From contig CANQPE010000002.1 in assembly GCA_947625645.1 (NCBI GenBank), positions 22,981 to 86,980 of the forward strand: a stretch of DNA of 64,000 nt, written 5' to 3'. Position numbers and translations under genes: made by a program. Below, one piece after another: positions 1-64,000 of this stretch (the first letter of the stretch is position 1; every line of letters begins with the position of its first letter). Under the pieces are notes generated by a model, which saw nothing but the letters and a program-made list of their open reading frames with translations, made no database searches and had not been told where the DNA came from. This DNA is from an uncultured Clostridia bacterium. Lineage in GTDB: Bacteria > Bacillota > Clostridia > TANB77 > CAG-508.

Positions 1-1095
1 GTGGATTTTATCAATATCAAAAAAACATTTTTAAAATTACGCAATCATATTAAAAAGTTAACAGAAAAAGTGTATCATCTAAAAGGTAAATCAATTGTGG
101 AAATAGCAATAGTATTAGAAAATAGAAAATTAAAAGAAGGCGTTGTCAATGAAAACAGTTATCGTAGAAATATGCAAACCATACAAACATGTGGGCAGTA
201 TTCATTTTCCAATATTCCCATACGCTTTGTAAACAAAATGCAAATTGAAGAATTTTTTGAAGAAGAAAAAAATAAATCCAATTCTACACTAGATAAGGAA
301 TACCGCGTGTTAAAAAATGTATTTGAATATGCCAAACACAAAAAAATGATAAAAGAAAATTTTTTTGTAGGATATGAAAGAGTAAAAACACCAAAAAGTC
401 TTAGACAAGATAAAGATGTTGTTGCCTTTACCAACAAAGAAGAAGCAACGTTAAGAGAATATCTAAGAACACACCCCAGCCAATACAATAACATCATACT
501 TCTCAGCTTATATACAGGCATGAGAATTGGAGAAGTGTTAGCATTAACTAAAGATGATATTCACTGTGACAAAGGAAAAATGATTATTTCTGTCAATCGC
601 TCGCTGACACGCAATAAAGATGGAAAAGTTATTATGGGGAATACAACCAAAACCAAATGGGGAAGAAGAAAAATTGAGTTATTACCAAATTCCAAAAGAG
701 TTGTAGACGATGCTTTAAAAGAGTTGAAAGAGAGTCATCGTAAGGAAAATATATTATTTTTAAGAAAAGATGGTAAATTTTATACACATAGCCAGGTCAA
801 TTCAGCATTTAAAAGAATATGCAAAAATGCAGGAATTAAAGTAAAATGTCAAGAAAAACAAGACGGTCAAGGCAAAAGAGAAACGAGTGATGTAAATATA
901 CATATGCTAAGACATACATTTGCAACAAGGTGTATTGAAGCTGGTGTGGCAATCACTGTTTTACAAAAAATATTAGGACATAGCAATATACAAACAACGA
1001 TTAATATTTATGGTGACATATATGATTCCTATAAGCAAAAAGAAATCAAAAAATATGATGAATATATTAAAAAAATGGAAAACCATTTTAGTTAA
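1..1095 (+). CDS. Tyrosine site-specific recombinase / phage-type integrase, possibly 5'-truncated by the window edge
   Basis: C-terminal catalytic region HMLRHTFATRCIEAG...LGHSNIQTTINIYGDIY (R..HxxR..Y signature) and an N-terminal SAM-like domain; the ORF begins at coordinate 1. Confidence 0.8.
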   Translation: MDFINIKKTFLKLRNHIKKLTEKVYHLKGKSIVEIAIVLENRKLKEGVVNENSYRRNMQTIQTCGQYSFSNIPIRFVNKMQIEEFFEEEKNKSNSTLDKEYRVLKNVFEYAKHKKMIKENFFVGYERVKTPKSLRQDKDVVAFTNKEEATLREYLRTHPSQYNNIILLSLYTGMRIGEVLALTKDDIHCDKGKMIISVNRSLTRNKDGKVIMGNTTKTKWGRRKIELLPNSKRVVDDALKELKESHRKENILFLRKDGKFYTHSQVNSAFKRICKNAGIKVKCQEKQDGQGKRETSDVNIHMLRHTFATRCIEAGVAITVLQKILGHSNIQTTINIYGDIYDSYKQKEIKKYDEYIKKMENHFS

Positions 1096-1111
1096 ATCGT
1101 AAAAAACACAT

Positions 1112-1140
1112 TTGACAAATCTCCTAAAATAGTATATAAT
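1112..1140 (+). promoter_or_regulatory. Sigma-A-like promoter upstream of rnj
   Basis: TTGACA, 17-nt spacer, TATAAT (ttgacaaatctcctaaaatagtatataat). Confidence 0.4.
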
Positions 1141-1362
1141 CATTACAACATTTGCCAAGAGGGCAAAGAATGAGATTTTATTTTTTAAAACGCAAAGAAA
1201 ACGGAAAATGCGTTTATATTTCCTAAAAAATGGGAAAAATAACTAAAAAGAGATAAGTGAAGAGAATAACGCAAGTATGTATGATGCTAAGTCATACATA
1301 TCCATTTTTGTTGTATCTTTTAAAAAAATAAAATAGAAAAATTAGAGTTAGGAGAGAAAAAA

Positions 1363-3330
1363 ATGACAAGAGAAAACGATGAAAAACAAAATGACAACAT
1401 GAAACAACCATACGAAAGAAGAGAAAGCTTACAAAAGAAAAAACAAGAGAGAATTCCTCATGAAAGGAAAGTGCAAGAAAGAAAGCCACAAGATAGAAGA
1501 ACACGTAGAAGAACAACACAAACAAGAAATACAAGGACAAGAATGGACAAAAACGGAAACAGTACGCAACAATTACCAATCCAAAAAGAAGAACAAAGAA
1601 TGATACAAACAAAAAAAGAAGAACAGAGAATGATACAAATAAACGATTCTTCAATAGCAGATAATGCTCAAAAAGCCAAATTAAAAATTATCCCATTAGG
1701 GGGATTACATGAAATAGGAAAAAACATTACGGTATTTGAATATGCAGACGAGATCATTGTCGTAGATTGTGGGCTATCATTTCCAGAAGATGATATGTTA
1801 GGAGTAGACTTAGTCATTCCAGACATTACGTATTTGGAAAAAAATCAAGAAAAAATTAAAGGATTAGTGATTACACATGGTCATGAAGACCATATAGGAA
1901 GTATTCCATATTTATTAAAACAAATTAACATTCCAATTTATGCACCAAAGTTAGCAATGGGACTCATTCAAAATAAATTAGAGGAACATAAATTACTCAG
2001 AAGTACAAAAATGGTAGAAATATCAGCAGGGCAGACAATTATTTTAGGAAATTATTTTAAAGTAGAGTTTATTAGAAGTACTCACAGCATACCAGATTCT
2101 GTCATGTTAGCCATTACAACACCTGTGGGAACAGTATTGCATACAGGAGATTTTAAAATTGATTATACACCAATTGATGGAAAAATTATGGATTTTGGTA
2201 GAATTGCAGAATTAGGAAATAAAGGCATTTTAGCATTAATGTCAGACAGTACCAATGCAGAAAGAAAAGGATTTACCATGTCAGAAAGTTCAGTAGGAGA
2301 AGTACTAGACAAATTATTTATTCACTGTGAAAAAAGGATTGTTGTGGCAACTTTTGCCTCTAATGTACATCGTGTTCAGCAAATTGTTAATGCTGCAGTG
2401 AAATATGGAAGAAAAATTGCAGTATGTGGCAGAAGTATGGTAAATATGATAGAAACAGCAAGGCAATTAGGGTATATTGCTTGTCCAGAAGATGCGTTTA
2501 TTGATATTGACCAAATGAGTGTGTATAATGATGAACAATTAGTCATTATTACAACTGGTAGTCAAGGAGAACCAATGTCAGCTTTAACAAGAATGGCAGC
2601 AGGAGATCACAGAAAAGTAAAAATCACACCGAATGACTTAGTCATTATATCTGCCAACCCAATACCAGGTAATGAAAAATTTGTGTCTAAAGTCATTGAC
2701 GACTTAATGCAAATTGGTGCAGAAGTGGTATATAGTGCATTAGCAGATGTACATGTATCAGGACATGCTTGTCAAGAAGAACAAAAATTAATGATTGCAT
2801 TAACAAAACCAAAATACTTTATTCCAGTGCATGGGGAATATAGACAATTAATTTCACATGGAGAAACAGCAGAAAGTATGGGAATAGAGCCAAAAAATAT
2901 TATCTATATGTCAAATGGTAGAGTGTTAGAAATAGATGCAGAAGAAGCCAAATTTAATGGTACAGTCGCAAGCGGAAGAGTATTGGTTGATGGATTAGGT
3001 GTTGGAGATGTAGGAAACATTGTATTAAGAGATAGACAGCATTTATCACAAGACGGATTAATTGTCATTGTATTAACCATGAATTCACAAACAGGAGAAG
3101 TCATTGCTGGACCGGATGTCATTTCAAGAGGTTTTGTTTATGTAAGAGAATCTGAAAATTTAATGGATGATGTTAAATCTGTTGTAAGGCATGAAATAAG
3201 CAAATGCGAACAACGTGGCATCAGAGACTGGGCAACAATAAAATCCACAGTAAGAGAAAACTTAAGAGACTATATATTTATGAAAACAAAACGAAACCCA
3301 ATGATTATACCTATTATTATGGAAGTTTAG
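1363..3330 (+). CDS. rnj: Ribonuclease J (metallo-beta-lactamase/beta-CASP RNase) with a ~100-aa K/R/E/Q-rich N-terminal extension
   Basis: HGHEDHIG zinc motif; beta-CASP and RNase J C-terminal regions; N-terminus low-complexity with the tandem repeat QKEEQRMIQ. Confidence 0.85.
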   Translation: MTRENDEKQNDNMKQPYERRESLQKKKQERIPHERKVQERKPQDRRTRRRTTQTRNTRTRMDKNGNSTQQLPIQKEEQRMIQTKKEEQRMIQINDSSIADNAQKAKLKIIPLGGLHEIGKNITVFEYADEIIVVDCGLSFPEDDMLGVDLVIPDITYLEKNQEKIKGLVITHGHEDHIGSIPYLLKQINIPIYAPKLAMGLIQNKLEEHKLLRSTKMVEISAGQTIILGNYFKVEFIRSTHSIPDSVMLAITTPVGTVLHTGDFKIDYTPIDGKIMDFGRIAELGNKGILALMSDSTNAERKGFTMSESSVGEVLDKLFIHCEKRIVVATFASNVHRVQQIVNAAVKYGRKIAVCGRSMVNMIETARQLGYIACPEDAFIDIDQMSVYNDEQLVIITTGSQGEPMSALTRMAAGDHRKVKITPNDLVIISANPIPGNEKFVSKVIDDLMQIGAEVVYSALADVHVSGHACQEEQKLMIALTKPKYFIPVHGEYRQLISHGETAESMGIEPKNIIYMSNGRVLEIDAEEAKFNGTVASGRVLVDGLGVGDVGNIVLRDRQHLSQDGLIVIVLTMNSQTGEVIAGPDVISRGFVYVRESENLMDDVKSVVRHEISKCEQRGIRDWATIKSTVRENLRDYIFMKTKRNPMIIPIIMEV

Positions 3331-3362
3331 AGTTAATTTGATTGAAAGGGGAATGGTAAATC

Positions 3363-5024
3363 ATGAATTATAAAGATTTAGCAGATGTGATGTTTCCAGA
3401 GGCAAAAGAGATTGCATATTATGAAGAAAAATATCCAGAAAGAAATTTAAAAGAAGATGCCATTGTGACAAGAATAGCACCAAGTCCAACAGGTTTTGTC
3501 CATATTGGTGGATTGTACCAAGGACTCATTGCCAAAAAATTAGCAAACCAAACAGAGGGGGTATTCTTTTTAAGAATAGAGGATACAGACCAAAAAAGAG
3601 AAGTGGAAAATGGCGTTGTTGGAATTGTCAATTCATTAACAGACTTTGGGCTTGAACCAGATGAAGGGATGATTTCAGAAAACGAAGAAAAAGGAACTTA
3701 TGGACCATATAAACAATCCAATCGAAAAGAAATTTATCAAGCCTATGCCAAATATCTAATTGAACAAGGAAAAGCCTATCCATGCTTTTGCACGCCAGAA
3801 GAAGTAGAAGAAATAAGAAATAAACAAGAAGTAGCTAAAATTAGACCAGGGTATTATGGCGCATGGGCAAAATGCAGAAATTTAACCGTTGAAGAAATGA
3901 TAGAAAAAATAAAAGCAGGAGAAAGTTGGATTGTTCGTTTTAAGTCACCAGGAAGAGAAGATAGAAAAATTAGGCATAAAGATGTCATAAAAGGCAATGT
4001 AGAATTTCCTGAAAATGACCAAGACATTGTCATTATTAAAGCAGACGGATTGCCAACATATCACTTTGCACACGCAATAGACGACCACTTAATGAGAACG
4101 ACACATGTGATTAGAGGGGATGAATGGTTGTCTTCAGTGCCACTTCATTTACAGTTATTCCAAGAATTAGGATTTAAAGCACCTAAATATGCACATATTG
4201 CACCAATCATGAAAAATGAGGAAGGAAATAAACGCAAATTAAGTAAACGTAAAGATCCAGAAGCAGCTGTTAGTTATTATGCAGAAGTAGGAATTCCAAA
4301 AGAAGCGGTAAAAGAATATTTATTAAATATTGCAAATTCTACATTTGAAAATTGGAGAAGAGCCAATCCAGAAAAACCAATAGAAGAATTTGAATTACAA
4401 TTAAACAAAATGAGTGTTAGTGGAGCACTATTTGACATTGTAAAATTACTTGATGTATCAAAAATTGTTATTTCCAAAATGACAGCTGAGCAAGTTTACC
4501 AAAATACACTTACATGGGCAGAAAAATATGATGAAGAACTCGCAACGTTGTTCAAAAAATATAAAGCGTATTCATTAAAAGTACTAGGAATTGAAAGAGG
4601 AAATAAAAAACCAAGAAAAGATATTGGCAAATGGTCAGATGTAAAAGAAACCATTTCTTATATGTATGACGAATTGTTTGAACAAGACAAGACAGCATAT
4701 CCATACCAAGTGATTAAAGACAAAGATGCCATTTCTAAAATTTTGAATACATATGTGACAAAATATTATGACGAAAAAGATGATAAACAAGCATGGTTTG
4801 ACAAAATAAAAGAATTAGCTGGTGAAATGGGATATGCAAAGGAAGTCAAACAATTCAAAGAAAATCCAGGACAATATGCAGCACATGTGGGAGATGTTAG
4901 CACTGTGTTAAGAGTTGCCCTTACCAAAAGAACAAACACACCAGACATGTATGAAATTATGCAAGTTTTAGGAAAAGAAAAGGTAAAAGAAAGGTTGCAA
5001 ACAGCAGAAAGACAATGCCAATAA
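3363..5024 (+). CDS. gltX: Glutamate--tRNA ligase
   Basis: Class I aaRS HIGH motif (PSPTGFVHIGG) and KMSKS-type motif (KLSKRK); GluRS-like overall. Confidence 0.8.
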   Translation: MNYKDLADVMFPEAKEIAYYEEKYPERNLKEDAIVTRIAPSPTGFVHIGGLYQGLIAKKLANQTEGVFFLRIEDTDQKREVENGVVGIVNSLTDFGLEPDEGMISENEEKGTYGPYKQSNRKEIYQAYAKYLIEQGKAYPCFCTPEEVEEIRNKQEVAKIRPGYYGAWAKCRNLTVEEMIEKIKAGESWIVRFKSPGREDRKIRHKDVIKGNVEFPENDQDIVIIKADGLPTYHFAHAIDDHLMRTTHVIRGDEWLSSVPLHLQLFQELGFKAPKYAHIAPIMKNEEGNKRKLSKRKDPEAAVSYYAEVGIPKEAVKEYLLNIANSTFENWRRANPEKPIEEFELQLNKMSVSGALFDIVKLLDVSKIVISKMTAEQVYQNTLTWAEKYDEELATLFKKYKAYSLKVLGIERGNKKPRKDIGKWSDVKETISYMYDELFEQDKTAYPYQVIKDKDAISKILNTYVTKYYDEKDDKQAWFDKIKELAGEMGYAKEVKQFKENPGQYAAHVGDVSTVLRVALTKRTNTPDMYEIMQVLGKEKVKERLQTAERQCQ

Positions 5025-5064
5025 GGCTGGAACATTAGGTAGACAGGAAAGAATGTGAGGAAAA

Positions 5065-5238
5065 ATGGAATATCAAGTAGGAGATATTGTAAGAACCAAA
5101 AAGCAACACCCCTGTGGAAGCAAATTATGGGAAATTACAAGAGTAGGAGTAGATTTTAAGCTAAAATGCCAAGGATGTGGACATGTGATTATGGTAGAGC
5201 GCCCCAAAGCATTAAAAATGATTACCAAAAAGATGTAG
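5065..5238 (+). CDS. DUF951-family small zinc-ribbon protein (57 aa), below the ORF-track length cutoff
   Basis: MEYQVGDIVRTKKQHPCGSKLWEITRVGVDFKLKCQGCGHVIMVERPKALKMITKKM; CxxxxxW...CxGC pattern typical of DUF951; RBS-like gagg upstream. Confidence 0.55.
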   Translation: MEYQVGDIVRTKKQHPCGSKLWEITRVGVDFKLKCQGCGHVIMVERPKALKMITKKM

Positions 5239-5308
5239 CAAAATGACAAAAAATGACATAAGATATTAGTATAGTATGGATAAATACTATATAGGGGGTG
5301 ACTTTGTT

Positions 5309-5590
5309 ATGGAGCCACAAGAGCAACAAGTTGTATGCTATGATATTGTAAACTGTAATTGTGAGAAAAAATGCAAATCAACGAAAAAGAATGTATGTTT
5401 ATGGATTATAGCCGTTATTTTACTAGTATCTTTTGCAACAGTAATTGGATTAATTATTGGAGCAGCAATTAGTGCAGCAGTTTTAGCAGCATTACCAGCA
5501 GTTATTGTATTAGCCGTTATCCTTGGATTACTTTTCATATTATCTATTATCTTAATGATATGTAAAAAAACAAAATGCGGTTGTAGATGA
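5309..5590 (+). CDS. Small Cys-rich two-TM membrane protein, hypothetical
   Basis: N-terminal CYDIVNCNCEKKCKSTKKNVC cluster, two hydrophobic helices, C-terminal CKKTKCGCR; start chosen at the ATG 9 nt after a GGGGGTG RBS (ORF track starts at 5276). Confidence 0.4.
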   Translation: MEPQEQQVVCYDIVNCNCEKKCKSTKKNVCLWIIAVILLVSFATVIGLIIGAAISAAVLAALPAVIVLAVILGLLFILSIILMICKKTKCGCR

Positions 5591-5679
5591 TGAAGCATAT
5601 AGAAAATTGATAAAAGATTCTGAAAGATATGTAAAAATATTTCAATAAAAAATATATTACCTATCAGGGACAAACTAAA

Positions 5680-5733
5680 AATATTCTATTACGAAAAAAG
5701 TTGGAAATCCAAAAAAAATCGTAATAGAATATT
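5680..5733. promoter_or_regulatory. Perfect 15-bp inverted repeat (AATATTCTATTACGA...TCGTAATAGAATATT) overlapping the -35 of the downstream promoter; operator-like
   Basis: Direct reading; the arms are separated by a 24-nt A-rich loop. Confidence 0.4.
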
Positions 5734-5760
5734 GACTTTATTAGAATAATTTTATATAAT
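5732..5760 (+). promoter_or_regulatory. Sigma-A-like promoter for the DUF4143 ATPase gene
   Basis: TTGACT, 17 nt, TATAAT; GAGAGGAG RBS; ATG at 5782. Confidence 0.45.
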
Positions 5761-5781
5761 ACGAATGAAAGAGAGGAGAAT

Positions 5782-7035
5782 ATGGAGATTAAAAGAGAGG
5801 ATTACTTAAATAAACTAATAGCAAGACAAAATAATGGACTAGTTAAAGTCATAACAGGACTTAGAAGGTCAGGAAAATCATATTTATTGTTTAATATTTT
5901 CAAGAAATATTTAATGGAAAAAGGAATTGAAAAATCGCATATTATTTCTATAGCATTAGATGACCTATCAAATGAAAAATTAAGAAATCCGTATAATATG
6001 TTAGATTTTATAAAACAAAGAATAATAGATAATCATTTATATTATATTATGTTAGATGAAGTTCAATATTTAGAAAGATTTGAGGAAGTTTTAAATAGTT
6101 TAATGCACATTGACAATGTTGACATATATGTAACAGGAAGTAATTCAAAATTTTTATCTTCTGATGTCATAACAGAATTTAGAGGGCGTGGAGATGAAAT
6201 ACACGTTTATCCATTAAGTTTTAGAGAATTTTTTTCAGTATATAAAGGGACAAAAGAAGAGGCTTGGGATGAATATTTTACTTATGGAGGTATGCCACTT
6301 GTACTAGCATATAATACACCTCAAGAAAAATCTGAATATTTACAATCTTTATTTGATAAGGTGTATGTTTCAGATATTATTGAAAGACATAAAGTAAGAA
6401 ATAAAGAGGAATTAGATGAACTTTTAGATATTTTATCTTCTTCCATAGGTTCATTTACAAATCCATTAAAATTATCTAGGACATATAAGAGTGAAAAAAA
6501 CAAAGTAATTAGCGATAAAACAATCAATAACTACATAGGATATTTTGAAGATTCATTTTTAATTAACAAAGCCAAAAGATATAATATAAAGGGAAAGAAA
6601 TATATAAATTCTCCTTATAAATTTTATTTTGAAGATATTGGTTTAAGAAATGCGAGACTAAACTTTAGGCAAACTGAAGAAAATCATATAATGGAAAATG
6701 TGATATATAATGAACTTAAAATTCGTGGATATAATGTTGATGTAGGAATTGTTGAAGTTTTTGATACAAATAATAATGGGAAAACAGCGTTAAAAAATTA
6801 TGAAGTTGATTTTATAGCAACACAAGAAAGTAAAAAATATTATATTCAATCAGCATTTAATATGAATAGTGAAGAAAAAGAAAAACAAGAAAAAACATCA
6901 CTTATTAATATTGATGATTCATTTAAAAAGATGATTGTTGTAAAAGAAAATATTATGCCCAAAAGGGATGAACATGGCATTACTACGATTGGAATATATG
7001 ATTTCCTTTTAAATGAAATGAGTTTAGAATTATAA
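5782..7035 (+). CDS. AAA+ ATPase with C-terminal DUF4143-like domain
   Basis: Walker A GLRRSGKS, Walker B-like IMLDEVQY; architecture of the widespread 'ATP-binding protein' DUF4143 family. Confidence 0.7.
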   Translation: MEIKREDYLNKLIARQNNGLVKVITGLRRSGKSYLLFNIFKKYLMEKGIEKSHIISIALDDLSNEKLRNPYNMLDFIKQRIIDNHLYYIMLDEVQYLERFEEVLNSLMHIDNVDIYVTGSNSKFLSSDVITEFRGRGDEIHVYPLSFREFFSVYKGTKEEAWDEYFTYGGMPLVLAYNTPQEKSEYLQSLFDKVYVSDIIERHKVRNKEELDELLDILSSSIGSFTNPLKLSRTYKSEKNKVISDKTINNYIGYFEDSFLINKAKRYNIKGKKYINSPYKFYFEDIGLRNARLNFRQTEENHIMENVIYNELKIRGYNVDVGIVEVFDTNNNGKTALKNYEVDFIATQESKKYYIQSAFNMNSEEKEKQEKTSLINIDDSFKKMIVVKENIMPKRDEHGITTIGIYDFLLNEMSLEL

Positions 7036-7115
7036 TGAAAATAAAACTTTTAATTAATTTGTAAAATAAAAAAATAGTGGTAAAATGTAAAAAATAAAAA
7101 ACGGAGGAAGAAACA

Positions 7116-8249
7116 ATGGCAGGAAAACATTCATATTCATATGATGATGAATTACCAAAGGCAATGCAAAGGAACAGTCAAACGGAGAACAGAACACAAA
7201 ACAAAAGACGAAAACAAAAGAAAAAACACACGGGGTTAAAAATTTTGGCAATCATACTTTTTATTTTAGTAGCAGCTATTATTGCCATTATGGGAAGCGC
7301 CTACTGGTATGTCAACGATAAATTAGGAAAAATGCAACAGGTAGAAATTAACGAAACCGAATTGGGAATTTCAGAAGAAGTCTCAGAAAATTTAGCAAAA
7401 TACAGAAATATAGCTATTTTTGGCGTTGATAGCCGAAGCAATAACATGGATAAAGGAAACAGAAGTGATTGCATTATTATAGCAAGTATTAACAATGAAA
7501 CAAAAGATGTCAAATTAATTTCTGTGTACCGTGATACCTATGTCCAAATTGAAAATCATAATTTAGACAAAATTACACACGCTTATTCATATGGAGGAGC
7601 ACAACTAGCCATTAATACATTAAATACCAATTTTGATTTAAACATCAAAGAATTTGTCACAGTAAACTTTGATTCAGTGGCTGAGGCAGTAGAAGAGTTA
7701 GGCGGAATTATGATAAATATTGAATCTGCACAAGAAATGAAGACAATGAATGAGGAATATATAGACCCAGTAGCAAAACAAACAGGGCTATCTAATGCAA
7801 AAATCCAAAAGACGGGAATGCAATTATTAAATGGTGTGCAAGCAGTTGCATATTCAAGAGTTCGTTATACGGCAGGAGGAGACTATAAAAGAACAGAAAG
7901 AATGAGAGTGGTAATTGAAGCCATGTTGGCAAAATTAAAGACGAAAAGCCTAGGCGAAATTAATTCTTTTATGGACAATATTTTACCAAAAGTATATACC
8001 AATATTTCAACAGGCGATGTATTAAGCTTATTACCAAGTTTAGCAAGTTTTAATATTTCAGACAGTATAGGGTGGCCATATACAACAAAAGGCATTACGT
8101 TAGATAGATGGTATGGTGTACCTGTTACATTACAAAGTAATGTAACAAAACTACATCAAGAAGTTTTTGAAGAACCAGAATATGTACCTTCAGAAACCGT
8201 AAAAACAATTAGTAATAAAATAGTTTCAAAGACAGGATATAAACAATAA
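7116..8249 (+). CDS. LCP (LytR-CpsA-Psr) family cell-envelope polymer transferase
   Basis: K-rich cytoplasmic tail, single TM, LCP core (IAIFGVDSR...NRSDCIIIASIN...VYRDTYV). Confidence 0.85.
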   Translation: MAGKHSYSYDDELPKAMQRNSQTENRTQNKRRKQKKKHTGLKILAIILFILVAAIIAIMGSAYWYVNDKLGKMQQVEINETELGISEEVSENLAKYRNIAIFGVDSRSNNMDKGNRSDCIIIASINNETKDVKLISVYRDTYVQIENHNLDKITHAYSYGGAQLAINTLNTNFDLNIKEFVTVNFDSVAEAVEELGGIMINIESAQEMKTMNEEYIDPVAKQTGLSNAKIQKTGMQLLNGVQAVAYSRVRYTAGGDYKRTERMRVVIEAMLAKLKTKSLGEINSFMDNILPKVYTNISTGDVLSLLPSLASFNISDSIGWPYTTKGITLDRWYGVPVTLQSNVTKLHQEVFEEPEYVPSETVKTISNKIVSKTGYKQ

Positions 8250-8355
8250 AAGCAGAAAGAAAAAATGAAAAAGCCCATAACCCTTGCTACTGCATATATA
8301 TCGTAACTTAAAAAAATAAAGATAACAAGTTGATACTAATTGTTTTATAAATCCA

Positions 8356-8425
8356 AAAAGCCAAAAGAACGTAAACAAAGCTATTTGCTTAAAATTGCTT
8401 TGTTTAGGCTCTTTTGGCTTTTTAT
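8356..8425 (+). terminator. Long imperfect hairpin followed by a T-run, downstream of the LCP gene
   Basis: aaaagccaaaagaacgtaaacaaagc ... gctttgtttaggctcttttggctttttattc. Confidence 0.45.
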
Positions 8426-8459
8426 TCATTACAAAAAAGATAAAAATCGACAAAAATTG

Positions 8460-8488
8460 TTGACTTATATAGTGAAAAAGTATATAAT
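8460..8488 (+). promoter_or_regulatory. Sigma-A-like promoter for the glycan-assembly genes
   Basis: TTGACT, 17 nt, TATAAT. Confidence 0.4.
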
Positions 8489-8514
8489 TTAGGAAATAAA
8501 AATGACACATATCA

Positions 8515-9213
8515 ATGAATAAGGGGGATATAAAATTGAATACGGAAATGCAAGAAGTAGTTGTAGATAATGCAATTGCCCAAGAGACAAAAGATGTTGA
8601 AAAAAAAAATAATTATGTACATATAAAAAGAATATTAGATATTGTCATGTCTATCATAGGGGTGATTTTGCTGTCACCAGTTTTTTTAATAATAGCAATT
8701 ATGATCAAGGCTACATCCAGAGGACCTGTCTTTTTTGCACACATAAGAGTAGGAAAAAATGGAAAAAAATTCAAAATGTATAAATTTCGTACTATGTATG
8801 AAAATGCAAGAGAAATGATAAAAAATTTCACACCAGAACAAAAAAAAGAATGGGAAGAAAATTTTAAATTGCAAGATGACCCTAGAATTACAAAAATAGG
8901 AAAATTTTTAAGAAAAACAAGTTTAGATGAATTGCCACAAATTTTTAATATCCTAAGAGGAGACTTGTCAATTGTTGGACCAAGACCAGTTGTAGTAAAG
9001 GAACTAAGAAAATATGGAAAAGATAAAGATAAATTTTTAAGTGTCACACCAGGGCTAACAGGATACTGGCAAGTAAATGGAAGAAGTGAAACAACGTATG
9101 ACGAAAGAATACAATTAGAATTATATTACGTAGACCACATGTCCTTTTGGTTGGATGTTAAAATATTTTTTAAAACATTTAGTACCGTGTTTAAAAAAGA
9201 GGGAGCTGTATAA
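8515..9213 (+). CDS. Initiating undecaprenyl-phosphate sugar phosphotransferase (bacterial sugar transferase, WbaP/CpsE C-terminal-domain type)
   Basis: Single TM plus Bac_transf domain (KMYKFRTM...DELPQIFNILRGDLSIVGPRP...PGLTGYWQVNGRS). Confidence 0.85.
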   Translation: MNKGDIKLNTEMQEVVVDNAIAQETKDVEKKNNYVHIKRILDIVMSIIGVILLSPVFLIIAIMIKATSRGPVFFAHIRVGKNGKKFKMYKFRTMYENAREMIKNFTPEQKKEWEENFKLQDDPRITKIGKFLRKTSLDELPQIFNILRGDLSIVGPRPVVVKELRKYGKDKDKFLSVTPGLTGYWQVNGRSETTYDERIQLELYYVDHMSFWLDVKIFFKTFSTVFKKEGAV

Positions 9214-10091
9214 TGAACATAGATATTATATGCCCGCTATATCAGGCGGAAAAAGATTTACAAAGATTACATGAATCATTATTGAAGCAAAAAAATGTAA
9301 CAATTCACGACATTCATTATGTTTTAACAGAAAGCAAGGATAAAACAGAAGAAATATTAAGAAATTTGAATGTATCCTATCAAAAAATAAAAAAAGAAGA
9401 ATTTTCGCATAGCTTTACAAGAGAACAAGCTGCGTTTTCTTGTAAAGCTGATATACTTGTGTTTATTACACAAGATGTAATTATTGAAAGAGAAGATTGG
9501 CTATATTATTTAACAAAAGATATTGAAGATGGTATGGTTGAAGCTTGTTATAGCAGGCAATTATGTACCAATAACACAATAGAAAAATACACAAGAGAAT
9601 ACAATTATCCCAAGGAATCAAGGATTGTTAGCAAAGAATCCATTGCAAAACTTGGATTAAATACCTTTTTCTTTTCAGACGCATCGTCTGCGATTAGAAG
9701 AGATATTTTTTTGTTACTGAATGGATATGACCAAAAAAAGTTACCAACAAATGAAGACATGTATTTTGCCTATAAACTCATTACAAATGGTTACAAAATA
9801 AAATATTGTGCTGAATCAGAAGTTATCCATTCACATCAATTTACATTAAAACAATATTATACACGCTATAAAGACACGGGAAAGTTTTTCAAACAAAATC
9901 CATATTTAGATACTTTTGGAACCAATAAAGCAGGAGGAGGAATGGCAAAATATATTTTAAAAAGAGCGATACAAGATAGAAATATAAAGGTACTATTCCA
10001 ATTTTTCCCAAATGTCATGGCAAGGTTCATTGGAATGAAAATAGGAAAATGCACGAAAGTTGAACCAGAAAGGAATGGAGCAAATGAATGA
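9213..10091 (+). CDS. Putative GT-A fold glycosyltransferase
   Basis: GT-A-like layout with an acidic ED motif; weak family assignment. Confidence 0.45.
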   Translation: MNIDIICPLYQAEKDLQRLHESLLKQKNVTIHDIHYVLTESKDKTEEILRNLNVSYQKIKKEEFSHSFTREQAAFSCKADILVFITQDVIIEREDWLYYLTKDIEDGMVEACYSRQLCTNNTIEKYTREYNYPKESRIVSKESIAKLGLNTFFFSDASSAIRRDIFLLLNGYDQKKLPTNEDMYFAYKLITNGYKIKYCAESEVIHSHQFTLKQYYTRYKDTGKFFKQNPYLDTFGTNKAGGGMAKYILKRAIQDRNIKVLFQFFPNVMARFIGMKIGKCTKVEPERNGANE

Positions 10092-11067
10092 AGAAGACGT
10101 AATTACGGTTGTGATACCAGTATACAATGTGCAAGAATATGTTCCAAGGTGCATAGAAAGTGTTATCAAGCAAACATACAAAAACCTTGAAATTATATTA
10201 GTAGATGATGGTTCAACAGATACTTCAGGCTATATCTGTGACGAATATGCCAAACAAGATGAAAGAATCAAAGTAATTCACAAGAAAAATGGAGGGTTAT
10301 CAGATGCTAGAAATGTTGCCATTGATATAGCAAAAGGAAAATATATCACGTTTATTGATTCAGATGACTATGTAGAAGTTGATTATATTGCATATTTATA
10401 TGAACTTATTAAAAGAAATGAATGTCAAATTTCAATTTGTGCCCATTTTACAGAAAATGAACAGCAAAAACGAGTTGATTTTGGAAACGGATATGAAGAA
10501 AAAAGTATGGGAAAAGAAGAAGCAATTTCTCGTATGCTGTGTGAACAAGGATTTACTGTTTCTGCTTGTGCAAAGATGTATGAGTTAACGTTATTTCAAA
10601 ATATACGATATCCATTTGGAAAATTATGTGAAGATAATGGAACAACGTATAAATTATTAGAAAAAAGTGAAAAGATTTACTATGGAAATAGTCCTAAATA
10701 TATTTATAGTAAACGAACAGGTTCTATTATGAATAGTAAATTTTCGAAAAAAAAGATGGACCTTATTGAATTAACTGATCAAATGGCAAAAGAATTAATG
10801 CCAAAGATGCCGAATCTAAAAGATGCAATTATCAAAAGGCAAATTCATTCTCGTTTTAGTGTGTTAAGGCAAATTGTATTTTCAAAAGAAAAAGACGAAA
10901 AACAGATTGCAAAACAATTGCGAAAAGATGTCTTAAAAAATTTTGGAACCCAATTTTTTAAAAATACAAAACTAGATAAAAGAGATAAACTTGCCTTCAT
11001 TTCGCTTTGGGTTGGATTATGGTGTTATAAAATAAATTGGAAAATGTATTTGAAAATGAAAGGATAG
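10084..11067 (+). CDS. Family 2 glycosyltransferase
   Basis: ITVVIPVYNVQEYVPRCIESVIKQTYKNLEIILVDDGSTD, DSDD motif; the ORF track has an upstream TTG at 10060, and the ATG at 10084 overlaps the previous stop (ATGAATGA). Confidence 0.8.
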   Translation: MNEEDVITVVIPVYNVQEYVPRCIESVIKQTYKNLEIILVDDGSTDTSGYICDEYAKQDERIKVIHKKNGGLSDARNVAIDIAKGKYITFIDSDDYVEVDYIAYLYELIKRNECQISICAHFTENEQQKRVDFGNGYEEKSMGKEEAISRMLCEQGFTVSACAKMYELTLFQNIRYPFGKLCEDNGTTYKLLEKSEKIYYGNSPKYIYSKRTGSIMNSKFSKKKMDLIELTDQMAKELMPKMPNLKDAIIKRQIHSRFSVLRQIVFSKEKDEKQIAKQLRKDVLKNFGTQFFKNTKLDKRDKLAFISLWVGLWCYKINWKMYLKMKG

Positions 11068-11074
11068 AGAAAAG

Positions 11075-12046
11075 ATGAATACACCTCTTGTTTCAGTAAT
11101 TATGTCTACATTAAATACCAAAGAAGAATATTTAAAAGAAGCTGTTAATAGTATTCTAAGCCAAACGTATACAAATTTTGAATTTATTATTATTGTAGAT
11201 GGAGGAATGGATGATGAGATTCTTTTGAAATTTCAAGATGAAAGAATCAAAATTATCAAGCATGACGAATCTATTGGATTGACAAAATCTTTGAATGAGG
11301 CAATCAAGGAGTGTAAAGGAAAATATATTGCAAGGATGGACAGCGATGATATTGCCTTAAAAGATAGATTCCGTATACAAGTAGCTTATATGGAAAAAAA
11401 TCCTGAAATAGACATGACAGCTACTTTTTATAAAGAAATTGGGGAAAATGAAAAAACAACAATAGAATGTTTTAATAAACCAAAACAAATAGATGCAAAA
11501 TTATTTTATATTAACATGATTTTACATCCATCTGTTATGTTTAAAAAAGAATTTTTAAATACGCATCATATTACATATGATGAAAATTATATTTATTCAC
11601 AAGATTTTGAATTATGGACAAGAATAGCAAAAAAAGGGAATATACAAATTATTCCCAAAATACTAATGAAATATAGAATTCATGAAGCACAGATTAGTAC
11701 AGGAAAGTTTCAAAAACAGTCAGAAATCTATTGTCAAATATTGAAAAGAAATTTAAAAGAATTAAACTTAGAAGAAGAAAATATAAAATATATATTAATG
11801 TTAAATACTAGAAATAATGAGGTAGACATTGTAGCGTTAAAAGAATTTATAAAGAAAGCTATTGATAAAAACAGTGAAATAAAAAGATATGATGAAAAAA
11901 TATTTAAAAAAGTACTTAAAGTTGCCTTTGCAACTATTTTGGTAAAACAAAAAAAGATAGTAACGATAGATTTTTTAAAATATGGTATATATCTATTTTT
12001 TCTATTTGGAAAAAAAATATGGTATAGCTTAATAGGTATTTTATAA
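11075..12046 (+). CDS. Family 2 glycosyltransferase
   Basis: VSVIMSTLNTKEEYLKEAVNSILSQTYTNFEFIIIVDGG, DSDD. Confidence 0.8.
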   Translation: MNTPLVSVIMSTLNTKEEYLKEAVNSILSQTYTNFEFIIIVDGGMDDEILLKFQDERIKIIKHDESIGLTKSLNEAIKECKGKYIARMDSDDIALKDRFRIQVAYMEKNPEIDMTATFYKEIGENEKTTIECFNKPKQIDAKLFYINMILHPSVMFKKEFLNTHHITYDENYIYSQDFELWTRIAKKGNIQIIPKILMKYRIHEAQISTGKFQKQSEIYCQILKRNLKELNLEEENIKYILMLNTRNNEVDIVALKEFIKKAIDKNSEIKRYDEKIFKKVLKVAFATILVKQKKIVTIDFLKYGIYLFFLFGKKIWYSLIGIL

Positions 12047-12060
12047 TAAGGAGGGGGAAT

Positions 12061-13389
12061 ATGTTAGCAATATATTTCATATTATATATAATTGCATTTA
12101 TCGTAAATAGTTTTATATATAAAAAGAAATTAAATTCTGTCAATATCATTATTTCACTATGGTGTATAGCTTCTATTTTATCAATGTTTGGATTTTATGG
12201 AATGTTTATACCAAACACTACTACATATATATATATACTGATATTTTTAATTACATTTGAAATATTTTCATTTATATTTTATAAAGTTATAAAAAAAGGG
12301 GAGATAAAAAAAGAAACAACAAAAGAAGAAACAAAAGAAAAAAAGCTAGAAGAAGATATAAATTGGAAACTAATGAATGTGGCAATGATTATATGCATTA
12401 TCATAATGGCATATTTTGCTTTTATAGGGTTGAAAATTCTTTTGACAGAAGGAGGACTTTCAAGTGTTAGAGATGCTTGGCTAGGAAAAGAGATTGCAAA
12501 TACCAAAGTGCAATTATTATTATCAATTGTTGTTTTTTCTTTGGGAACCGCAATTGGAATTTATTCAGTATTGGAGTATGTAGAACACAAAAAAATTAAA
12601 GTAAGTTTAATTTTATATTTTATTTTTTTATTAGAAATTATTTTTGCGACAGCTACTAGAGGTAAAATTGTTTATTTTGCGGGAATTATTGTTATTGCGC
12701 TATTAGATAAATATGAAAATAACTTAAAAGGATTAATTAAAGAAAATAAAAAAATTATTATATTTTTAGCAATCATGTTTTTAATTGTTTTTATAGTGAC
12801 TTTACAAAGAAATTTATCAGGAGGAGGATTCTTATATAATATATATGCCTACTTTATAGGAAGTATCCATTTGTTGGGACAATATTTAAAACAACCAGAA
12901 ACATACCTTTTAACTTCACAAAATTATTTATATGGTCAAGTATTAATTAGTGGATTTGTATATCCTATTACATTTATTATGAGACTATTTGGAATGAAAA
13001 TAATGGCTGGAATTTATATTGTTAATGAAGTAACGCAAAAATATATACCAGTGTCAAATGTAACAACAATGAACAATAATGTAACATTCCTTTATTCAGC
13101 ATTAAGAGATTTTGGAGTATTAGGATTAATAATATATCCAATGATATTAGCATTTTTCTTAATGAAATTTTATAATAAAAAGGAAAAAGAGAAAACATTG
13201 TATAGTAAAGCAATGTATGACTTTTTTCTAATAAATGCAATATTTCTTTTATTTGATTTTAAATTTTCAGATCCAAGTACGATATGGACATTTTTATTTA
13301 TCTACATATTTTATAAATTGACACCTAATAAAATAAAAGAGATAAAATCTAAAATGATAGAAATAACAAAATTACGAGAAAAGAAATGA
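12061..13389 (+). CDS. Wzy-type repeat-unit polymerase, polytopic membrane protein
   Basis: About 10-12 predicted TM helices with a large loop, very low GC, position inside the glycan locus. Confidence 0.55.
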   Translation: MLAIYFILYIIAFIVNSFIYKKKLNSVNIIISLWCIASILSMFGFYGMFIPNTTTYIYILIFLITFEIFSFIFYKVIKKGEIKKETTKEETKEKKLEEDINWKLMNVAMIICIIIMAYFAFIGLKILLTEGGLSSVRDAWLGKEIANTKVQLLLSIVVFSLGTAIGIYSVLEYVEHKKIKVSLILYFIFLLEIIFATATRGKIVYFAGIIVIALLDKYENNLKGLIKENKKIIIFLAIMFLIVFIVTLQRNLSGGGFLYNIYAYFIGSIHLLGQYLKQPETYLLTSQNYLYGQVLISGFVYPITFIMRLFGMKIMAGIYIVNEVTQKYIPVSNVTTMNNNVTFLYSALRDFGVLGLIIYPMILAFFLMKFYNKKEKEKTLYSKAMYDFFLINAIFLLFDFKFSDPSTIWTFLFIYIFYKLTPNKIKEIKSKMIEITKLREKK

Positions 13390-13447
13390 AAATCATGATA
13401 GTTATTTTTTAATTACATGATACAATCAGAAAGGAACATAACAAAAA

Positions 13448-14710
13448 ATGAAACAATTTGTAAAAAAAATATTAGGAGAGCAATTTTGTCATAAAATTAG
13501 TTTGACAATAAAATACATAAGAGGCCTAAAAAAAGTAGTAACAAAACGTACACTTGTAGTTAATAGTGATAAAGTTGAGAAAATAGAAGAATACAGTTTA
13601 AAAGATAAACATGTTTTTTGTGGATATTATGACCTAGTGCCAATAAAAGACCAGAAAATGTTAGTACATGTTTTGGATAAAAAAGGAAAAACAAATGTAA
13701 GAGAAATTGAATTAGGGTATTTTGATATGAATGATAATAAATATGTAAAAATAACAAATACAAAAGCATGGTGCTGGCAACAAGGCAGTAGACTTAGATG
13801 GTCTAATAAAAGCAAAAATATAATCTATTATAATGATATAGAAGGAGAGCACGATTGCTTCCGAGAGTATGATTTAGAAAAAAATCAAATTGTTCAAACA
13901 ATACCATATGCGTTATATGATATAGATCCAGAAGAAAAATGCGGTATCGCAATAAATTTTTCAAGACTGCAAAGATTGAGGCCAGGATATGGGTATAGCT
14001 ATTTAAAAGATAATACAATGGGGCAGAATGCCCCAAAAGATGATGGGATTTTTGTGGTTGATTTAAAAACAGGCACTAGGAAAATGTTGCTGTCTTTATA
14101 TGATTTAGCAAAATTAACAGATGATGAACTAAAATATGAACATTATATCAATCATATAGCCTTTTCACCTGATGGCAGTAAAATACTGTTCTTCCATTTA
14201 TGGACAGAACAAAATCAATCAACTTGGAAAAACGAATTATGTGTCATCAATATAGATGGAACCAATTTAAAAATATTAGAAAATGAATACAGAGTTTCAC
14301 ATTATGATTGGAAAGATAATATGGAATTGCTGATAACAGTAATAGAGAAACCAGGAGAAAAGGAATTTTATTGTTATTATAATGTAGAAACTGGGGAAAA
14401 AGTACGAATAGAAAATAAAAATTTAAAACAAGATGGACATCCTGTACATGCAAAAAATAGTAAAATATTTTATTCAGATACGTATCCAGATGAAAATTGT
14501 ATGCAGCAATTATTTGAATATGATACAGAGCGAAATGAATATACTTTGCTAGTATCTGTATTTTCAAATCTTAGATTAAATGACGAAAAAAGATGCGATT
14601 TACATCCAAAATTAGTAAAAGATGCAAATCAAATTTTAATCGATACCACATATAAAGGATGCAAAAGAAGTGTTCTGATTGCTAATTTGAAAGATGAAAT
14701 AAAAAAATAA
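13448..14710 (+). CDS. Hypothetical cytoplasmic protein with beta-propeller-like (TolB/WD40-like) repeats
   Basis: No signal peptide; repeats such as FSPDGSKILFF; W-rich motifs; no confident family. Confidence 0.4.
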   Translation: MKQFVKKILGEQFCHKISLTIKYIRGLKKVVTKRTLVVNSDKVEKIEEYSLKDKHVFCGYYDLVPIKDQKMLVHVLDKKGKTNVREIELGYFDMNDNKYVKITNTKAWCWQQGSRLRWSNKSKNIIYYNDIEGEHDCFREYDLEKNQIVQTIPYALYDIDPEEKCGIAINFSRLQRLRPGYGYSYLKDNTMGQNAPKDDGIFVVDLKTGTRKMLLSLYDLAKLTDDELKYEHYINHIAFSPDGSKILFFHLWTEQNQSTWKNELCVINIDGTNLKILENEYRVSHYDWKDNMELLITVIEKPGEKEFYCYYNVETGEKVRIENKNLKQDGHPVHAKNSKIFYSDTYPDENCMQQLFEYDTERNEYTLLVSVFSNLRLNDEKRCDLHPKLVKDANQILIDTTYKGCKRSVLIANLKDEIKK

Positions 14711-14739
14711 TTACAATCTTAGAAAGGAATGTCAGAAAG

Positions 14740-16140
14740 ATGGAAGAACGAAGCAAAAAACTAGTAAAAAATACAGCAATTTTAGGGCTTGGAACAATAT
14801 GTACAAAAGGTATCATGTTTTTAATGACACCACTTTTTACAAGGTGGTTAACACAAAGTGATTATGGAATTTTTGATTTAATAACAACTTACATAACATT
14901 AATTATTCCCATCATAACGTTAAGTTGTGGAGAAGCAGTATTTAGATTATTTTTAGAAAAAAATGAGGCAGACAAAGAGAAAAAGATTATTACGAATGCA
15001 ATTGTAATAGATGCAATAGGTTTTATTGTTGCAAGCATTATAACAATAATTGTTTCTGTCATTTACAGTGAAATAAGAAATATTGCAGTTTACTTTTTAT
15101 TACTTTTAATAGTAGAAGCTATAAATGAATTATTAACAATGGTGTTAAGAGGACTAAAAAAACTAAATATATATACAATTTCAAATATTATATTTGTACT
15201 ATCAATGGTAATTTCTGTTGTGATTCTTGTTAAATGTTTTAACTTACAATTGCAAGGAATACTATTAGGATATATCATAGGATACGGTATTTCAATTATT
15301 TTTATGGTAAAAAAATCAAATGTATTGCAATATATATCCTTTAAACAAGTTGATAAAAAAGTAGCCAAAGAAATGCTATCATATTCTCTTCCATTAATGC
15401 CCAATTCATTATCATGGTGGATTGTTAATGCCTCAGATAGAACGATAGTTAGTGTTTTTTTAGGAACATCAAGTAATGCTATTTTAGCTGTGGCACATAA
15501 AATTCCTAATTTATGTCAAATGCTATTTAATGTGTTCCATTTATCATGGCAGGAAAGTGCAGTTGAAACGATAGAAGATTCAGACAAAGACCAATATTAT
15601 ACAAAGGTTATGAATCAGATGATAATGGTATTAAGTTCTATATGTATTGTCATAATGGGATGTAATTTTTTGATATTTAAATTTTTATTTACAGAAGAAT
15701 ATATGATGGCATATTATCAAGTACCAATTCTAGTCATTGCAATCATAATATCTATGCTAGCACAATTTATAGGTGGAATATATGTAGCAAGAAAAGAATC
15801 ATATAAAAATGGAAAAACAACAGTAATAGCAGCAGTAACTAATATAATTATACACTTTCTATTAATAAGATTTATAGGAATTTATGCAGCAACCGTATCA
15901 ACATTTATAGCATATTTAACTCTATTTATTATACGATATATAGATATAAAAAAGATAATAAATATAAAATTCTATAAAAGTTCATTAGGAAATTTTGCAA
16001 TATTTATATATTATTTTATATGTATCTATATTAATAATTTAGTATTGCATTGTATTAACCTAGTTTTAGCGATTGTATATTTTATGATAGTAAATAAACA
16101 GATTGTCATAAAAGTGTCTAAAAAACTTTTAGCAAAGTAA
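14740..16140 (+). CDS. Wzx-type flippase (MOP/polysaccharide biosynthesis protein family)
   Basis: About 12-14 TM helices, MOP-type N-terminus. Confidence 0.75.
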   Translation: MEERSKKLVKNTAILGLGTICTKGIMFLMTPLFTRWLTQSDYGIFDLITTYITLIIPIITLSCGEAVFRLFLEKNEADKEKKIITNAIVIDAIGFIVASIITIIVSVIYSEIRNIAVYFLLLLIVEAINELLTMVLRGLKKLNIYTISNIIFVLSMVISVVILVKCFNLQLQGILLGYIIGYGISIIFMVKKSNVLQYISFKQVDKKVAKEMLSYSLPLMPNSLSWWIVNASDRTIVSVFLGTSSNAILAVAHKIPNLCQMLFNVFHLSWQESAVETIEDSDKDQYYTKVMNQMIMVLSSICIVIMGCNFLIFKFLFTEEYMMAYYQVPILVIAIIISMLAQFIGGIYVARKESYKNGKTTVIAAVTNIIIHFLLIRFIGIYAATVSTFIAYLTLFIIRYIDIKKIINIKFYKSSLGNFAIFIYYFICIYINNLVLHCINLVLAIVYFMIVNKQIVIKVSKKLLAK

Positions 16141-16151
16141 GGGAGAAAGTT

Positions 16152-17118
16152 ATGAAAACTTATTTTATTACAGGAGGAGCTGGCTTTATAGGCTCTACTT
16201 TAGCAGAAAGGCTCTTGAAAGAAGGAAACAAAGTTATTGTAATTGATAATTTTTGCGATTTTTATGAACCAGCTTTAAAGGAAAATAATGTAAAAGACTT
16301 ATTACAAAATTCTAATTTCAAATTGTATAGGAAGGATATTAGAGATAGACAAGCCATACGGAACCATTTTTGAGGAAAATGATATTGACACAGTTGTTCA
16401 TTTAGCTGCAATGGCGGGCGTAAGGCCTTCTATTGAAAATCCTGTCTTGTATCAAGAAGTGAATTGCATGGGAACGCAAAATATCTTAGAAGAAATGAAA
16501 TTACATCAAGTTCAAAATTTGGTCATGGCATCTTCTAGTAGTGTGTATGGGAACTGTAAAGAAGTACCATTTAGAGAAGATATGGTTGTGGACTTTGCCA
16601 TTAGCCCTTATGCAGCAACCAAAAAGGCTAACGAGGTGATGACACATGTATACCATAAATTATTCGGAATGCATGTGATGATGTTACGCTTTTTTACAGT
16701 GTATGGACCAAAACAAAGACCAGATTTAGCCATCAATAAATTTACAAGGCTTATGTCGCAAGGAAAGGAAATTCCAATGTTTGGAGATGGGACAACCTCT
16801 CGAGATTATACATTTATTGATGATATTGTAGATGGCATTATCAAATCTTGTGAATATTGCCAAAAAAATGAAAATGTATATGAAATTGTAAACTTAGGAA
16901 ATTCATCTCCTATTTCTTTAAAAGAAATGATACAGGTAATTGCAAAAACGCTGGGTGTGGAACCTAAAATACAGCAATTGCCGATGCAACCAGGAGATGT
17001 AGAAAGGACTTATGCAGATATTTCAAAGGCGAAAAATATGATAGGATATGAACCAAAAACAACATTTGAAGAAGGAATTAAACAGTTTGTGGATTGGTAT
17101 CAAAATCAAAACAAATAA
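16152..17118 (+). pseudogene. NAD-dependent nucleotide-sugar epimerase (UDP-glucuronate 4-epimerase-like) disrupted by a +1 frameshift near 16364
   Basis: N-terminal ORF 16152..16373 (GGAGFIGS Rossmann) stops after ...AIRNHF; the +1 frame continues IFEENDIDTVVHLAAMAGVRPS... into ORF 16411..17118, so an extra C in gaaCCatttttgagg breaks the frame. Confidence 0.65.
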
Positions 17119-17142
17119 AAGTAAAGAAAGGATGAAAGAAAA

Positions 17143-18444
17143 ATGAAACAATATAAAATAGCGGTAGCAGGTACAGGATATGTTGGTTTAGTAGCAGGGG
17201 TATGCTTTGCAGAAAGAGGACATCAAGTCATATGTGTGGACGTAGATGAAAAGAAAGTTCAAAAAATGAAAGATGGGATTTGTCCTATTTATGAAGAAGG
17301 ATTAGAAGAATTAATGATAAAAAATTATCAAGAAGGAAGATTGGATTATACCACAGATTACCAAAAAGCATATCAAAATGCAGATGCCATTTTTATTGGA
17401 GTGGGAACACCAGAAATGCCAGATGGTTCTGCAGATTTAAGCTATGTAGCAACAGTTTCTAGGCAAATTGCAGAAACCATTGAAAAAGATTGTTTAGTTG
17501 TGGTAAAATCTACTGTACCAGTAGGAACAAATGACAAAGTAGAGCAATTTATTAAGGATTCTTTGGTACATGATGTAAAAGTAGAAGTGGCAAGCAACCC
17601 AGAATTTTTATCTCAAGGAAGAGCCGTAAAAGACACATTAGAAGCCAAAAGAATTGTCATTGGAACAGAAAGTAAAAAAGCAGAAAAAATGTTAAAAGAA
17701 ATTTACGAACCATTTGGATTACCAATTGTTTCTGTTAGTAGACGTAGCAGTGAAATGATAAAATATGCATCAAATGACTTTTTAGCCCTTAAAATTTCTT
17801 ATATGAATGATATTGCTAATTTGTGTGAATTAGTAGGAGCTAATATTGAAGATGTAGCTAAAGGGATGAGCTACGATTCCAGAATTGGAGCACAATTTTT
17901 AAAAGCAGGGATAGGCTATGGAGGATCTTGTTTTCCAAAAGATACAAAGGCATTAAAATATATTGCAAAGCAACATGGATACCGCTTAAAAACAATAGAA
18001 GCAGCTGTGGATATTAATAGTGAACAAAAAATCAAATTATATCACAAGGCAAGTGAACGCTTAATTACATTCAACGGTTTGAAAGTTGCTGTTTTGGGGC
18101 TGGCGTTTAAACCAGGCACAGATGATTTAAGAGAAGCACCATCTCTAGAAAACATTGAACTTTTATTAAAACAAGGCGCTAATATTTACGCATATGACCC
18201 AGTAGCAGTAGAAAATACCAAAAAGAAATATCCAGATCAAATCACATATGTGAATAGTCCAGAAATGGCACTAAAAGAAGCAAATGTATGCTTCATCTTT
18301 ACAGAGTGGGATGAAATTAAAGCGATGAAACCACAAATGTACAAGGAATTAATGAAAACACCATTAGTATATGATGGAAGAAATATTTATTCCGTATCAG
18401 ACATGAAAGACAATGGCGTAGAATATTATTCTATAGGAAGATAG
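17143..18444 (+). CDS. ugd: UDP-glucose 6-dehydrogenase
   Basis: MKIAVAGTGYVGL NAD-binding N-terminus, catalytic GGSCFPKD. Confidence 0.9.
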   Translation: MKQYKIAVAGTGYVGLVAGVCFAERGHQVICVDVDEKKVQKMKDGICPIYEEGLEELMIKNYQEGRLDYTTDYQKAYQNADAIFIGVGTPEMPDGSADLSYVATVSRQIAETIEKDCLVVVKSTVPVGTNDKVEQFIKDSLVHDVKVEVASNPEFLSQGRAVKDTLEAKRIVIGTESKKAEKMLKEIYEPFGLPIVSVSRRSSEMIKYASNDFLALKISYMNDIANLCELVGANIEDVAKGMSYDSRIGAQFLKAGIGYGGSCFPKDTKALKYIAKQHGYRLKTIEAAVDINSEQKIKLYHKASERLITFNGLKVAVLGLAFKPGTDDLREAPSLENIELLLKQGANIYAYDPVAVENTKKKYPDQITYVNSPEMALKEANVCFIFTEWDEIKAMKPQMYKELMKTPLVYDGRNIYSVSDMKDNGVEYYSIGR

Positions 18445-18486
18445 AGGGGGTTACAAGATTTACTTTAGGAGGGAATGAGATAAAAT

Positions 18487-18990
18487 ATGGGAAGGACACT
18501 ATTTAGAATATTATTAATTTTCTTGTTAGGGATGACTTTTTATACGATTTTTCAATTTTCAAGTGAAAATTCGACGTTATCTAGTTCAAGAAGTGAAAAA
18601 GTGATGAGAAAAATAATTGATATATTTCCGTATACAAAGAATTTAAGTGAGGCAACCAAAACAAAAATGGTAAAAAAAGCGCAACCAATCATTCGTAAGT
18701 TAGCACACTTTTCAATATACACAGTGGTAGGAATATTAATCATGGCTTTTGTCAGTACATATCGACTTCTTTTATGGAAAAAGTTTTTGATTAGTATCAT
18801 GGTAGGATTACTATATGCCATTTCAGATGAATACCATCAAAGTTTTGTACCGGGTAGAAGTGCAGAACTAAGAGATGTTCTCATAGATACATCAGGTGTT
18901 TTTGTTGGAATACTAATTGTTTTAGTACTCATTTCAATTTATAAAGCATTGGGAGAAAAATACAAAACAATGCGCAGTGTAGAAAGTTAA
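18487..18990 (+). CDS. VanZ-family membrane protein
   Basis: Four TM helices, YAISDEYHQSFVPGRSAELRDVLIDTSGV VanZ signature. Confidence 0.75.
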   Translation: MGRTLFRILLIFLLGMTFYTIFQFSSENSTLSSSRSEKVMRKIIDIFPYTKNLSEATKTKMVKKAQPIIRKLAHFSIYTVVGILIMAFVSTYRLLLWKKFLISIMVGLLYAISDEYHQSFVPGRSAELRDVLIDTSGVFVGILIVLVLISIYKALGEKYKTMRSVES

Positions 18991-19006
18991 AGATGGCAGG
19001 GAAAAT

Positions 19007-19071
19007 GGGACAATTAGGGACGTATCTTTTTTGTCCTTCAAGGACAAAAAAGATACGTCCCTAATTGTCCC
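19007..19071. repeat. Palindromic repeat element copy 1, short form
   Basis: gggacaattagggacgtatcttttttgtcc / ttca / ggacaaaaaagatacgtccctaattgtccc; perfect 30-bp arms; between convergent vanZ and engB, overlapping the engB stop. Confidence 0.9.
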
Positions 19072-19651
19072 TAGCTCTATGCTCCAAAAATTCCCATACT
19101 TTTTCTGTGTAAATTTTTCTTTCGGAAGAGAAAGGTAGAATGGGGATATCTTTCATGGGGTTTAACTTGCTTTGGATGTCTGCAACGGCAAGCTCCACTT
19201 TAGTAGGGGCAATTTTGTCAGCTTTATTGGTCAGAATCAGACAAGGCAATCCTGCTTGAATGATGTAGTTGTACATCATTTTATCATTTTCGCTAGGAAT
19301 GTGACGGATATCTACCAAAAATATCACGAAAGAAATTTGTTCACGGTGTTGTAGATAATATTCAATAAAATTTCCTACTTGTGCTTGTTCTTGTTTTGAC
19401 ATTTTACTATACCCATAGCCAGGTAAATCTACAAAATAAAAAAGGTTATCCATATTATAAAAATTGATTTGGCGCGTTTTTCCAGGCTCACTGCTGGTAC
19501 GTGCCAGATTTTTTCTTTGAATCATGGTATTGATAAAACTAGATTTGCCAACATTGGACTTGCCAACTAGTACAATTTCTGGTAAGCCATTTTGAGGGTA
19601 TTGGCTAGGTTGTACGGCAGATATTTCAAATTTTGGATTTTTGATATGCAT
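19061..19651 (-). CDS. engB: Ribosome biogenesis GTPase EngB/YsxC
   Basis: G1 GKSNVGKSS, G3 DLPGYG, NKADK. Confidence 0.9.
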   Translation of the reverse strand: MHIKNPKFEISAVQPSQYPQNGLPEIVLVGKSNVGKSSFINTMIQRKNLARTSSEPGKTRQINFYNMDNLFYFVDLPGYGYSKMSKQEQAQVGNFIEYYLQHREQISFVIFLVDIRHIPSENDKMMYNYIIQAGLPCLILTNKADKIAPTKVELAVADIQSKLNPMKDIPILPFSSERKIYTEKVWEFLEHRARDN

Positions 19652-19685
19652 GGTTTCACATTCCTTTCAAAAAAATTTTGATACA

Positions 19686-19716
19686 ATAAAAATACAGTGC
19701 ACACGCATTGGTGTGC
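19686..19716 (-). terminator. Rho-independent terminator downstream of serS
   Basis: On the minus strand gtgcacaccaatgcgtgtgcac hairpin followed by a T-rich tract. Confidence 0.5.
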
Positions 19717-19725
19717 ACGAACCTG

Positions 19726-21018
19726 TTATTTTTGTTTTGGGCAACAGATTTTTTCTAAACCACCCATATATGGTCTTAATACTTCAGGGACAATCACACT
19801 ACCATCAGGTTGATAATGATTTTCCATGATAGAGATTAGCATACGAGGTGGGGCAACAACCGTATTATTCAATGTATGAGCAAAGTAAGTTCCGTTTTCT
19901 CCTTTAATACGAATTCCTAAGCGGCGTGCTTGGGCATCTGTTAGGTTAGAGCAGCTACCAACTTCAAAATACTTTTTCTGGCGAGGAGACCACGCTTCAA
20001 CGTCACAAGATTTTGCTTTTAAATCAGCTAAATCTCCAGAGCAACATTCTAACGTACGCACAGGAATATTCATACTCCTAAAAAATTCTACGGTATAAGA
20101 CCACATTTTTTCATACCAATCCCAACTATCTTCAGGTTCACAAACGACAATCATTTCTTGCTTTTCAAATTGATGGATGCGGTAAACGCCACGTTCTTCT
20201 AAACCATGAGAGCCTTTTTCTTTTCGGAAACAAGGAGAATAAGAAGTCATAGTGTATGGCATATTTTCCTTTTTTAGAATTTGGCCTTTAAACTTTCCAA
20301 TCATAGAATGTTCACTTGTACCAATTAAGTACAAATCTTCACCTTCTATTTTATACATCATAGCATCCATTTCTTCAAAACTCATAACCCCGGTTACAAC
20401 ATCACTTCTAATCATATAAGGGGGAATGCAGTATGTAAATCCTTTTTGAATCATAAAATCTCTTGCATATGTTAAAACAGCAGAATGCAATCGTGCAACA
20501 TCACCTAATAAATAATAAAAACCTTGTCCAGCAACGCGCCTAGCACTATCTAAATCTAAGCCACCTAAGTTTTCCAAGATATCAGCATGAAAAGGAATAT
20601 CATAAGGAGGAACGATAGGGTCACCAAACTTTTGGATTTCCACATTCTCACTATCATCTTTTCCAATAGGAACGGAGTCATGCATGATGTTTGGAATTTT
20701 CATCATTCTACTTTGAATTTCTTGTGTATAGGTATGTTCCAATGCTTCATTTTCTTCTAACTTTTTATTAATGTCTTGGACTTGAGCCTTAACCACTTCA
20801 GCCTCTTCTTTTTTGCCATTTTTCATCAAACCACCAATTTGATTGCTAAGAGAATTTCGTTCTGCACGCAACTGATCACCTTCTAATTTGGCTTTACGGC
20901 TTTTAGCATCAAGTTCAATCACTTCATCAACGAGAACCAACTTTTGGTCCTGAAATTTCTTTCTAATATTGTCTTTGACAACATCAGGATTTTCCCTTAA
21001 AAATTTAATATCAATCAT
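19726..21018 (-). CDS. serS: Serine--tRNA ligase
   Basis: N-terminal coiled-coil arm; class II motifs; AGGAGGTAA RBS 5 nt upstream. Confidence 0.9.
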   Translation of the reverse strand: MIDIKFLRENPDVVKDNIRKKFQDQKLVLVDEVIELDAKSRKAKLEGDQLRAERNSLSNQIGGLMKNGKKEEAEVVKAQVQDINKKLEENEALEHTYTQEIQSRMMKIPNIMHDSVPIGKDDSENVEIQKFGDPIVPPYDIPFHADILENLGGLDLDSARRVAGQGFYYLLGDVARLHSAVLTYARDFMIQKGFTYCIPPYMIRSDVVTGVMSFEEMDAMMYKIEGEDLYLIGTSEHSMIGKFKGQILKKENMPYTMTSYSPCFRKEKGSHGLEERGVYRIHQFEKQEMIVVCEPEDSWDWYEKMWSYTVEFFRSMNIPVRTLECCSGDLADLKAKSCDVEAWSPRQKKYFEVGSCSNLTDAQARRLGIRIKGENGTYFAHTLNNTVVAPPRMLISIMENHYQPDGSVIVPEVLRPYMGGLEKICCPKQK

Positions 21019-21038
21019 AATTACCTCCTACTGAGCCA

Positions 21039-21102
21039 GGAACAATTAGGGACGTATCTTTTTTGTCCCTGAGGGACAAAAAAGATACGTCCCTAATTGT
21101 CC
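21039..21102. repeat. Palindromic repeat element copy 2, short form
   Basis: Same arms, loop tgag; lies between the DUF1653 gene and the serS RBS. Confidence 0.9.
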
Positions 21103-21109
21103 TTTGGGT

Positions 21110-21367
21110 TTATATATAATTTTTTTCAATTTCGTCTACAAGTACAAAGCGTGTTTTTTGTCCTGTAATATTGTCTGGTCTTTCAGGAATTTCGGATAAA
21201 AACATTTTTTCTGGTCTTACCCATATGGTACGACCGTCGTCTCTATGATATAAAGGTTTGTATATTACCATTCTTTCTTTGGTTTCCGAGTCATATCCTA
21301 CATTTTCTACAAAATAGTAGTTTCCTTTGAAATGGCGATAGACTCTACCAACTTTTACTTCTTCCAT
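21110..21367 (-). CDS. DUF1653-family small protein
   Basis: YRHFKGNYYFV...W(V/I)RP motif typical of DUF1653. Confidence 0.55.
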   Translation of the reverse strand: MEEVKVGRVYRHFKGNYYFVENVGYDSETKERMVIYKPLYHRDDGRTIWVRPEKMFLSEIPERPDNITGQKTRFVLVDEIEKNYI

Positions 21368-21507
21368 ATATTTTCACATTCCTTTCTGGGGCGAATTGAA
21401 TCAACGCAATTTGCCTTTGATTTTACATAGTCTTATTATATACTATTTTCTTATAAATAGCAATAAATTGGGTAAAATAAAATGGAAGAAATTGAGAGGA
21501 GAAAACG

Positions 21508-22347
21508 ATGGTTTACGAATGGATTCAATTTATAGTGTATACAGGTCTGATTGTAGTTATTTCTAAATATGTGTTGGTAGTTATTCTTAGAAAATTGGCA
21601 GAAAATTTGGAATTAAAGGCGACAACTGTGGGGAATATTGCAGGGGCTGCTACTTCAGTACCAGAATTGCTTACAATTACAATATCAAGCATGAAAGGGT
21701 TAATGGGGGCCAGTATTTACAACATATTGAGTTCAAATGTGATTAATTTTTTACAGTATATTGCTTCTATTGTAGTTAATAAAAATAGAAAGGCATTTCA
21801 AAATTTAGCAATTCAAATCGATATTGTACTAGTGGTGGTAACAATTTTGATACCAATTGCTTTATTATGGCTCAATATAGGATTGAATTTGTATATAATA
21901 CCTATTTTTGTTCTGCTGTACGCATTGTTCCAGTATATTAACCATAATGCCCATAAGTTATATTTGCAACAAGAGGAAGAAAAGTTAAAAAAACAAATTG
22001 ATGAAGAGAAAGAAGCAGAAAAAGGAAATACGAGGAAAACAGTGTTATATGTAGTAATTTTGTTGTTGGTAGGGACTGTGCTATTTGTTGTAGGAGATTT
22101 GTTAGGAGAGACAATAGAAAGTTTGGCACAACATTTTGAAATTTCACAGACAGTGATTGGTATTTTATTAGGAATTGCAACAAGCATACCAGAATTGATT
22201 ACTTTTTTTGAATCGCAGAAACACTATACTTCAAAACATCATGAAATTTTAGGTGTTGTAGAAGCGACTAACAATTTATTGACATCAAATTTATTGAATT
22301 TATTTGTCATTCAAACAATTGGCATTTTAATTGTAGCTTTCAGTTAA
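21508..22347 (+). CDS. CaCA-family (sodium/calcium exchanger-like) membrane protein
   Basis: Two alpha-repeat motifs GNIAGAATSVPELLTI and GILLGIATSIPELITF. Confidence 0.6.
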   Translation: MVYEWIQFIVYTGLIVVISKYVLVVILRKLAENLELKATTVGNIAGAATSVPELLTITISSMKGLMGASIYNILSSNVINFLQYIASIVVNKNRKAFQNLAIQIDIVLVVVTILIPIALLWLNIGLNLYIIPIFVLLYALFQYINHNAHKLYLQQEEEKLKKQIDEEKEAEKGNTRKTVLYVVILLLVGTVLFVVGDLLGETIESLAQHFEISQTVIGILLGIATSIPELITFFESQKHYTSKHHEILGVVEATNNLLTSNLLNLFVIQTIGILIVAFS

Positions 22348-22413
22348 AAATGGCTTGACAATTGAAAAGAAACAAGCTATACTTTCGGAAGAGGGTAGGG
22401 AGAGTGGCAAGAT

Positions 22414-23286
22414 ATGAATAAAAAAACGATAGTGATAATAGGTGTATTGACGCTAATGATGATCATGTTAGCAATTGCGGCATATTTCCTTTTCATAGAC
22501 ATTCAATCAAAAGTACCAAAAACAATAGAAGAAAAATATGAAATTCAAATTACAAAATATGATAATAGAAACGTATTTACAATTTGTCCAAAACAGGGGA
22601 AAAATGAACAGTATATATTATATTTTCATGGTGGATCTTATATGGCTGAGATGACAGATGATCATTGGAAATTTTTAGATAGACTCATGCAAGAAACAGG
22701 AAATTCGGTTATTGTGCCAGATTATCCGTTGACACCAAAATATAATTATAAAGATGTATTTGAAATGGTGGTGCCAATGTACCAAGAAATTTTACAAAAG
22801 ATACCACCTGAAAATATCATTATGATGGGAGATTCAGCAGGTGGTGGTCTAGCGTTGGCTTTAGAAGAAAAATTGGGGGAAGAAGGCATAGAGGTACCTA
22901 ACCAATTAATTCTCATATCACCATGGTTAGATGTTACAATGTCAAACCCTGAAATTGAAGAATATCAAAAGAACGATAAAAATTTGAATAAAGAGGCATT
23001 AAAAGTAGCTGGAATGGCATATAGCGGAGCAGACGGAATGGAAAGTTATTTGGTCAATCCCATTAAGGGACCAGTACATAAGCTAAAAAATGTTACTATC
23101 TATACGGGAATGTATGATATTTTAAATCCGGATGCAAGAAAGTTTGCAGAGCGTGCCAAAGAAGAAGGCGTAGAAATTACGATAAAAGAATATGAAGAGG
23201 CAGAGCATATTTGGCTAATATACCAGGAAGGTGAATTAGCAGAACAGGCATTTCGAGACTTAATCGGGCAAATAACGAAGTTTTAG
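22414..23286 (+). CDS. Alpha/beta-hydrolase fold esterase/lipase (HSL-like) with N-terminal membrane anchor
   Basis: HGGSY oxyanion motif, GDSAGG nucleophile elbow, downstream D and H. Confidence 0.75.
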   Translation: MNKKTIVIIGVLTLMMIMLAIAAYFLFIDIQSKVPKTIEEKYEIQITKYDNRNVFTICPKQGKNEQYILYFHGGSYMAEMTDDHWKFLDRLMQETGNSVIVPDYPLTPKYNYKDVFEMVVPMYQEILQKIPPENIIMMGDSAGGGLALALEEKLGEEGIEVPNQLILISPWLDVTMSNPEIEEYQKNDKNLNKEALKVAGMAYSGADGMESYLVNPIKGPVHKLKNVTIYTGMYDILNPDARKFAERAKEEGVEITIKEYEEAEHIWLIYQEGELAEQAFRDLIGQITKF

Positions 23287-23331
23287 AACGACTATGAAGT
23301 AAGAACGAAAAATGATAAAGGATGTGATTCT

Positions 23332-24300
23332 ATGAACGAAAAAAAGAATGAAATTGTTTTATTTGAAAATCAAGGAGTAAAATTAGAAGTAAATCTAAAA
23401 GATGAAACAGTATGGCTTAATTTAGAACAAATGGCTGAATTGTTTGGAAGAGATAAGTCTGTTATATCAAGGCATATAAAAAATGTGTTGAATGAAGAAT
23501 TACAAGACGAACAGGTTGTTGCAAAATTTGCAACAACCACTAAACATGGTGCTATTGAAGGGAAAACGCAAACACATTTGGTAGATTATTATAATCTTGA
23601 TATGATAATTTCTATCGGATATCGTGTAAAATCATCTAATGGTATTATTTTTAGAAAATGGGCAAACAAAATATTAAAAGACTATATGTTAAAAGGATAT
23701 GCTGTAAACCAAAAAAGACTAGAATATTTAGAGAAAACAATAAAAATAATAGACATTGCAAATAGAATAGATGAAAGATTAGAAGGAAATGATGCAAAAG
23801 AAATATTAAAAGTAATTGGAAATTATTCAAAAGCACTTGATTTATTAGATGACTATGATCACAGAACATTAAAGAAGATAGACGGAAATATAGATGAAAG
23901 AAAAATTGAGTATAAAGAATGTTTAGAAGTCATCAATAAATTAAGATTTAATGAAGAAAGTTCTTTATTTGCAGTAGAAAGAGATAAAGGATTGGAATCA
24001 ATTATAGGTAATATCTATCAGAGCTTTGCTGGACAAGACATCTATAAAAGTGTAGAAGAAAAAGGAGCAAATTTCTTGTATTTAATAGTAAAAAATCATG
24101 TATTTGCAGATGGTAATAAGAGAATTGCAGCTACATTATTTATATATTTTTTAAACTTTTATGGAATATTATATAAAAATGGAAAACATATAATTGATAA
24201 TAATACTCTAGCTGCACTTACTTTATTAATAGCAGAATCAAATCCAAAGGAAAAAGATGTAATCATAGACCTAGTAATGAATTTTTTGAATAACGAATAA
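23332..24300 (+). CDS. RhuM-family protein carrying a C-terminal Fic/Doc motif
   Basis: N-terminus LEQMAELFGRDKSVISRHIKNV...YNLDMIISIGYRV (RhuM-like); C-terminal HVFADGNKR matching HxFx(D/E)GN(G/K)R. Confidence 0.6.
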   Translation: MNEKKNEIVLFENQGVKLEVNLKDETVWLNLEQMAELFGRDKSVISRHIKNVLNEELQDEQVVAKFATTTKHGAIEGKTQTHLVDYYNLDMIISIGYRVKSSNGIIFRKWANKILKDYMLKGYAVNQKRLEYLEKTIKIIDIANRIDERLEGNDAKEILKVIGNYSKALDLLDDYDHRTLKKIDGNIDERKIEYKECLEVINKLRFNEESSLFAVERDKGLESIIGNIYQSFAGQDIYKSVEEKGANFLYLIVKNHVFADGNKRIAATLFIYFLNFYGILYKNGKHIIDNNTLAALTLLIAESNPKEKDVIIDLVMNFLNNE

Positions 24301-24351
24301 AAAATTAATTTCTAACATTATTGTTACATAATAAAAATTAGGAAAAACTAC

Positions 24352-24379
24352 TTGACAAATGAAAAAAATATGATATAAT
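24352..24379 (+). promoter_or_regulatory. Sigma-A-like promoter of the infC operon
   Basis: TTGACA, 16 nt, TATAAT. Confidence 0.45.
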
Positions 24380-24380
24380 A

Positions 24381-24530
24381 GTAGCGTTACAAGAAGAAGA
24401 CATCAAACTTCTCACCTTATCCGCAGGAAAAAGGTTAAAAATGCGAAAATATAATATATATTTGCTTTTTTTGTGGTTTGATGAATTGGCTTGTAACGCA
24501 AGTCAATTTTTTGTTATATGGAGGTGTTTC
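24381..24530 (+). ncRNA. Ribosomal protein L20 autoregulatory leader (infC leader)
   Basis: Long-range complementary segments gtagcgttacaag (24381-24393) and cttgtaacgcaag (~24490-24502) upstream of infC-rpmI-rplT, as in Firmicute L20 leaders. Confidence 0.5.
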
Positions 24531-24533
24531 ACG

Positions 24534-25043
24534 ATCAAACAAGAATTACCAATTAATAGTCAAATCAGAGAAAAAGAAGTTCAATTAATAGGAGTAAATG
24601 GTGAAAAATTAGGTGTGATGGAAACAAGGGCAGCAATACAATTAGCAGAAGAGAAAAACTTAGATCTTGTGTTAGTATCACCAAACAGCAGACCAGTGGT
24701 TTGCAAAATTATGAATTATGGAAAATACAAATTTGAGCAAGCCAAAAAGGAAAAAGAGGCAAAGAAAAAACAAAAAGTCTTAGAAGTAAAAGAATTACGT
24801 GTTACTCCAAACATTGAAGAACATGACTTTGGATTCAAGGCAAAGAATGCAAGAAAATTCTTAGAAGCAGGAAACAAAGTGAAAATTACACTTCGCTTTA
24901 GAGGAAGAGAAGTAAACAATTTAAAATCAGGAGAACTTGTGTTAAACAAATTTATACAAGAATTAGAAGATGTTAGCGTTGTTGAAAAACAGCCTAAATT
25001 GGAAGGTAGAAATATGTTTACAATTTTAGCAAAAAAAGCATAA
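24534..25043 (+). CDS. infC: Translation initiation factor IF-3, probable non-AUG (AUC) start
   Basis: [28 protein letters not shown] matches the IF3 N-terminus; GGAGGTG RBS 6 nt upstream of the ATC; the ORF-track ATG at 24441 lies inside the leader. Confidence 0.75.
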
Positions 25044-25066
25044 AAAACGAAAGGGAGGAAAGAGTT

Positions 25067-25270
25067 ATGGCAAAATTAAAAACAAATAAAGCAGCTAGCA
25101 AAAGATATGGAATTACTGCAACAGGTAAAATAAAAAGAACAAAAGCAAATAGAAGACATTTATTAGCAAACAAAACAAGCAGACAAAGAAAATCAGGAAA
25201 AATACAAAATGCATATGCTGATAAATCATGCAAAAAAACAATCAAAAAATTACTACCATATGGTGGATAA
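25067..25270 (+). CDS. rpmI: 50S ribosomal protein L35
   Basis: [14 protein letters not shown]...; size and position between infC and rplT. Confidence 0.85.
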
Positions 25271-25294
25271 TCGAGTTAAGGAAGGTGAATAAAA

Positions 25295-25645
25295 ATGGCA
25301 AGAGTAAAAACAGCAAGAACAACAAGAGCAAGACATAAAAAAATATTAAAACAAGCAAAAGGATATTTTGGAGCAAAACATTATCGTTTTAGAAATGCGA
25401 ACCAAGCAGTGTTAAAGTCATTATCATATGCTTATGTAGGAAGAAAAGACAAAAAAAGTAACTTTAGAAAATTATGGATAGCAAGAATTAATGCAGCAGC
25501 AAGAATGAATGGAATTACGTATAGCAAAATGATTGCAGGACTAAAAAAAGCGAATGTAACAATTAATAGAAAAATGCTTGCAGATTTAGCAATTTCAGAT
25601 CCAAAAGCATTTGCAGAAATTGCAGAAGTAGCAAAAAAAGCATAA
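25295..25645 (+). CDS. rplT: 50S ribosomal protein L20
   Basis: [29 protein letters not shown]... Confidence 0.9.
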
Positions 25646-25651
25646 AATAAA

Positions 25652-25698
25652 AAATGAACTAGATGTGTTGACATCCAGTTCATTTTTTGTAGATACAC
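25652..25698. terminator. Bidirectional hairpin terminator between rplT and spoVAEb
   Basis: aaaaaatgaactagatgtgttgacatccagttcattttttgt. Confidence 0.5.
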
Positions 25699-25700
25699 AA

Positions 25701-26093
25701 TTACTGTTTTTTCATTTTTGGTTTTGAAATTAAAGAAGCAATGTATCCAAAAAATACAGCAGCAGCAATTCCACCAGCAGCAGCTTTTACACCACCTGTG
25801 AAGGCGCCAATAAGACCAGATTGTTGCACTCCTTCAATGGCACCTTTAGCTAAATTGTAGCCAAAACCAGTTAAAGGAACAGTAGCACCAGAACCAGCAA
25901 AATCAACAAGATATTGGTAAATGCCCAATCCACCAAGAATGGCACCAGTCGTAACGAAAATAACTAAAATTCTAGCAGGAGTCAATTTTGTTTTATCAAT
26001 TAAAATTTGACCAATGACGCAAATAACACCACCAACCAGAAAACATTTCAAAAGAGACATCCAACTAAACACTTGAACCCAATCAATATTCAT
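25701..26093 (-). CDS. spoVAEB: Stage V sporulation protein AEb (SpoVAC/SpoVAEB family)
   Basis: Small four-TM protein with G-rich helices; follows spoVAD. Confidence 0.75.
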   Translation of the reverse strand: MNIDWVQVFSWMSLLKCFLVGGVICVIGQILIDKTKLTPARILVIFVTTGAILGGLGIYQYLVDFAGSGATVPLTGFGYNLAKGAIEGVQQSGLIGAFTGGVKAAAGGIAAAVFFGYIASLISKPKMKKQ

Positions 26094-26107
26094 GACATTT
26101 CATCCTT

Positions 26108-27118
26108 TCACACTTCAATACTAATTGCATGTGCAATACCAGGAATACTTTCACCTTGTTGAGAGCTTGTTGAATTCATAAGAGCACCTGTTGCAACAAG
26201 CAATAATTTTTTAATTTTTTTATCATGCAACTGTTTAAATAAATAACCAGAAAAGACACTACCACAACAACCACAGCCACTACCACCAGCATGAGTATCT
26301 TGAGAATTTTTATCAAAAATTAATACACCACAATCATTATAATTCGATTTAATATTATAACCTTGTGAACGTAAAATATCAATGGCAATTTCCTTTCCAA
26401 TGTGGCCTAAATCACCACTAATAATAGCATCATAGTAACTAGGATTTCTGCCAGTATCTATGAAATGACTTACCACCGTATCTGCAAACGCAGGAGCCAT
26501 TGCAGCACCCATATTATTAGCATCTTTAATTCCCATATCTACAATTTTACCAGGTGTAATACATGTAATAAAAGGACCCTGTCCAGTTTTTGTCAAAATG
26601 GTAGCACCTGCCCCCGTAACAGTCCATTGTGCAGTAGGGGGACGTTGATTTCCCAACTCTAACGGAAAACGAAACTGCTTTTCAGCACTACAAAAATGAC
26701 TGGAAGTAGCACACAATACATTATTAGCAAAACTTTCAACGCAAATACTACCCAATGCCATAGATTCTACAAAAGTAGAGCAAGCCCCAAAAACACCAAA
26801 GAATGGCAAATTTACTTCACGAAGCCCAAAACTAGAAGAAATACATTGGTTTAGTAAATCACCTGCAAAACAGCAGTCAATCATTTCAGAAGGAACGCCA
26901 GATTTACTAATGACTGTATTAACGGTTTCTTTAATAATTTTACTTTCCGCTTTTTCCCAACTTTTTTCACCCCAAAACTCATCTTCTAGTGTCTGGTCAA
27001 AATATTTAGCCAAAGGACCTTGCGCTTCCTTAGGGCCAACAATGCTAGCACAATCCAAAATTGTTGGAGGGGCATCAAATTGAATCGTTTGTTTACCTAA
27101 TTTTTTCAAAAATATCAA
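26108..27118 (-). CDS. spoVAD: Stage V sporulation protein AD
   Basis: Thiolase/KAS-III-like fold, ~336 aa, alignable with SpoVAD (…GDLLNQCISSSF…, …AHAISIEV C-terminus). Confidence 0.85.
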   Translation of the reverse strand: MIFLKKLGKQTIQFDAPPTILDCASIVGPKEAQGPLAKYFDQTLEDEFWGEKSWEKAESKIIKETVNTVISKSGVPSEMIDCCFAGDLLNQCISSSFGLREVNLPFFGVFGACSTFVESMALGSICVESFANNVLCATSSHFCSAEKQFRFPLELGNQRPPTAQWTVTGAGATILTKTGQGPFITCITPGKIVDMGIKDANNMGAAMAPAFADTVVSHFIDTGRNPSYYDAIISGDLGHIGKEIAIDILRSQGYNIKSNYNDCGVLIFDKNSQDTHAGGSGCGCCGSVFSGYLFKQLHDKKIKKLLLVATGALMNSTSSQQGESIPGIAHAISIEV

Positions 27119-27140
27119 CTCCTAACTTGACTAAATAAGG

Positions 27141-27205
27141 GGAACAAATAGGGACGTATCTTTTTTGTCCGTTAGGGACAAAAAAGATACGTCCCTATTT
27201 GTTCC
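27141..27205. repeat. Palindromic repeat element copy 3, short form with CAAATAGG variant arms, inside the spoVA operon
   Basis: ggaacaaatagggacgtatcttttttgtcc / gtta / gggacaaaaaagatacgtccctatttgttcc; lies between the spoVAC stop and spoVAD start. Confidence 0.9.
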
Positions 27206-27221
27206 ATATGTGGTCAAAATT

Positions 27222-27704
27222 TTATACTAAAGTTATACTTTGCGTGTTAAAGATTAAATATACGAGACCGACTAAAATGGAGGCTGAAATGCCAAACACT
27301 AAAACTGGTCCGGCAACGGTGAACATTTTTCCTCCCACACCCATAACATAACCTTCTGATTTGTATTCCATGGCAGGTGAAACAATTGAGTTTGCAAAAC
27401 CTGTGATAGGAATTAAAGAGCCTGCCCCTGCAAACTTACCAATTTTATTAAAGATATTTAATCCAGTTAAAAATGCAGAAATTCCAATTAAAATAATGGA
27501 AACAATTGTCCCGGAAGTGGTAGTGTCTAGACCACGTTGTTTGCAGATATTAGCAATAATTTGACCAATGGTACAGATAAGACCTCCAACCCAAAAAGCA
27601 TTGAAGCAATTTTTTAAAATAGGAGAATTGGGAGATTTTTTATCAACATACTCTTGGTATTTTTGCTTACTTTCAATGGGACTTGAAGAATTTGAATTCA
27701 TCAA
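27222..27704 (-). CDS. spoVAC: Stage V sporulation protein AC
   Basis: SpoVAC/SpoVAEB family membrane protein, ~160 aa. Confidence 0.8.
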   Translation of the reverse strand: MMNSNSSSPIESKQKYQEYVDKKSPNSPILKNCFNAFWVGGLICTIGQIIANICKQRGLDTTTSGTIVSIILIGISAFLTGLNIFNKIGKFAGAGSLIPITGFANSIVSPAMEYKSEGYVMGVGGKMFTVAGPVLVFGISASILVGLVYLIFNTQSITLV

Positions 27705-27922
27705 TTTTCCCCCTTTCGGTTTAAATCTAGAACAAAACTTAAGTCTAAATCGACATAATATTCTGCGATTTTATTACCATCAATTTTTGCATATTGATTT
27801 AAAATTTTAACACTTGATAAATAATCAATTGTTTTGGAAGCTTCTGAAACTGCCTTTACAATAGCATCTTTCCACGAAATGTTTGAGTTCCCAGTAACAT
27901 TTAAGTGTTTTTCTATTTCCAT
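27701..27922 (-). CDS. Dodecin-like small protein, first gene of the spoVA operon (stop overlaps the spoVAC start)
   Basis: HLNVTGNSNISWKDAIVKAVSEASKTIDYLSSVKILN...YYVDLDLSF resembles the dodecin fold. Confidence 0.45.
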   Translation of the reverse strand: MEIEKHLNVTGNSNISWKDAIVKAVSEASKTIDYLSSVKILNQYAKIDGNKIAEYYVDLDLSFVLDLNRKGEN

Positions 27923-28036
27923 AACTTATATCCATCCTTTCTAAGGCAAAAGTGTTTACCTTTACAAAATTTTCTGATAATATTTTTTACCGATTTTTGA
28001 AAAATTATACAAAATTGAATAACAAAATCATTTTTT

Positions 28037-28116
28037 GGACAATTAGGGACGGGACAATTAGGGACGTATCTTTTTTGTCCATCAGGGACAAAAAAGATAC
28101 GTCCCTAATTGTCCCC
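28037..28116. repeat. Palindromic repeat element copy 4, short form with a 14-bp partial left-arm duplication
   Basis: ggacaattagggac + gggacaattagggacgtatcttttttgtcc / atca / gggacaaaaaagatacgtccctaattgtcccc. Confidence 0.9.
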
Positions 28117-28120
28117 AAAA

Positions 28121-28248
28121 AAAAAATAAAAATTTGCACGAAAAAGAAGATTTGAATCGTTTTATCAATGAAAGAGGAAAAAAGACAGCTAAAAGGGGAG
28201 GCATAGAAGAGAAAGTGGAAAACAAAAAAATAAAGGGAGGGATTTTTC
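28121..28248 (+). pseudogene. Remnant of the ECF sigma-factor 5' region (promoter/UTR and first 7 codons), fused to the paralog-1 start
   Basis: About 90% identical to 30494..30612, including a GTGGAAAACAAAAAAATAAAG start remnant that runs into a stop. Confidence 0.6.
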
Positions 28249-30348
28249 ATGAAAATTAGAAGAAAAATTATTGCGATTGCATCCACACTAGCCATTTTAT
28301 TAGGAACAGGAACAGTATATGCAGCACTGGGAGGAACGATTAATGGAGTGCCAGTGCTAGAATGGATGGGAATCAAAGTTTCAAACCAAGAGGTGGAATA
28401 CATACAACCAGTTCAAAATAAAGTTGTAGAAAATGACATAGCAAGAGTGGCATTAGAATCAGCAGTATGTGACGATGGGTATACCATATTGCAATTTAGA
28501 GTAAACTTAAAAGATAAAATTATGCAACAATATCGAGAAGAGACGGAAGAAGGAACGAATGTACCATTTATCAATTTATTATTCAACGATTCCGCCAAAG
28601 ACTTGGTGGAAAAGGGGGAGTATAGTCTAAGCAATTACCATCTTATTGTTAACCAAGATGGTGTAAATATTAGAAATGGAGCAACCGATCAAACCCTTAA
28701 AAGAATATCTGAAAGTGAATATTTAGTAGATCAAGTATGGTTTTTAGATGACACCATTTTAGGAGACCAAGAAACATTTGAAATTACATTAAGAGACATT
28801 GCTATTAGAATGGAAAATGAAGGTTTTATGATAGATGGAAGCATTCAAACTACATTATCTAAAACAGAGGCAATGGAACAGTCAACAGTTATTATACCTG
28901 AAGAAGAAATGACGCTGACACGAGGAAAAATGAAGCATACCCTTGAAAAAGTAACAATAACACCATTACAGAACATTATAGAATTTCAAACGGTATACGA
29001 AGATGTCAATAGAGACGACTTTCAAAATACAATCCATCCATTAAAATATGAGGCATATGACGAAAATGGGGAATACCTATCAACAATGGATATCATTACA
29101 AAAGCAAACATTACTTACGAAGACGGTTCAGAAGAGGAATATGAATTGCAAGACGATTTTTCAGATGATACGTTTGCTAAAGAAACATTTGAACATGCAA
29201 AGTATGAAATTACTAGAAAAATTGCAATTGACCAAACCAATAAAAATGAAACAATCATATTAAAAGCATTCGAAACGATGTTAGAAGAGGGAAGAGAAAA
29301 AAGAGAAGGCATACAACAATATGAAGTGAATTTTGCGAAACAAACCATAAAAAGTCAAGATGAAGTAGAAGAAAATGAGCAAACAGAAAGTGATGTAACA
29401 AAAACAGAAGAGCCAATAGAAAGTGGTGTAGCGACAATAGAAGAGCAAATAAAAACAGAAAAAACGGGAAACATATTGAAAGCAGAAGTAACCCAAATGA
29501 CAATAGGAATAGAAGGTAAAGGCGTAATAGACGTCAAAGACAAAGAAATAATAGAGCAACTTGTAACAACAGTGAATGAAAAAACGCAAGAGTTCAAAAA
29601 TTTTACTGAAATATTTGGAGAAGACGATGGCGGGGCGGCACCTGCATGTCTACAAATTCATTTAGCTAATGGAAAATTTTATTTTATCGGAGTTTGTGAC
29701 AAGTATGTAAAAGATGCTACAGGCCAATATTATAATGTTATGTTCGTTAGTGAATATAATGAAGCAAACCATGAAAATATCATTAGTGATAAAATCTATA
29801 TTGTAGAAACAGAGTTACAAAAACAATTAGACGAATTATATGAACAAGAACGCCAAGCAAGTCAAACCCAGGCACCACAAGTAGAAGAATCTTATGAAGA
29901 GAAACCTAACCTAGAAGAAGCAAGTACAGAGAAAACAGAAATACTTAGCAATGTGGATTACATAAAAGTTAGTATCTTTGAACTAGAAGAAGAAATGGTT
30001 AAAGAAAAGGCTGTTACAATAAGAGACGCAAAAGAAATCAAGCAATTGGTGCAAACCATTAATGAACATGCAAGCCAATATGAAACATTTTTAGAAGACA
30101 TGGGAGCAGGAGACTATTTTGAAGGAACTCCAGCCATAACAGCATATTTAAAGAATGGAAATGAGGTTACTATCATGGCAAAGGATGACTTTGATAAAGA
30201 TAAAAATGGAAAATTTTACAATGTGTTTGCTTATTATGAATATGAAATGGGGGAGGAAATCCGCGCCGTAAAGGATGCATACTATAAGATAGATGTAGAT
30301 TTGCAACATCAAATAGAAGCATTATATCAAAAATATGAGAGAAAATAA
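28249..30348 (+). CDS. Membrane-anchored large extracytoplasmic protein, paralog 1 of the anti-sigma-like protein, lacking the cytoplasmic N-terminal segment
   Basis: Signal-anchor MKIRRKIIAIASTLAILLGTGTVYA; ~90% nucleotide identity to 31190.. over the first several hundred bp; C-terminal tandem ~125-aa domain pair. Confidence 0.7.
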   Translation: MKIRRKIIAIASTLAILLGTGTVYAALGGTINGVPVLEWMGIKVSNQEVEYIQPVQNKVVENDIARVALESAVCDDGYTILQFRVNLKDKIMQQYREETEEGTNVPFINLLFNDSAKDLVEKGEYSLSNYHLIVNQDGVNIRNGATDQTLKRISESEYLVDQVWFLDDTILGDQETFEITLRDIAIRMENEGFMIDGSIQTTLSKTEAMEQSTVIIPEEEMTLTRGKMKHTLEKVTITPLQNIIEFQTVYEDVNRDDFQNTIHPLKYEAYDENGEYLSTMDIITKANITYEDGSEEEYELQDDFSDDTFAKETFEHAKYEITRKIAIDQTNKNETIILKAFETMLEEGREKREGIQQYEVNFAKQTIKSQDEVEENEQTESDVTKTEEPIESGVATIEEQIKTEKTGNILKAEVTQMTIGIEGKGVIDVKDKEIIEQLVTTVNEKTQEFKNFTEIFGEDDGGAAPACLQIHLANGKFYFIGVCDKYVKDATGQYYNVMFVSEYNEANHENIISDKIYIVETELQKQLDELYEQERQASQTQAPQVEESYEEKPNLEEASTEKTEILSNVDYIKVSIFELEEEMVKEKAVTIRDAKEIKQLVQTINEHASQYETFLEDMGAGDYFEGTPAITAYLKNGNEVTIMAKDDFDKDKNGKFYNVFAYYEYEMGEEIRAVKDAYYKIDVDLQHQIEALYQKYERK

Positions 30349-30360
30349 AAAAGTTCTCTC

Positions 30361-30425
30361 GGGACAGTTAGGGACGTATCTTTTTTGTCCATTAGGGACA
30401 AAAAAGATACGTCCCTAATTGTCCC
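30361..30425. repeat. Palindromic repeat element copy 5, short form
   Basis: gggacaGttaggg left arm pairs with a T on the right arm (G·U in RNA); otherwise perfect. Confidence 0.9.
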
Positions 30426-30590
30426 AAACAGACACTAATTTGTTCGAGAGTTCTTGTAAAAAATGTTTACAAAAAAATGCGGAAATGATAAAATAAAAAA
30501 AATAAAAATTTGCACGAAACAGAAAGTTTGAATCGTTTTATAAATGAAAGAGGAAAAAAGGCAATTAAAAGGGGAGGAATAGAAAGGAAA

Positions 30591-31076
30591 ATGGAAAACC
30601 AAAAAATAAAAGAATTAGTAGAAACATATTCAGATATGATTATGAAAATTGCCTATCAAAACAGCTTTAATAAATCAGATAGTGAAGACATTGTTCAAGA
30701 AGTTTTTTTGAAGTTGATGAAAAACATAAACAAATTAGGAGAGGACAACAATTATATAAAGGCATGGCTAATTAGAGTGACAATAAATTTAAGCAAAGAC
30801 TATAACAAAAGCGCTTGGTATAAAAAGGTAAGAGCTATTGAAGAAGATAATCAAGAATATGAGTTTAACTCAGAAGAACAAGATGTTTTAAAGGAACTGG
30901 CAAAATTAAAACCAGTGTACCGAAATACCATTTATTTATACTATTATGAAGGGTACAGGATACATGAAATTGCCAAAATCTTAAATCAAAATGAAAATAC
31001 AGTAAGTTCCAACTTGACAAGAGCAAGAAAACAATTAAAAGGCATCTTAGAAGAAGGAGGTGAGCTGTATGCCTAA
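30591..31076 (+). CDS. ECF-type sigma-70 family RNA polymerase sigma factor
   Basis: Region 2 (DIVQEVFLKL...AWL) and region 4 HTH (IHEIAKILNQNENTVSSNLTRARKQL); stop overlaps the downstream start (ATGCCTAA). Confidence 0.8.
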   Translation: MENQKIKELVETYSDMIMKIAYQNSFNKSDSEDIVQEVFLKLMKNINKLGEDNNYIKAWLIRVTINLSKDYNKSAWYKKVRAIEEDNQEYEFNSEEQDVLKELAKLKPVYRNTIYLYYYEGYRIHEIAKILNQNENTVSSNLTRARKQLKGILEEGGELYA

Positions 31077-33249
31077 CCAATATCATAATGTCATATCAAA
31101 GATAAATTTAGATGAAAGTACCAAAGAAAACCTTATATTGCAGTTAGAACAAAATAAAACCAAAAAAGTGAAGGGAGTACTTTTCATGAAAATTAAAAGA
31201 GCAATGATTGCGATTGTATCAACACTCACCATTTTATTAGGAACAGGAACAGCATATGCAGCACTAGGAGGAACGATTAATGGAGTGCCAATGCTAGAAT
31301 GGATAGGAATCAAATTTTCAAATCAAGAGGGGGAATACATTCAACCAATTCAAAATCAGGTTGTAGAAAATGACGTAGCAAAAGTAGCATTAGAATCAGC
31401 AGTATGTGACGATGGGTTCACCATATTGCAATTTAGAGTAAACTTAAAAGATAAAATCGTGCAACAATATGAAGACGAAATAAACGAAGGCATATATAGC
31501 CCAGCTATCAGTTTATTTTATAATGAATCAGCTAAAATAGCAGGGGAGGGACAATCATTACCATTGGGTACTGATGGAAATCCTATTATTGGAAATCCTA
31601 TTATTGATGGAAATAGTGTAGATATCAGAAATGAAGCAACCGAACAAACCCTCAAAAGAATATCAATAAGTGAATATTTAGTATATCAAGTATGGTTTTT
31701 AGATGAGACTATTTTAGGAGACGAAGAAACATTTGAAATTGAATTAAGAGATATTGCTATCAAGGTGTTAGGAAGAGACGGTTTTAAGATAGATGGAAGT
31801 ATTCAAACTACATTATCTAAAACAGAGGCAATGGAACATTCAAAAGTGATTACACCAAAAGAAGAAATGACAGTGACACGAGGAAAAATGAAGCATACAC
31901 TTGAGAAAGTAACAGTAACACCATTACAAAATATTGTAGAAATCAAAACAGTGTACGAAGATGTCAATAGAGACGATTTTAAAAATACAATTCGTGCATT
32001 GGTATATGAGGCATATTACGATGATATATACAGTTTATCTACAAAGGATATTGTTACAGAATCACGTATTACTTACGAAGACGGCTCAACAGAAGAACAT
32101 GAAGTGCCAGATGTTTTTTTTGAGAATGATATATTTGATAAAGAAACATTTGAACATGCAAAGTATGAAATTACTAGAAAAATTGCAATTGACCAAAGTG
32201 ACAAAAATGAAGCATTCACATTAAAAGTATATGAATATGACTTTAGGGGAGAAGATGAAAGGAAAGAGATAAACGGCATACAACAATATGATATTAATTT
32301 GGTCGAACAAACCATAAAAAGTCAAGATGAAGTGGAAGAAAATGAGCAAATAGAAAATGATGCAACGAAAGTAAAAGAGAAAATAAAAACAGAAAAAACG
32401 GGAAATATATTAGAAGCAGATGTAACCCAAATGATAGTAGGAGTAGAAGGTAAAGGAGAAATAGAAATCAAGAACAAAGAAGTGATAGAGCAACTTGTAA
32501 CAACAGTGAATAAAAACACGCAAGAGTTCAAAAATTATGCTGAAATATTTGGAGAAGATGATGGTGGCGCGTCACCTACATGGATACAGATTCATTTAGC
32601 TGATGGAAAATTTTATTTTATTGCAGCTTGTGATGATTATGTAAAAGATACTGCAGGTAAATATTGGAATCTTATATTTGTTGTTGACGTCAAAGAGCCA
32701 AAAGAAAAATCCATGCAGAAAGTTTATATCATAGAAACAGATTTAGAAAAAACGTTAGACGAATTATATGAACAAGAACGCCAAACAGCAAGTCAAACCC
32801 AAACGCCACAAGTAGAAGAGCCTTCAGAAGATGAGACAGAAATACTTAGCGATGTAGATTACATAGAAATTAGTATCCCCGAACCAGGAGCAGAAAGCTA
32901 TGTACCAAAAACAGCTACGATAAGAGATGAAAAAGAAATCAAGCAATTGGTGCAAACCATTAATGAACATGCAAAACGATATGAGACATTTCTAGAAGAC
33001 GTGGGAGCGGGAGACTATTTTGAAGGGGGAGCAACCGTCATGGCATATTTGAAGAATGGAAATCAGGTTAGTATTACAGCACTTGATCATTTTGATCAAG
33101 ATAAAAATGGAGAATATTACAATGTGTTTAATTATTGTAATTATGAATGGTATGGAAAAATCCTTATCGACAGAAATGCATATTATAAGATAGATGTAGA
33201 TTTGCAACAGCAGATAAAGGAATTATATCAAAGATATGAGGGAGAATAA
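31069..33249 (+). CDS. Putative anti-sigma factor: short cytoplasmic N-terminus, one TM, DUF4179-like proximal ectodomain and a large ectodomain ending in two tandem ~125-aa domains
   Basis: Translationally coupled to the sigma gene; TM MIAIVSTLTILLGTGTAYA; internal repeat EVIEQLVTTVN... / KEIKQLVQTIN... Confidence 0.65.
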   Translation: MPNQYHNVISKINLDESTKENLILQLEQNKTKKVKGVLFMKIKRAMIAIVSTLTILLGTGTAYAALGGTINGVPMLEWIGIKFSNQEGEYIQPIQNQVVENDVAKVALESAVCDDGFTILQFRVNLKDKIVQQYEDEINEGIYSPAISLFYNESAKIAGEGQSLPLGTDGNPIIGNPIIDGNSVDIRNEATEQTLKRISISEYLVYQVWFLDETILGDEETFEIELRDIAIKVLGRDGFKIDGSIQTTLSKTEAMEHSKVITPKEEMTVTRGKMKHTLEKVTVTPLQNIVEIKTVYEDVNRDDFKNTIRALVYEAYYDDIYSLSTKDIVTESRITYEDGSTEEHEVPDVFFENDIFDKETFEHAKYEITRKIAIDQSDKNEAFTLKVYEYDFRGEDERKEINGIQQYDINLVEQTIKSQDEVEENEQIENDATKVKEKIKTEKTGNILEADVTQMIVGVEGKGEIEIKNKEVIEQLVTTVNKNTQEFKNYAEIFGEDDGGASPTWIQIHLADGKFYFIAACDDYVKDTAGKYWNLIFVVDVKEPKEKSMQKVYIIETDLEKTLDELYEQERQTASQTQTPQVEEPSEDETEILSDVDYIEISIPEPGAESYVPKTATIRDEKEIKQLVQTINEHAKRYETFLEDVGAGDYFEGGATVMAYLKNGNQVSITALDHFDQDKNGEYYNVFNYCNYEWYGKILIDRNAYYKIDVDLQQQIKELYQRYEGE

Positions 33250-33260
33250 AAAATTCTCTC

Positions 33261-33325
33261 GGGACAATTAGGGACGTATCTTTTTTGTCCGTTAGGGACA
33301 AAAAAGATACGTCCCTAATTGTCCC
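33261..33325. repeat. Palindromic repeat element copy 6, short form
   Basis: Perfect arms, loop gtta; lies between the paralog-2 stop and rsmB start. Confidence 0.9.
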
Positions 33326-33353
33326 TCGGCCAGAAAAAAAGGAGGAAGAAAAA

Positions 33354-34676
33354 GTGATTGATAAAGTCAGAGAAGTAGCACTGAAGGTGCTGTATAAAGT
33401 TGATAAGGAGAAAGCATTTTCTAATCTTGTGCTAAATCAGGAGATAAAAGATACGAAAAAAAATGGAGTGCAACTTACACCACGTGATGTGGGTCTCATT
33501 TCAGAGATTGTGTATGGCGTAACCAATTGGAGACTGACCATTGATCATATCATTGAAACATATGCAACAATCAAATTGAAAAAAATTTCGCCTTGGATTA
33601 TGAATATTTTAAGAATGGGAATTTATCAAATTGTATGGTTAGATAAAATTCCAAAATCTGCCGCAGTGAATGAAAGCGTTAATTTGGCAAAACGTTATGG
33701 TCATAGTGGCAGTGCTAGATTTGTCAATGCAATTTTACACAAAATAACAAAAGAGGATTATCATAAAATGACACAAATTGCAGATAATAAACAAAGAATT
33801 TCACTTATGTATGCAATGCCAATGTGGATAGTAGAACAATTACTAAAAGAAAGAAAAACAATAAAAGAAGTAGAAACCATTTGCCAAGAACTAACACAAA
33901 GACCAACGCTTACAATTAGAAGAAATCAATTAAAAATTCAAAAAAAGGAATTTGAAGAACAACTCACCAAGGCACAAATCATATTTGAAAATAGTACGAT
34001 TAATCCAGATTTTTATTACATAAAAAATATGAAACAAATAGAAGAATTGGAGTTATTCCAAAAAGGGTACATGACAGTGCAAGATGTATCTGCTGGACTA
34101 GCAGCATGGTATTTGGAACCAAAACCTGGGGAGACTATTTTAGATGCATGTAGTGCACCAGGCGGGAAAACAACCTATTTAGCAGAAATAATGGGAAACC
34201 AAGGAAAGATAGAAGCATGGGATATATACCCACACAGAACAAAATTAATTCAAGAAAATGCCAAAAGATTAGGAATTACAATCATACACACAAAAGAGCA
34301 AGATGCAAGCATATACCATCCAGAATATAACGAAGCATTTGATAAAATTTTATTAGATGTCCCTTGCATGGGAATTGGTGTTATCAAACGAAAACCAGAT
34401 ATTAAATGGCAAAAAAGACCAGAAGATATACCAGAAGTGACGAAACTACAAGAACAAATCATAACGGCATGTGCCAACTATCTAAAAAAGGGAGGGCAAT
34501 TGATTTATTCTACATGTAGCATATTGGAAGAAGAAAATCAAAAAGTAGTACAGAAATTTCTAAAAAAACACACAGAATTTTTTGCAGAAGAACTTGTTTC
34601 AGAACAAAAAATGTTACAAATTCTCCCAAAAAATGAACAAGATGGATTTTTTATAGCAAAATTGGTAAAAAAATAA
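33354..34676 (+). CDS. rsmB: 16S rRNA (cytosine-C5) methyltransferase RsmB/Sun with N-terminal NusB-like domain
   Basis: NusB-like N-terminus, SAM-binding DxCSAPGGKT, PCMG and TCS catalytic Cys motifs; GTG start after AGGAGG; the ORF-track start at 33285 runs through the repeat. Confidence 0.85.
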   Translation: MIDKVREVALKVLYKVDKEKAFSNLVLNQEIKDTKKNGVQLTPRDVGLISEIVYGVTNWRLTIDHIIETYATIKLKKISPWIMNILRMGIYQIVWLDKIPKSAAVNESVNLAKRYGHSGSARFVNAILHKITKEDYHKMTQIADNKQRISLMYAMPMWIVEQLLKERKTIKEVETICQELTQRPTLTIRRNQLKIQKKEFEEQLTKAQIIFENSTINPDFYYIKNMKQIEELELFQKGYMTVQDVSAGLAAWYLEPKPGETILDACSAPGGKTTYLAEIMGNQGKIEAWDIYPHRTKLIQENAKRLGITIIHTKEQDASIYHPEYNEAFDKILLDVPCMGIGVIKRKPDIKWQKRPEDIPEVTKLQEQIITACANYLKKGGQLIYSTCSILEEENQKVVQKFLKKHTEFFAEELVSEQKMLQILPKNEQDGFFIAKLVKK

Positions 34677-34851
34677 TATTACATACATATTACAGTTATA
34701 TTACATTTTAATTAAAACAGTTGACTATTTAGCAAAAAACGATAAAATGGAATTAACCAATTAGAAGATTATTCAAACATAAGAAAAAAAAAGTAGTATG
34801 TTTTTTATAAAGTTGCAAATGATAGCAATATATAAAGATAAGGAGCAAAAA

Positions 34852-36624
34852 ATGGTAAGTTGTTTAGGATTATATATTGAAAACAATTTAATTAAATATG
34901 CTAAAGTTTCAAAGGACAAAGAAGGTAAGAAAATAGAAGCATATGGAGTAAAATTCTACGATAGAATTGAAGAAGGAATTCGACAAATTGTAGAAGAAAC
35001 TTATAGCTACAAAATTCCAATTTGTATCAATCTAACAGAAGAAATGTATCAGTATTTTGATATGTTCTCTTTATTAAGTAAAAATGACTTAGACAAAGCA
35101 GTGGAAATGGAATTTGAAGCATATTGTTCAGACAATGGTTTCAATGCAAGTGTATTTGAAACCCGTTATGCTGTGGTAGAAGGATTACAAGATGCAGAAA
35201 AACTAAAAGTCATTTTTGTCAGCGATAACAGATTAGAATTGAATAAAAGAATGCAACTTTTTGAAAAATATAGACTAACAGGGGTATACCCACTATCTAT
35301 TGCATTACCAACAATTTCTAAGCAAGTCGCACAGCAAAACTCTATTATTGTTAATATTGAAGAACACACAACAATTACAACAATTATCAATAAAAAAGTT
35401 TTTGATGTGAAAGTACTAGACCAAGGAAGTACAGATTTCTTAGATCGAATTAATCTAAAAGAAAATTCATATGCAAAAGCATACGAGGTTTGCAAAGAAA
35501 CAACGATATATACTTCAGAAGGAAAAGAATTAACAGAAAAAGAAGCTGGCTATCTAGAACTTATTATGCCTGTGTTATACCCAATTGTTGGACAAGTACA
35601 AAAAACAATGAATGAAAGTATGGAAAAAATTGAAAATGTTTATATAACAGGTACAGCAGCTTTGATTAATAACATAGATTTATATTTTCAAGAATATCTA
35701 GAAAATGCAAAATGCGAAATTTTAAAACCAGACTTTGTGGCAAGAAATGCAGATATTAATATTAAAGATTATATTGAAGTCAATTCCGCTATTGCAATTG
35801 CCTTAATGGGAATTGGAGAAGGTATTAGCGGAATGAACTTCAAGAAAAATACAGTAAATGATAAATTAAAAGACTTTTTTAAGTTAGAATTTGGCGCACA
35901 ACAAGGAGGAAGACTAATATCAAACGACTTAAAACAACCTCTGGACAGAACCGAAAAAAGCTTATTAAATGTATTGGCAGGCTTTTTCATCTTATTTGTT
36001 GTGTATACTGCATTTTCTCTGATGTTAAAACAAAGCTTTGCATACAAAGGCGCGCAGGCAGATGAATCTATTAAAAATTCAAACAAACAAATTTCATTGG
36101 TAGAACAAGATGACAGTGCCATTAAAGAAGTAAAAAATGATTATACTACCAGAATTGAAAATATACGAGAACTTAATAATCGAATTAATGAACGCAACCA
36201 ATCAAGAGGCGCATTACCAGGACTATTAAATCAATTAATGAACGTTATTCCAGATGAAGTAAAAATCAACTCAATTGAAACAGAAGTACACTTAGACGGA
36301 AAACCACTTACAACGGAAACAGACACAAACAAGATGACAGGAACAGATGAAACAACAACTAAAACAAGCGAAGCACAATCAGAAGATACAACAGCCACAG
36401 GAAATACAGCAGTAGCACAAGATACAACAACAGCTTCTACCACAGACACAACAGGTGTTAAAACAAATCACGTTGTTATTGAAGTGGAATCTGCAAAATA
36501 TGAACAAATTGCATTCTTAATAGGAAGCATTAAAACAGACGTAATTTTAACAAATGTCATTTCTACTTCAGGACAAAAAGAAAGCAATGTAATAAAAGTA
36601 ACGATAGAAGGTGATCTACCATGA
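34852..36624 (+). CDS. Type IV pilus assembly PilM-PilN fusion protein with a Thr-rich C-terminal region
   Basis: Actin-like ATPase fold N-terminal half, TM LLNVLAGFFILFVVYTAFSLML, coiled coil, T/E/D-rich low-complexity stretch. Confidence 0.55.
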   Translation: MVSCLGLYIENNLIKYAKVSKDKEGKKIEAYGVKFYDRIEEGIRQIVEETYSYKIPICINLTEEMYQYFDMFSLLSKNDLDKAVEMEFEAYCSDNGFNASVFETRYAVVEGLQDAEKLKVIFVSDNRLELNKRMQLFEKYRLTGVYPLSIALPTISKQVAQQNSIIVNIEEHTTITTIINKKVFDVKVLDQGSTDFLDRINLKENSYAKAYEVCKETTIYTSEGKELTEKEAGYLELIMPVLYPIVGQVQKTMNESMEKIENVYITGTAALINNIDLYFQEYLENAKCEILKPDFVARNADINIKDYIEVNSAIAIALMGIGEGISGMNFKKNTVNDKLKDFFKLEFGAQQGGRLISNDLKQPLDRTEKSLLNVLAGFFILFVVYTAFSLMLKQSFAYKGAQADESIKNSNKQISLVEQDDSAIKEVKNDYTTRIENIRELNNRINERNQSRGALPGLLNQLMNVIPDEVKINSIETEVHLDGKPLTTETDTNKMTGTDETTTKTSEAQSEDTTATGNTAVAQDTTTASTTDTTGVKTNHVVIEVESAKYEQIAFLIGSIKTDVILTNVISTSGQKESNVIKVTIEGDLP

Positions 36625-37382
36625 AAAAAATATTAATTTTACTATCCATCATTTTGCTGTGCGTGCTAACAGTGTTTACGGTGCTAAAAGGAATTCATAT
36701 TGGAGATTTTTCTATCTTGGGTATTTATGAAATTCAAGATGAAGATGCAAAATTGGATAAAAAGGTGAAACAAGCAACTAAACTTGCAAGTACAGATTAT
36801 AAAAATCAAATGCTTTCCATTGAACAAGATGTGAAAGACATGCAAGAAGAAAAACAAAAATATGAAGATGAAGTAGCTGCTAGTACAGAAAGCGAATTTG
36901 CAGCAGTGGTACAAAAGCAAAAATATTCTATAGACAAATTATGGACCAAAATTGGAACATTAGCCACAGACGAAGGACTAGATGCAAAATTTGTATATAA
37001 AAAAGGAACTTTACAAGCAGCACCTTCAGAACAAAAGGAATTTAACTATTATACAATTGAATTTGAAGTAACAGGAAGCTATATTGGTGTTTCATTATAT
37101 ATTTCAGACCTAGAAGACGACTCAGAATTAGGCTTTAAAATAGAAGATTTTAAAATGAAACCAGAAGGAAATGGAGACACCGTAAAAGCAACCTTTACTG
37201 TAAAAGACATTGCTATCATGGGACTTGTAGATATTGCAGAAGAAGAGCCAGAAGAAGAAGAAAGCAATACGACGAACACAACAGAAGAGAAAAAATCTAT
37301 TATCAATGCAATTAATACAACCGTAGATGACGTAACAGCAGAAAATACAGCAAATGTGACTAGAAATTCTACTAGTCAATAG
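36621..37382 (+). CDS. PilO-like pilus assembly protein (N-terminal TM, coiled coil, periplasmic domain, acidic/Thr-rich tail)
   Basis: Topology and position after pilM/N. Confidence 0.4.
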   Translation: MKKILILLSIILLCVLTVFTVLKGIHIGDFSILGIYEIQDEDAKLDKKVKQATKLASTDYKNQMLSIEQDVKDMQEEKQKYEDEVAASTESEFAAVVQKQKYSIDKLWTKIGTLATDEGLDAKFVYKKGTLQAAPSEQKEFNYYTIEFEVTGSYIGVSLYISDLEDDSELGFKIEDFKMKPEGNGDTVKATFTVKDIAIMGLVDIAEEEPEEEESNTTNTTEEKKSIINAINTTVDDVTAENTANVTRNSTSQ

Positions 37383-37396
37383 AAAAGGAGTATCTT

Positions 37397-37882
37397 ATGA
37401 CAAAAGGCGTTTTTAAAGAAATAATTATAATTTTATTATTAATTCTTGCAGTCATATTGTTACTAACGGTTTTACTATACGATTATGTACCTTTAAACAA
37501 GGTCATTCCAGAAAAAGTAACGTACACTGCAACAGAAGAAATTAAGTCAGCGCTTGAAGAAAAAAAGGTAAGCGATGAGGACACAGTTGTACTAACATAT
37601 GAAGTAACGTCAACAGATTTAAAGAATTACCAAAGAGTAAATGAATATAAAGCAGGTAGAAAAAATCCATTTGGAACTGTTGTAACCGAAACACCAACGG
37701 ATGAAAATACAGGAACACAAAATAACAGCGGAACTACAACAGGAACAACAGGAGGAACTTCTTCAAGTGCAACAAGTGGAACCACGGGAACTACCACAAG
37801 TGGCAGTGCTGGAAATAATAGCAGTACAGGAACGAGCAGCTCAACTAGTACACACTATTACCCAGACAAGGGAACAAAATAA
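37397..37882 (+). CDS. Membrane-anchored hypothetical protein with Thr/Gly/Ser-rich C-terminal half (pilus-associated?)
   Basis: MTKG-VFKEIIIILLLILAVILLL N-terminus; T/G/S low-complexity tail. Confidence 0.35.
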   Translation: MTKGVFKEIIIILLLILAVILLLTVLLYDYVPLNKVIPEKVTYTATEEIKSALEEKKVSDEDTVVLTYEVTSTDLKNYQRVNEYKAGRKNPFGTVVTETPTDENTGTQNNSGTTTGTTGGTSSSATSGTTGTTTSGSAGNNSSTGTSSSTSTHYYPDKGTK

Positions 37883-38026
37883 TTTCGTTATTATTATTAT
37901 ACTTGATTACAAGTATGGAAATGATAAACATTCAAAAGAAAAGGGGGATAGACAAAAGAAATATCGTTTGATAACGACCAATGTGAGAAAAACACAGGAA
38001 GAAATTAAAATTTAGGAGGTAAAAAA

Positions 38027-38632
38027 ATGAAAAAGAATCAAAAAGGTATTACACTAGTAGCCTTAGTAATTACAATCATTGTATTATTAATTCTTGCAGG
38101 TGTAACAATTGCATCACTAGCAGGTGAAAACGGATTATTAACAAGGAGTTCAAAGGCAGTTAATGCTAATACAACAGGAACGAAAAAAGAACAAGTAGTA
38201 TTATCCTACGACACAGCATCAGGAGCATATTATGATGCAAAATACGTAGACAATTCTGTAACCAATATTGCTCCAAATGGAACAATTACAAAAATAGAAC
38301 CTACGGCATATATTGTTAAGCAATTATTAAAAGATGCCGATTTTACAGAGGTAGCAGGTATCTATGACAGTGACGAGACAAATGCTAAAGAGTATGTTAT
38401 TAAAGATGCTTCTGGAAAAGTTAATGGAAAAGACTTTGACGGCACCTCACAAGAGGAAGTTCCAGACAATTTAACATCAGCTTGGATTCGTTTAAAAGGT
38501 TCTGTAAGACGCGATGCAAATGAAAACGAATATACTGGTAAAAATGGATTAATTCAAGTTCAAATTAAAAATCAAGGGAATGCTTCTATGCTAGCTAAAC
38601 CTTGGTCAGATGAAAAACCATTACCAGAATAA
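38027..38632 (+). CDS. Type IV (pseudo)pilin-like protein, copy 1
   Basis: Class III signal MKKNQKG|ITLVALVITIIVLLILAGV (positive leader, G at -1, hydrophobic helix) but Ala rather than Glu at +5; RBS TTAGGAGGTAAAAAAATG. Confidence 0.55.
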   Translation: MKKNQKGITLVALVITIIVLLILAGVTIASLAGENGLLTRSSKAVNANTTGTKKEQVVLSYDTASGAYYDAKYVDNSVTNIAPNGTITKIEPTAYIVKQLLKDADFTEVAGIYDSDETNAKEYVIKDASGKVNGKDFDGTSQEEVPDNLTSAWIRLKGSVRRDANENEYTGKNGLIQVQIKNQGNASMLAKPWSDEKPLPE

Positions 38633-38673
38633 GATGCACTAGCAGATAAAAACAAATATTAGGAGGTAAAAAA

Positions 38674-39273
38674 ATGAAAAAGAATCAAAAAGGTATTACA
38701 CTAGTAGCACTAGTCATTACGATTATTGTATTATTAATCCTTGCGGGTGTAACAATAGCATCTTTAGCAGGTGAAAACGGATTATTAACCAGAAGCTCAA
38801 AGGCGGTTAATGCTAACACAACAGGAACGAAAAAAGAACAAGTAGTATTATCCTATGACACAGCATCAGGTGCTTACTATGATGCAAAATATGTAGACAA
38901 CTCTGTCACAAACATTGATCCAGATGGAACCATTACTAAGATTGAACCAACTGCATATATTATTAAACAATTATTGGCTGATAATGACTTCATGGAGGTA
39001 GCTGGTGTTTATGATGGACCAAAAACTACATCAAAAGAATATGTAAAAGATTCAGCTGGTGAAAATCAAGTTAAACTAACAGATGACATTAAAGAAGCTT
39101 GGATTCGATTAAGAGGTTCTGTACAACGTGATGCAAATGAAAATGAAAAAACAGGACAAGCAGGATTAATTCAAATTAAAATTAAAAACCAAGGAAATGC
39201 TTCTATGTTAGCTAAACCTTGGTCAGATGAGACAGGATTTGAATATGAAGCAAGTGAAAAAGAATCAACATAG
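38674..39273 (+). CDS. Type IV (pseudo)pilin-like protein, copy 2 (tandem paralog)
   Basis: First ~85 aa and last ~40 aa nearly identical to copy 1, centre divergent; identical RBS. Confidence 0.55.
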   Translation: MKKNQKGITLVALVITIIVLLILAGVTIASLAGENGLLTRSSKAVNANTTGTKKEQVVLSYDTASGAYYDAKYVDNSVTNIDPDGTITKIEPTAYIIKQLLADNDFMEVAGVYDGPKTTSKEYVKDSAGENQVKLTDDIKEAWIRLRGSVQRDANENEKTGQAGLIQIKIKNQGNASMLAKPWSDETGFEYEASEKEST

Positions 39274-39366
39274 TAAATAATATTTTAAAGTAAACGACAA
39301 ACTTTAGGCATATACACACATATGTATATGCCTAAAAGTTTAAAAAAAGGGGAAACGGAACAAAAA

Positions 39367-40170
39367 ATGGAATACCTATTTTATTTATTTATTTTTATCA
39401 TTGGTATTGTATTTGGCAGTTTCTATACGTTAGCTGTATACCGCATACCAAAAAAAGAAGATATTTTACATACACATTCCTATTGCCCAGAATGTCAGCA
39501 TAAACTAGGGTTTTTGGATTTAATCCCTTTGTTTAGTTATGCCTTTTTACGTGGCAAATGTCGCTATTGTGGCAAAAAGATTCGTCCCCGTTATTTTATT
39601 ATCGAATTTATTTCAGGGTGTTTTTTTGTGGCACTTGCGTACCTAATGAAATTTAATGTGGAAAATCTAACGGCGATAAAAGCAATAGACTTCTCTTTTA
39701 TGGTACTATATTTCACATATATTATTTTAATGGCAGGAATTGATAAAGAAAATAGGCAGATTCAAAAAGGTGTTAATATTTATGGAATTGCAATATCGAT
39801 TGGATATATGATATATCTATACATAATAGAAGAACCTAGTATTTATAGATATGGTATATATTTAATGTTTAGCATTGTTTGTTTAGGACTTGACAGCATT
39901 ACATTCCGAAAATATGCAAAACACACATACATATATGGACTCATTATCACTACAATTATTATGGCAATTTTTACAGGTGAATTTGTCATGTATGAAACAG
40001 TTCTTACGGTATTATTAGCAATTGCAATCTATGTAGCCATCAAAAAAATACAAAATAAAAGGAAGAAAGATAAAGAACCTGTATTTCAAAAAATGCAAAT
40101 TGGCTATATGCTAGGAATTGCAAACATTGCATTTTTCTTATTTGTTATGTTTTGCCAACGTACTTTCTAA
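39367..40170 (+). CDS. pilD: Prepilin peptidase (A24 family, PilD-like) with N-terminal Cys4 zinc motif
   Basis: CPECQHKL...GKCRYCGKKI, polytopic A24 peptidase domain. Confidence 0.8.
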   Translation: MEYLFYLFIFIIGIVFGSFYTLAVYRIPKKEDILHTHSYCPECQHKLGFLDLIPLFSYAFLRGKCRYCGKKIRPRYFIIEFISGCFFVALAYLMKFNVENLTAIKAIDFSFMVLYFTYIILMAGIDKENRQIQKGVNIYGIAISIGYMIYLYIIEEPSIYRYGIYLMFSIVCLGLDSITFRKYAKHTYIYGLIITTIIMAIFTGEFVMYETVLTVLLAIAIYVAIKKIQNKRKKDKEPVFQKMQIGYMLGIANIAFFLFVMFCQRTF

Positions 40171-40190
40171 GCAAGGAGGAAAATAGAAGA

Positions 40191-40643
40191 ATGAAACAAA
40201 AACTCAAGTGTGAAAAAGGAATTACCAATGCAGATATCGTCATTGCAGTTATTCTTGTTACGCTATTTATTGGATTATTGGCAACAATGACCAATATGAT
40301 TCAAAGAGATGCAAAAAAAACACAACGTGAAGAACAAGCAATGAGTTATGCAATTGAATTGATAGAATTGGCAAAATCACAAGACTTTAGTGTATATCCA
40401 AAACTAGGTAGCCAAAAAATACAAGATGTAGAAGAATTGCAAGATGGTTATATCGTAGATAAGAATCATAATACTCCTACACCATTTTATAAGACGATTA
40501 CCGTTCAAGATATTTCAGAATTTTCTGCCCATATTGATAAACAACCAGAAATCATGAAAAAAATTACGGTAACCATATCGTATCAGCAAGATAATGAAGA
40601 AAAAAATGTGACATTAACTACCTATGTCACCAAGGAGGGCTAG
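40191..40643 (+). CDS. Minor pilin-like protein
   Basis: MKQKLKCEKG|ITNADIVIAVILVTLFIGLL class III-like signal; AAGGAGG RBS. Confidence 0.5.
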   Translation: MKQKLKCEKGITNADIVIAVILVTLFIGLLATMTNMIQRDAKKTQREEQAMSYAIELIELAKSQDFSVYPKLGSQKIQDVEELQDGYIVDKNHNTPTPFYKTITVQDISEFSAHIDKQPEIMKKITVTISYQQDNEEKNVTLTTYVTKEG

Positions 40644-40644
40644 C

Positions 40645-41100
40645 ATGAAAAGTGAAAGAGGTGTTACAACAACAACTGTTATTGTATATGTCATTATTTT
40701 AACAGTCGTGATTTCCATGATGTCAGTGATAACCGGTTTTTTTAGAAGTGGCATACGCAAGAGTTTGCAAAAAAATATCAGCGCAGACCGTTACATTACA
40801 TTTGCTAGTTATTTTATCCAAGATATTCAGCAAAAAGGAAATGAAGTGTTAGCGGCAGAAGAAGTTAAAGATACAGACGGGAACCGCGTTTGTTATATCC
40901 AATTTTCAAATGGTAATTTGTATCAATTTTCTGAAGCAAACAAAGAGATTTATTTAAACCAAATAACAATTTGTGAAGATGTGGATTATTGTCGTTTTGT
41001 GCATATCACACCAAAAGAGGGAAAAGAAAAAGTGGAAGTACATTTTGCAGCAGGTGATTTCGAAAGATTAAATGAAAACCCTGTGGTTTTCTATATGTAA
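40645..41100 (+). CDS. Minor pilin-like protein
   Basis: MKSERG|VTTTTVIVYVIILTVVISMM class III-like signal; AAGGAGGG RBS. Confidence 0.5.
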   Translation: MKSERGVTTTTVIVYVIILTVVISMMSVITGFFRSGIRKSLQKNISADRYITFASYFIQDIQQKGNEVLAAEEVKDTDGNRVCYIQFSNGNLYQFSEANKEIYLNQITICEDVDYCRFVHITPKEGKEKVEVHFAAGDFERLNENPVVFYM

Positions 41101-41196
41101 TTTTTGGAAACATGCGAAAAAGCTACAAAAATAAATTAAAATGTAGTATAATATAGTAGAGGATAAATTCCTGCCACAAAAGAAAGGAGAAAAAAT

Positions 41197-42840
41197 ATGG
41201 ATATTCGTAGAAAACAACCAATGGGAGTAGAATTAGTAAAAAAGGGGATTGTGAAAGAAAGTGACATAGAAAGGGCTTTGCAATTCCAAAGGGAACATCC
41301 AAGTATGAAGATTGGAGACATTTTATATGCATTAGATGTATGTGAACCGACAGTATTAATTAATGCAATTGCAGACATTGTAGGAGCAAAAGGTATTTTA
41401 TTAACCAATAATTTAATTAAAATCAACATAGAGGATTATTTGCCAAAAGATGTAGCGAAAAACAACAAAGCCATTCCATTTGATGTTTCAGATGGAAAGA
41501 TAAAGGTATGTTTTCCAAACAATATTGAAATGAAAAAAATGGAAAATATTCGTCGTTTAATGCTAAATAGAGGGTTAATTTTAGACCCATATGTTACCTT
41601 TTCACAACAAATTGATAAAATTTTGGCCTCATTAGATGGCAATGTGAGTGAAGAAATTACGAAATCTGGAAACAGTGATAGTACATCCATTACAGAGTTG
41701 GTTGATAATATTATTACAACAGGAATTGAAAGACGTGCCAGTGATATACATATTGAGCCATTACAAGATGAAGTAAGGGTTCGTTACCGTGTAGATGGTG
41801 AGCTATATGTTGCAGCAACCATTAAGAAAAATAAGCAACAACAATTAATTGGAAGATTAAAAGCCATTTCCAATATGCATCAAGAAAAACAAGAGTCACA
41901 AGATGGTAGAATTACAACGTATGAAAATTATAATATTCGTGTATCTTCACAACCTAATATTTATGGTGAAAAATTTGTGTTAAGGTTATTGAAGAAGAAT
42001 ACGGACATTCGTAGTATTTTTGAATTAGGGTACCCAGGGGACGACGAAAGTGTTCGTAAGAGCTTTAACAAGAAAAATAGTATTACCATTATTGCAGCAC
42101 CAACAGGAGAAGGTAAAACAACAACATTGTACAGTATTATCGATTTTCTAAATCGACCAGAAATTAATATTACAACCATAGAAGACCCAGTAGAAATTCG
42201 TATTAGAGGATTAAACCAAATTGAAATCGGACCAAAAGCAACATTTTCAAATTCATTAAGAACGGTTTTAAGACAAGACCCAGACGTCGTATTGGTAGGA
42301 GAAATCCGTGACATTGAAACAGCAGAAATTGCAGTGCAAGCAGGTCAAACAGGACACTATGTGCTTTCAACCATTCACACCATTGACAGTATTGAAGTTA
42401 TTAACCGTTTAAGAAAAATGGGAGTTTCAGACTATGACATTGGAAGTATTTTAGCAACATGTGTATCAGAAAGATTAATCAGAAGAGTTTGTCCACATTG
42501 CAAAAGAGAAAGAGAATTTTCAGCACAAGAAAAAGAAATTATGACAAAATTAATGGAACGCTATGGCGAGACCATCAATTTTGAAGGGAAAAAGACGTAT
42601 GATGCAGTTGGTTGTGACTATTGCAACAATACAGGTTTCTATGAAAGAATTGGTATTTTTGAAATTCTAGATATTACAGATGATATTCGAGAACTAATTG
42701 TCAATGGCGCTTCTAACTTGGAAATTCGTAGAAAAGCATTAGCATTAGGTTACCGTCCACTTGTTGTAGATGGTGTTCGTAAAGTGTTAGATGGTGTTAC
42801 CACATTAGATGAGTTAAATAATAAATTACTATTATATTAA
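41197..42840 (+). CDS. pilB: Type IV pilus assembly ATPase PilB (GspE family)
   Basis: T2SSE N-domain, Walker A AAPTGEGKTTT, Asp/His boxes, CxxC...CxxC tetracysteine motif. Confidence 0.85.
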   Translation: MDIRRKQPMGVELVKKGIVKESDIERALQFQREHPSMKIGDILYALDVCEPTVLINAIADIVGAKGILLTNNLIKINIEDYLPKDVAKNNKAIPFDVSDGKIKVCFPNNIEMKKMENIRRLMLNRGLILDPYVTFSQQIDKILASLDGNVSEEITKSGNSDSTSITELVDNIITTGIERRASDIHIEPLQDEVRVRYRVDGELYVAATIKKNKQQQLIGRLKAISNMHQEKQESQDGRITTYENYNIRVSSQPNIYGEKFVLRLLKKNTDIRSIFELGYPGDDESVRKSFNKKNSITIIAAPTGEGKTTTLYSIIDFLNRPEINITTIEDPVEIRIRGLNQIEIGPKATFSNSLRTVLRQDPDVVLVGEIRDIETAEIAVQAGQTGHYVLSTIHTIDSIEVINRLRKMGVSDYDIGSILATCVSERLIRRVCPHCKREREFSAQEKEIMTKLMERYGETINFEGKKTYDAVGCDYCNNTGFYERIGIFEILDITDDIRELIVNGASNLEIRRKALALGYRPLVVDGVRKVLDGVTTLDELNNKLLLY

Positions 42841-42862
42841 ACAAAAGAAAGGGTTGAAATAT

Positions 42863-43963
42863 ATGATAAACATGGAAAAAATATTAGACCAAGTGATTGC
42901 AAGAGATGCTTCAGATGTGCACTTGGTTGCAGGAAATAAACCATTACTTAGAATTGCTAGAGAATTACTTCCCATAGAGGAAGAATCAGTTTTAACACCA
43001 GATGATATGAACGAAATCTACGATTATTTAGTAAGAGGAAATCTAGATAAAGATACCGTATTCCACGACACAAGAAAGCTAGATACTTCTTGCGAATATG
43101 CAGGAGTCCGTTTTAGGGTGAATATATCTAACGCATTTGACGTACCTGTATGTACATTAAGGTTAATCAAAAATGAGTTACCATCGTTTGAGGAGTTAGG
43201 TGTTCCAGATGTGGTTAGAAGAATGACAATGCAACCACAAGGATTAATGTTGGTAACTGGTAAGACAAACTCTGGTAAAACAACAACATTAAATGCACTT
43301 ATTAATGATATTAATGAAACGCAAAACCGCAAAATATTAACACTTGAGAACCCAGTAGAATTTAGGCATCATTCTAAAAGGTCTTTAATTGTCCAAAAAG
43401 AAGTAGGAAAAGGGCAAGACTCTTTAACCTTTAGTGATGGTGTTAAAAATGCCCTAAGAGAAGACTGCGACATTTTGGTTATCGGAGAGGTTAGAGACAA
43501 AGTTACGATGGAAGCTGCAATTGAAATGGCAGAGTCAGGACACTTGGTAATTGGAACTTTACATACAAAATCTTGTGCAGAAACCATAGACAGAATGATT
43601 AACTTCTATGAAGTGCGTGACCAAGCAAGTATTAAATACCTATTATCGGCTTTATTAAAGCTTGTTGTATCACAAAGGTTACTTCGTGGAAGAGATGGAA
43701 AATTAGTGTTAATTCCTGAAGTCATGGTGGTAGATAACATTGTGGCAGGTATTATTCGAAAAGAAAAAATCAGTGTTTCAGAAATTGAAGATGCCATACA
43801 AAGTAATTTAGATAAAGGTAGTGTCGGTCTCATTAATTCATTGGCACAGGCTTTTGTGGATGATAAAATTACTTTGGAACAAGCAAAATCACAATTAGAG
43901 GATAAAAATATAGAAGTATTAAACAGAACGATTATGCAATTAAAAATTAAAAGAGGGAAATAA
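42863..43963 (+). CDS. pilT: Twitching-motility retraction ATPase PilT
   Basis: Walker A TGKTNSGKTTT, PilT size ~365 aa, GTLHT motif. Confidence 0.85.
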   Translation: MINMEKILDQVIARDASDVHLVAGNKPLLRIARELLPIEEESVLTPDDMNEIYDYLVRGNLDKDTVFHDTRKLDTSCEYAGVRFRVNISNAFDVPVCTLRLIKNELPSFEELGVPDVVRRMTMQPQGLMLVTGKTNSGKTTTLNALINDINETQNRKILTLENPVEFRHHSKRSLIVQKEVGKGQDSLTFSDGVKNALREDCDILVIGEVRDKVTMEAAIEMAESGHLVIGTLHTKSCAETIDRMINFYEVRDQASIKYLLSALLKLVVSQRLLRGRDGKLVLIPEVMVVDNIVAGIIRKEKISVSEIEDAIQSNLDKGSVGLINSLAQAFVDDKITLEQAKSQLEDKNIEVLNRTIMQLKIKRGK

Positions 43964-44012
43964 GAAAGGAGCAGATGTCAGCTGGGTTTGAGCTAACATC
44001 TAACTAGGAACT

Positions 44013-45353
44013 ATGGCCGTATATATATATAAAGCAATGACAAAGTCAGGGTTAATTGTTAGAAATAGAGTAGAAGCACCGACAAAAGGTACATTAATTA
44101 ATATGTTGAAAAACAATGAATTAATGCCAATTAGCATAGATAAGATGCCTTATGGAAAAAAGAAGCCACGTGTAAAACAGAAGAAAAATATAGAAGAAAG
44201 AGAATATCTTAAAAACTTAAATACAACCAGTATTGAAACAACGAATAGATTTTCTATGAGGGAAAAAATTACAATGTACCTAGCCCAATCCAAAAGGATT
44301 ACACCTAGGGACTTGGTGGTATTTACGCAAAATTTCTATTTGCTAAAAAAAGCAAACTTCAATAATATTCATGCTTTGAGGACGATTTTAGACAGTACAG
44401 AAAACTACATTTTCAAGCAAATTATAGAAGATATTTTGGCTGGTGTGGAAGCTGGGGAAAACATGTATACAACAATGGAATATTATGAAGATGTGTTTCC
44501 TTATATCTATATCAACATGATTAAAGTAGGAGAGTTGTCTGGGTCTTTAACAAACTCATTGGAGCAAGCCGTAAAATATTTAGACGATAACAACGCAATG
44601 AATAAAAAGTTAAGGAATATTTTAATTCCAAATTTGATTCAGTTTATTTTATTGATTGTGATGTTAGTGGTTGGTACACTTGTTGCCATACCAGCAATTC
44701 AAGGCGTTTATGAAGAATTGGGAACCAAAGATACTTTACCAGCAATTACATTATGGTTCCAAGGCGTTATGAATGTTGCCATCAAATTTTGGTACATACC
44801 TGTTATCGTTTTGGTGGGAATTGCAGCAGCAATTATTACATATATAAGTACACCAAAAGGTCACTATAACTTTGATTACTTGAAATATAAAATGCCTGTT
44901 TTTGGAGAATTGATTTTTGCGATTGATTTTTCAAGATTGATGAAGGCCATGCTGTTAAACTTACAAAATGGTATGCGTATTCAAGAAGCACTAGAAGTAA
45001 GTAAAAACGTTGTGAAAAACCGTGTTATGCGTTCTATTATAGATGTATCTTCTAACAACATATTAATTGGATCTTCTTGGATAGAACCATTCGAAAAATC
45101 AGGGCTATGTAAGCCAATGATAACCGAAATGTTGAAAATCGGTATGAGAACAGACTTAACCGAAATGATGGAAAAATTAGTAGAATATATGCAAATTGAT
45201 ATTGATGACATTATGACCAAGGTTATGAAAGCATTACCACAAATTGTGTATGCAATTGTAGGAGTTGTGTTAATCTTCTTCGTTATTGTTGTACTTGTAC
45301 CTTGCGTTCAAGTATATATGGGTAACTTCTTGTTCTCCGCTTACCTTGAGTAG
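44013..45353 (+). CDS. pilC: Type IV pilus inner-membrane platform protein PilC (GspF family)
   Basis: Two GspF-like repeats, three TM segments. Confidence 0.8.
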   Translation: MAVYIYKAMTKSGLIVRNRVEAPTKGTLINMLKNNELMPISIDKMPYGKKKPRVKQKKNIEEREYLKNLNTTSIETTNRFSMREKITMYLAQSKRITPRDLVVFTQNFYLLKKANFNNIHALRTILDSTENYIFKQIIEDILAGVEAGENMYTTMEYYEDVFPYIYINMIKVGELSGSLTNSLEQAVKYLDDNNAMNKKLRNILIPNLIQFILLIVMLVVGTLVAIPAIQGVYEELGTKDTLPAITLWFQGVMNVAIKFWYIPVIVLVGIAAAIITYISTPKGHYNFDYLKYKMPVFGELIFAIDFSRLMKAMLLNLQNGMRIQEALEVSKNVVKNRVMRSIIDVSSNNILIGSSWIEPFEKSGLCKPMITEMLKIGMRTDLTEMMEKLVEYMQIDIDDIMTKVMKALPQIVYAIVGVVLIFFVIVVLVPCVQVYMGNFLFSAYLE

Positions 45354-45359
45354 TGTCTT

Positions 45360-45457
45360 GGGACAATTAGGGACGTTTCTTTTTTGTCCCTCAGGAACAA
45401 TTGGGGACAGACCTTTGGAGCATGGGGGACAAAAAAGAAACGTCCCTAATTGTCCCC
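45360..45457. repeat. Palindromic repeat element copy 7, long form (cgtttc arm variant, 35-nt internal insert)
   Basis: gggacaattagggacgtttcttttttgtccc ... gggacaaaaaagaaacgtccctaattgtccc; the insert contains a half-site-like ggaacaattgggga. Confidence 0.85.
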
Positions 45458-45475
45458 GAAAAGAAAGGAAGAAAT

Positions 45476-46399
45476 ATGAAGGAAGAGAAAAAGGCTACGC
45501 GCCAAAGCTATGGAGAGGCGTTAGTAGATTTGGGAAAACAAAATCCGAATATTGTTGTATTAGATGCAGATTTAGCAAGTGCCACAAAAACAGAATTGTT
45601 TGCCAAGGCATATCCTGACCGTTTTTTTGATATGGGAATTGCGGAAGCAGATATGATGTCAACCGCTGCAGGAATGGCCACTTGTGGCAAAATTCCATAT
45701 GCAAGTACATTTGCTATGTTTGCCGCAGGAAGGGCATATGACCAAATACGAAATAGTATTTGTTACCCAGAATTACCAGTTAAAATTTGTGCAACCCATG
45801 CAGGAATTACCGTAGGGGAAGATGGAGCAACCCATCAAATGATAGAAGACCTATCTTTAATGCGTACATTACCCAATATGACAGTTTTGTCAGTAAGTGA
45901 TGATGTACAAACAAAGTGGGCTGTAAAGGAAATAGCAAATTTACAAGGTCCAGTATATTTACGTTTATCTCGATTAGCAACCAATGTGCTATATGAAGAA
46001 AATCAAGTATTTGAAATTGGAAAAGCTGTGCAATGGGGCAATGGAACAGACGGTACCATTTTTAGTACAGGTGTGACAGTGGCCGAAAGTCTAAAGGCAC
46101 AAGAGCAGTTAGAACAAAAAGGAATCCATGTCAGAGTGGTAGATATGCATACCATAAAGCCAATTGATAAAGATATGATTATTAAGGCGGCAAAAGAAAC
46201 AAAACGCCTTGTTTCTGTAGAAGACCATAATGTGATAGGAGGTTTAGGTAGTGCAATAGCAGAAGTTTTAACAGAATATGAACCCAAACATTTTATTCGA
46301 TTGGGTATTCCAGATACCTTTGGAAAATCTGGAAAAGCAGTGGAATTGATGAAATTTTTTGGCATCACAGCAGATAATATTATGAAGCAGTGGAGCTAG
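45476..46399 (+). CDS. Transketolase C-terminal subunit (pyrimidine-binding and C-terminal domains), orphan
   Basis: IAEADMMSTAAGMATCGKIPYASTFAMFAAGRAYDQIRNSI; no N-terminal TPP-binding subunit gene adjacent; the ORF-track start at 45401 runs through the repeat. Confidence 0.8.
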   Translation: MKEEKKATRQSYGEALVDLGKQNPNIVVLDADLASATKTELFAKAYPDRFFDMGIAEADMMSTAAGMATCGKIPYASTFAMFAAGRAYDQIRNSICYPELPVKICATHAGITVGEDGATHQMIEDLSLMRTLPNMTVLSVSDDVQTKWAVKEIANLQGPVYLRLSRLATNVLYEENQVFEIGKAVQWGNGTDGTIFSTGVTVAESLKAQEQLEQKGIHVRVVDMHTIKPIDKDMIIKAAKETKRLVSVEDHNVIGGLGSAIAEVLTEYEPKHFIRLGIPDTFGKSGKAVELMKFFGITADNIMKQWS

Positions 46400-46462
46400 G
46401 GACAATTAGGGACGTATCTTTTTTGTCCCAATTGGACAAAAAAGATACGTCCCTAATTGTTC
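46399..46462. repeat. Palindromic repeat element copy 8, short form
   Basis: Arms as in the family, loop aatt; starts at the last base of the tkt stop codon. Confidence 0.9.
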
Positions 46463-46488
46463 CAAAATAGAAAGGATGGGAATGAAAA

Positions 46489-46722
46489 ATGGAAAATAAA
46501 CAAGAAAAAATGGGAGAAAAAGTGGTAAACACAGTGCAAAAGGCAAGTGTGATTATCTCTGGAAAAATTGAAGAAATGAAAGGAACTAATCCAGAAAAAG
46601 CAACATATTATACACAAAATCTACAACAAATACATGAAAAAGTCAATAATGAATTACTTGGTTCAGAAGTGATTGAAATATTAGATACAATTATCAATAT
46701 GCAAAGTGATTTATTATTATAA
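46489..46722 (+). CDS. Hypothetical 77-aa protein
   Basis: ORF only; no recognisable motif. Confidence 0.25.
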   Translation: MENKQEKMGEKVVNTVQKASVIISGKIEEMKGTNPEKATYYTQNLQQIHEKVNNELLGSEVIEILDTIINMQSDLLL

Positions 46723-46906
46723 AGAGTAGTAATTAGTTGAAAAAAAGAGTAAAAAAGTAAAATATGGAAAAAAAACAAAATATTCCACTGTTTTTTTGGG
46801 AAAGAGGTATTGCAAAAAAGAGCATTTATTGGTATGATAAAAGCAGAAAGTAGTAAAAATCTCTTTCCCAATTTGATTTTGCATCTTAAGAAGGGATGGA
46901 ATAAAA

Positions 46907-47593
46907 ATGATAGAGTTTAGAAATGTAAGTAAAACATACGATACAGGCACAGATGCCGTAAAAAATGCAAACTTTATAATTGAAAAAGGAGAGTTTGCGT
47001 TTTTAGTAGGTACCTCAGGAAGTGGAAAATCAACGTTAATTAAACTCATATTAAAAGAAGAAGAACCAACATCAGGAAATATCATTATTAATGGAAAGGA
47101 TACTACCTATTTGAAACCAAGCCGAATCCCATATTTAAGAAGAAGTATGGGCGTGGTTTTTCAAGACTTTAGGCTATTGCCAGATAAAACGGTATATGAC
47201 AATGTGGCATATGCAATGTATATTGTAAGAGCAACGCCGAGACACATAAGAAGGCAAGTACCAATGATATTATCTATGGTGGGGTTGAGTCATAAAGCAA
47301 AAATGTATCCCAATGAATTATCTGGAGGAGAACAACAAAGAGTAGCGCTTGCCAGGGCGTTAGTCAATTCTCCCTCTATGTTGATTGCAGATGAGCCAAC
47401 AGGAAATCTAGACCCAGAAACAGCATGGGACATTATGACATTATTAAATGAAATTAATATGAGGGGAACAACCGTTGTTGTGGCAACACATGCGAAAGAT
47501 ATCGTTGATAAAATGAAAAAAAGAGTGATCCATATTCAAAATGGCAATATCGTACGAGATGACAAAAAAGGTGGGTATGATTATGAAATATAA
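46907..47593 (+). CDS. ftsE: Cell-division ABC transporter ATP-binding protein FtsE
   Basis: Walker A GTSGSGKST, LSGGEQQR signature, Walker B LIADEPTGNLD. Confidence 0.9.
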   Translation: MIEFRNVSKTYDTGTDAVKNANFIIEKGEFAFLVGTSGSGKSTLIKLILKEEEPTSGNIIINGKDTTYLKPSRIPYLRRSMGVVFQDFRLLPDKTVYDNVAYAMYIVRATPRHIRRQVPMILSMVGLSHKAKMYPNELSGGEQQRVALARALVNSPSMLIADEPTGNLDPETAWDIMTLLNEINMRGTTVVVATHAKDIVDKMKKRVIHIQNGNIVRDDKKGGYDYEI

Positions 47594-48503
47594 CATATTA
47601 GGATATTTAATAGGTGAAGGGTTCAGCAATGTCTTTAAAAATAAAAAATCAACAGGTGCCTCATTAGTCATTATGTGTGCAACAATGATTATTTTTGGTG
47701 TTTTTCTTATTTTAGGAGAGAACATCAACCATTTTGTTGATGATATCAAATCAGAACAAGGCTTTCAGGTGTTTATTAAAGTAGATGCCACGCAAGAAGA
47801 AATTGAAAAGTTTGGAGAAGATATTAGGAGCATACCAGGTGTTAGCACAGCAGAATTTATTTCAAAAGAAGATGGTCTCAACAGAATGAAGGAACGATTA
47901 AAAGATGATAAAGGTGTATTAGATGGTTTTAATGTAGAGGCGTTTCGTGCATCTTATATGGTAAAAATCACAGACCTAGAACAAAGTCAACAAATACAAG
48001 AGCAAATTAAGAAAATTGAAAACTATGTTAGAATTACAAGTAGTGATGAAACCATAACGGCGTTGGTTCGTTTGGCAAATGGTATACGCATTTTTACAGG
48101 TGCTATTTTATTGTTATTAATCATAATTTCTATTTTCATCATTTCAAATACCATTAAGTTAACAGTACACGCAAGAAGAAAAGAAATATCGATTATGAAA
48201 TATGTAGGAGCAACCAATAACTTTATTCGTTGGCCTTTTATTGTAGAAGGTATGATTATTGGAGTTATTTCTAGTGCCATTTCCATTGCGATTGTAGGCG
48301 GGGCATATAACTTTATTGCAACAGAGCTAGTGAATGCATCTTTCATGAAAATGATAGGGATGAGTTTAGTTGGCTTTAGTGAAATGCTATCTTCTATTAT
48401 AGTGGTGTATATGCTATTAGGAATTGGAATTGGTGCCATCCGGAAGTGTTATTTCTATGAGGAAATATTTAAAAGTATAAAGGAGTTTGGTAGCTATGCG
48501 TAA
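47583..48503 (+). CDS. ftsX: Cell-division permease FtsX
   Basis: Four TM helices with a large extracellular loop; start overlaps the ftsE end. Confidence 0.8.
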   Translation: MKYNILGYLIGEGFSNVFKNKKSTGASLVIMCATMIIFGVFLILGENINHFVDDIKSEQGFQVFIKVDATQEEIEKFGEDIRSIPGVSTAEFISKEDGLNRMKERLKDDKGVLDGFNVEAFRASYMVKITDLEQSQQIQEQIKKIENYVRITSSDETITALVRLANGIRIFTGAILLLLIIISIFIISNTIKLTVHARRKEISIMKYVGATNNFIRWPFIVEGMIIGVISSAISIAIVGGAYNFIATELVNASFMKMIGMSLVGFSEMLSSIIVVYMLLGIGIGAIRKCYFYEEIFKSIKEFGSYA

Positions 48504-49779
48504 GATTTTATGTATGGTACTCATTTGCTTGTTATGTTTTGGCATGTCATTTGTAGAGGCAGTCGATAGTGAAAATGCAGTAGGAAATACAACGGCAAAT
48601 GCAACCGATTTGCAAAAGACGCAACAAGAAATGCAAGAACAAATTCAGCAGGCAAACGAAGAGCTTTCCGTCATACAGTTAGATATTACGGAAAACATTG
48701 AGCAAGTGCAAAAATTAGATGAAAAAATAGAAGCAGCAGAAGCTGAACTAGCAACAACATCAGAACAAGCGCAAGTTTTGCAACAGACAATCCAGGGATT
48801 GGAAGAAACACAAAAAACAGAACAAGAAAAATATGATAAACAAAAAGAATTATTTGAAGAACGTGTTGTCGCATTATATGAAGCTGGAGATACACAATAT
48901 TTAGATGTATTACTACACTCTGAAAATGTAACAGATTTTATTTCTAGTTACTTTATTATATCAGAAATTGCAGATTATGATGCAGATATTTTAAATACAA
49001 TTGGCGAAAGAAAACATAATATTGAAATTACAAAAACAAAGCTAGAAAAACAAAAAGAACAATTGGCAATCATTGTAGAAAAACGAACCAGAACAGCAAA
49101 GGTCTTACAAACCACAAAATTACTAAGGGAAAATTATATTTCAAAATTATCTGAACAAGAAAAACAAACACAGGAGAAAATTGAAGCCTATCATCAGGCA
49201 TTAAAAGAAGTGAATCAGCAAATGATTGAACTGGCTAAACAAGGGCTTGAGACAGCATATATAGGCGGCGAGCTAGCATGGCCAGTGCCAGGCTATACGC
49301 AAATTAGTTCCAAATATGGGATGAGAGTTCATCCTATCACAAAAGTGTATAAATTACATACCGGTGTAGATATTTCTGCACCAATGGGAGCAAATTTTGT
49401 TGCTGCCAATGACGGAATCGTAATAAAAGCGGGGTACAACAGTGCTTATGGTAACATGGTTGTAATTGACCATGGAGGTGGAATTTCCACATTATATGCA
49501 CATGGTTCTCAAATTTTAGTGCAAGTGGGAGAGCAAGTGACAAGAAACCAAGCCATTTTAAAAGTAGGGTCAACAGGCTATTCAACAGGACCACATGCAC
49601 ATTTTGAGGTAAGAAAGCAAGGTGTTGTTACAAACCCAATGCCATATATTACGAGTGGACTTGTACCAAATTCTGAAGAAGATAAAGCTGAAAAGGAAAA
49701 TCAAACCAAAGAAAATGCAGTACAAAATAATACTGTGGAAGAAAATATGGTGGTACAAAATACAAATCAAAATGGGTAA
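48496..49779 (+). CDS. Coiled-coil M23 peptidase (EnvC/PcsB-like, FtsEX-associated)
   Basis: Signal peptide, long coiled coil, C-terminal M23 domain HTGVDISAP...DHGGGISTLYAHGS...GPHAHFE. Confidence 0.8.
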   Translation: MRKILCMVLICLLCFGMSFVEAVDSENAVGNTTANATDLQKTQQEMQEQIQQANEELSVIQLDITENIEQVQKLDEKIEAAEAELATTSEQAQVLQQTIQGLEETQKTEQEKYDKQKELFEERVVALYEAGDTQYLDVLLHSENVTDFISSYFIISEIADYDADILNTIGERKHNIEITKTKLEKQKEQLAIIVEKRTRTAKVLQTTKLLRENYISKLSEQEKQTQEKIEAYHQALKEVNQQMIELAKQGLETAYIGGELAWPVPGYTQISSKYGMRVHPITKVYKLHTGVDISAPMGANFVAANDGIVIKAGYNSAYGNMVVIDHGGGISTLYAHGSQILVQVGEQVTRNQAILKVGSTGYSTGPHAHFEVRKQGVVTNPMPYITSGLVPNSEEDKAEKENQTKENAVQNNTVEENMVVQNTNQNG

Positions 49780-49829
49780 AATTTGTGCTACATAGGGATG
49801 ATATTACACTAGAAAGGAAAGGTAAGCCA

Positions 49830-51098
49830 ATGAGAATCTTAGGAAAAAAAATACTAGGGATGCTTTTAATTATGATGATAATAAGTTGGACGAATGTTGT
49901 GTTGGCATTGGATGAAACAGCTTTAAACAATCAAAAAGAGAACAATAATCAAAAAATACAGGAAACAGAAGCAGAAAAAGAAAAGGTGCAAGAGTTAAAA
50001 AGTGAGACGGTAAAGCAAGTAGAAGAATTAGACAGCCAAATTGATGAATATCAAAGTCAAATTAGTAGTTTGGATGGTCAAATTGCAGAAGCAAATACGA
50101 AAATTCAAGAAACAACAGCGAAATTAGAACAAGCACAAAAAGATTATGAAAATCAACAAAAAATGTTGGAAGAGAGAGTGGTTGCTTTATATGAAGCAGG
50201 AGAAACTACGTATTTAGATGTGTTGTTGTCTTCAGAGAGTGTGACAGATTTTATTTCTAGTTATTATGTCATTTCTGAAATTGCACAATGTGATGTTGAT
50301 TTATTGAATGAAATTGACTTCAAGAAAAAGGAAATAGAGACAACGAAACAAGAGTTAGAAGCAAGTAAAAATCAGTTAACATCAGCCAGAACAAATAAAA
50401 AATTAGTTGCTTCTCAATTAGAAGCCACCAAAACAGAAAAGCAAAATAAAGTGGCACAGTTATCTGAACAAGAGCAACAATTGCAAGCTCAAATTGATGA
50501 AATCAAAAAAGATAATGTTTCAATTGACCAACAAATTCAATCATATAAAGCAGAGTTAAAGCGTAAAATGGAAGAAGAGTTACGAAGAAGAAAACAACAA
50601 GAGGAAGAAGAAGCCAGAAGAAGGAAAAGTGAAGCTAACGCGGGAGGGGGCACTACTTCAAGCGGTTCTTCAGGGACAACCACCGGAACCAGTTCAAGTG
50701 GATTTATCCATCCCGTGCCATCTGCATATGCTACAGTCACGACGAAATGGTATTATTCAAATGGAAGTGTTCATGGCGCAGTAGATTATGGCTCTGGCGG
50801 AATTGCTGGTCAACCAGTTTATGCGGTGGCAGATGGCATTGTGGCGCAAACCGCTGCACTTACAACAAGTTATGGTAATTATATAATTATTATGCATTAT
50901 AATGGTTTATATACATTATATGCACATGGGCAACAGGGGTCGATTACGGTTTCAAAGGGGCAACCGGTCAAACAAGGGCAACAAATTATGAAAGTAGGAA
51001 GTTCAGGGAATTCTACAGGACCACATTTACACTTTGAAGTCAGAACAGATCCAGGGTTGTACAGCAACCGAAAAAATCCATTAAATTATTTGCCATAG
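49830..51098 (+). CDS. Coiled-coil M23 peptidase, tandem paralog with G/S/T-rich linker
   Basis: Same architecture; M23 motifs HGAVDY...GPHLHFE. Confidence 0.8.
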   Translation: MRILGKKILGMLLIMMIISWTNVVLALDETALNNQKENNNQKIQETEAEKEKVQELKSETVKQVEELDSQIDEYQSQISSLDGQIAEANTKIQETTAKLEQAQKDYENQQKMLEERVVALYEAGETTYLDVLLSSESVTDFISSYYVISEIAQCDVDLLNEIDFKKKEIETTKQELEASKNQLTSARTNKKLVASQLEATKTEKQNKVAQLSEQEQQLQAQIDEIKKDNVSIDQQIQSYKAELKRKMEEELRRRKQQEEEEARRRKSEANAGGGTTSSGSSGTTTGTSSSGFIHPVPSAYATVTTKWYYSNGSVHGAVDYGSGGIAGQPVYAVADGIVAQTAALTTSYGNYIIIMHYNGLYTLYAHGQQGSITVSKGQPVKQGQQIMKVGSSGNSTGPHLHFEVRTDPGLYSNRKNPLNYLP

Positions 51099-51194
51099 GT
51101 ATTGACAAACAAAACATAAAATATGATATAATAGGAGGCGGAACTTCTTCCGCCTAATTTGTTTTAGGTGGGGGACAAGAAAGGATGAGGAAAT

Positions 51195-52412
51195 TTGGAA
51201 AAACATACTGTATATAAAGTTTATAGAACGATTATGCTCATTATCATTACTGCTTTTGTGACATTTATGTTAACAACGGTTGGGATATATGCTTATATCA
51301 AAAATGATGGCAACTTGTTTTTGGTGAACAAACAAGAAATTGGTGGCATTACTTCAGAATTATATACATACAAAAACATTATTGATCAATATTATCTAGG
51401 AGAAGTGGATGAAGAAAAATTAGAAGAAGGTGCTATACGAGGCTATATAGAAGGACTAGGAGATCCCTATACAGAGTATATTTCAGAAGAAGAAATGGAA
51501 GATTATATGCAAGACACCTTAGGAAACTACGTAGGTATTGGTGTGTATATGGCAAAAGACAAAGAAACAAACTACGTAAAAATTATATCATTTATAGAAA
51601 ATTCACCTGCAGAAAAAGCAGGGCTTTTAGTGGGCGATTTTATTGTTGGATTGGACGATAAAACTTATACAGCAGATGAGATGGATGAATTATCTGATGA
51701 CATCAAAGGGGAAGAAGGCACGAAAGTAAAATTGACCATTTTAAGAGGAACAGATACAAAAGAATTTACAGTAAAAAGAGAAAAAATCAAAGTAAACCCA
51801 GTAGAAGGAAAAATCTTAGAAGAGAATATTGGTTACATTGCATTTACATCTTTTGATGAGACGACAGCAGAAGATTTTAAGGAGAAATATGACGAATTAA
51901 GAGCAGAAGGCATGCAGTATTTAATTATGGATTTAAGAAATAATGGTGGAGGGCTTGTTGACCAAGCCTTAAAAATTGCAGACTATATTGCGGAAAAGGG
52001 CAGTGTTTTATTATATGAAGTGGATAAGAAAGGAAACGAAGAAATTGAAAAATCTAAAAATGATCCAATTGTTAATGTTCCTGTCTGCATTTTGACCAAT
52101 AAAAATACAGCAAGTGCGTCTGAAATACTAGTAGGAGCATTACAAGATTTAAAAAAAGCTAAAATTGTAGGAACCACAACCTATGGCAAAGGTATCATAC
52201 AAGAAATATTATCTGTAAAAGACAGTGGAGGCATTAAAATTACAACACAAGAATATCAAACGCCAAACCATCATAAAATTCATAAAGTGGGAATTGAACC
52301 AGATGAGAAAGTTGAATTACCAAAAGATGTAGGAAATGTATTAACGGTGCCAGAAGAAAAAGATACCCAACTAAACAAAGCAAAAGAAGTAGTTAAAAAG
52401 ATTGAAACATAG
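51195..52412 (+). CDS. ctpA: Carboxyl-terminal processing protease (S41 family) with PDZ domain
   Basis: PDZ (GDFIVGLD), S41 catalytic region (MDLRNNGGGL, TASASEI); TTG start. Confidence 0.8.
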   Translation: MEKHTVYKVYRTIMLIIITAFVTFMLTTVGIYAYIKNDGNLFLVNKQEIGGITSELYTYKNIIDQYYLGEVDEEKLEEGAIRGYIEGLGDPYTEYISEEEMEDYMQDTLGNYVGIGVYMAKDKETNYVKIISFIENSPAEKAGLLVGDFIVGLDDKTYTADEMDELSDDIKGEEGTKVKLTILRGTDTKEFTVKREKIKVNPVEGKILEENIGYIAFTSFDETTAEDFKEKYDELRAEGMQYLIMDLRNNGGGLVDQALKIADYIAEKGSVLLYEVDKKGNEEIEKSKNDPIVNVPVCILTNKNTASASEILVGALQDLKKAKIVGTTTYGKGIIQEILSVKDSGGIKITTQEYQTPNHHKIHKVGIEPDEKVELPKDVGNVLTVPEEKDTQLNKAKEVVKKIET

Positions 52413-52439
52413 CATGTTTAATCTAGGGAGGAACAGAGT

Positions 52440-53048
52440 ATGAATTTAGCAAATAAACTAACAATTTTTCGTGTCATTCTTGTACCGATTATGGTAATTG
52501 TGCCATTTTTGGGAATTGAGGGAAAATTGTATGGAATTCCTATTGCCAATCTAGTTATGGATTTGATATTTATCATTGCTTCTATTACAGATAAATTAGA
52601 TGGTTATATTGCAAGAAAAAAGAATCAAATAACAACGTTTGGAAAATTTTTAGACCCATTGGCAGATAAAATACTTGTATTAGCAGCAATGTTATTGTTA
52701 GTAGAAATGCAAAAATTGCCTGCTTGGATTCCGATTATTGTATTATCAAGAGAATTTATTGTATCAGGGTATCGATTGGTTGCAGTAGAGAGAGGTAAGG
52801 TCATTGCAGCGTCTAAGTGGGGCAAATTAAAAACGGTGACACAAATGGTAGCTATCATTTTGGCATTTTTAGATACGTATGCCTATGGAGAGTGCTTCTT
52901 AGGATTATTACGAGGTTCAGATTTTGTGTTAAACTTAATTGTCACTGTGATGATGATCATTCAAACTATTGCTACCATATTTTCTGGAATTGATTATGTA
53001 AAAGATGGAAGAAAATTATTTTTTCAAAAAATGTTGACAAAAAGATAA
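52440..53048 (+). CDS. pgsA: CDP-diacylglycerol--glycerol-3-phosphate 3-phosphatidyltransferase
   Basis: CDP-alcohol phosphatidyltransferase motif DKLDGYIARKKNQITTFGKFLDPLADK. Confidence 0.85.
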   Translation: MNLANKLTIFRVILVPIMVIVPFLGIEGKLYGIPIANLVMDLIFIIASITDKLDGYIARKKNQITTFGKFLDPLADKILVLAAMLLLVEMQKLPAWIPIIVLSREFIVSGYRLVAVERGKVIAASKWGKLKTVTQMVAIILAFLDTYAYGECFLGLLRGSDFVLNLIVTVMMIIQTIATIFSGIDYVKDGRKLFFQKMLTKR

Positions 53049-53096
53049 ATGAGATTTAATATAGTATATAAAGTTTGAAAGGAAGGATGATAAAAC

Positions 53097-53573
53097 ATGG
53101 AAGATAAAGAAGTGATTTTAACACAAGAAGGGTATGATAATTTAGAAAAACAATTAAATATTCTAAAAACAGAAAAAAGAGCAGAAATTGCAGAAAGAAT
53201 TAAAGTGGCATTAGGGTTTGGAGATTTATCCGAAAACTCAGAATATGATGAAGCAAAAACAGCACAGGCAGAAAATGAAGTAAAAATTGTAGAATTAGAA
53301 AATAAATTAAGACATGCGAAAATCATTGATGAAAAAGATATCGATACAGAAACGGTTCAAATTGGTAATGTGGTTAGAGTCAATGATTTAGAATTTAACG
53401 AAAAAATAGAATACACCATTGTAGGTTCAACAGAAGTCAACTTAGCAGAAAACAAGATTTCAAATGAATCGCCACTAGGTGCAGCATTGCTAGGCGCTAA
53501 GAAAAACCAAGTTGTAGAAGTCAATGCCCCAGCAGGCATCATGAAATACAAAATTTTATCTATCAAAAAATAA
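53097..53573 (+). CDS. greA: Transcription elongation factor GreA
   Basis: N-terminal coiled coil with the acidic tip DLSENSEYD; C-terminal FKBP-like domain. Confidence 0.9.
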   Translation: MEDKEVILTQEGYDNLEKQLNILKTEKRAEIAERIKVALGFGDLSENSEYDEAKTAQAENEVKIVELENKLRHAKIIDEKDIDTETVQIGNVVRVNDLEFNEKIEYTIVGSTEVNLAENKISNESPLGAALLGAKKNQVVEVNAPAGIMKYKILSIKK

Positions 53574-53581
53574 GGAAAAAT

Positions 53582-53678
53582 GGGACAATCAGGGACGGTT
53601 CTTTTTTGTCCCTCAAGAGCAATTGGAGCTAGACCTTTGAGGCTTGAGGGACAAAAAAGAACCGTCCCTGATTGTCCC
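53582..53678. repeat. Palindromic repeat element copy 9, long form (caatcaggg/cggttc variant with compensated arms)
   Basis: 36-bp perfect arms gggacaatcagggacggttcttttttgtccctcaag / cttgagggacaaaaaagaaccgtccctgattgtccc; between convergent greA and deoD. Confidence 0.85.
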
Positions 53679-54403
53679 TAGCTGTTTTTAAGAGCTGCAT
53701 CTAGTGCTAGTTGTATCATGCGAGTAAGACCAGTTTCGCGTTCTTGGGTAGTGGCAACGGTGTCGATAAATTTTGAGTCAACCACTGTCATGAGACAACT
53801 TGCTTGTTTATGCAAGAGCTGTGCATTATAAAACAACGAAAACGCTTCCATTTCTCCAGCAATTAAATGTAAGTCCTTTGGCACACGCTTTAGATATTGG
53901 TCAAAATCAGTCGCATAAGGGTCAAACACATCTAAACAGGCAGTTTCTCCACGGTAGATTTGTAATTTTTTTTCTGTTGCTGTTTCTTGAATCATTTGGT
54001 TTAATTCATTACTTGCTTGCACAAAATGGCAATTGTCATTATTTAGGGTATAAGCATAATTTCCTTCACAATAGGTACCAGTAGATAAAATGATATCAAA
54101 TAACTTTAATTCAGGTAAATAGGCACCGCAAGAGCCAATTCGAATAATGGATTCTACTTCATAAAAGTGATATAGTTCATAACTATAAATTCCCATACTA
54201 GGCATTCCCATACCAGAAGCCATGATGGTGATTTCTTTTCCTTGATATGTCCCCGTATAGGCGTACATTCCTCTTACTTGATTAACAAGGCGAGCATTTT
54301 CTAAAAAATGTTCTGCAATGTATTTGGCACGTAAAGGGTCTCCGGGCATAATTACAGTTTTGGCGATTTCACCTAATTTTGCTTCATTATGTGGTGTTGG
54401 CAT
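53678..54403 (-). CDS. deoD: Purine nucleoside phosphorylase DeoD-type
   Basis: MPTPHNEAKLGEIAKTVIMPGDPLRAKYIAE...; start chosen at the ATG 7 nt after GGAGG (ORF track extends to 54460). Confidence 0.85.
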   Translation of the reverse strand: MPTPHNEAKLGEIAKTVIMPGDPLRAKYIAEHFLENARLVNQVRGMYAYTGTYQGKEITIMASGMGMPSMGIYSYELYHFYEVESIIRIGSCGAYLPELKLFDIILSTGTYCEGNYAYTLNNDNCHFVQASNELNQMIQETATEKKLQIYRGETACLDVFDPYATDFDQYLKRVPKDLHLIAGEMEAFSLFYNAQLLHKQASCLMTVVDSKFIDTVATTQERETGLTRMIQLALDAALKNS

Positions 54404-54536
54404 ATTCATTCCTCCTTTTGAGCATATTATATCAATAAATTTTAGGAAAAGCAATTGCAAAAAACAAATATTTATGGTATAACGTATATAGTAATTTTCT
54501 AGCAGATTTTTCGAACTAGGTTTTACTGAGGAAAGG

Positions 54537-55283
54537 ATGATAGAAAAAATGATAAAAGCATACGCAAAATCTGATGTTGGAAAAATAAGAGAGATTAACG
54601 AAGATGCTTTTTATATTTCAAATTCATTGGACGAACTGCAACTATATATGTTAGCAGATGGAATGGGAGGCTATAATGGCGGAGAAATAGCGAGTCAACT
54701 TGCCATTCAAACGGCAAAAAAATATATAGAAAGTAACTTTGATAAAATTGAAAAAGATAGAGATAGTATCATTCAGTTATTGGGCAGCAGTATGGAATAT
54801 GCAAACATGATTGTTTATGAAAAGTCAAAAGAAAATAAAGAATTAGAAGGAATGGGTACTACTTTAGAGTTGTGTTTAATATATAATAATAAAGCATATA
54901 TTGGCCATATTGGTGACAGTAGAATATATCGTATTCGTAAAGCATTTATTCGAAAATTAACACAAGACCACAGTTATGTGCAAAAATTAGTAAAAGATGG
55001 ACAAATTACCCAAGAACAAGCAGAACACCATCCGAAAAAAAATATGCTTATGAAAGCACTAGGCTGTAATGCTTTTGTTGAGCCAGATGTGATGGTAAAA
55101 GGATTTTTAAAAGACGATATTTTAGTCATGTGTTCAGATGGATTAACCAATTTGGTTAGCCAAGAGCAAATTTATCAAAGTGCTAGTGGCAATATAGAGC
55201 AGGCGACGAAAGATTTGGTACAGTTTGCAAATGATAGAGGCGGATATGACAATATTACAGTTGTCATTATAAAAAACATATAA
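54537..55283 (+). CDS. stp: PP2C-family Ser/Thr protein phosphatase
   Basis: PP2C motifs DGMGG, metal-binding Asp residues. Confidence 0.85.
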   Translation: MIEKMIKAYAKSDVGKIREINEDAFYISNSLDELQLYMLADGMGGYNGGEIASQLAIQTAKKYIESNFDKIEKDRDSIIQLLGSSMEYANMIVYEKSKENKELEGMGTTLELCLIYNNKAYIGHIGDSRIYRIRKAFIRKLTQDHSYVQKLVKDGQITQEQAEHHPKKNMLMKALGCNAFVEPDVMVKGFLKDDILVMCSDGLTNLVSQEQIYQSASGNIEQATKDLVQFANDRGGYDNITVVIIKNI

Positions 55284-55355
55284 CTAGCAACAACATTATC
55301 TTCTACGTCAAGCCGATTGTTTTTGACGAAGAAAAAAATAAGGGAGAGATTAAAA

Positions 55356-57371
55356 ATGATTTTAGAAGGGAATTTATTGGGAAATCGTTATGAAATACTT
55401 CAAAAAGTAGGAAATGGCGGAATGGCGATTGTATATAAAGCAAGAGATATTGTATTGAATAGAAATGTTGCCGTTAAAGTGTTAAGAGATGAATTTACAA
55501 CAGATGAAGAATTTATTAAAAGGTTTGAAACAGAAGCACAATCTGCAGCTAGATTAACACATGCGAATATTGTTTCTATTTATGATGTAGGCGTTGATGC
55601 CGGAATATATTATATTGTTATGGAACTTGTACAGGGTAAGACTTTGAAAGAAATTATTATTGAAGAAAATGGCCCATTACCTTGGAAATGGTCTTTGAAT
55701 GTAGCAATACAAATTGCATCTGCATTAGATATGGCACATCGTAACAATATTATTCATAGAGATATTAAGCCACATAACATTATTATTACAGAAGATGGTG
55801 TAGCGAAAGTAACAGATTTTGGGATTGCAAAAGCGGTATCTAATTCTACCATTACGGCATTTGGAACAACTATTGGTTCTGTCCATTATTTTTCACCAGA
55901 ACATGCACGAGGTGGTTACACAGATGCCAAATCAGACATATATTCTCTAGGTGTTGTGATGTATGAAATGTTGACAGGAAGAGTACCTTTTGATGCAGAT
56001 ACGCCTGTATCTGTTGCTTTAAAACACATGCAAGAAGAACCCAAAGAACCAATTGAGGTAAACCCTAATATTCCAACTGCAATTAATAAAATTATTATGA
56101 AAGCCATTCAAAAGGATCCTATGTTAAGGTACCAAACCAGCATGGAACTATTAAAAGATTTAAAAGAGGCGCTAAAAAATCCAAATGGAGATTTTGTTGA
56201 AGACATGCCATATGATAAAACAGCAAGGACACAAAAAATTGGAACAGAACCATATTCAAATCGAAGCCAAAAACAAGAACAAAGAGGATTGAAAGGTTGG
56301 ATCGCACAACATAAGAAGGCAAGTGTTTTTTTAGGGGTTGTTATTTTATTCTTTTTAGCATTTGGAGGAACAATGGCCTTTTTAAACATTACGAATCCAC
56401 CAGAAGTAGATATGCCAAATGTTGTAGGAATGCATAAAGAAGAAGCCAAAAGAGCAATTGAAGAAGCTAAATTGGTATATGAAGAGGAAAAAGAAGAATA
56501 TAATCAAGAGGTGGCAGAAGGGCTTGTTATTAGCCAAGACCCAGCTTATTTTGAAAGATACCATTCTGTCAAAGAAGGAAGCACCGTAAAAGTTGTTGTT
56601 AGTTTAGGAACAGAAAAAGCTACGGTTCCTAATGTGGAAGGAAAAGAAAAGCAAGAAGCTATCAAAATGATAGAAGATGCCAAGTTAAAGGCAGAAATTA
56701 TAGAAGAAACAAGCAAAACAATAGCAGAAGGACACGTCATTAGTCAAGAAGTTGAACCGGAAACAGAAGTATCTGCAGGAGATAGTATCAAAATCCATGT
56801 TAGTACAGGAACAGGAATTAAACAGATTACAATGTCAAGCGTAGTAGGAAAGACAGAAGAAGCTGCAAAAACAGAATTAGAAGGACTAGGCTTTAAGGTA
56901 ACAATAAATTATGAAGAAAATACATCAAAAGATAATGGAACTGTCCTAAAACAAAGTTTAGAAAGTGGAAAAGTTGTGGATGAGGGTACAGCAGTAACCT
57001 TAACTGTGAACAAGATTGCAGAATTAAAGACGGCAAAAATTACAGTGAATGTAAAATCATTATTAGGTGGAAAAGTAGAATATGAGGAAGAAGAGACATC
57101 AACCAATACGTCTAACACAAGCAATTCTACAAATGAAACCAACACCACAAATACAACAAAGCAAAAAAAGGTTAAGAAAGTTAAATTGGAAGTAAAAGTC
57201 AATGAAGATACTATTTTTTCAGAGCAAGTTGATCCAACGGCAACCAGCATTAATGCTGGAACAGCAAAAGGAACGGGAGTATCTAATATTAAAGTCTATA
57301 TTGATGGGGTTTTAAAGAATCAAGGACAAATTCGATTTAGCGAAGCAAATCCATCTTATACGGCAGAGTAG
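55356..57371 (+). CDS. prkC: Ser/Thr protein kinase PrkC with PASTA repeats and a Thr/Asn-rich extension
   Basis: Hanks kinase motifs (VAVK, HRDIKPHN, DFGIA), TM, three PASTA-like repeats. Confidence 0.85.
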   Translation: MILEGNLLGNRYEILQKVGNGGMAIVYKARDIVLNRNVAVKVLRDEFTTDEEFIKRFETEAQSAARLTHANIVSIYDVGVDAGIYYIVMELVQGKTLKEIIIEENGPLPWKWSLNVAIQIASALDMAHRNNIIHRDIKPHNIIITEDGVAKVTDFGIAKAVSNSTITAFGTTIGSVHYFSPEHARGGYTDAKSDIYSLGVVMYEMLTGRVPFDADTPVSVALKHMQEEPKEPIEVNPNIPTAINKIIMKAIQKDPMLRYQTSMELLKDLKEALKNPNGDFVEDMPYDKTARTQKIGTEPYSNRSQKQEQRGLKGWIAQHKKASVFLGVVILFFLAFGGTMAFLNITNPPEVDMPNVVGMHKEEAKRAIEEAKLVYEEEKEEYNQEVAEGLVISQDPAYFERYHSVKEGSTVKVVVSLGTEKATVPNVEGKEKQEAIKMIEDAKLKAEIIEETSKTIAEGHVISQEVEPETEVSAGDSIKIHVSTGTGIKQITMSSVVGKTEEAAKTELEGLGFKVTINYEENTSKDNGTVLKQSLESGKVVDEGTAVTLTVNKIAELKTAKITVNVKSLLGGKVEYEEEETSTNTSNTSNSTNETNTTNTTKQKKVKKVKLEVKVNEDTIFSEQVDPTATSINAGTAKGTGVSNIKVYIDGVLKNQGQIRFSEANPSYTAE

Positions 57372-57385
57372 TGAAAGGAAGTTGA

Positions 57386-58276
57386 ATGAAGCAAATAGAG
57401 GGATATATTATAAAACATATTGCCAATCAATATGTGGTTCAAACCAAGCAAGGTTTATACCAAGCAACGGCGAGGGGGAGATTGAAAAAGGAAGAAATCT
57501 CCCCTGTTGTAGGAGATAAAGTACGTATTTTAGTGGAAGAAGAAGAAACGAAACAAGCTGTCATTGAAGAAATTTTTCCCAGAACGGTTTTGATGAGACG
57601 TCCTAAAATAGCTAACATTACGCAGATGGTGTTTGTTATATCAAGTCAACATCCAAAGCCAGATTTGCTATTGCTAGATAAGCAGTTAGCATTGGCAGAG
57701 TTGAAACATATAAACAGTCTTATTGTACTCAATAAAATGGATTTAGATAAAAAACAGCAATTTCAGTCTATCAAAGAGATGTATCAAAAGATAGGGTATG
57801 AAATCATAGAAACACAGGCAAATGAATCTGTTGGAGTGCCAGAGCTAAAAAAGAAATTAAAAGGAAATGTCAATGTATTTTCTGGAAATTCTGGGGTAGG
57901 AAAATCAACGTTACTGAATCATATTTTTGCTAAGAATCTAACAGAAGAAGGAGAAATTAGCCAAAAAAATCAAAGAGGAAAGAATACGACCACAGCAATT
58001 CAATTGTATGAAATGGATGAAGATACATTCATTGCCGATACACCGGGTTTTTCAACTTTTGATGTTTCAGAGATTCTGGCAAATGAGCTGGATCAATGTT
58101 TTAAAGAATTTCAAAAGTATATCCCGAAGTGTCAGTTTGTAGGCTGTACCCATATTAAAGAAGAAACTTGTGGGGTAAAAAAGGCTATGCAAGAGGGAAA
58201 AATTACACAAGGGCGATATATCAATTTTTGTAAAATATATGAAGAATTAAAAGAAAAGGAGAAACGCAAATGGTAG
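57386..58276 (+). CDS. rsgA: Ribosome small-subunit-dependent GTPase A
   Basis: Circularly permuted GTPase (NKMD...GNSGVGKST), C-terminal Cys zinc knuckle. Confidence 0.85.
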   Translation: MKQIEGYIIKHIANQYVVQTKQGLYQATARGRLKKEEISPVVGDKVRILVEEEETKQAVIEEIFPRTVLMRRPKIANITQMVFVISSQHPKPDLLLLDKQLALAELKHINSLIVLNKMDLDKKQQFQSIKEMYQKIGYEIIETQANESVGVPELKKKLKGNVNVFSGNSGVGKSTLLNHIFAKNLTEEGEISQKNQRGKNTTTAIQLYEMDEDTFIADTPGFSTFDVSEILANELDQCFKEFQKYIPKCQFVGCTHIKEETCGVKKAMQEGKITQGRYINFCKIYEELKEKEKRKW

Positions 58277-58932
58277 AGGTATCGGCTTCTATATTGAATG
58301 TTTTACCGGGGAAAGAGACAGAAACTTTTTTAGCATTAGAAAAAGGGAAGACAGACTATTTTCATATTGATGTCATGGATGGGGTTTTTGTGGAAAAGAA
58401 CACATACGATAAAATGTTAGAAGCAGCATCCTATATAAAGAGAATATCCAATTTGCCATTAGATGTGCATTTAATGGTTAAAAATGTACCAGAAGCAGTT
58501 GATGATTTTGGAGCTTTAGCACCAAACCTGATTACGTTTCATTATGAAGCCTGCAGTTCTCCAGAAGAAGTCATGAAAGTGATACAGCAAATTAAGGGAT
58601 GGCATGCAAAAGTGGGAATCAGTGTCAAACCAGACACAGATGTTACTAAAATTTACCCATTTTTACCTTATGTTCATACTGTGCTAATTATGACGGTTGA
58701 ACCTGGAAAAGGTGGACAAACCTTTTTAAGTGACATGACACAAAAAATTCAAAAATGTCATAGCTATATACAAGAAAACGACTTAGAAATTGACATAGAA
58801 GTAGATGGAGGAATTAATCTCAAAACGGCAGATACAGTCAAAGCAGCAGGAGCTAATATATTAGTAGCAGGAACGGCAATCCTGAAAGCAGTTGACTTTG
58901 GAGAGATTATAAAAGAATTAAAAAAATCTTGA
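58270..58932 (+). CDS. rpe: Ribulose-phosphate 3-epimerase
   Basis: SILNVLPGK...HIDVMDGVFV...VDGGIN. Confidence 0.85.
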   Translation: MVEVSASILNVLPGKETETFLALEKGKTDYFHIDVMDGVFVEKNTYDKMLEAASYIKRISNLPLDVHLMVKNVPEAVDDFGALAPNLITFHYEACSSPEEVMKVIQQIKGWHAKVGISVKPDTDVTKIYPFLPYVHTVLIMTVEPGKGGQTFLSDMTQKIQKCHSYIQENDLEIDIEVDGGINLKTADTVKAAGANILVAGTAILKAVDFGEIIKELKKS

Positions 58933-58940
58933 CGTGACGG

Positions 58941-59038
58941 GGGACAATTAGGGACGGTTCTTTTTTGTCCCTCAGGAGCAATAGGGGTCAGATCTATGTA
59001 ATATTGAGGGACAAAAAAGAACCGTCCCTAATTGTCCC
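58941..59038. repeat. Palindromic repeat element copy 10, long form; it supplies the last ~14 codons and the stop of the tsaC-like gene
   Basis: gggacaattagggacggttcttttttgtccctca ... tgagggacaaaaaagaaccgtccctaattgtccc; the minus-strand reading GTIRDGSFLSLNIT* is the tsaC C-terminus. Confidence 0.85.
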
Positions 59039-59599
59039 TTGGCGTAATACGTGAGGAACGCCATCAATTACTTGTACGATGGTGGAAGCAATACCTAATT
59101 GACTATTACCGCCATCAATGATATAATCTACTTTTCCTTCAAAATGTTTTAAAATCATTTTTATATTTGTACCACTTGGTTGACCAGAAAGATTTGCGCT
59201 AGGGGCAGCAATAGGAACATTTGCATATGTAATTAATTTTTGAGCGATTTCATGAGAAGGCATACGAACTCCCACGGTATCTTGATTCGCTGTTACAATA
59301 TTAGGGACAATGTCTTTCTTTTTTAAAATCAAAGTAAGTGGTCCGGGAAAATATTTTTCCATTAATTTATATTCTACATCAGTAATATCTTTTGCAATTT
59401 GTTGAACCATTTCCATACTAGAAACTAATAGACTAATAGGCTTGTCTAAAGGGCGTTTTTTGACTTCATACAGTTTTTTAACAGCATCTGCATTGAATCC
59501 ATTTGTTCCAATACCATAGACTGTTTCTGTTGGAAAAATCACAAGTCCACCTTGCTGAATGATTTTGGCAGGGGTTTCTAAATCCATTATTGTATTCAT
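58994..59599 (-). CDS. tsaC: L-threonylcarbamoyladenylate synthase (TsaC/YwlC/Sua5 YrdC-domain protein)
   Basis: YrdC motifs (VIFPTETVYGIG, KPISLLVSS, SANLSGQPS); start at MNTIMDL after a GAAGG RBS. Confidence 0.75.
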   Translation of the reverse strand: MNTIMDLETPAKIIQQGGLVIFPTETVYGIGTNGFNADAVKKLYEVKKRPLDKPISLLVSSMEMVQQIAKDITDVEYKLMEKYFPGPLTLILKKKDIVPNIVTANQDTVGVRMPSHEIAQKLITYANVPIAAPSANLSGQPSGTNIKMILKHFEGKVDYIIDGGNSQLGIASTIVQVIDGVPHVLRQGTIRDGSFLSLNIT

Positions 59600-59766
59600 A
59601 TAGTAACCTTCTTTCATATATACTTTACCACAAAAAAGGAATTTTTGCAACGTATTTTTATGGTAAAATTATCAGTGATAAACAAAAGATCCAGTTAATT
59701 ATAGAAGCTACAAAAAAATAGCCTCTAATAATTAACTGGATTTTTGATGAATAAATCTTATGTAAA

Positions 59767-60147
59767 TTACGCGTTTGCATCTTTTATATTATCTTTTGTT
59801 TGCATTTTTAACATATCTACAATAAAAGAATTAATTAATTTTCGATGGTATAAATTTAGCTGTAAATAATTGTTAAAAAAATCTTCATCTAACGCCTTGT
59901 CTTGTTTAGAAAAATTACCATCAACTAATTCTTGAAACAAAAAATCAGCATCAATTTCTAATGTGTTGCAAAGATTAACTAAAGTAGTAACACTACCAAA
60001 AGAAATCCCTCTTTCTAATTGACTAATGTAACGAGTAGAAAGTTGTAACTTTTCAGCAAGTTGTTCTTGTGTGTAATTGTTTCGAGCTCTTGCTAATTTG
60101 ATTTTCTTACCGATGGTTTGGCGATAAGATTTTTCCTTTTCTTTCAT
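59767..60147 (-). CDS. XRE-family helix-turn-helix transcriptional regulator
   Basis: HTH IKLARARNNYTQEQLAEKLQLSTRYISQLERG; start at the ATG after GGAGGAGG. Confidence 0.6.
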   Translation of the reverse strand: MKEKEKSYRQTIGKKIKLARARNNYTQEQLAEKLQLSTRYISQLERGISFGSVTTLVNLCNTLEIDADFLFQELVDGNFSKQDKALDEDFFNNYLQLNLYHRKLINSFIVDMLKMQTKDNIKDANA

Positions 60148-60569
60148 AAAAACCTCCTCCTTTTTCGGATAGAAATGCAATTTTAGTTTTGTAAAAACAA
60201 AAGTAATACACAAACTATAGATTTTTGTGAAATTGCATTTATTTTTAATCTGTTACTTAAAGTATAACAAGTAAATGTAAAAAACAAAATGAACTAATAG
60301 TAGCAAAATAATACAAGAACTAATATTAATAACTCCAATAAACTCCATTTTCTTCTAAAAACAAAAAAATTTTTCATTATTGCTGTATAACAGTAATACA
60401 AAATCAAACATATAAAAAGAATGATACAAGTAGTATAGAAAGCAAGAAAAATAATTTTTATCTGCAAAAAAAGTTTGAATTTACAAAATAATATGTTATA
60501 CTATAACTAATTGATAAATGCTTAAGAAGAAATATAGTAGGTTAGCACAGCGAAAGGAGAAAATGAAAG

Positions 60570-61055
60570 ATGCGTATTTTAGGAATAGATCCCGGTTTTG
60601 CAATTACAGGATATAGTGTGATTGATTATATTGGCAATACATTTAAACTAATTACATCAGGAGCTATTTTGACAGAAGCAAAAACGTCATTTCCGTTACG
60701 TTTAGAAAAAATTTATGAGGAATTAACAGATATTATTACAAACTATCAACCAGAAGCGATGTCTATTGAAGAGTTGTTTTTTAACAACAATGCCAAAACA
60801 GCAATCAATGTAGCCCAAGCAAGAGGCGTTATTTTGATGACAGCCAGAATTCAAAAAGTAAATATTTTTGAATACACACCTTTGCAAGTGAAACAAGCAG
60901 TAACTGGTTATGGAAGAGCTGACAAAATACAAGTTCAGAGAATGGTAAAAATGATATTAAATGAAGAGAAATTACCAAAATTGGATGATATAACAGATAG
61001 TATGGCACTTGCAATTTGCCATGCACATTCTGCGAAATTTGCAGTAAAATTATAG
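60570..61055 (+). CDS. ruvC: Holliday junction resolvase RuvC
   Basis: MRILGIDPGFAITGYSV..., catalytic acidic residues. Confidence 0.85.
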   Translation: MRILGIDPGFAITGYSVIDYIGNTFKLITSGAILTEAKTSFPLRLEKIYEELTDIITNYQPEAMSIEELFFNNNAKTAINVAQARGVILMTARIQKVNIFEYTPLQVKQAVTGYGRADKIQVQRMVKMILNEEKLPKLDDITDSMALAICHAHSAKFAVKL

Positions 61056-61085
61056 AATAAATATAGAGGGGGGAGTAGAAGTAGC

Positions 61086-62108
61086 ATGGTCAAAATTGAA
61101 GCGCTAGAAAAACAGCTACAAAGCAAAATAATAGGAAATTTGTACCTTTTATATGGAGAAGAAGCATATCTAATGGAACAATGCGCAAAAAAAATAAAAG
61201 ACATATTTGGAGAATGCATAAAAGGAATCAATTATATTCAAATTGATGAAAACAATGTAACGCAAATCATATCAGATATAGAAACGCCATGTTTTGGATA
61301 TGAAAAAAAATTGATAGTGGCCAAAAATACAGGATTATTCAAAAAAGAGGGACGTAAAAAAACAGAAGAGATAGCAAAATTAAAAAAGCAGGTAGCCCAG
61401 TATATTAGCGAAAATATGGACATCATTAAAGAGAGTGTTGTTTTGGTATTTATGGAAGAGGACGTAGAAAAAGCAGACTTATACAAAACAATTGATAAAT
61501 TAGGGATTGTGTGTCAATTTGAATTTCAAAAACCAATGCAAATCATAGCAAGATTAAAAACAATTTGTAACAGCTATCATGTGAAAGTAGAAAATTATGT
61601 ATTGCAATATTTTATCGAAAGTTGTGGTACTAATATGCAAGAACTGATTAACGAAATACGCAAATTAATTGAATATGCGGGCGAAAATGGAACCATCCAA
61701 AAAGAAGATATTGATATGTTATGCACCAAAAAATTAGAAAGTGTCATTTTTGATTTGACAGATAATTTGGGAAAGAAAAATATTACGAAATCAATAGAAG
61801 TTCTAAAAAACTTATTATATGCAAAAGAACCCATTCAGAAAATTTTAATTACATTATATAACCATTTTAAGAAACTCTATTTAACCGCAGCAGCTGTGGC
61901 ATACAACAAAGATATTGTAGATAGTCTAGGGTTAAAACCAAACCAGACATTTTTAGTAAATAAATACAAAACACAAGCACGTTATTTTGGAGCAAAAGAA
62001 TTGAGAAATATGTTGCAAGACTTATGTGACTTAGACTATCAATACAAAAATGGCGTGATCGATATACAAATTGGCTTAGAAACAATCCTTTGTAAATATT
62101 GTGGATAA
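61086..62108 (+). CDS. holA: DNA polymerase III delta subunit
   Basis: LYLLYGEEAYLMEQ and ETPCFGYEKKLIVAKN alignable with B. subtilis HolA (YqeN). Confidence 0.7.
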   Translation: MVKIEALEKQLQSKIIGNLYLLYGEEAYLMEQCAKKIKDIFGECIKGINYIQIDENNVTQIISDIETPCFGYEKKLIVAKNTGLFKKEGRKKTEEIAKLKKQVAQYISENMDIIKESVVLVFMEEDVEKADLYKTIDKLGIVCQFEFQKPMQIIARLKTICNSYHVKVENYVLQYFIESCGTNMQELINEIRKLIEYAGENGTIQKEDIDMLCTKKLESVIFDLTDNLGKKNITKSIEVLKNLLYAKEPIQKILITLYNHFKKLYLTAAAVAYNKDIVDSLGLKPNQTFLVNKYKTQARYFGAKELRNMLQDLCDLDYQYKNGVIDIQIGLETILCKYCG

Positions 62109-62173
62109 ATGTATAATAAAACCAAATATTGATAAAAATAACAATAAAACTTATTATCAATAGGAGGTTTTTT

Positions 62174-62869
62174 ATGTTTCTAAAAAGAAAGCATATAAAA
62201 AAGGCAATTGCAATCTTATTGGCAATCACAAGTGTTGTTACAATAGCTATATATTTTCAAAATTATGCAGTAAAAGCATTATCGAAATATGGTTCAAGAG
62301 GAAATGAAGTAACACAAATTCAAACCAAACTAAAACGATGGGGATATTATAAAGGAAATATCGATGGAATTTATGGAAGCCAAACATTAGAAGCGGTCAA
62401 ATATTTCCAAAGAAAAAATGGATTAACAGCAGATGGAATTGCAGGACCAGCAACCTTAAATGCAATGGGAATTACATCATCTTCCAACAGTTCCACAGGA
62501 GGAAGCAACAGCACCAATACCAATAATGTGAATTTATTGGCAAGGTTAGTTTATGGAGAAGCAAGAGGAGAACCATACACAGGGCAAGTAGCAGTTGCGG
62601 CAGTTGTATTAAATAGAGTAAAAAGCAGTTCATTTCCCAATACCATTTCAGGAGTTATTTATCAATCAGGAGCATTTGATGTCGTATCAGACGGTCAAAT
62701 TAACTTATCACCCAATAGTACAGCCAAAAAAGCAGCACAAGATGCTATTAACGGTTGGGATCCAAGTTATGGAGCCATTTACTATTTTAACCCTTCTACA
62801 ACCACGAATAAATGGATTTGGTCAAGACCGATGACAGTAACAATTGGAAACCATAGATTCTGTAAGTAG
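62174..62869 (+). CDS. sleB: SleB-like cell-wall hydrolase with peptidoglycan-binding domain (spore cortex-lytic enzyme-like)
   Basis: PG_binding_1 (GSRGNEVTQIQTKLKRWGYYKGNIDGIYG...GIAGPATLNAMGI) and Hydrolase_2 (LLARLVYGEARGEPYTGQVAVAAVVLNRV). Confidence 0.7.
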   Translation: MFLKRKHIKKAIAILLAITSVVTIAIYFQNYAVKALSKYGSRGNEVTQIQTKLKRWGYYKGNIDGIYGSQTLEAVKYFQRKNGLTADGIAGPATLNAMGITSSSNSSTGGSNSTNTNNVNLLARLVYGEARGEPYTGQVAVAAVVLNRVKSSSFPNTISGVIYQSGAFDVVSDGQINLSPNSTAKKAAQDAINGWDPSYGAIYYFNPSTTTNKWIWSRPMTVTIGNHRFCK

Positions 62870-63013
62870 TAACGAAATAAGGGGAATTTTTTATGAAACA
62901 ATTGAATTTCAATTGAAACTTTGATATAATGCTACCAATAAAAAAGAAGCTTGGGTTATGTAGTCAATACATTGCCCATGCCTTTTCTAAATCGGGAAAG
63001 GAACGTGAGGAAA

Positions 63014-64000
63014 ATGTCGAATTTTGTACACTTACATATCCATAGTGAATTTAGTCTATTAGATGGAGCCAACCGAATTAAAGATTTACCAGTAAGAGCA
63101 AAAGAATTAGGAATGGATGCAATAGCATTAACAGACCACGGTGTTATGTATGGAGCAATAGATTTTTATAAAGCTTGTAAAAAAGAGGGAGTAAAGCCAA
63201 TTATCGGATGTGAAGTATATGTAGCCATGCATTCTCGATTTGACAAAGAACCCAATATAGATAATAAGTATTATCATTTAATTTTACTTGCCAAAAATAA
63301 TCAAGGATATAAAAATCTTAGTAAATTAGTATCTTTGGGATTTTTAGATGGCTATTATTACAAACCTAGAATTGATAGAGAGATTTTAGAACAGTATCAT
63401 GAAGGTTTGGTTTGTTTAAGTGCCTGTTTAGCAGGAGAGATTAATCAAAAACTTTTAAACGGGAAGGAAGAGGAAGCAGAAGCAGCTGCTTTGTGGCATA
63501 AAAACTTATTTGGAGAAGACTATTATATTGAAATCCAGAACAACGGCATACAAGAACAAGTCATTGCAAACCAGAAATTAATAGCTCTTGCCAGGAAGTT
63601 AGATATTCCACTAGTGGCAACCAATGACGCACATTATCTCAAAAAAGAAGATGCTTACCATCATGAAGTATTATTGTGTATTCAAACAGGCAAGAGAATG
63701 AGTGACCCAGACAGAATGCGATTTGACACCGATGAGTTATATGTCAAATCCCCAGAAGAAATGGCAAGTTATTTTGCAGGTTTCCCTGATGCAATTGAAA
63801 ATACCGTTAAAATAGCAGAAAAATGCAATGTGGAATTTGAATTTGGACATACCATTTTGCCAAACTATGACGTACCACCAGAATTTGCAACACACAATGA
63901 TTACTTAAGAAAGCTATGTGAGGACGGTTTAAAAGAAAGATATGGTACCATTACAAAAGAAATTCAAGAAAGAGCAGAGTATGAACTATCTGTCATTCAA
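63014..64000 (+). CDS. dnaE: DNA polymerase III alpha subunit (DnaE-type), N-terminal PHP domain; continues past the window
   Basis: MSNFVHLHIHSEFSLLDGANRIKDL...LTDHGVMYGAIDFYKACKKEGVKPIIGCEVYVA. Confidence 0.85.
   Translation, partial: MSNFVHLHIHSEFSLLDGANRIKDLPVRAKELGMDAIALTDHGVMYGAIDFYKACKKEGVKPIIGCEVYVAMHSRFDKEPNIDNKYYHLILLAKNNQGYKNLSKLVSLGFLDGYYYKPRIDREILEQYHEGLVCLSACLAGEINQKLLNGKEEEAEAAALWHKNLFGEDYYIEIQNNGIQEQVIANQKLIALARKLDIPLVATNDAHYLKKEDAYHHEVLLCIQTGKRMSDPDRMRFDTDELYVKSPEEMASYFAGFPDAIENTVKIAEKCNVEFEFGHTILPNYDVPPEFATHNDYLRKLCEDGLKERYGTITKEIQERAEYELSVIQ

Follow-up and report, generated by a model that had tools for sequence, protein, structure and literature searches.

The canonical type IV pilin motif is numbered G/F1-T2-L3-I4-E5, the slash here and below marking the cleavage site, and in canonical assembly Glu5 forms a salt bridge to the N-terminus. 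Glu5 mutants of studied bacteria fail to homopolymerize; co-assembly of such mutants with wild-type subunits is on record for other species (PMC4471445). The nearest described machines are the monoderm type IVa pili of Clostridioides difficile, Clostridium perfringens and Streptococcus sanguinis, which, like the locus described here, have PilB, PilT, PilC, a PilD-type protein, genes in the PilM/N/O positions and several pilins. Short leaders are likewise common to both. S. sanguinis also has tandem major pilin genes, PilE1/PilE2, and its PilB is described as a modular pilin with a bulky C-terminal domain (PMC8179133, PMC10628169). All subunits of these pili but the tip pilin carry Glu5 (PMC10628169). 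Tip-capping minor pilins (the GspK/PilK class and S. sanguinis PilA) naturally lack it (PMC10628169, PMC10191384), but they are single low-abundance caps, whereas our locus has amplified subunits at the major position and belongs with a whole paralogous family without Glu5.

Class III signals without Glu5 are frequent in archaeal type IV pilins, archaellins and the Sulfolobus bindosome, and there one such signal is placed on many different surface proteins (PMC4471445). A Tad-type pilus cluster is reported to be conserved in TANB77 (Kim et al. 2024, PMC11680825), an order that likewise consists of uncultured gut Clostridia of low GC, labelled Clostridium sp. or uncultured Clostridia at NCBI, and its pilin-like proteins were missed by annotation tools, as were those of our locus. 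That cluster consists of CpaB, TadZ, CpaE, TadA, TadBC and pilin-like genes, whereas ours is a PilB/PilT/PilC locus.

The stretch of DNA that we analyzed (the window, 64,000 nucleotides) comes from a lineage of uncultured, low-GC, spore-forming gut Clostridia. On its plus strand, 34852 to 45353 code for PilB, PilT and PilC, for a PilD-like protein, and for four further proteins that carry class III signals (Table 1). An earlier, sequence-only reading had described a full type IV pilus locus whose pilins lack Glu at +5. Indeed, all ORFs and signal sequences it quoted were found exactly in place, the residues at +5 are Ala, Ala, Asp and Thr (ORFs 38027, 38674, 40152-40643 and 40624-41100), and Pfam and NCBIfam back PilB, PilT and PilC of a type IVa-like locus. 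Its judgement that candidate major subunits without Glu5 are very unusual in bacteria agrees with the literature (Berry & Pelicic 2015, PMC4471445; Pelicic 2023, PMC10191384). It had, however, slipped in numbering by placing Thr instead of Phe at +2: Thr+2 is normal, and what has truly changed is that Ile replaces Phe at +1 and Ala replaces Glu at +5.

Table 1. Features of the pilus locus, in window coordinates
Feature	Coordinates	Strand	Remarks
PilM/N-like fusion	34852..36624	+	cytoplasmic domain of ~345 aa, one membrane helix, external domain; label by position only; 34852 likely true start
PilO-like bitopic membrane protein	36621..37382	+	label by position only
161-aa bitopic membrane protein, conserved, non-pilin	37397..37882	+	Thr/Ser/Gly-rich tail
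Ala5 pilin 1, candidate major subunit	38027..38632	+	prepilin MKKNQKG/ITLVALVITIIVLLILAGVTIASLAGENG
Ala5 pilin 2, tandem paralogue of pilin 1	38674..39273	+	79% identity
Palindromic hairpin	39303..39337	.	16-bp stem; lies after the tandem pilins and before the PilD-like gene
PilD-like protein	39367..40170	+	Cys4 zinc-finger (methylase-type) N-domain and divergent membrane domain without GxGD; 39367 likely true start (M16, nearly invariant in homologues)
Minor pilin, conserved Asp+5	40191..40643	+	CEKG/ITNAD; start probably ~40191, from homologue alignment
Minor pilin, Ser/Thr+5, candidate tip cap	40645..41100	+	SERG/VTTTT; start probably ~40645, from homologue alignment
PilB extension ATPase	41197..42840	+	MshEN-like N-terminus, T2SSE match
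PilT retraction ATPase	42854..43963	+	TIGR01420 pilT_fam
PilC platform protein	44013..45353	+	GspF and PilC models

Compared with monoderm type IVa pili, the window has Ala5 candidate major pilins and Asp5 and Ser/Thr5 minor pilins in place of Glu5 subunits, a PilD homologue without GxGD or PF01478, and PilM/N/O-position proteins without a profile match. It differs from the archaeal systems in its bacterial PilB, PilT and PilC, its invariant Gly-1 and its bacterial Cys4 methylase-type domain, and profile searches of the window returned no archaeal FlaK/PibD-type domain and no FlaI/FlaJ-type genes. The gene order, one to five tandem Ala5 pilins followed by the PilD-like gene, the minor pilins and PilB, recurs with the same +5 residues in other genomes, at 17 more syntenic loci, so the pattern is not a product of chance. 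In all of these loci, as in the window, the pilins are flanked by the PilM/N/O-position genes and by PilD-like/PilB/PilT/PilC. Counting the window, 16 of 18 locus maps show the Asp5 minor pilin and 13 of 18 the Ser/Thr5 one.

PilB, PilT and PilC are divergent members of their families, since none of their scores reaches the equivalog cut-off, the shortfall ranging from slight to considerable. PilB matches T2SSE at 1.5e-98, and its best family, TIGR02538, at 4e-120, below the cut-off of that model; its matches to MshEN and the c-di-GMP motif are weak. PilT aligns over its full length with TIGR01420 (1.5e-93, 313.8 bits against a cut-off of 319.1), and PilC matches GspF at 3.5e-50 and PilC models at 4e-40. 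The names PilM/N fusion and PilO-like, which we keep from the sequence-only reading, reflect position and topology, neither protein having a match among Pfam, NCBIfam or PDB profiles. The PilM/N-like gene comes first in the syntenic loci and its product always starts M.SCLGLYIE; its hhalign alignment with a provisional Thermus PilM sequence was collinear and non-significant (probability 0.1). Homologues of the PilO-like protein occur in 21 related loci, in the same position wherever the locus is complete.

Both tandem pilins start with a short hydrophilic leader ending in Gly-1, MKKNQKG/ITLVA, with Ala at +5, and continue for 26 uncharged residues, ITLVALVITIIVLLILAGVTIASLAG. Type IV pilins are recognized by about 21 mainly hydrophobic residues after the cleavage site (alpha1N), and both proteins have such a segment. 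They score 20.8 and 20.9 bits with N_methyl PF07963, against a gathering cut-off of 21.2, and do not match TIGR02532 at E<=0.1; the best PDB profile matches of the Ala5 pilins are pilin N-termini, those of MshA and geopilin. In the pilin fold a beta-sheet head packs against a long N-terminal helix. An AF2 model of pilin 1 (pLDDT 90.7) predicts a helix at 6-32, a break at 33-36, a second helix at 37-75 and then a beta domain, and a Foldseek search found none like the head domain among solved pilins. A perfect AGGAGG Shine-Dalgarno site precedes each gene. The first 81 amino acids of the two pilins are identical, and the 24 differences in the corresponding first 243 nucleotides are all synonymous, with none non-synonymous. 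Furthermore, small pilins of 130-200 aa occur up to five times in tandem at the major-pilin position of the locus maps. Where the genes lie, their amplification in tandem, their perfect Shine-Dalgarno sites and the purifying selection on them all favor the Ala5 proteins as the major subunit. The hairpin that follows the tandem genes has no clear T-run after its stem on the plus strand, and a terminator or attenuator role for it is only a guess.

Absence of Glu5 is a trait of the lineage, whose large Ala5 pilin family has a small neutral residue in its place, Ala in almost every case. The N-terminus KG/ITL[IV]ALVITIIVLLILAG is nearly invariant across more than 7,000 database proteins. Among 78 diverse members of the Ala5 family, Gly-1 and 15 more N-terminal positions are invariant, and all 113 of 113 motif ORFs have Ala at +5. 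In a scan of ~1.9 Mb, covering parts of the genomes of related uncultured gut Clostridia, we counted 132 Ala5 members, with Val, Thr, Gly and Ile variants being rare, and no match to the canonical pilin pattern G/[FILV]T[LT][ILV]E. About two thirds of the sampled family genes lie outside pilus loci, and many of these orphan genes code for proteins of 300-950 aa with adhesin-type domains, including fn3, BspA-type LRR with Flg_new, GLUG, RCC1 and dockerin-like domains. The sequence-only reading had allowed that Ala+5 pilins would be ordinary if they were common in relatives and shown to assemble; they are very common there, but we found no paper showing assembly, nor any on the Ala5 pilin family.

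The two minor pilins also end their leaders in Gly-1, as judged by homologue alignment. The first has Asp at +5 in 15 of 15 aligned homologues besides the copy in the window, and a motif scan likewise gave 16 Asp5 copies with the window included; its similarity to ComGE is weak (E 0.013). In the second, +5 is Ser or Thr in 16 of 16 aligned homologues, and by analogy it may be the equivalent of the tip-capping pilins. The PilFind rule, [GAS]-x4-[DE], calls for an acidic +5, Glu or rarely Asp (PMC3244431). It accommodates the Asp+5 minor pilin only, and neither the Ala+5 tandem pilins nor the Thr/Ser+5 minor pilin.

Our preferred reading, which we hold to be probable, is that the locus makes a type IVa-like pilus that can retract and whose assembly, like that of archaeal pilins, does not need Glu5. 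The machine would consist of PilB, PilT, PilC and a PilM/N/O-like membrane complex, with major subunits drawn from the large lineage-specific family in which Glu5 gave way to a small neutral residue. As in other pilin systems, prepilins would enter the membrane with the short basic leader left in the cytoplasm, and an A24 aspartic peptidase would cut after the invariant Gly-1. The two minor pilins could then prime assembly; more speculatively, the Ser/Thr5 protein would be the cap, with the Asp5 protein beneath it neutralizing the N-terminus of the cap. By analogy with archaeal type IV pilins, the Ala5 subunits would polymerize by purely hydrophobic packing of their 26-residue uncharged alpha1N, without a salt bridge between Glu5 and the N-terminus. 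A shared packing interface fits the data because alpha1N is near-invariant over thousands of otherwise unrelated paralogues. Orphan genes would place the same N-terminal module on large adhesin-type proteins, which probably act as modular pilins that this machine either co-assembles or displays. Against this reading stand the failure of Glu5 mutants to homopolymerize in studied bacteria (PMC4471445), N_methyl scores just under the cut-off with no TIGR02532 match, the lack of a solved pilin like the head domain, and PilM/N/O-position proteins without a profile match.

The bifunctional PilD (A24A) has two universally conserved catalytic Asp residues, the second inside a GxGD motif. The protein that the sequence-only reading took for a standard PilD keeps the Cys4 domain (PF06750, 1.2e-30), and C55, C58, C80 and C83 are invariant. 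However, it has no GxGD motif and no match to Peptidase_A24 (PF01478; IPR000045) even at E<=10, and all 120 of its closest homologues have PF06750 (IPR010627) only and never PF01478. When we aligned it by hhalign with a provisional P. aeruginosa PilD sequence, D141 fell on the first catalytic Asp and the alignment ended right past it. Elsewhere in the lineage, but not in the 64-kb window, there is a stand-alone A24 protein of ~250 aa with PF01478 only and canonical IDxxxxxIPN and GxGDxK motifs. It is present in MAG UBA3678, which also has a syntenic pilus locus, and its genes share metagenome contigs with Ala5 genes. Its PF01478-only architecture resembles that of TadV/CpaA-type prepilin peptidases (A24 without the methylase domain), but its length of ~250 aa and its housekeeping context (YqeG-like HAD, A24, PepQ, in 35 of 36 long loci), outside any tad or pilus cluster, set it apart. 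Either this enzyme or the derived PilD-like protein of the locus could cut the prepilins. In characterized PilD, the Cys4 methylase-type domain acts on the freshly cut N-terminus (PMC10191384); in our PilD-like protein this domain is strictly conserved and the peptidase signature has decayed, and we infer with moderate confidence that the role of the protein is most likely to methylate N-termini or to handle substrates, and not to cleave them.

The strongest competing view, below even in our estimate but to be taken seriously, is that the PilD-like protein is a working prepilin peptidase, with D141 and D191 forming a non-GxGD site that co-evolved with the Ala5 substrates, and that the stand-alone A24 enzyme serves another system, for instance Tad or Com. 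In the close clade (n=120 homologues), D141 is conserved in 100% and D191, in the motif LLLD[TN]ITLKK, in 95%, both at predicted cytoplasmic helix ends. In every locus the gene is flanked by its presumed substrates, its C-terminal IGFYLG..N motif resembles PFGPYLA of PilD, and the Tad-type cluster of TANB77 Clostridia lacks a peptidase of its own (PMC11680825). The missing PF01478 match and the alignment that stops after the first Asp argue against activity, and so does the wider GxGD-less family: of its 70 cluster representatives, 48 have the first-site Asp, against 26 of 26 GxGD relatives, and only 16 have Asp at the second site, which is often Asn; 66 of the 70 still carry the Cys4 motif. 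Some relatives retain the Cys4 domain with the whole membrane domain swapped for a different one.

Rather unlikely, in our view, is a short pseudopilus, or a device for display or secretion comparable to the archaeal bindosome or a type II secretion system. The Ala5 signal would then serve mainly to export and anchor many surface proteins and would not mark the subunit of a long pilus. The orphan majority of the sampled family, with its many long adhesin-type proteins, speaks for such a device, the bindosome has class III signals on sugar-binding proteins (PMC4471445), and one report links a second clostridial pilus gene set to secretion. But the locus has a PilT retraction ATPase and small pilins amplified at the major-pilin position, and modular pilins of S. 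sanguinis are known to co-assemble into true pili (PMC8179133).

It is improbable that the Ala5 proteins are accessory or minor and that a canonical Glu5 major pilin is encoded elsewhere in the genome. Our view of this genome spans 64 kb and related genomes were sampled in part, and the co-assembly of Glu5 mutants with wild-type subunits (PMC4471445) would suit such an arrangement; however, the ~1.9 Mb of related sequence held no canonical Glu5 pilin, and the Ala5 genes are the ones amplified at the major-pilin position behind strong ribosome-binding sites. The idea that the conserved N-terminus is an uncleaved signal-anchor, found in pilus loci incidentally, would fit the degenerate peptidase signature of the adjacent PilD-like protein and make Glu5 unnecessary, there being no free N-terminal charge without cleavage, but it is very hard to reconcile with an invariant Gly-1 behind a short basic leader, the matches to N_methyl (just below cut-off) and to pilin N-termini, strict synteny with PilB/PilT/PilC in 17 further loci, the canonical A24 peptidase of the lineage, and a strictly conserved Cys4 domain of the kind that acts on cut N-termini (PMC10191384).

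Beyond the preferred reading of a Glu5-independent retractile pilus, we tentatively consider, as a possibility more doubtful than not, that the lineage rebuilt its type IV filaments through three connected changes, losing the Glu5 bridge, splitting the bifunctional PilD and using Ala5 as a general tag. If so, PilD would be divided into a methylase-type protein with a pseudo-enzyme peptidase half and an A24 peptidase of its own in a housekeeping setting. With the invariant Ala5 class III signal, each genome would bring several adhesin-like surface proteins to a single retractile machine, much as archaea use their class III signals.

The 161-aa protein encoded upstream of the tandem pilins had been proposed, as an alternative, to be the real major pilin, with MTKG/VFKEI as its signal. 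Across 20 homologues the supposed -1 position holds N, T, S, I or G (MAKN.., MAKT.., MNKT..), and since no Gly-1 cleavage site is conserved, the protein is not the major pilin. Its homologues accompany 21 related loci.

In bacteria, a glutamate at position 5 after the cleavage site (Glu5) "almost invariably" interrupts the hydrophobic stretch of pilins, and in archaea it is often absent (PMC4471445). Glu5 is essential for homopolymer assembly, although its role is incompletely understood (PMC4471445, PMC10628169, PMC10191384); Glu5 mutants are processed, yet they do not homopolymerize (PMC4471445). The tip subunit alone lacks Glu5 in known systems, so that usual bacterial pili carry it in all subunits but the tip cap (PMC10628169, PMC10191384). 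The pattern appears inverted in the lineage described here. In comparison with the canonical G/FTLIE, the two tandem pilins of the locus have Ile in place of Phe at +1, and at +5 the Glu is replaced by Ala. The sequence-only reading had quoted all of the pilin signals exactly, and its claim that the candidate major subunits lack Glu5 proved robust across genomes. It had misnumbered one change as Thr replacing Phe at +2, where Thr is in fact the normal residue.

The pilus genes are flanked by rsmB (33285-34676) on one side and by a gene for transketolase (45401-46399) on the other, and the 11 ORFs in between share one strand. Their sequence matches support the PilB, PilT, and PilC assignments well. 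PDB sequence and profile searches with the PilM/N-position protein gave no useful match. An hhalign comparison of a PilM/N alignment with a Thermus PilM sequence was collinear and nonsignificant, and we dropped it as evidence for PilM identity.

Genes of the pilus locus, in order (a slash marks the predicted cleavage site)
Feature	Length	Position in the window	Strand	Signal; residue at +5	Remarks
PilM/N-position protein	590-608 aa	34852-36624	+		First ORF of locus
253-aa protein	253 aa		+		Second ORF of locus
161-aa protein	161 aa		+		Third ORF of locus
Pilin 1	201 aa	38027-38632	+	MKKNQKG/ITLVA; Ala	Tandem with pilin 2
Pilin 2	199 aa	38674-39273	+	MKKNQKG/ITLVA; Ala	Tandem with pilin 1
PilD-like	267-282 aa	39367-40170	+		
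Minor pilin 1	About 140-150 aa	40152-40643	+	CEKG/ITNAD; Asp	
Minor pilin 2	About 140-150 aa	40624-41100	+	SERG/VTTTT; Thr	
PilB		41197-42840	+		T2SSE 1.5e-98; best family TIGR02538
PilT		42854-43963	+		TIGR01420 full length, 313.8 bits (cutoff, 319.1)
PilC		44013-45353	+		GspF/PilC model matches

With pilin 1 as the query, we obtained at least 7,162 database proteins at E ≤ 0.001; the search scored at most 8,000 candidates. In the best 120 of the 7,162, a short basic leader precedes G-[IV]-T-L-[IV]-A-L-V-I-T-I-I-V-L-L-I-L-A-G, with a single Val+5 exception. Alignment of 78 diverse members, with an overall identity of just 31 to 48%, revealed 16 invariant N-terminal positions, including Gly-1, Thr+2, Leu+3, and a G-x-N-G motif directly after the hydrophobic stretch. 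When one genome per species was scanned, more than 600 pattern matches were returned. All 80 loci kept from these belong to metagenome-assembled genomes (MAGs) of uncultured gut Clostridia from human, rabbit, chicken, and rumen samples, with labels such as Clostridium sp. CAG:440, Clostridium sp. 27_14, Clostridiales bacterium UBA3678, and UMGS1673, and every one of their 113 motif ORFs has Ala+5. Ala+5 is a family trait rather than an accident. The source databases put no name on any pilin match listed or PilD-like protein looked up; a few JGI entries among the PilD-like homologues are named "leader peptidase (prepilin peptidase)/N-methyltransferase." Truncated copies of the Ala5 family are found in three metagenome loci (L115 17278, L140 17273, and L153 17356), in which ..GITLIALVVTIIVLLILA is followed by about 20 codons and then a stop. 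These are probably frameshifted pseudogenes and point to turnover in the family.

Pilin 1 and pilin 2 each have an AGGAGG ribosome-binding site 7 nt from the ATG. Their first 81 residues are identical, and the 24 differences among the corresponding 243 nt (38027-38269 and 38674-38916) are all synonymous; by this comparison, the segment is under purifying selection. Recent gene conversion was rejected as the cause of the identity, since 24 nucleotide differences have accumulated with zero amino acid changes. The C-terminal halves are divergent, with a 10-residue indel. The Pfam N_methyl model scored the pilin at 20.8 bits, just below its cutoff of 21.2, and TIGR02532 gave no match to the Ala5 pilins. 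The family profile matched solely pilin N termini in the PDB, those of MshA and geopilin, and did so weakly. An AlphaFold2 model of the pilin (pLDDT 90.7) has a helix at residues 6 to 32, a break at GENG (33 to 36), a second helix at 37 to 75, and then a beta domain, for which Foldseek returned no solved relative. In canonical pilins, a flexible segment is supplied by Gly14/Pro22, and the conserved G-x-N-G break may, by analogy, be its counterpart. Taken together, these sequence features are evidence that the Ala5 genes encode real, expressed subunits and candidate majors. Separately, residues 44 to 125 (38156-38401) in the family profile weakly match PDB "S-layer protein" chains 8bt9 and 7qfl (E of 0.04 to 0.07), centered on a conserved YYDAKYVD motif, and this match may be due to chance.

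Syntenic pilus loci make up about 25 of 82 loci. One order, of 1 to 5 tandem Ala5 pilins, PilD-like, minor pilins, and PilB, is shared by the window and 17 other mapped loci. Of these 18 maps, 16 include an Asp5 minor pilin and 13 a Ser/Thr5 one, and the residue at +5 is kept in all aligned homologues, as Asp in minor pilin 1 (15/15) and as Ser or Thr in minor pilin 2 (16/16). The 161-aa protein, which the sequence-only reading had offered as the real major pilin, is conserved as well. Its supposed -1 residue is N, T, S, I, or G; since Gly-1 is not conserved, we rejected it as a hidden major pilin and prepilin peptidase substrate.

The locus peptidase had been taken for a standard PilD. Its Cys4 N-domain is clear (PF06750, 1.2e-30), but Peptidase_A24 (PF01478) gave no match even at an E of ≤10, and the sequence has no GxGD motif. 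PF01478 is also absent from its 120 closest homologues, and PDB sequence and profile searches gave no useful match. Thus, the Glu5-less pilus locus of the earlier interpretation stands, and its alternative major pilin and its standard PilD do not. Both catalytic Asp residues are considered universal among prepilin peptidases (PMC10191384). An hhalign alignment of the PilD-like protein with a Pseudomonas aeruginosa PilD sequence covered the N-domain as well as the first catalytic Asp and then stopped. We treat this alignment, which pairs that Asp with D141 in the motif GIDKE, as a lead and not a reference. For the second Asp there is a single candidate, D191, within LLLD[TN]ITLKKYAK; this position is Asp in 95% of close-clade members and Ser in the others.

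The GxGD-less PilD group proved broad in a profile search against 1.84 billion cluster representatives. The Cys4 motif is kept in 66 of 70 full-length GxGD-less representatives and in all 26 GxGD neighbors. Asp occupies the first site in 48 of the 70 and, again, in all 26; at the D191 column it is found in 16 of the 70, with Asn and Glu common, a column that does not apply to the GxGD neighbors, whose second Asp lies within GxGD. This pattern suggests relaxed selection on catalysis, with the methylase-type domain still constrained. A comparison of N-domain and C-domain conservation in GxGD and GxGD-less relatives gave ratios of 0.49 and 0.41, which are nondiscriminating. In ten PilD relatives (P0337, P0343, P0346, P0347, P0353, P0356, P0358, P0359, P0368, and P0380), the Cys4 A24_N_bact domain is kept, the peptidase domain is entirely missing, and the C-terminal half is an unrelated nonmembrane (soluble) sequence, e.g., ..GSNIMKNKM..VTYMYNG...

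The lineage has a separate, canonical Peptidase_A24. A 252-aa protein of MAG UBA3678 (locus L012, 7535-8290) carries the motifs IDYKLQIIPN and GLGDVKL; PF01478 is its sole match, and the Cys4 domain is absent. The same MAG holds a syntenic pilus locus (L077), in which an Ala5 pilin accompanies a GxGD-less PilD-like protein that shares 51% identity with the one in the window. Homologues of the stand-alone enzyme (59 to 100% identical) are present on 77 gut and rumen metagenome contigs (L083-L159), with the gene between those for a YqeG-like HAD phosphatase and PepQ in 35 of 36 long loci. Pilus motor genes were never beside it in the metagenome loci examined, Ala5 family genes lie ≤10 kb away on about ten of the 77 contigs, and the 64-kb window has no stand-alone A24 gene.

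Our picture of a Glu5-less pilus system, which is drawn entirely from sequence inference, starts with cleavage of the prepilins at the invariant Gly-1, probably by the stand-alone A24 enzyme. The cut could be made by the PilD-like protein of the locus instead. Both D141 and D191 are conserved in the window's own subclade, so catalytic activity is possible there; however, the missing PF01478 match and GxGD motif count against this role, and we consider it plausible but somewhat improbable. With cleavage assigned to the stand-alone enzyme, the PilD-like protein would methylate or present the new N terminus. We found no description of methylase-only PilD relatives in the literature. We know of none, and the PilD-like protein would be the first if confirmed; such relatives could then help explain the purpose of pilin N-methylation. 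The two minor pilins would prime assembly, and the Ala5 subunits would polymerize by hydrophobic packing of their invariant, uncharged 26-residue helix, a step modeled on those archaeal pilins that lack Glu5 (PMC4471445).

About two thirds of the sampled Ala5 family genes lie outside pilus loci, and single MAGs contribute at least three separate loci even within the top 80 matches. Half of the motif ORFs exceed 310 aa, and the longest reaches 953 aa. Behind the Ala5 N-terminal module are fn3, BspA-type LRR with Listeria-Bacteroides repeats, GLUG, RCC1, and dockerin-like domains. These large members recall the modular pilins of Streptococcus sanguinis and the way in which archaea attach class III signals to numerous surface proteins (PMC4471445). 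Many of the unnamed family proteins are probably pilus-borne adhesins, and the large orphans would be carried by the same filament or machine. That this machine builds a short pseudopilus or a display device rather than a long pilus seems to us unlikely. Less likely still is a canonical major pilin encoded elsewhere in the genome: in about 1.9 Mb of related DNA, a motif scan found 132 Ala5 members, 16 Asp5 and about 16 Ser/Thr5 proteins, which are the minor pilins, and a small number of family variants in which +5 is Val, Thr, Gly, or Ile, but no canonical Glu5 pilin. An uncleaved signal-anchor is very hard to reconcile with a Gly-1 that is invariant across the 78 diverse members.

In the literature, we found no description of a bacterial PilB/PilT/PilC system whose major pilins naturally lack Glu5, and nothing relevant for the Ala5 motif string. 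A pilus paper on TANB77, a possibly related lineage, describes a Tad-type cluster (PMC11680825), unlike the PilB/PilT/PilC locus of the window. A conserved PilB/PilT/PilC system with Glu5-less majors would, if true, be a natural test of the role of Glu5, with relevance to pilus biology and to the annotation of gut metagenomes. The PilFind rule demands [DE] at +5 (PMC3244431) and would miss the Ala5 pilins, as TIGR02532 does and Pfam narrowly does; for these reasons, thousands of gut metagenome proteins are left unnamed. There may also be a clinical link, since the lineage resembles TANB77 gut Clostridia, whose pilin-like proteins have been tied to immunotherapy response.

The rest of the window is ordinary chromosome, with RNase J, GltX, a polysaccharide cluster, SerS, SpoVA, an ECF sigma factor, FtsEX, PcsB-like peptidases, PrkC, and HolA. 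This gene content and a GC of about 32% indicate a low-GC, spore-forming member of Clostridia. A phage origin of the system was rejected, since there were only 5 weak loci among 2.9 million viral contigs. A promoter scan was uninformative in this AT-rich DNA, with no more sites than in shuffled sequence. A palindromic hairpin with a 16-bp stem (39303-39337) lies between the end of pilin 2 and the likely true PilD-like start (39367), with no clear T-run 3' of the stem; it may be a transcriptional attenuator parting high pilin expression from the machinery genes. The PilB N terminus (41197-41650) has a weak MshEN match, and the MshE-type c-di-GMP-binding motif scores 28.4 bits against a cutoff of 38, which hints at c-di-GMP regulation of pilus extension. 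An ECF-type sigma factor (30510-31076) lies a short way upstream of rsmB and the pilus locus, with a large protein on either side of it (699 and 729 aa; 28249-33249), each with a DUF4179 anti-sigma-like N terminus; the pair is missing from the equivalent place in a sister MAG (L001). The surface polysaccharide cluster (7116-18444) encodes LytR-CpsA-Psr, a priming sugar transferase, three GT2 glycosyltransferases, a Wzx-type flippase, an epimerase, and UDP-glucose dehydrogenase, and within it, at 12 to 16 kb, GC dips to 0.245-0.27. Amid housekeeping genes, a RhuM-family/Fic-domain protein (23332-24300) may be the remnant of a mobile or toxin-type element.

Follow-up and report, generated by a model that had tools for sequence, protein, structure and literature searches.

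The last 14 codons of a tsaC-like gene in an uncultured Clostridia bacterium are a translated portion of a short palindromic repeat, of which ten complete copies are dispersed in the window, the whole stretch of 64,000 nucleotides of genomic DNA that was analysed. This gene end was very probably generated by insertion of one member of the repeat family, with loss of the native tail of TsaC (estimated probability, about 0.85). The family consists of short interspersed palindromic elements resembling REP/REPIN and MITE elements, and would have spread in the source lineage after its split from the nearest sequenced relatives.

The 3' end of tsaC within a palindromic repeat

Bases 58941-59038 of the window form a near-perfect palindrome of 98 nt, referred to below as copy 10, which is located between the convergent genes rpe and tsaC and belongs to the long form of the repeat. 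Two 34-bp arms (58941-58974 and 59005-59038; 34 nt each, 100% complementary) enclose a loop of 30 nt (58975-59004), the sequence being GGGACAATTAGGGACGGTTCTTTTTTGTCCCTCA for the left arm, 30 nt between, and TGAGGGACAAAAAAGAACCGTCCCTAATTGTCCC for the right arm. The predicted RNA fold has an energy of -76 kcal/mol on the plus strand and -67 kcal/mol on the minus strand, with z of about -13.

The TsaC-like gene (threonylcarbamoyl-AMP synthase with the YrdC domain only) is encoded on the minus strand at 58994..59617, giving 207 aa as in the public protein P0001; its start codon is uncertain, and the mechanical ORF begins at 59650. The C-terminus of this minus-strand ORF (58994..59650) reads ...VPHVLRQGTIRDGSFLSLNIT before the stop, or in a longer form ...IDGVPHVLRQGTIRDGSFLSLNIT, and the peptide spanning the fused C-terminus in the translated ORF is ...QGTIRDGSFLSLNIT. 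Read on the minus strand from 59038, the right arm gives GGG ACA ATT AGG GAC GGT TCT TTT TTG TCC CTC, and the loop then contributes AAT ATT ACA TAG. All of the 14 codons (GTIRDGSFLSLNIT) and the TAG stop, from 59038 down to 58994, are element sequence, with the stop in the loop, which bears out the claim of the preliminary description that the last 14 codons of tsaC are a translated repeat. The ...VLRQ of TsaC enters the element directly and continues as GTIRDGSFLSLNIT to the stop, the element beginning with the codon for the glycine of the conserved LRQG. Since this Gly codon lies inside the element and the G-T-I of the element matches the TsaC family consensus G-[ST]-I, the position of the junction between tsaC and the element is uncertain by a few bases.

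On the other side of copy 10, rpe (ribulose-phosphate 3-epimerase; 58270..58932, plus strand) is convergent with tsaC and its stop is not element-encoded but located 8 nt before the element, the spacer being cgtgacgg. Deletion of copy 10 in silico yields no sensible end of tsaC. Because only the 8-nt gap is present and removal of the element restores no sensible end, an insertion must have entailed loss of the native tail and stop of tsaC, at the same time or later.

The conserved part of TsaC was delimited by profile and structure alignments. PF01300 matched the protein at 7e-63 (211.7 bits) over the whole profile (1-178/178), the match ending at G187 of the 200-aa query, and TIGR00057 scored 216 bits (cutoff 123.2) with an alignment to residue 190. 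Alignments with the Sua5/TsaC structures in PDB stopped at query residue 188, the best being 6f87 at 1e-52. By these alignments the catalytic domain is complete through the LRQG glycine, and for this reason the 13 residues fused to it are most likely a neutral by-product.

A family of ten dispersed palindromes

The arm 20-mer was counted in the window at up to 3 mismatches, and 19 occurrences were detected against 0 expected from 100 shuffles. Ten complete near-identical copies are present in the 64-kb window: seven are of the short form of 65 nt (arm, 1-5-nt loop, arm), and three are of the long form of 97-98 nt, of which the loops (25-30 nt) are homologous among each other and look like the start of a third, degenerate arm. 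The arm consensus is GGGACAATTAGGGACG(T/G)(A/T)TCTTTTTTGTCC(C), all ten copies open with GG(G/A)ACA(A/G)(A/T)T(A/C), and the ends of the element read GGGACA.../...TGTCCC. The arms are 30-36 nt in length and 97-100% complementary, and, in copies located at unrelated loci with unique flanks, carry 0-3 deviations from the consensus per 30 positions. Across the ten-copy alignment, 99.7% of the stem cells are paired, and in five pairs both positions are changed. None of 500 shuffles attained either value, and slid controls paired at 45-58%. The four one-sided arm changes are all located within the outer seven positions, and three of the four give G-U pairs on the plus strand. The predicted hairpin energy of the copies ranges from -55 to -76 kcal/mol (z about -13). 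The asymmetric loop of all three long copies (45360-45456, 53582-53678 and 58941-59038) has the same orientation on the plus strand, and this strand carries a positive GC skew throughout the window.

The element has no coding capacity. Frame 1 is open and reads G-T-I-R-D-(V/G)-S-F-L-S, frame 2 is also open and reads G-Q-L-G-T-Y-L-F-C-P, and frame 3 gives x-D-N-stop; owing to the palindrome, these three frames are alike on both strands. They account for the tail of TsaC, the RDN end of EngB before its stop, and the peptides recurring in the mechanical ORFs. The peptides RDKKDTSLIVP and GQLGTYLFCP correspond to the remaining two frames of the element, recur at most copies and lengthen some of the mechanical ORFs, for example that of rsmB, which is extended upstream from 33354 to 33285; the element had already been named as the source of these spurious extensions, and this is confirmed.

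With respect to the class of element, the MITE-like features are the terminal inverted repeats, the length of 65-98 nt, the lack of coding capacity and the presence of ten copies in 64 kb, but none of the ten copies has a target-site duplication, the flanks containing no direct repeats of whatever length. The features shared with REP/REPIN elements are the inverted units, the long extragenic hairpin, the compensatory changes and, again, the lack of target duplication, but the tetranucleotide GTAG/CTAC was not found beside the hairpin. Indeed no tetranucleotide is common to the flanks, and CTA precedes GGG at 3 of the 20 ends only. No transposase was detected among the 40 window ORFs, all beyond position 18400, that were scanned with Pfam, and no gene for a RAYT (Y1 transposase) was found among the scanned ORFs of the 64-kb window. 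In architecture the element would be closest to REP doublets (REPINs) and to hairpin elements that lack target-site duplications and are moved by single-strand transposases. Membership in the REPINs is not claimed, because the GTAG signal is absent and no RAYT or other transposase occurs in the 40 scanned ORFs; with no transposase in these ORFs and no target-site duplications, the element is only putatively mobile.

Location of the copies with respect to genes

All ten copies are located at gene boundaries, eight of them 0-17 nt past a stop codon and three between convergent genes. Element-encoded residues are found in two real genes only, tsaC and engB. Copy 1 (19007..19071, short form of 65 nt) lies between a vanZ-like gene and engB, which are convergent, and supplies the last 11 nt of engB (aGG GAC AAT TAG). 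Copy 2 (21039..21103, short) lies between divergent genes, 20 nt ahead of the start codon of serS; the serS leader containing this copy is 490 nt in length, and no T-box was found in it by Rfam. Copy 3 (27141..27205, short) occupies the spacer between the same-strand genes spoVAC and spoVAD, and carries two changes that are mirrored in both arms. Copy 4 (28051-28115, short) is in a divergent region and is directly abutted by a 15-nt partial element end, TGGACAATTAGGGAC, at 28036-28050; partial arms also precede full elements in other genomes (L016, L017, L020 and L021).

Copy 5 (30361..30425, short) follows the stop of a DUF4179 anti-sigma-like gene at a distance of 12 nt, and copy 6 (33261..33325, short) that of a paralogous DUF4179 gene at 11 nt; copy 6 is upstream of rsmB and is the source of the spurious ORF extension there. 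The segment 28119-33325 is made up of a pair of tandem paralogous units, with a DUF4179 anti-sigma-like gene (65% aa identity) at the end of each and, in the second unit, an additional ECF sigma gene at 30510-31076. These units are bounded by copies 4, 5 and 6, and their homology extends precisely to the right end of the element and no further. Copies 5 and 6 are identical at 63 of 65 positions, and the flanking paralogous genes at 80-89%. This pattern suggests duplication by way of the repeats or, alternatively, repeated targeting of great precision; given their same position behind paralogues, the two copies may have been duplicated together with the genes instead of arriving by insertion.

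Copy 7 (45360..45456, long form of 97 nt) lies downstream of a T2SSF (pilC-like) gene, 6 nt from its stop. The first G of copy 8 (46399..46463, short) completes the TAG stop (46397-46399) of the gene for the C-terminal half of transketolase. This half-gene (45476-46399) follows the pilC-like T2SSF gene, is bracketed by copies 7 and 8, and lacks the usual adjacent gene for the N-terminal half. Copy 9 (53582..53678, long form of 97 nt) lies between the convergent greA and deoD, its last base being the G of the deoD TAG. Copies 1, 8 and 9 share an AGCTA flank (19072-19076, 46394-46398 and 53679-53683), with an A/T run on the other side. Its presence at three of the 20 ends may indicate a preferred target.

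The ends of engB and deoD

The engB/ysxC GTPase gene (19061..19651, minus strand) was firmly identified by TIGR03598 (213 bits). It ends in ...EHRARDN before its stop, and the TAG at 19061-19063 lies within copy 1 (19007-19071), to which 11 nt including the TAG belong. The claim that the engB stop is inside the element is therefore correct. The C-terminus of EngB reads ...VWEFLEHRA-R-D-N, and since the orthologue tails after VWxxLE vary, with 3-10 residues, nothing conserved has been lost. In the loci L050 and L051 of a relative (82% identity, same vanZ/engB synteny), the spacer is of 28 nt and contains an ordinary bidirectional terminator but no element. This terminator (ggaagaaa...tttcttcc with A and T tracts; L050 4790-4840, and likewise in L051) overlaps the engB 3' end in L050 exactly where the window has copy 1.

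The same had been said of deoD, but here only part of the claim stands. The gene for the DeoD-type purine nucleoside phosphorylase (53678..54403, minus strand; NF004489, 235 bits) retains its native C-terminus ...LALDAALKNS; the protein ends in ...MIQLALDAALKNS and aligns to the very end of orthologues of equal length. The stop occupies 53678-53680, and base 53678 (the G of TAG) alone is within copy 9. The overlap of one base is real, whereas the stop is not located inside the arm. As removal of copy 9 gives AGC TA/A, still a stop, the statement on deoD is true only in the sense of this one-base overlap.

Comparison of TsaC tails and tsaC/rpe junctions

TsaC was searched against 5.8 billion proteins, and 119 homologues were listed at 68-79% identity. 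One protein, P0001 (207 aa), is identical and is annotated with the same tail; above 80% identity the source protein stood alone in this search. Nearly all of the alignments cover 92-93% of the query, and IRDG or SFLSL occurs in none of the 119 homologues listed. After LR(Q/E)G, most of the homologues have a tail of 10-21 residues reading [ST]-I-T-x-EQI..., and the four closest ones (76-79% identity) end as LRQGSL(K/T/I)I(E), the tails being SLKI in P0002, SLTIE in P0003, SLKI in P0007 and SLII in P0035. Among the 119 homologues listed, LRxG is followed by S in 94 cases and by T in 15, and then by I in 114. The fused tail in TsaC orthologues from element-free genomes, named in the preliminary description as the finding that would refute its claim, was sought and was not found.

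The convergent arrangement of tsaC and rpe is also present in L043 (79%), with 25 nt between the two stops, in L001 (76%), with 59 nt, and in L005 (77%), where they overlap by 11 nt; all three syntenic junctions are free of the element. When the junctions of these relatives are aligned with that of the window, the latter is longer by 98 nt, which fall between the stop of rpe and the LRQ codons. Within 65 kb of DNA from relatives with 76-82% protein identity, no copy of the element was detected even with up to 3/16 or 8/30 mismatches allowed, and about ten copies would be expected there at the density of the window. Replacement of the native C-terminus after LRQ(G) by the element, as had been proposed, is supported by the lack of the tail in all of the 119 homologues, by the homologue, profile and structure alignments, which break off at 92-93% of the query or at residues 187-190 of 200, and by the element-free syntenic loci. 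The proposal that the insertion is later than the gene is likewise supported for tsaC by the homologue tails, the element-free tsaC/rpe junctions and the DNA of the relatives, although we infer the event from relatives that are only 76-82% identical.

In the rpe/tsaC spacer of L001 (3505-3565), the sequence GGGGACGCCCTTTTTTTTCCCT matches the inner arm of the element at 18 of 22 positions. Simple shuffling gave an equal match in 27 of 2000 trials, and the sequence is itself a T-run terminator; the match could be a coincidental terminator or a decayed relative of the element.

Distribution outside the window

A 16-mer of the element was used to scan the GTDB species representatives, a set that does not include the source genome. 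The scan gave 37 matches, which were mostly single and chance-like, and about ten real relatives. Related palindromes or arms were identified in about ten uncultured low-G+C gut genomes of Clostridia/Eubacteriales (L010, L015-L018, L020, L021, L035 and L039). Their arm reads GGGACAATTAGGGACG(T/G)TTCT.TTTG... and their AT-rich loops are longer; in L017, the related element fills the spacer between convergent genes. No match was obtained with Rfam 15 across the whole window, with the 25-nt degenerate arm pattern in JGI metagenome contigs, or with the 22-nt pattern of the element/tsaC junction in the same contigs. The element was not found when the literature was searched by sequence string, and a keyword search for RAYT/REPIN in Firmicutes returned nothing relevant. 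The repeat family of the window is apparently undescribed.

A plasmid or phage origin was considered and rejected: blastn of the element against plasmids and phages gave no match, and the single 16-mer present in four viral contigs lacks the palindrome and looks like chance or an unrelated motif. Among these, two 13-kb contigs carry it (L044, 6551-6566; L045, 6428-6443) about 10 nt inside the border between a variable half and a shared half of 6.5 kb.

Direct tandem repeats of the motif G(A/G)GACAATT(A/G)GGGACG are present in other Clostridia genomes. Three tandem copies with 36-nt spacing are found in L041 (3974-4061), and two units of about 40 nt lie upstream of an ABC permease gene in L016 (3900-3980) and L021 (about 4960-5040), where they adjoin the CodY-box-like sequence ATTTTCTGAAA. 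This arrangement hints that the arm of the element may also be a candidate protein-binding site.

Origin of the tsaC end

The preferred reading is that the element is or was mobile, was mobilised in trans without target duplication, and was tolerated only at gene boundaries. The surviving copies would on this account be found almost only there, mostly 0-17 nt past stops and often between convergent genes. At tsaC, a long copy would have come to abut the Q codon of the terminal LRQG, with loss of a short native tail and its stop; translation would then run through the proximal arm in its one stop-free frame and end at the TAG that copy 10 happens to carry in its loop. Besides the lack of a transposase in the scanned ORFs and of target duplications, the distance of the relatives compared (76-82% identity) and the position of copies 5 and 6, two further points weigh against this reading. 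Random insertion on its own does not account for the agreement of G-T-I with the family consensus, and an extra deletion is needed, since excision of the element restores no sensible end of tsaC. Survivorship would be the simplest answer to the former: only an insertion that spares the invariant Gly and lets the last strand continue in a compatible way would persist, and mimicry of the family consensus by G-T-I would explain the survival of the tsaC insertion.

Copies that are transcribed would form a perfect stem of 30-36 bp at mRNA 3' ends, which could protect or define these ends and, by its length, might serve as a substrate of RNase III. The ribosome on tsaC would have to melt the 5' arm and would stop in the loop; a lower output of TsaC as a consequence is speculative.

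A possible but clearly less probable reading, which overlaps in part with the preferred one, is that the palindromes are selected RNA hairpins that end, insulate or stabilise transcripts, the overlap with tsaC being a tolerated cost. It agrees with the placement of eight of the ten copies behind stops and of three between convergent genes, with the ordinary bidirectional terminator that takes the place of copy 1 in the vanZ/engB spacer of L050, and with the double changes that preserve the pairing of the stem. The higher conservation of copies 5 and 6 (63/65) than of their flanking paralogous genes (80-89%) points in the same direction. AUUUUCC and AUUUUUCC follow copies 1 and 9, respectively, on the strand of engB and deoD, but a U-run is found only after these two copies and only on the minus strand, most copies being without one. 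A terminator consensus scan of 45000-60000 flagged only the inner stem of copy 8. Moreover, copy 3 is in the spacer of the spoVAC-spoVAD operon and copies 2 and 4 are in divergent promoter regions, positions at which a strong terminator would be harmful or pointless, and the relatives manage without the element.

It is more doubtful that the repeats represent a REPIN-like family new to Clostridia, which as single-stranded hairpins would home to the 3' side of genes and replace the terminators of convergent genes until the host depends on them, and of which the loop stop in tsaC could throttle TsaC. This would agree with the AGCTA flank shared by three copies, two of which split a TAA stop into TA/G.../A; removal of copies 8 and 9 restores AGC TAA stops. 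The hairpin foot without GTAG/CTAC and the scanned ORFs without RAYT stand in its way. If the homing were true, the tsaC stop would be located inside the loop of a 34-bp stem of the RNase III type.

Still less likely, an ancestral ...LRQ-G-T-I..., the reading of 15 of the 119 homologues listed, would have been joined by microhomology to the element end GGGACAATT, so that G-T-I would be partly native and only RDGSFLSLNIT new. At least the GG of the native Gly codon (GGN) is also present in the element end, S (94) or T (15) and then I (114) follow LRxG in most of the 119 homologues listed, and the 15-nt partial element end abutting copy 4 indicates that irregular junctions occur. All ten copies, however, begin with GG(G/A)ACA(A/G)(A/T)T(A/C) and no native source of these bases is needed; furthermore, the four closest relatives read G-S-L and not G-T-I.

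That the tail is ancestral to TsaC and the repeat derived from the tsaC 3' end, or that the whole is a product of chance or assembly, has in its favour only that the sequence is from one genome, and is effectively refuted by the homologue tails (0/119 listed) and the dispersed copies, the palindrome recurring at nine other unrelated loci with unique flanks, related elements being located away from tsaC in other genomes, and 0 arm matches being expected by chance.

The odd end of TsaC is to be annotated as real sequence and not as an error, but its last 13-14 residues are not to be taken as a family signal; likewise, several ORF extensions in the source genome are repeat read-through.

Comparison with known repeats

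REPINs, or REP doublets, are described mainly from Proteobacteria, carry GTAG/CTAC at the foot of the hairpin, and are reportedly mobilised by RAYT transposases. The element of the window is similar to REPINs in that inverted units form one hairpin, and in its extragenic location, lack of target duplication, compensatory pairing and high copy density, but is different from them with respect to the foot of the hairpin, which is without GTAG/CTAC, and to the scanned window ORFs, among which no RAYT gene is found. The Correia elements of Neisseria are said to form RNase III-sensitive hairpins, to act in some cases as terminators, and to duplicate a TA target; such a duplication is absent at the copies in the window, and the sequences are unrelated. 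The palindromic elements of Rickettsia are reported to be inserted in-frame inside genes and translated as parts of proteins, whereas the element of the window is located at the extreme 3' end, and again the sequences are unrelated. Both the Correia and the Rickettsia elements are co-transcribed with neighbouring genes.

The closest parallels for the overlap with gene ends are QMITE1 and QMITE2 of Coxiella burnetii, which reach 1-50 bp into the 3' portions of functional genes (Wachter et al. 2018, PMC5896051). EnhC of one strain has acquired from a QMITE a C-terminal tail of 33 aa, with the stop just beyond the QMITE, and processing of the QMITE2 stem by RNase III was raised as a possibility (PMC5896051). 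Both these elements and that of the window are short, non-coding, hairpin-forming, interspersed and overlapping with gene 3' ends, but the latter is much shorter (65-98 nt), is an almost perfect palindrome and lacks terminal direct repeats; the sequence and the host phylum are unrelated. The enterobacterial RU-1, RU-2 and RU-3 of the ERIC/IRU type are imperfect palindromes of 103-168 bp that are found inside ORFs (Delihas 2007, PMC2759123). These are, like the element of the window, small intergenic repeats with open frames that enter annotated proteins, but they are proteobacterial and have no sequence relationship to it.

The donation of a C-terminus or a stop by a repeat is already well documented in other bacteria, and the tsaC fusion is an ordinary, expected side effect of such repeats. 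The family of the window, which comes from uncultured low-G+C Clostridia, is very dense (a copy every 4 kb across a 40-kb stretch) and unusual in its compactness and perfection; with its perfect hairpins, compensatory changes and lack of target duplications, it would be useful for studying the spread of repeats and the possible replacement of terminators.
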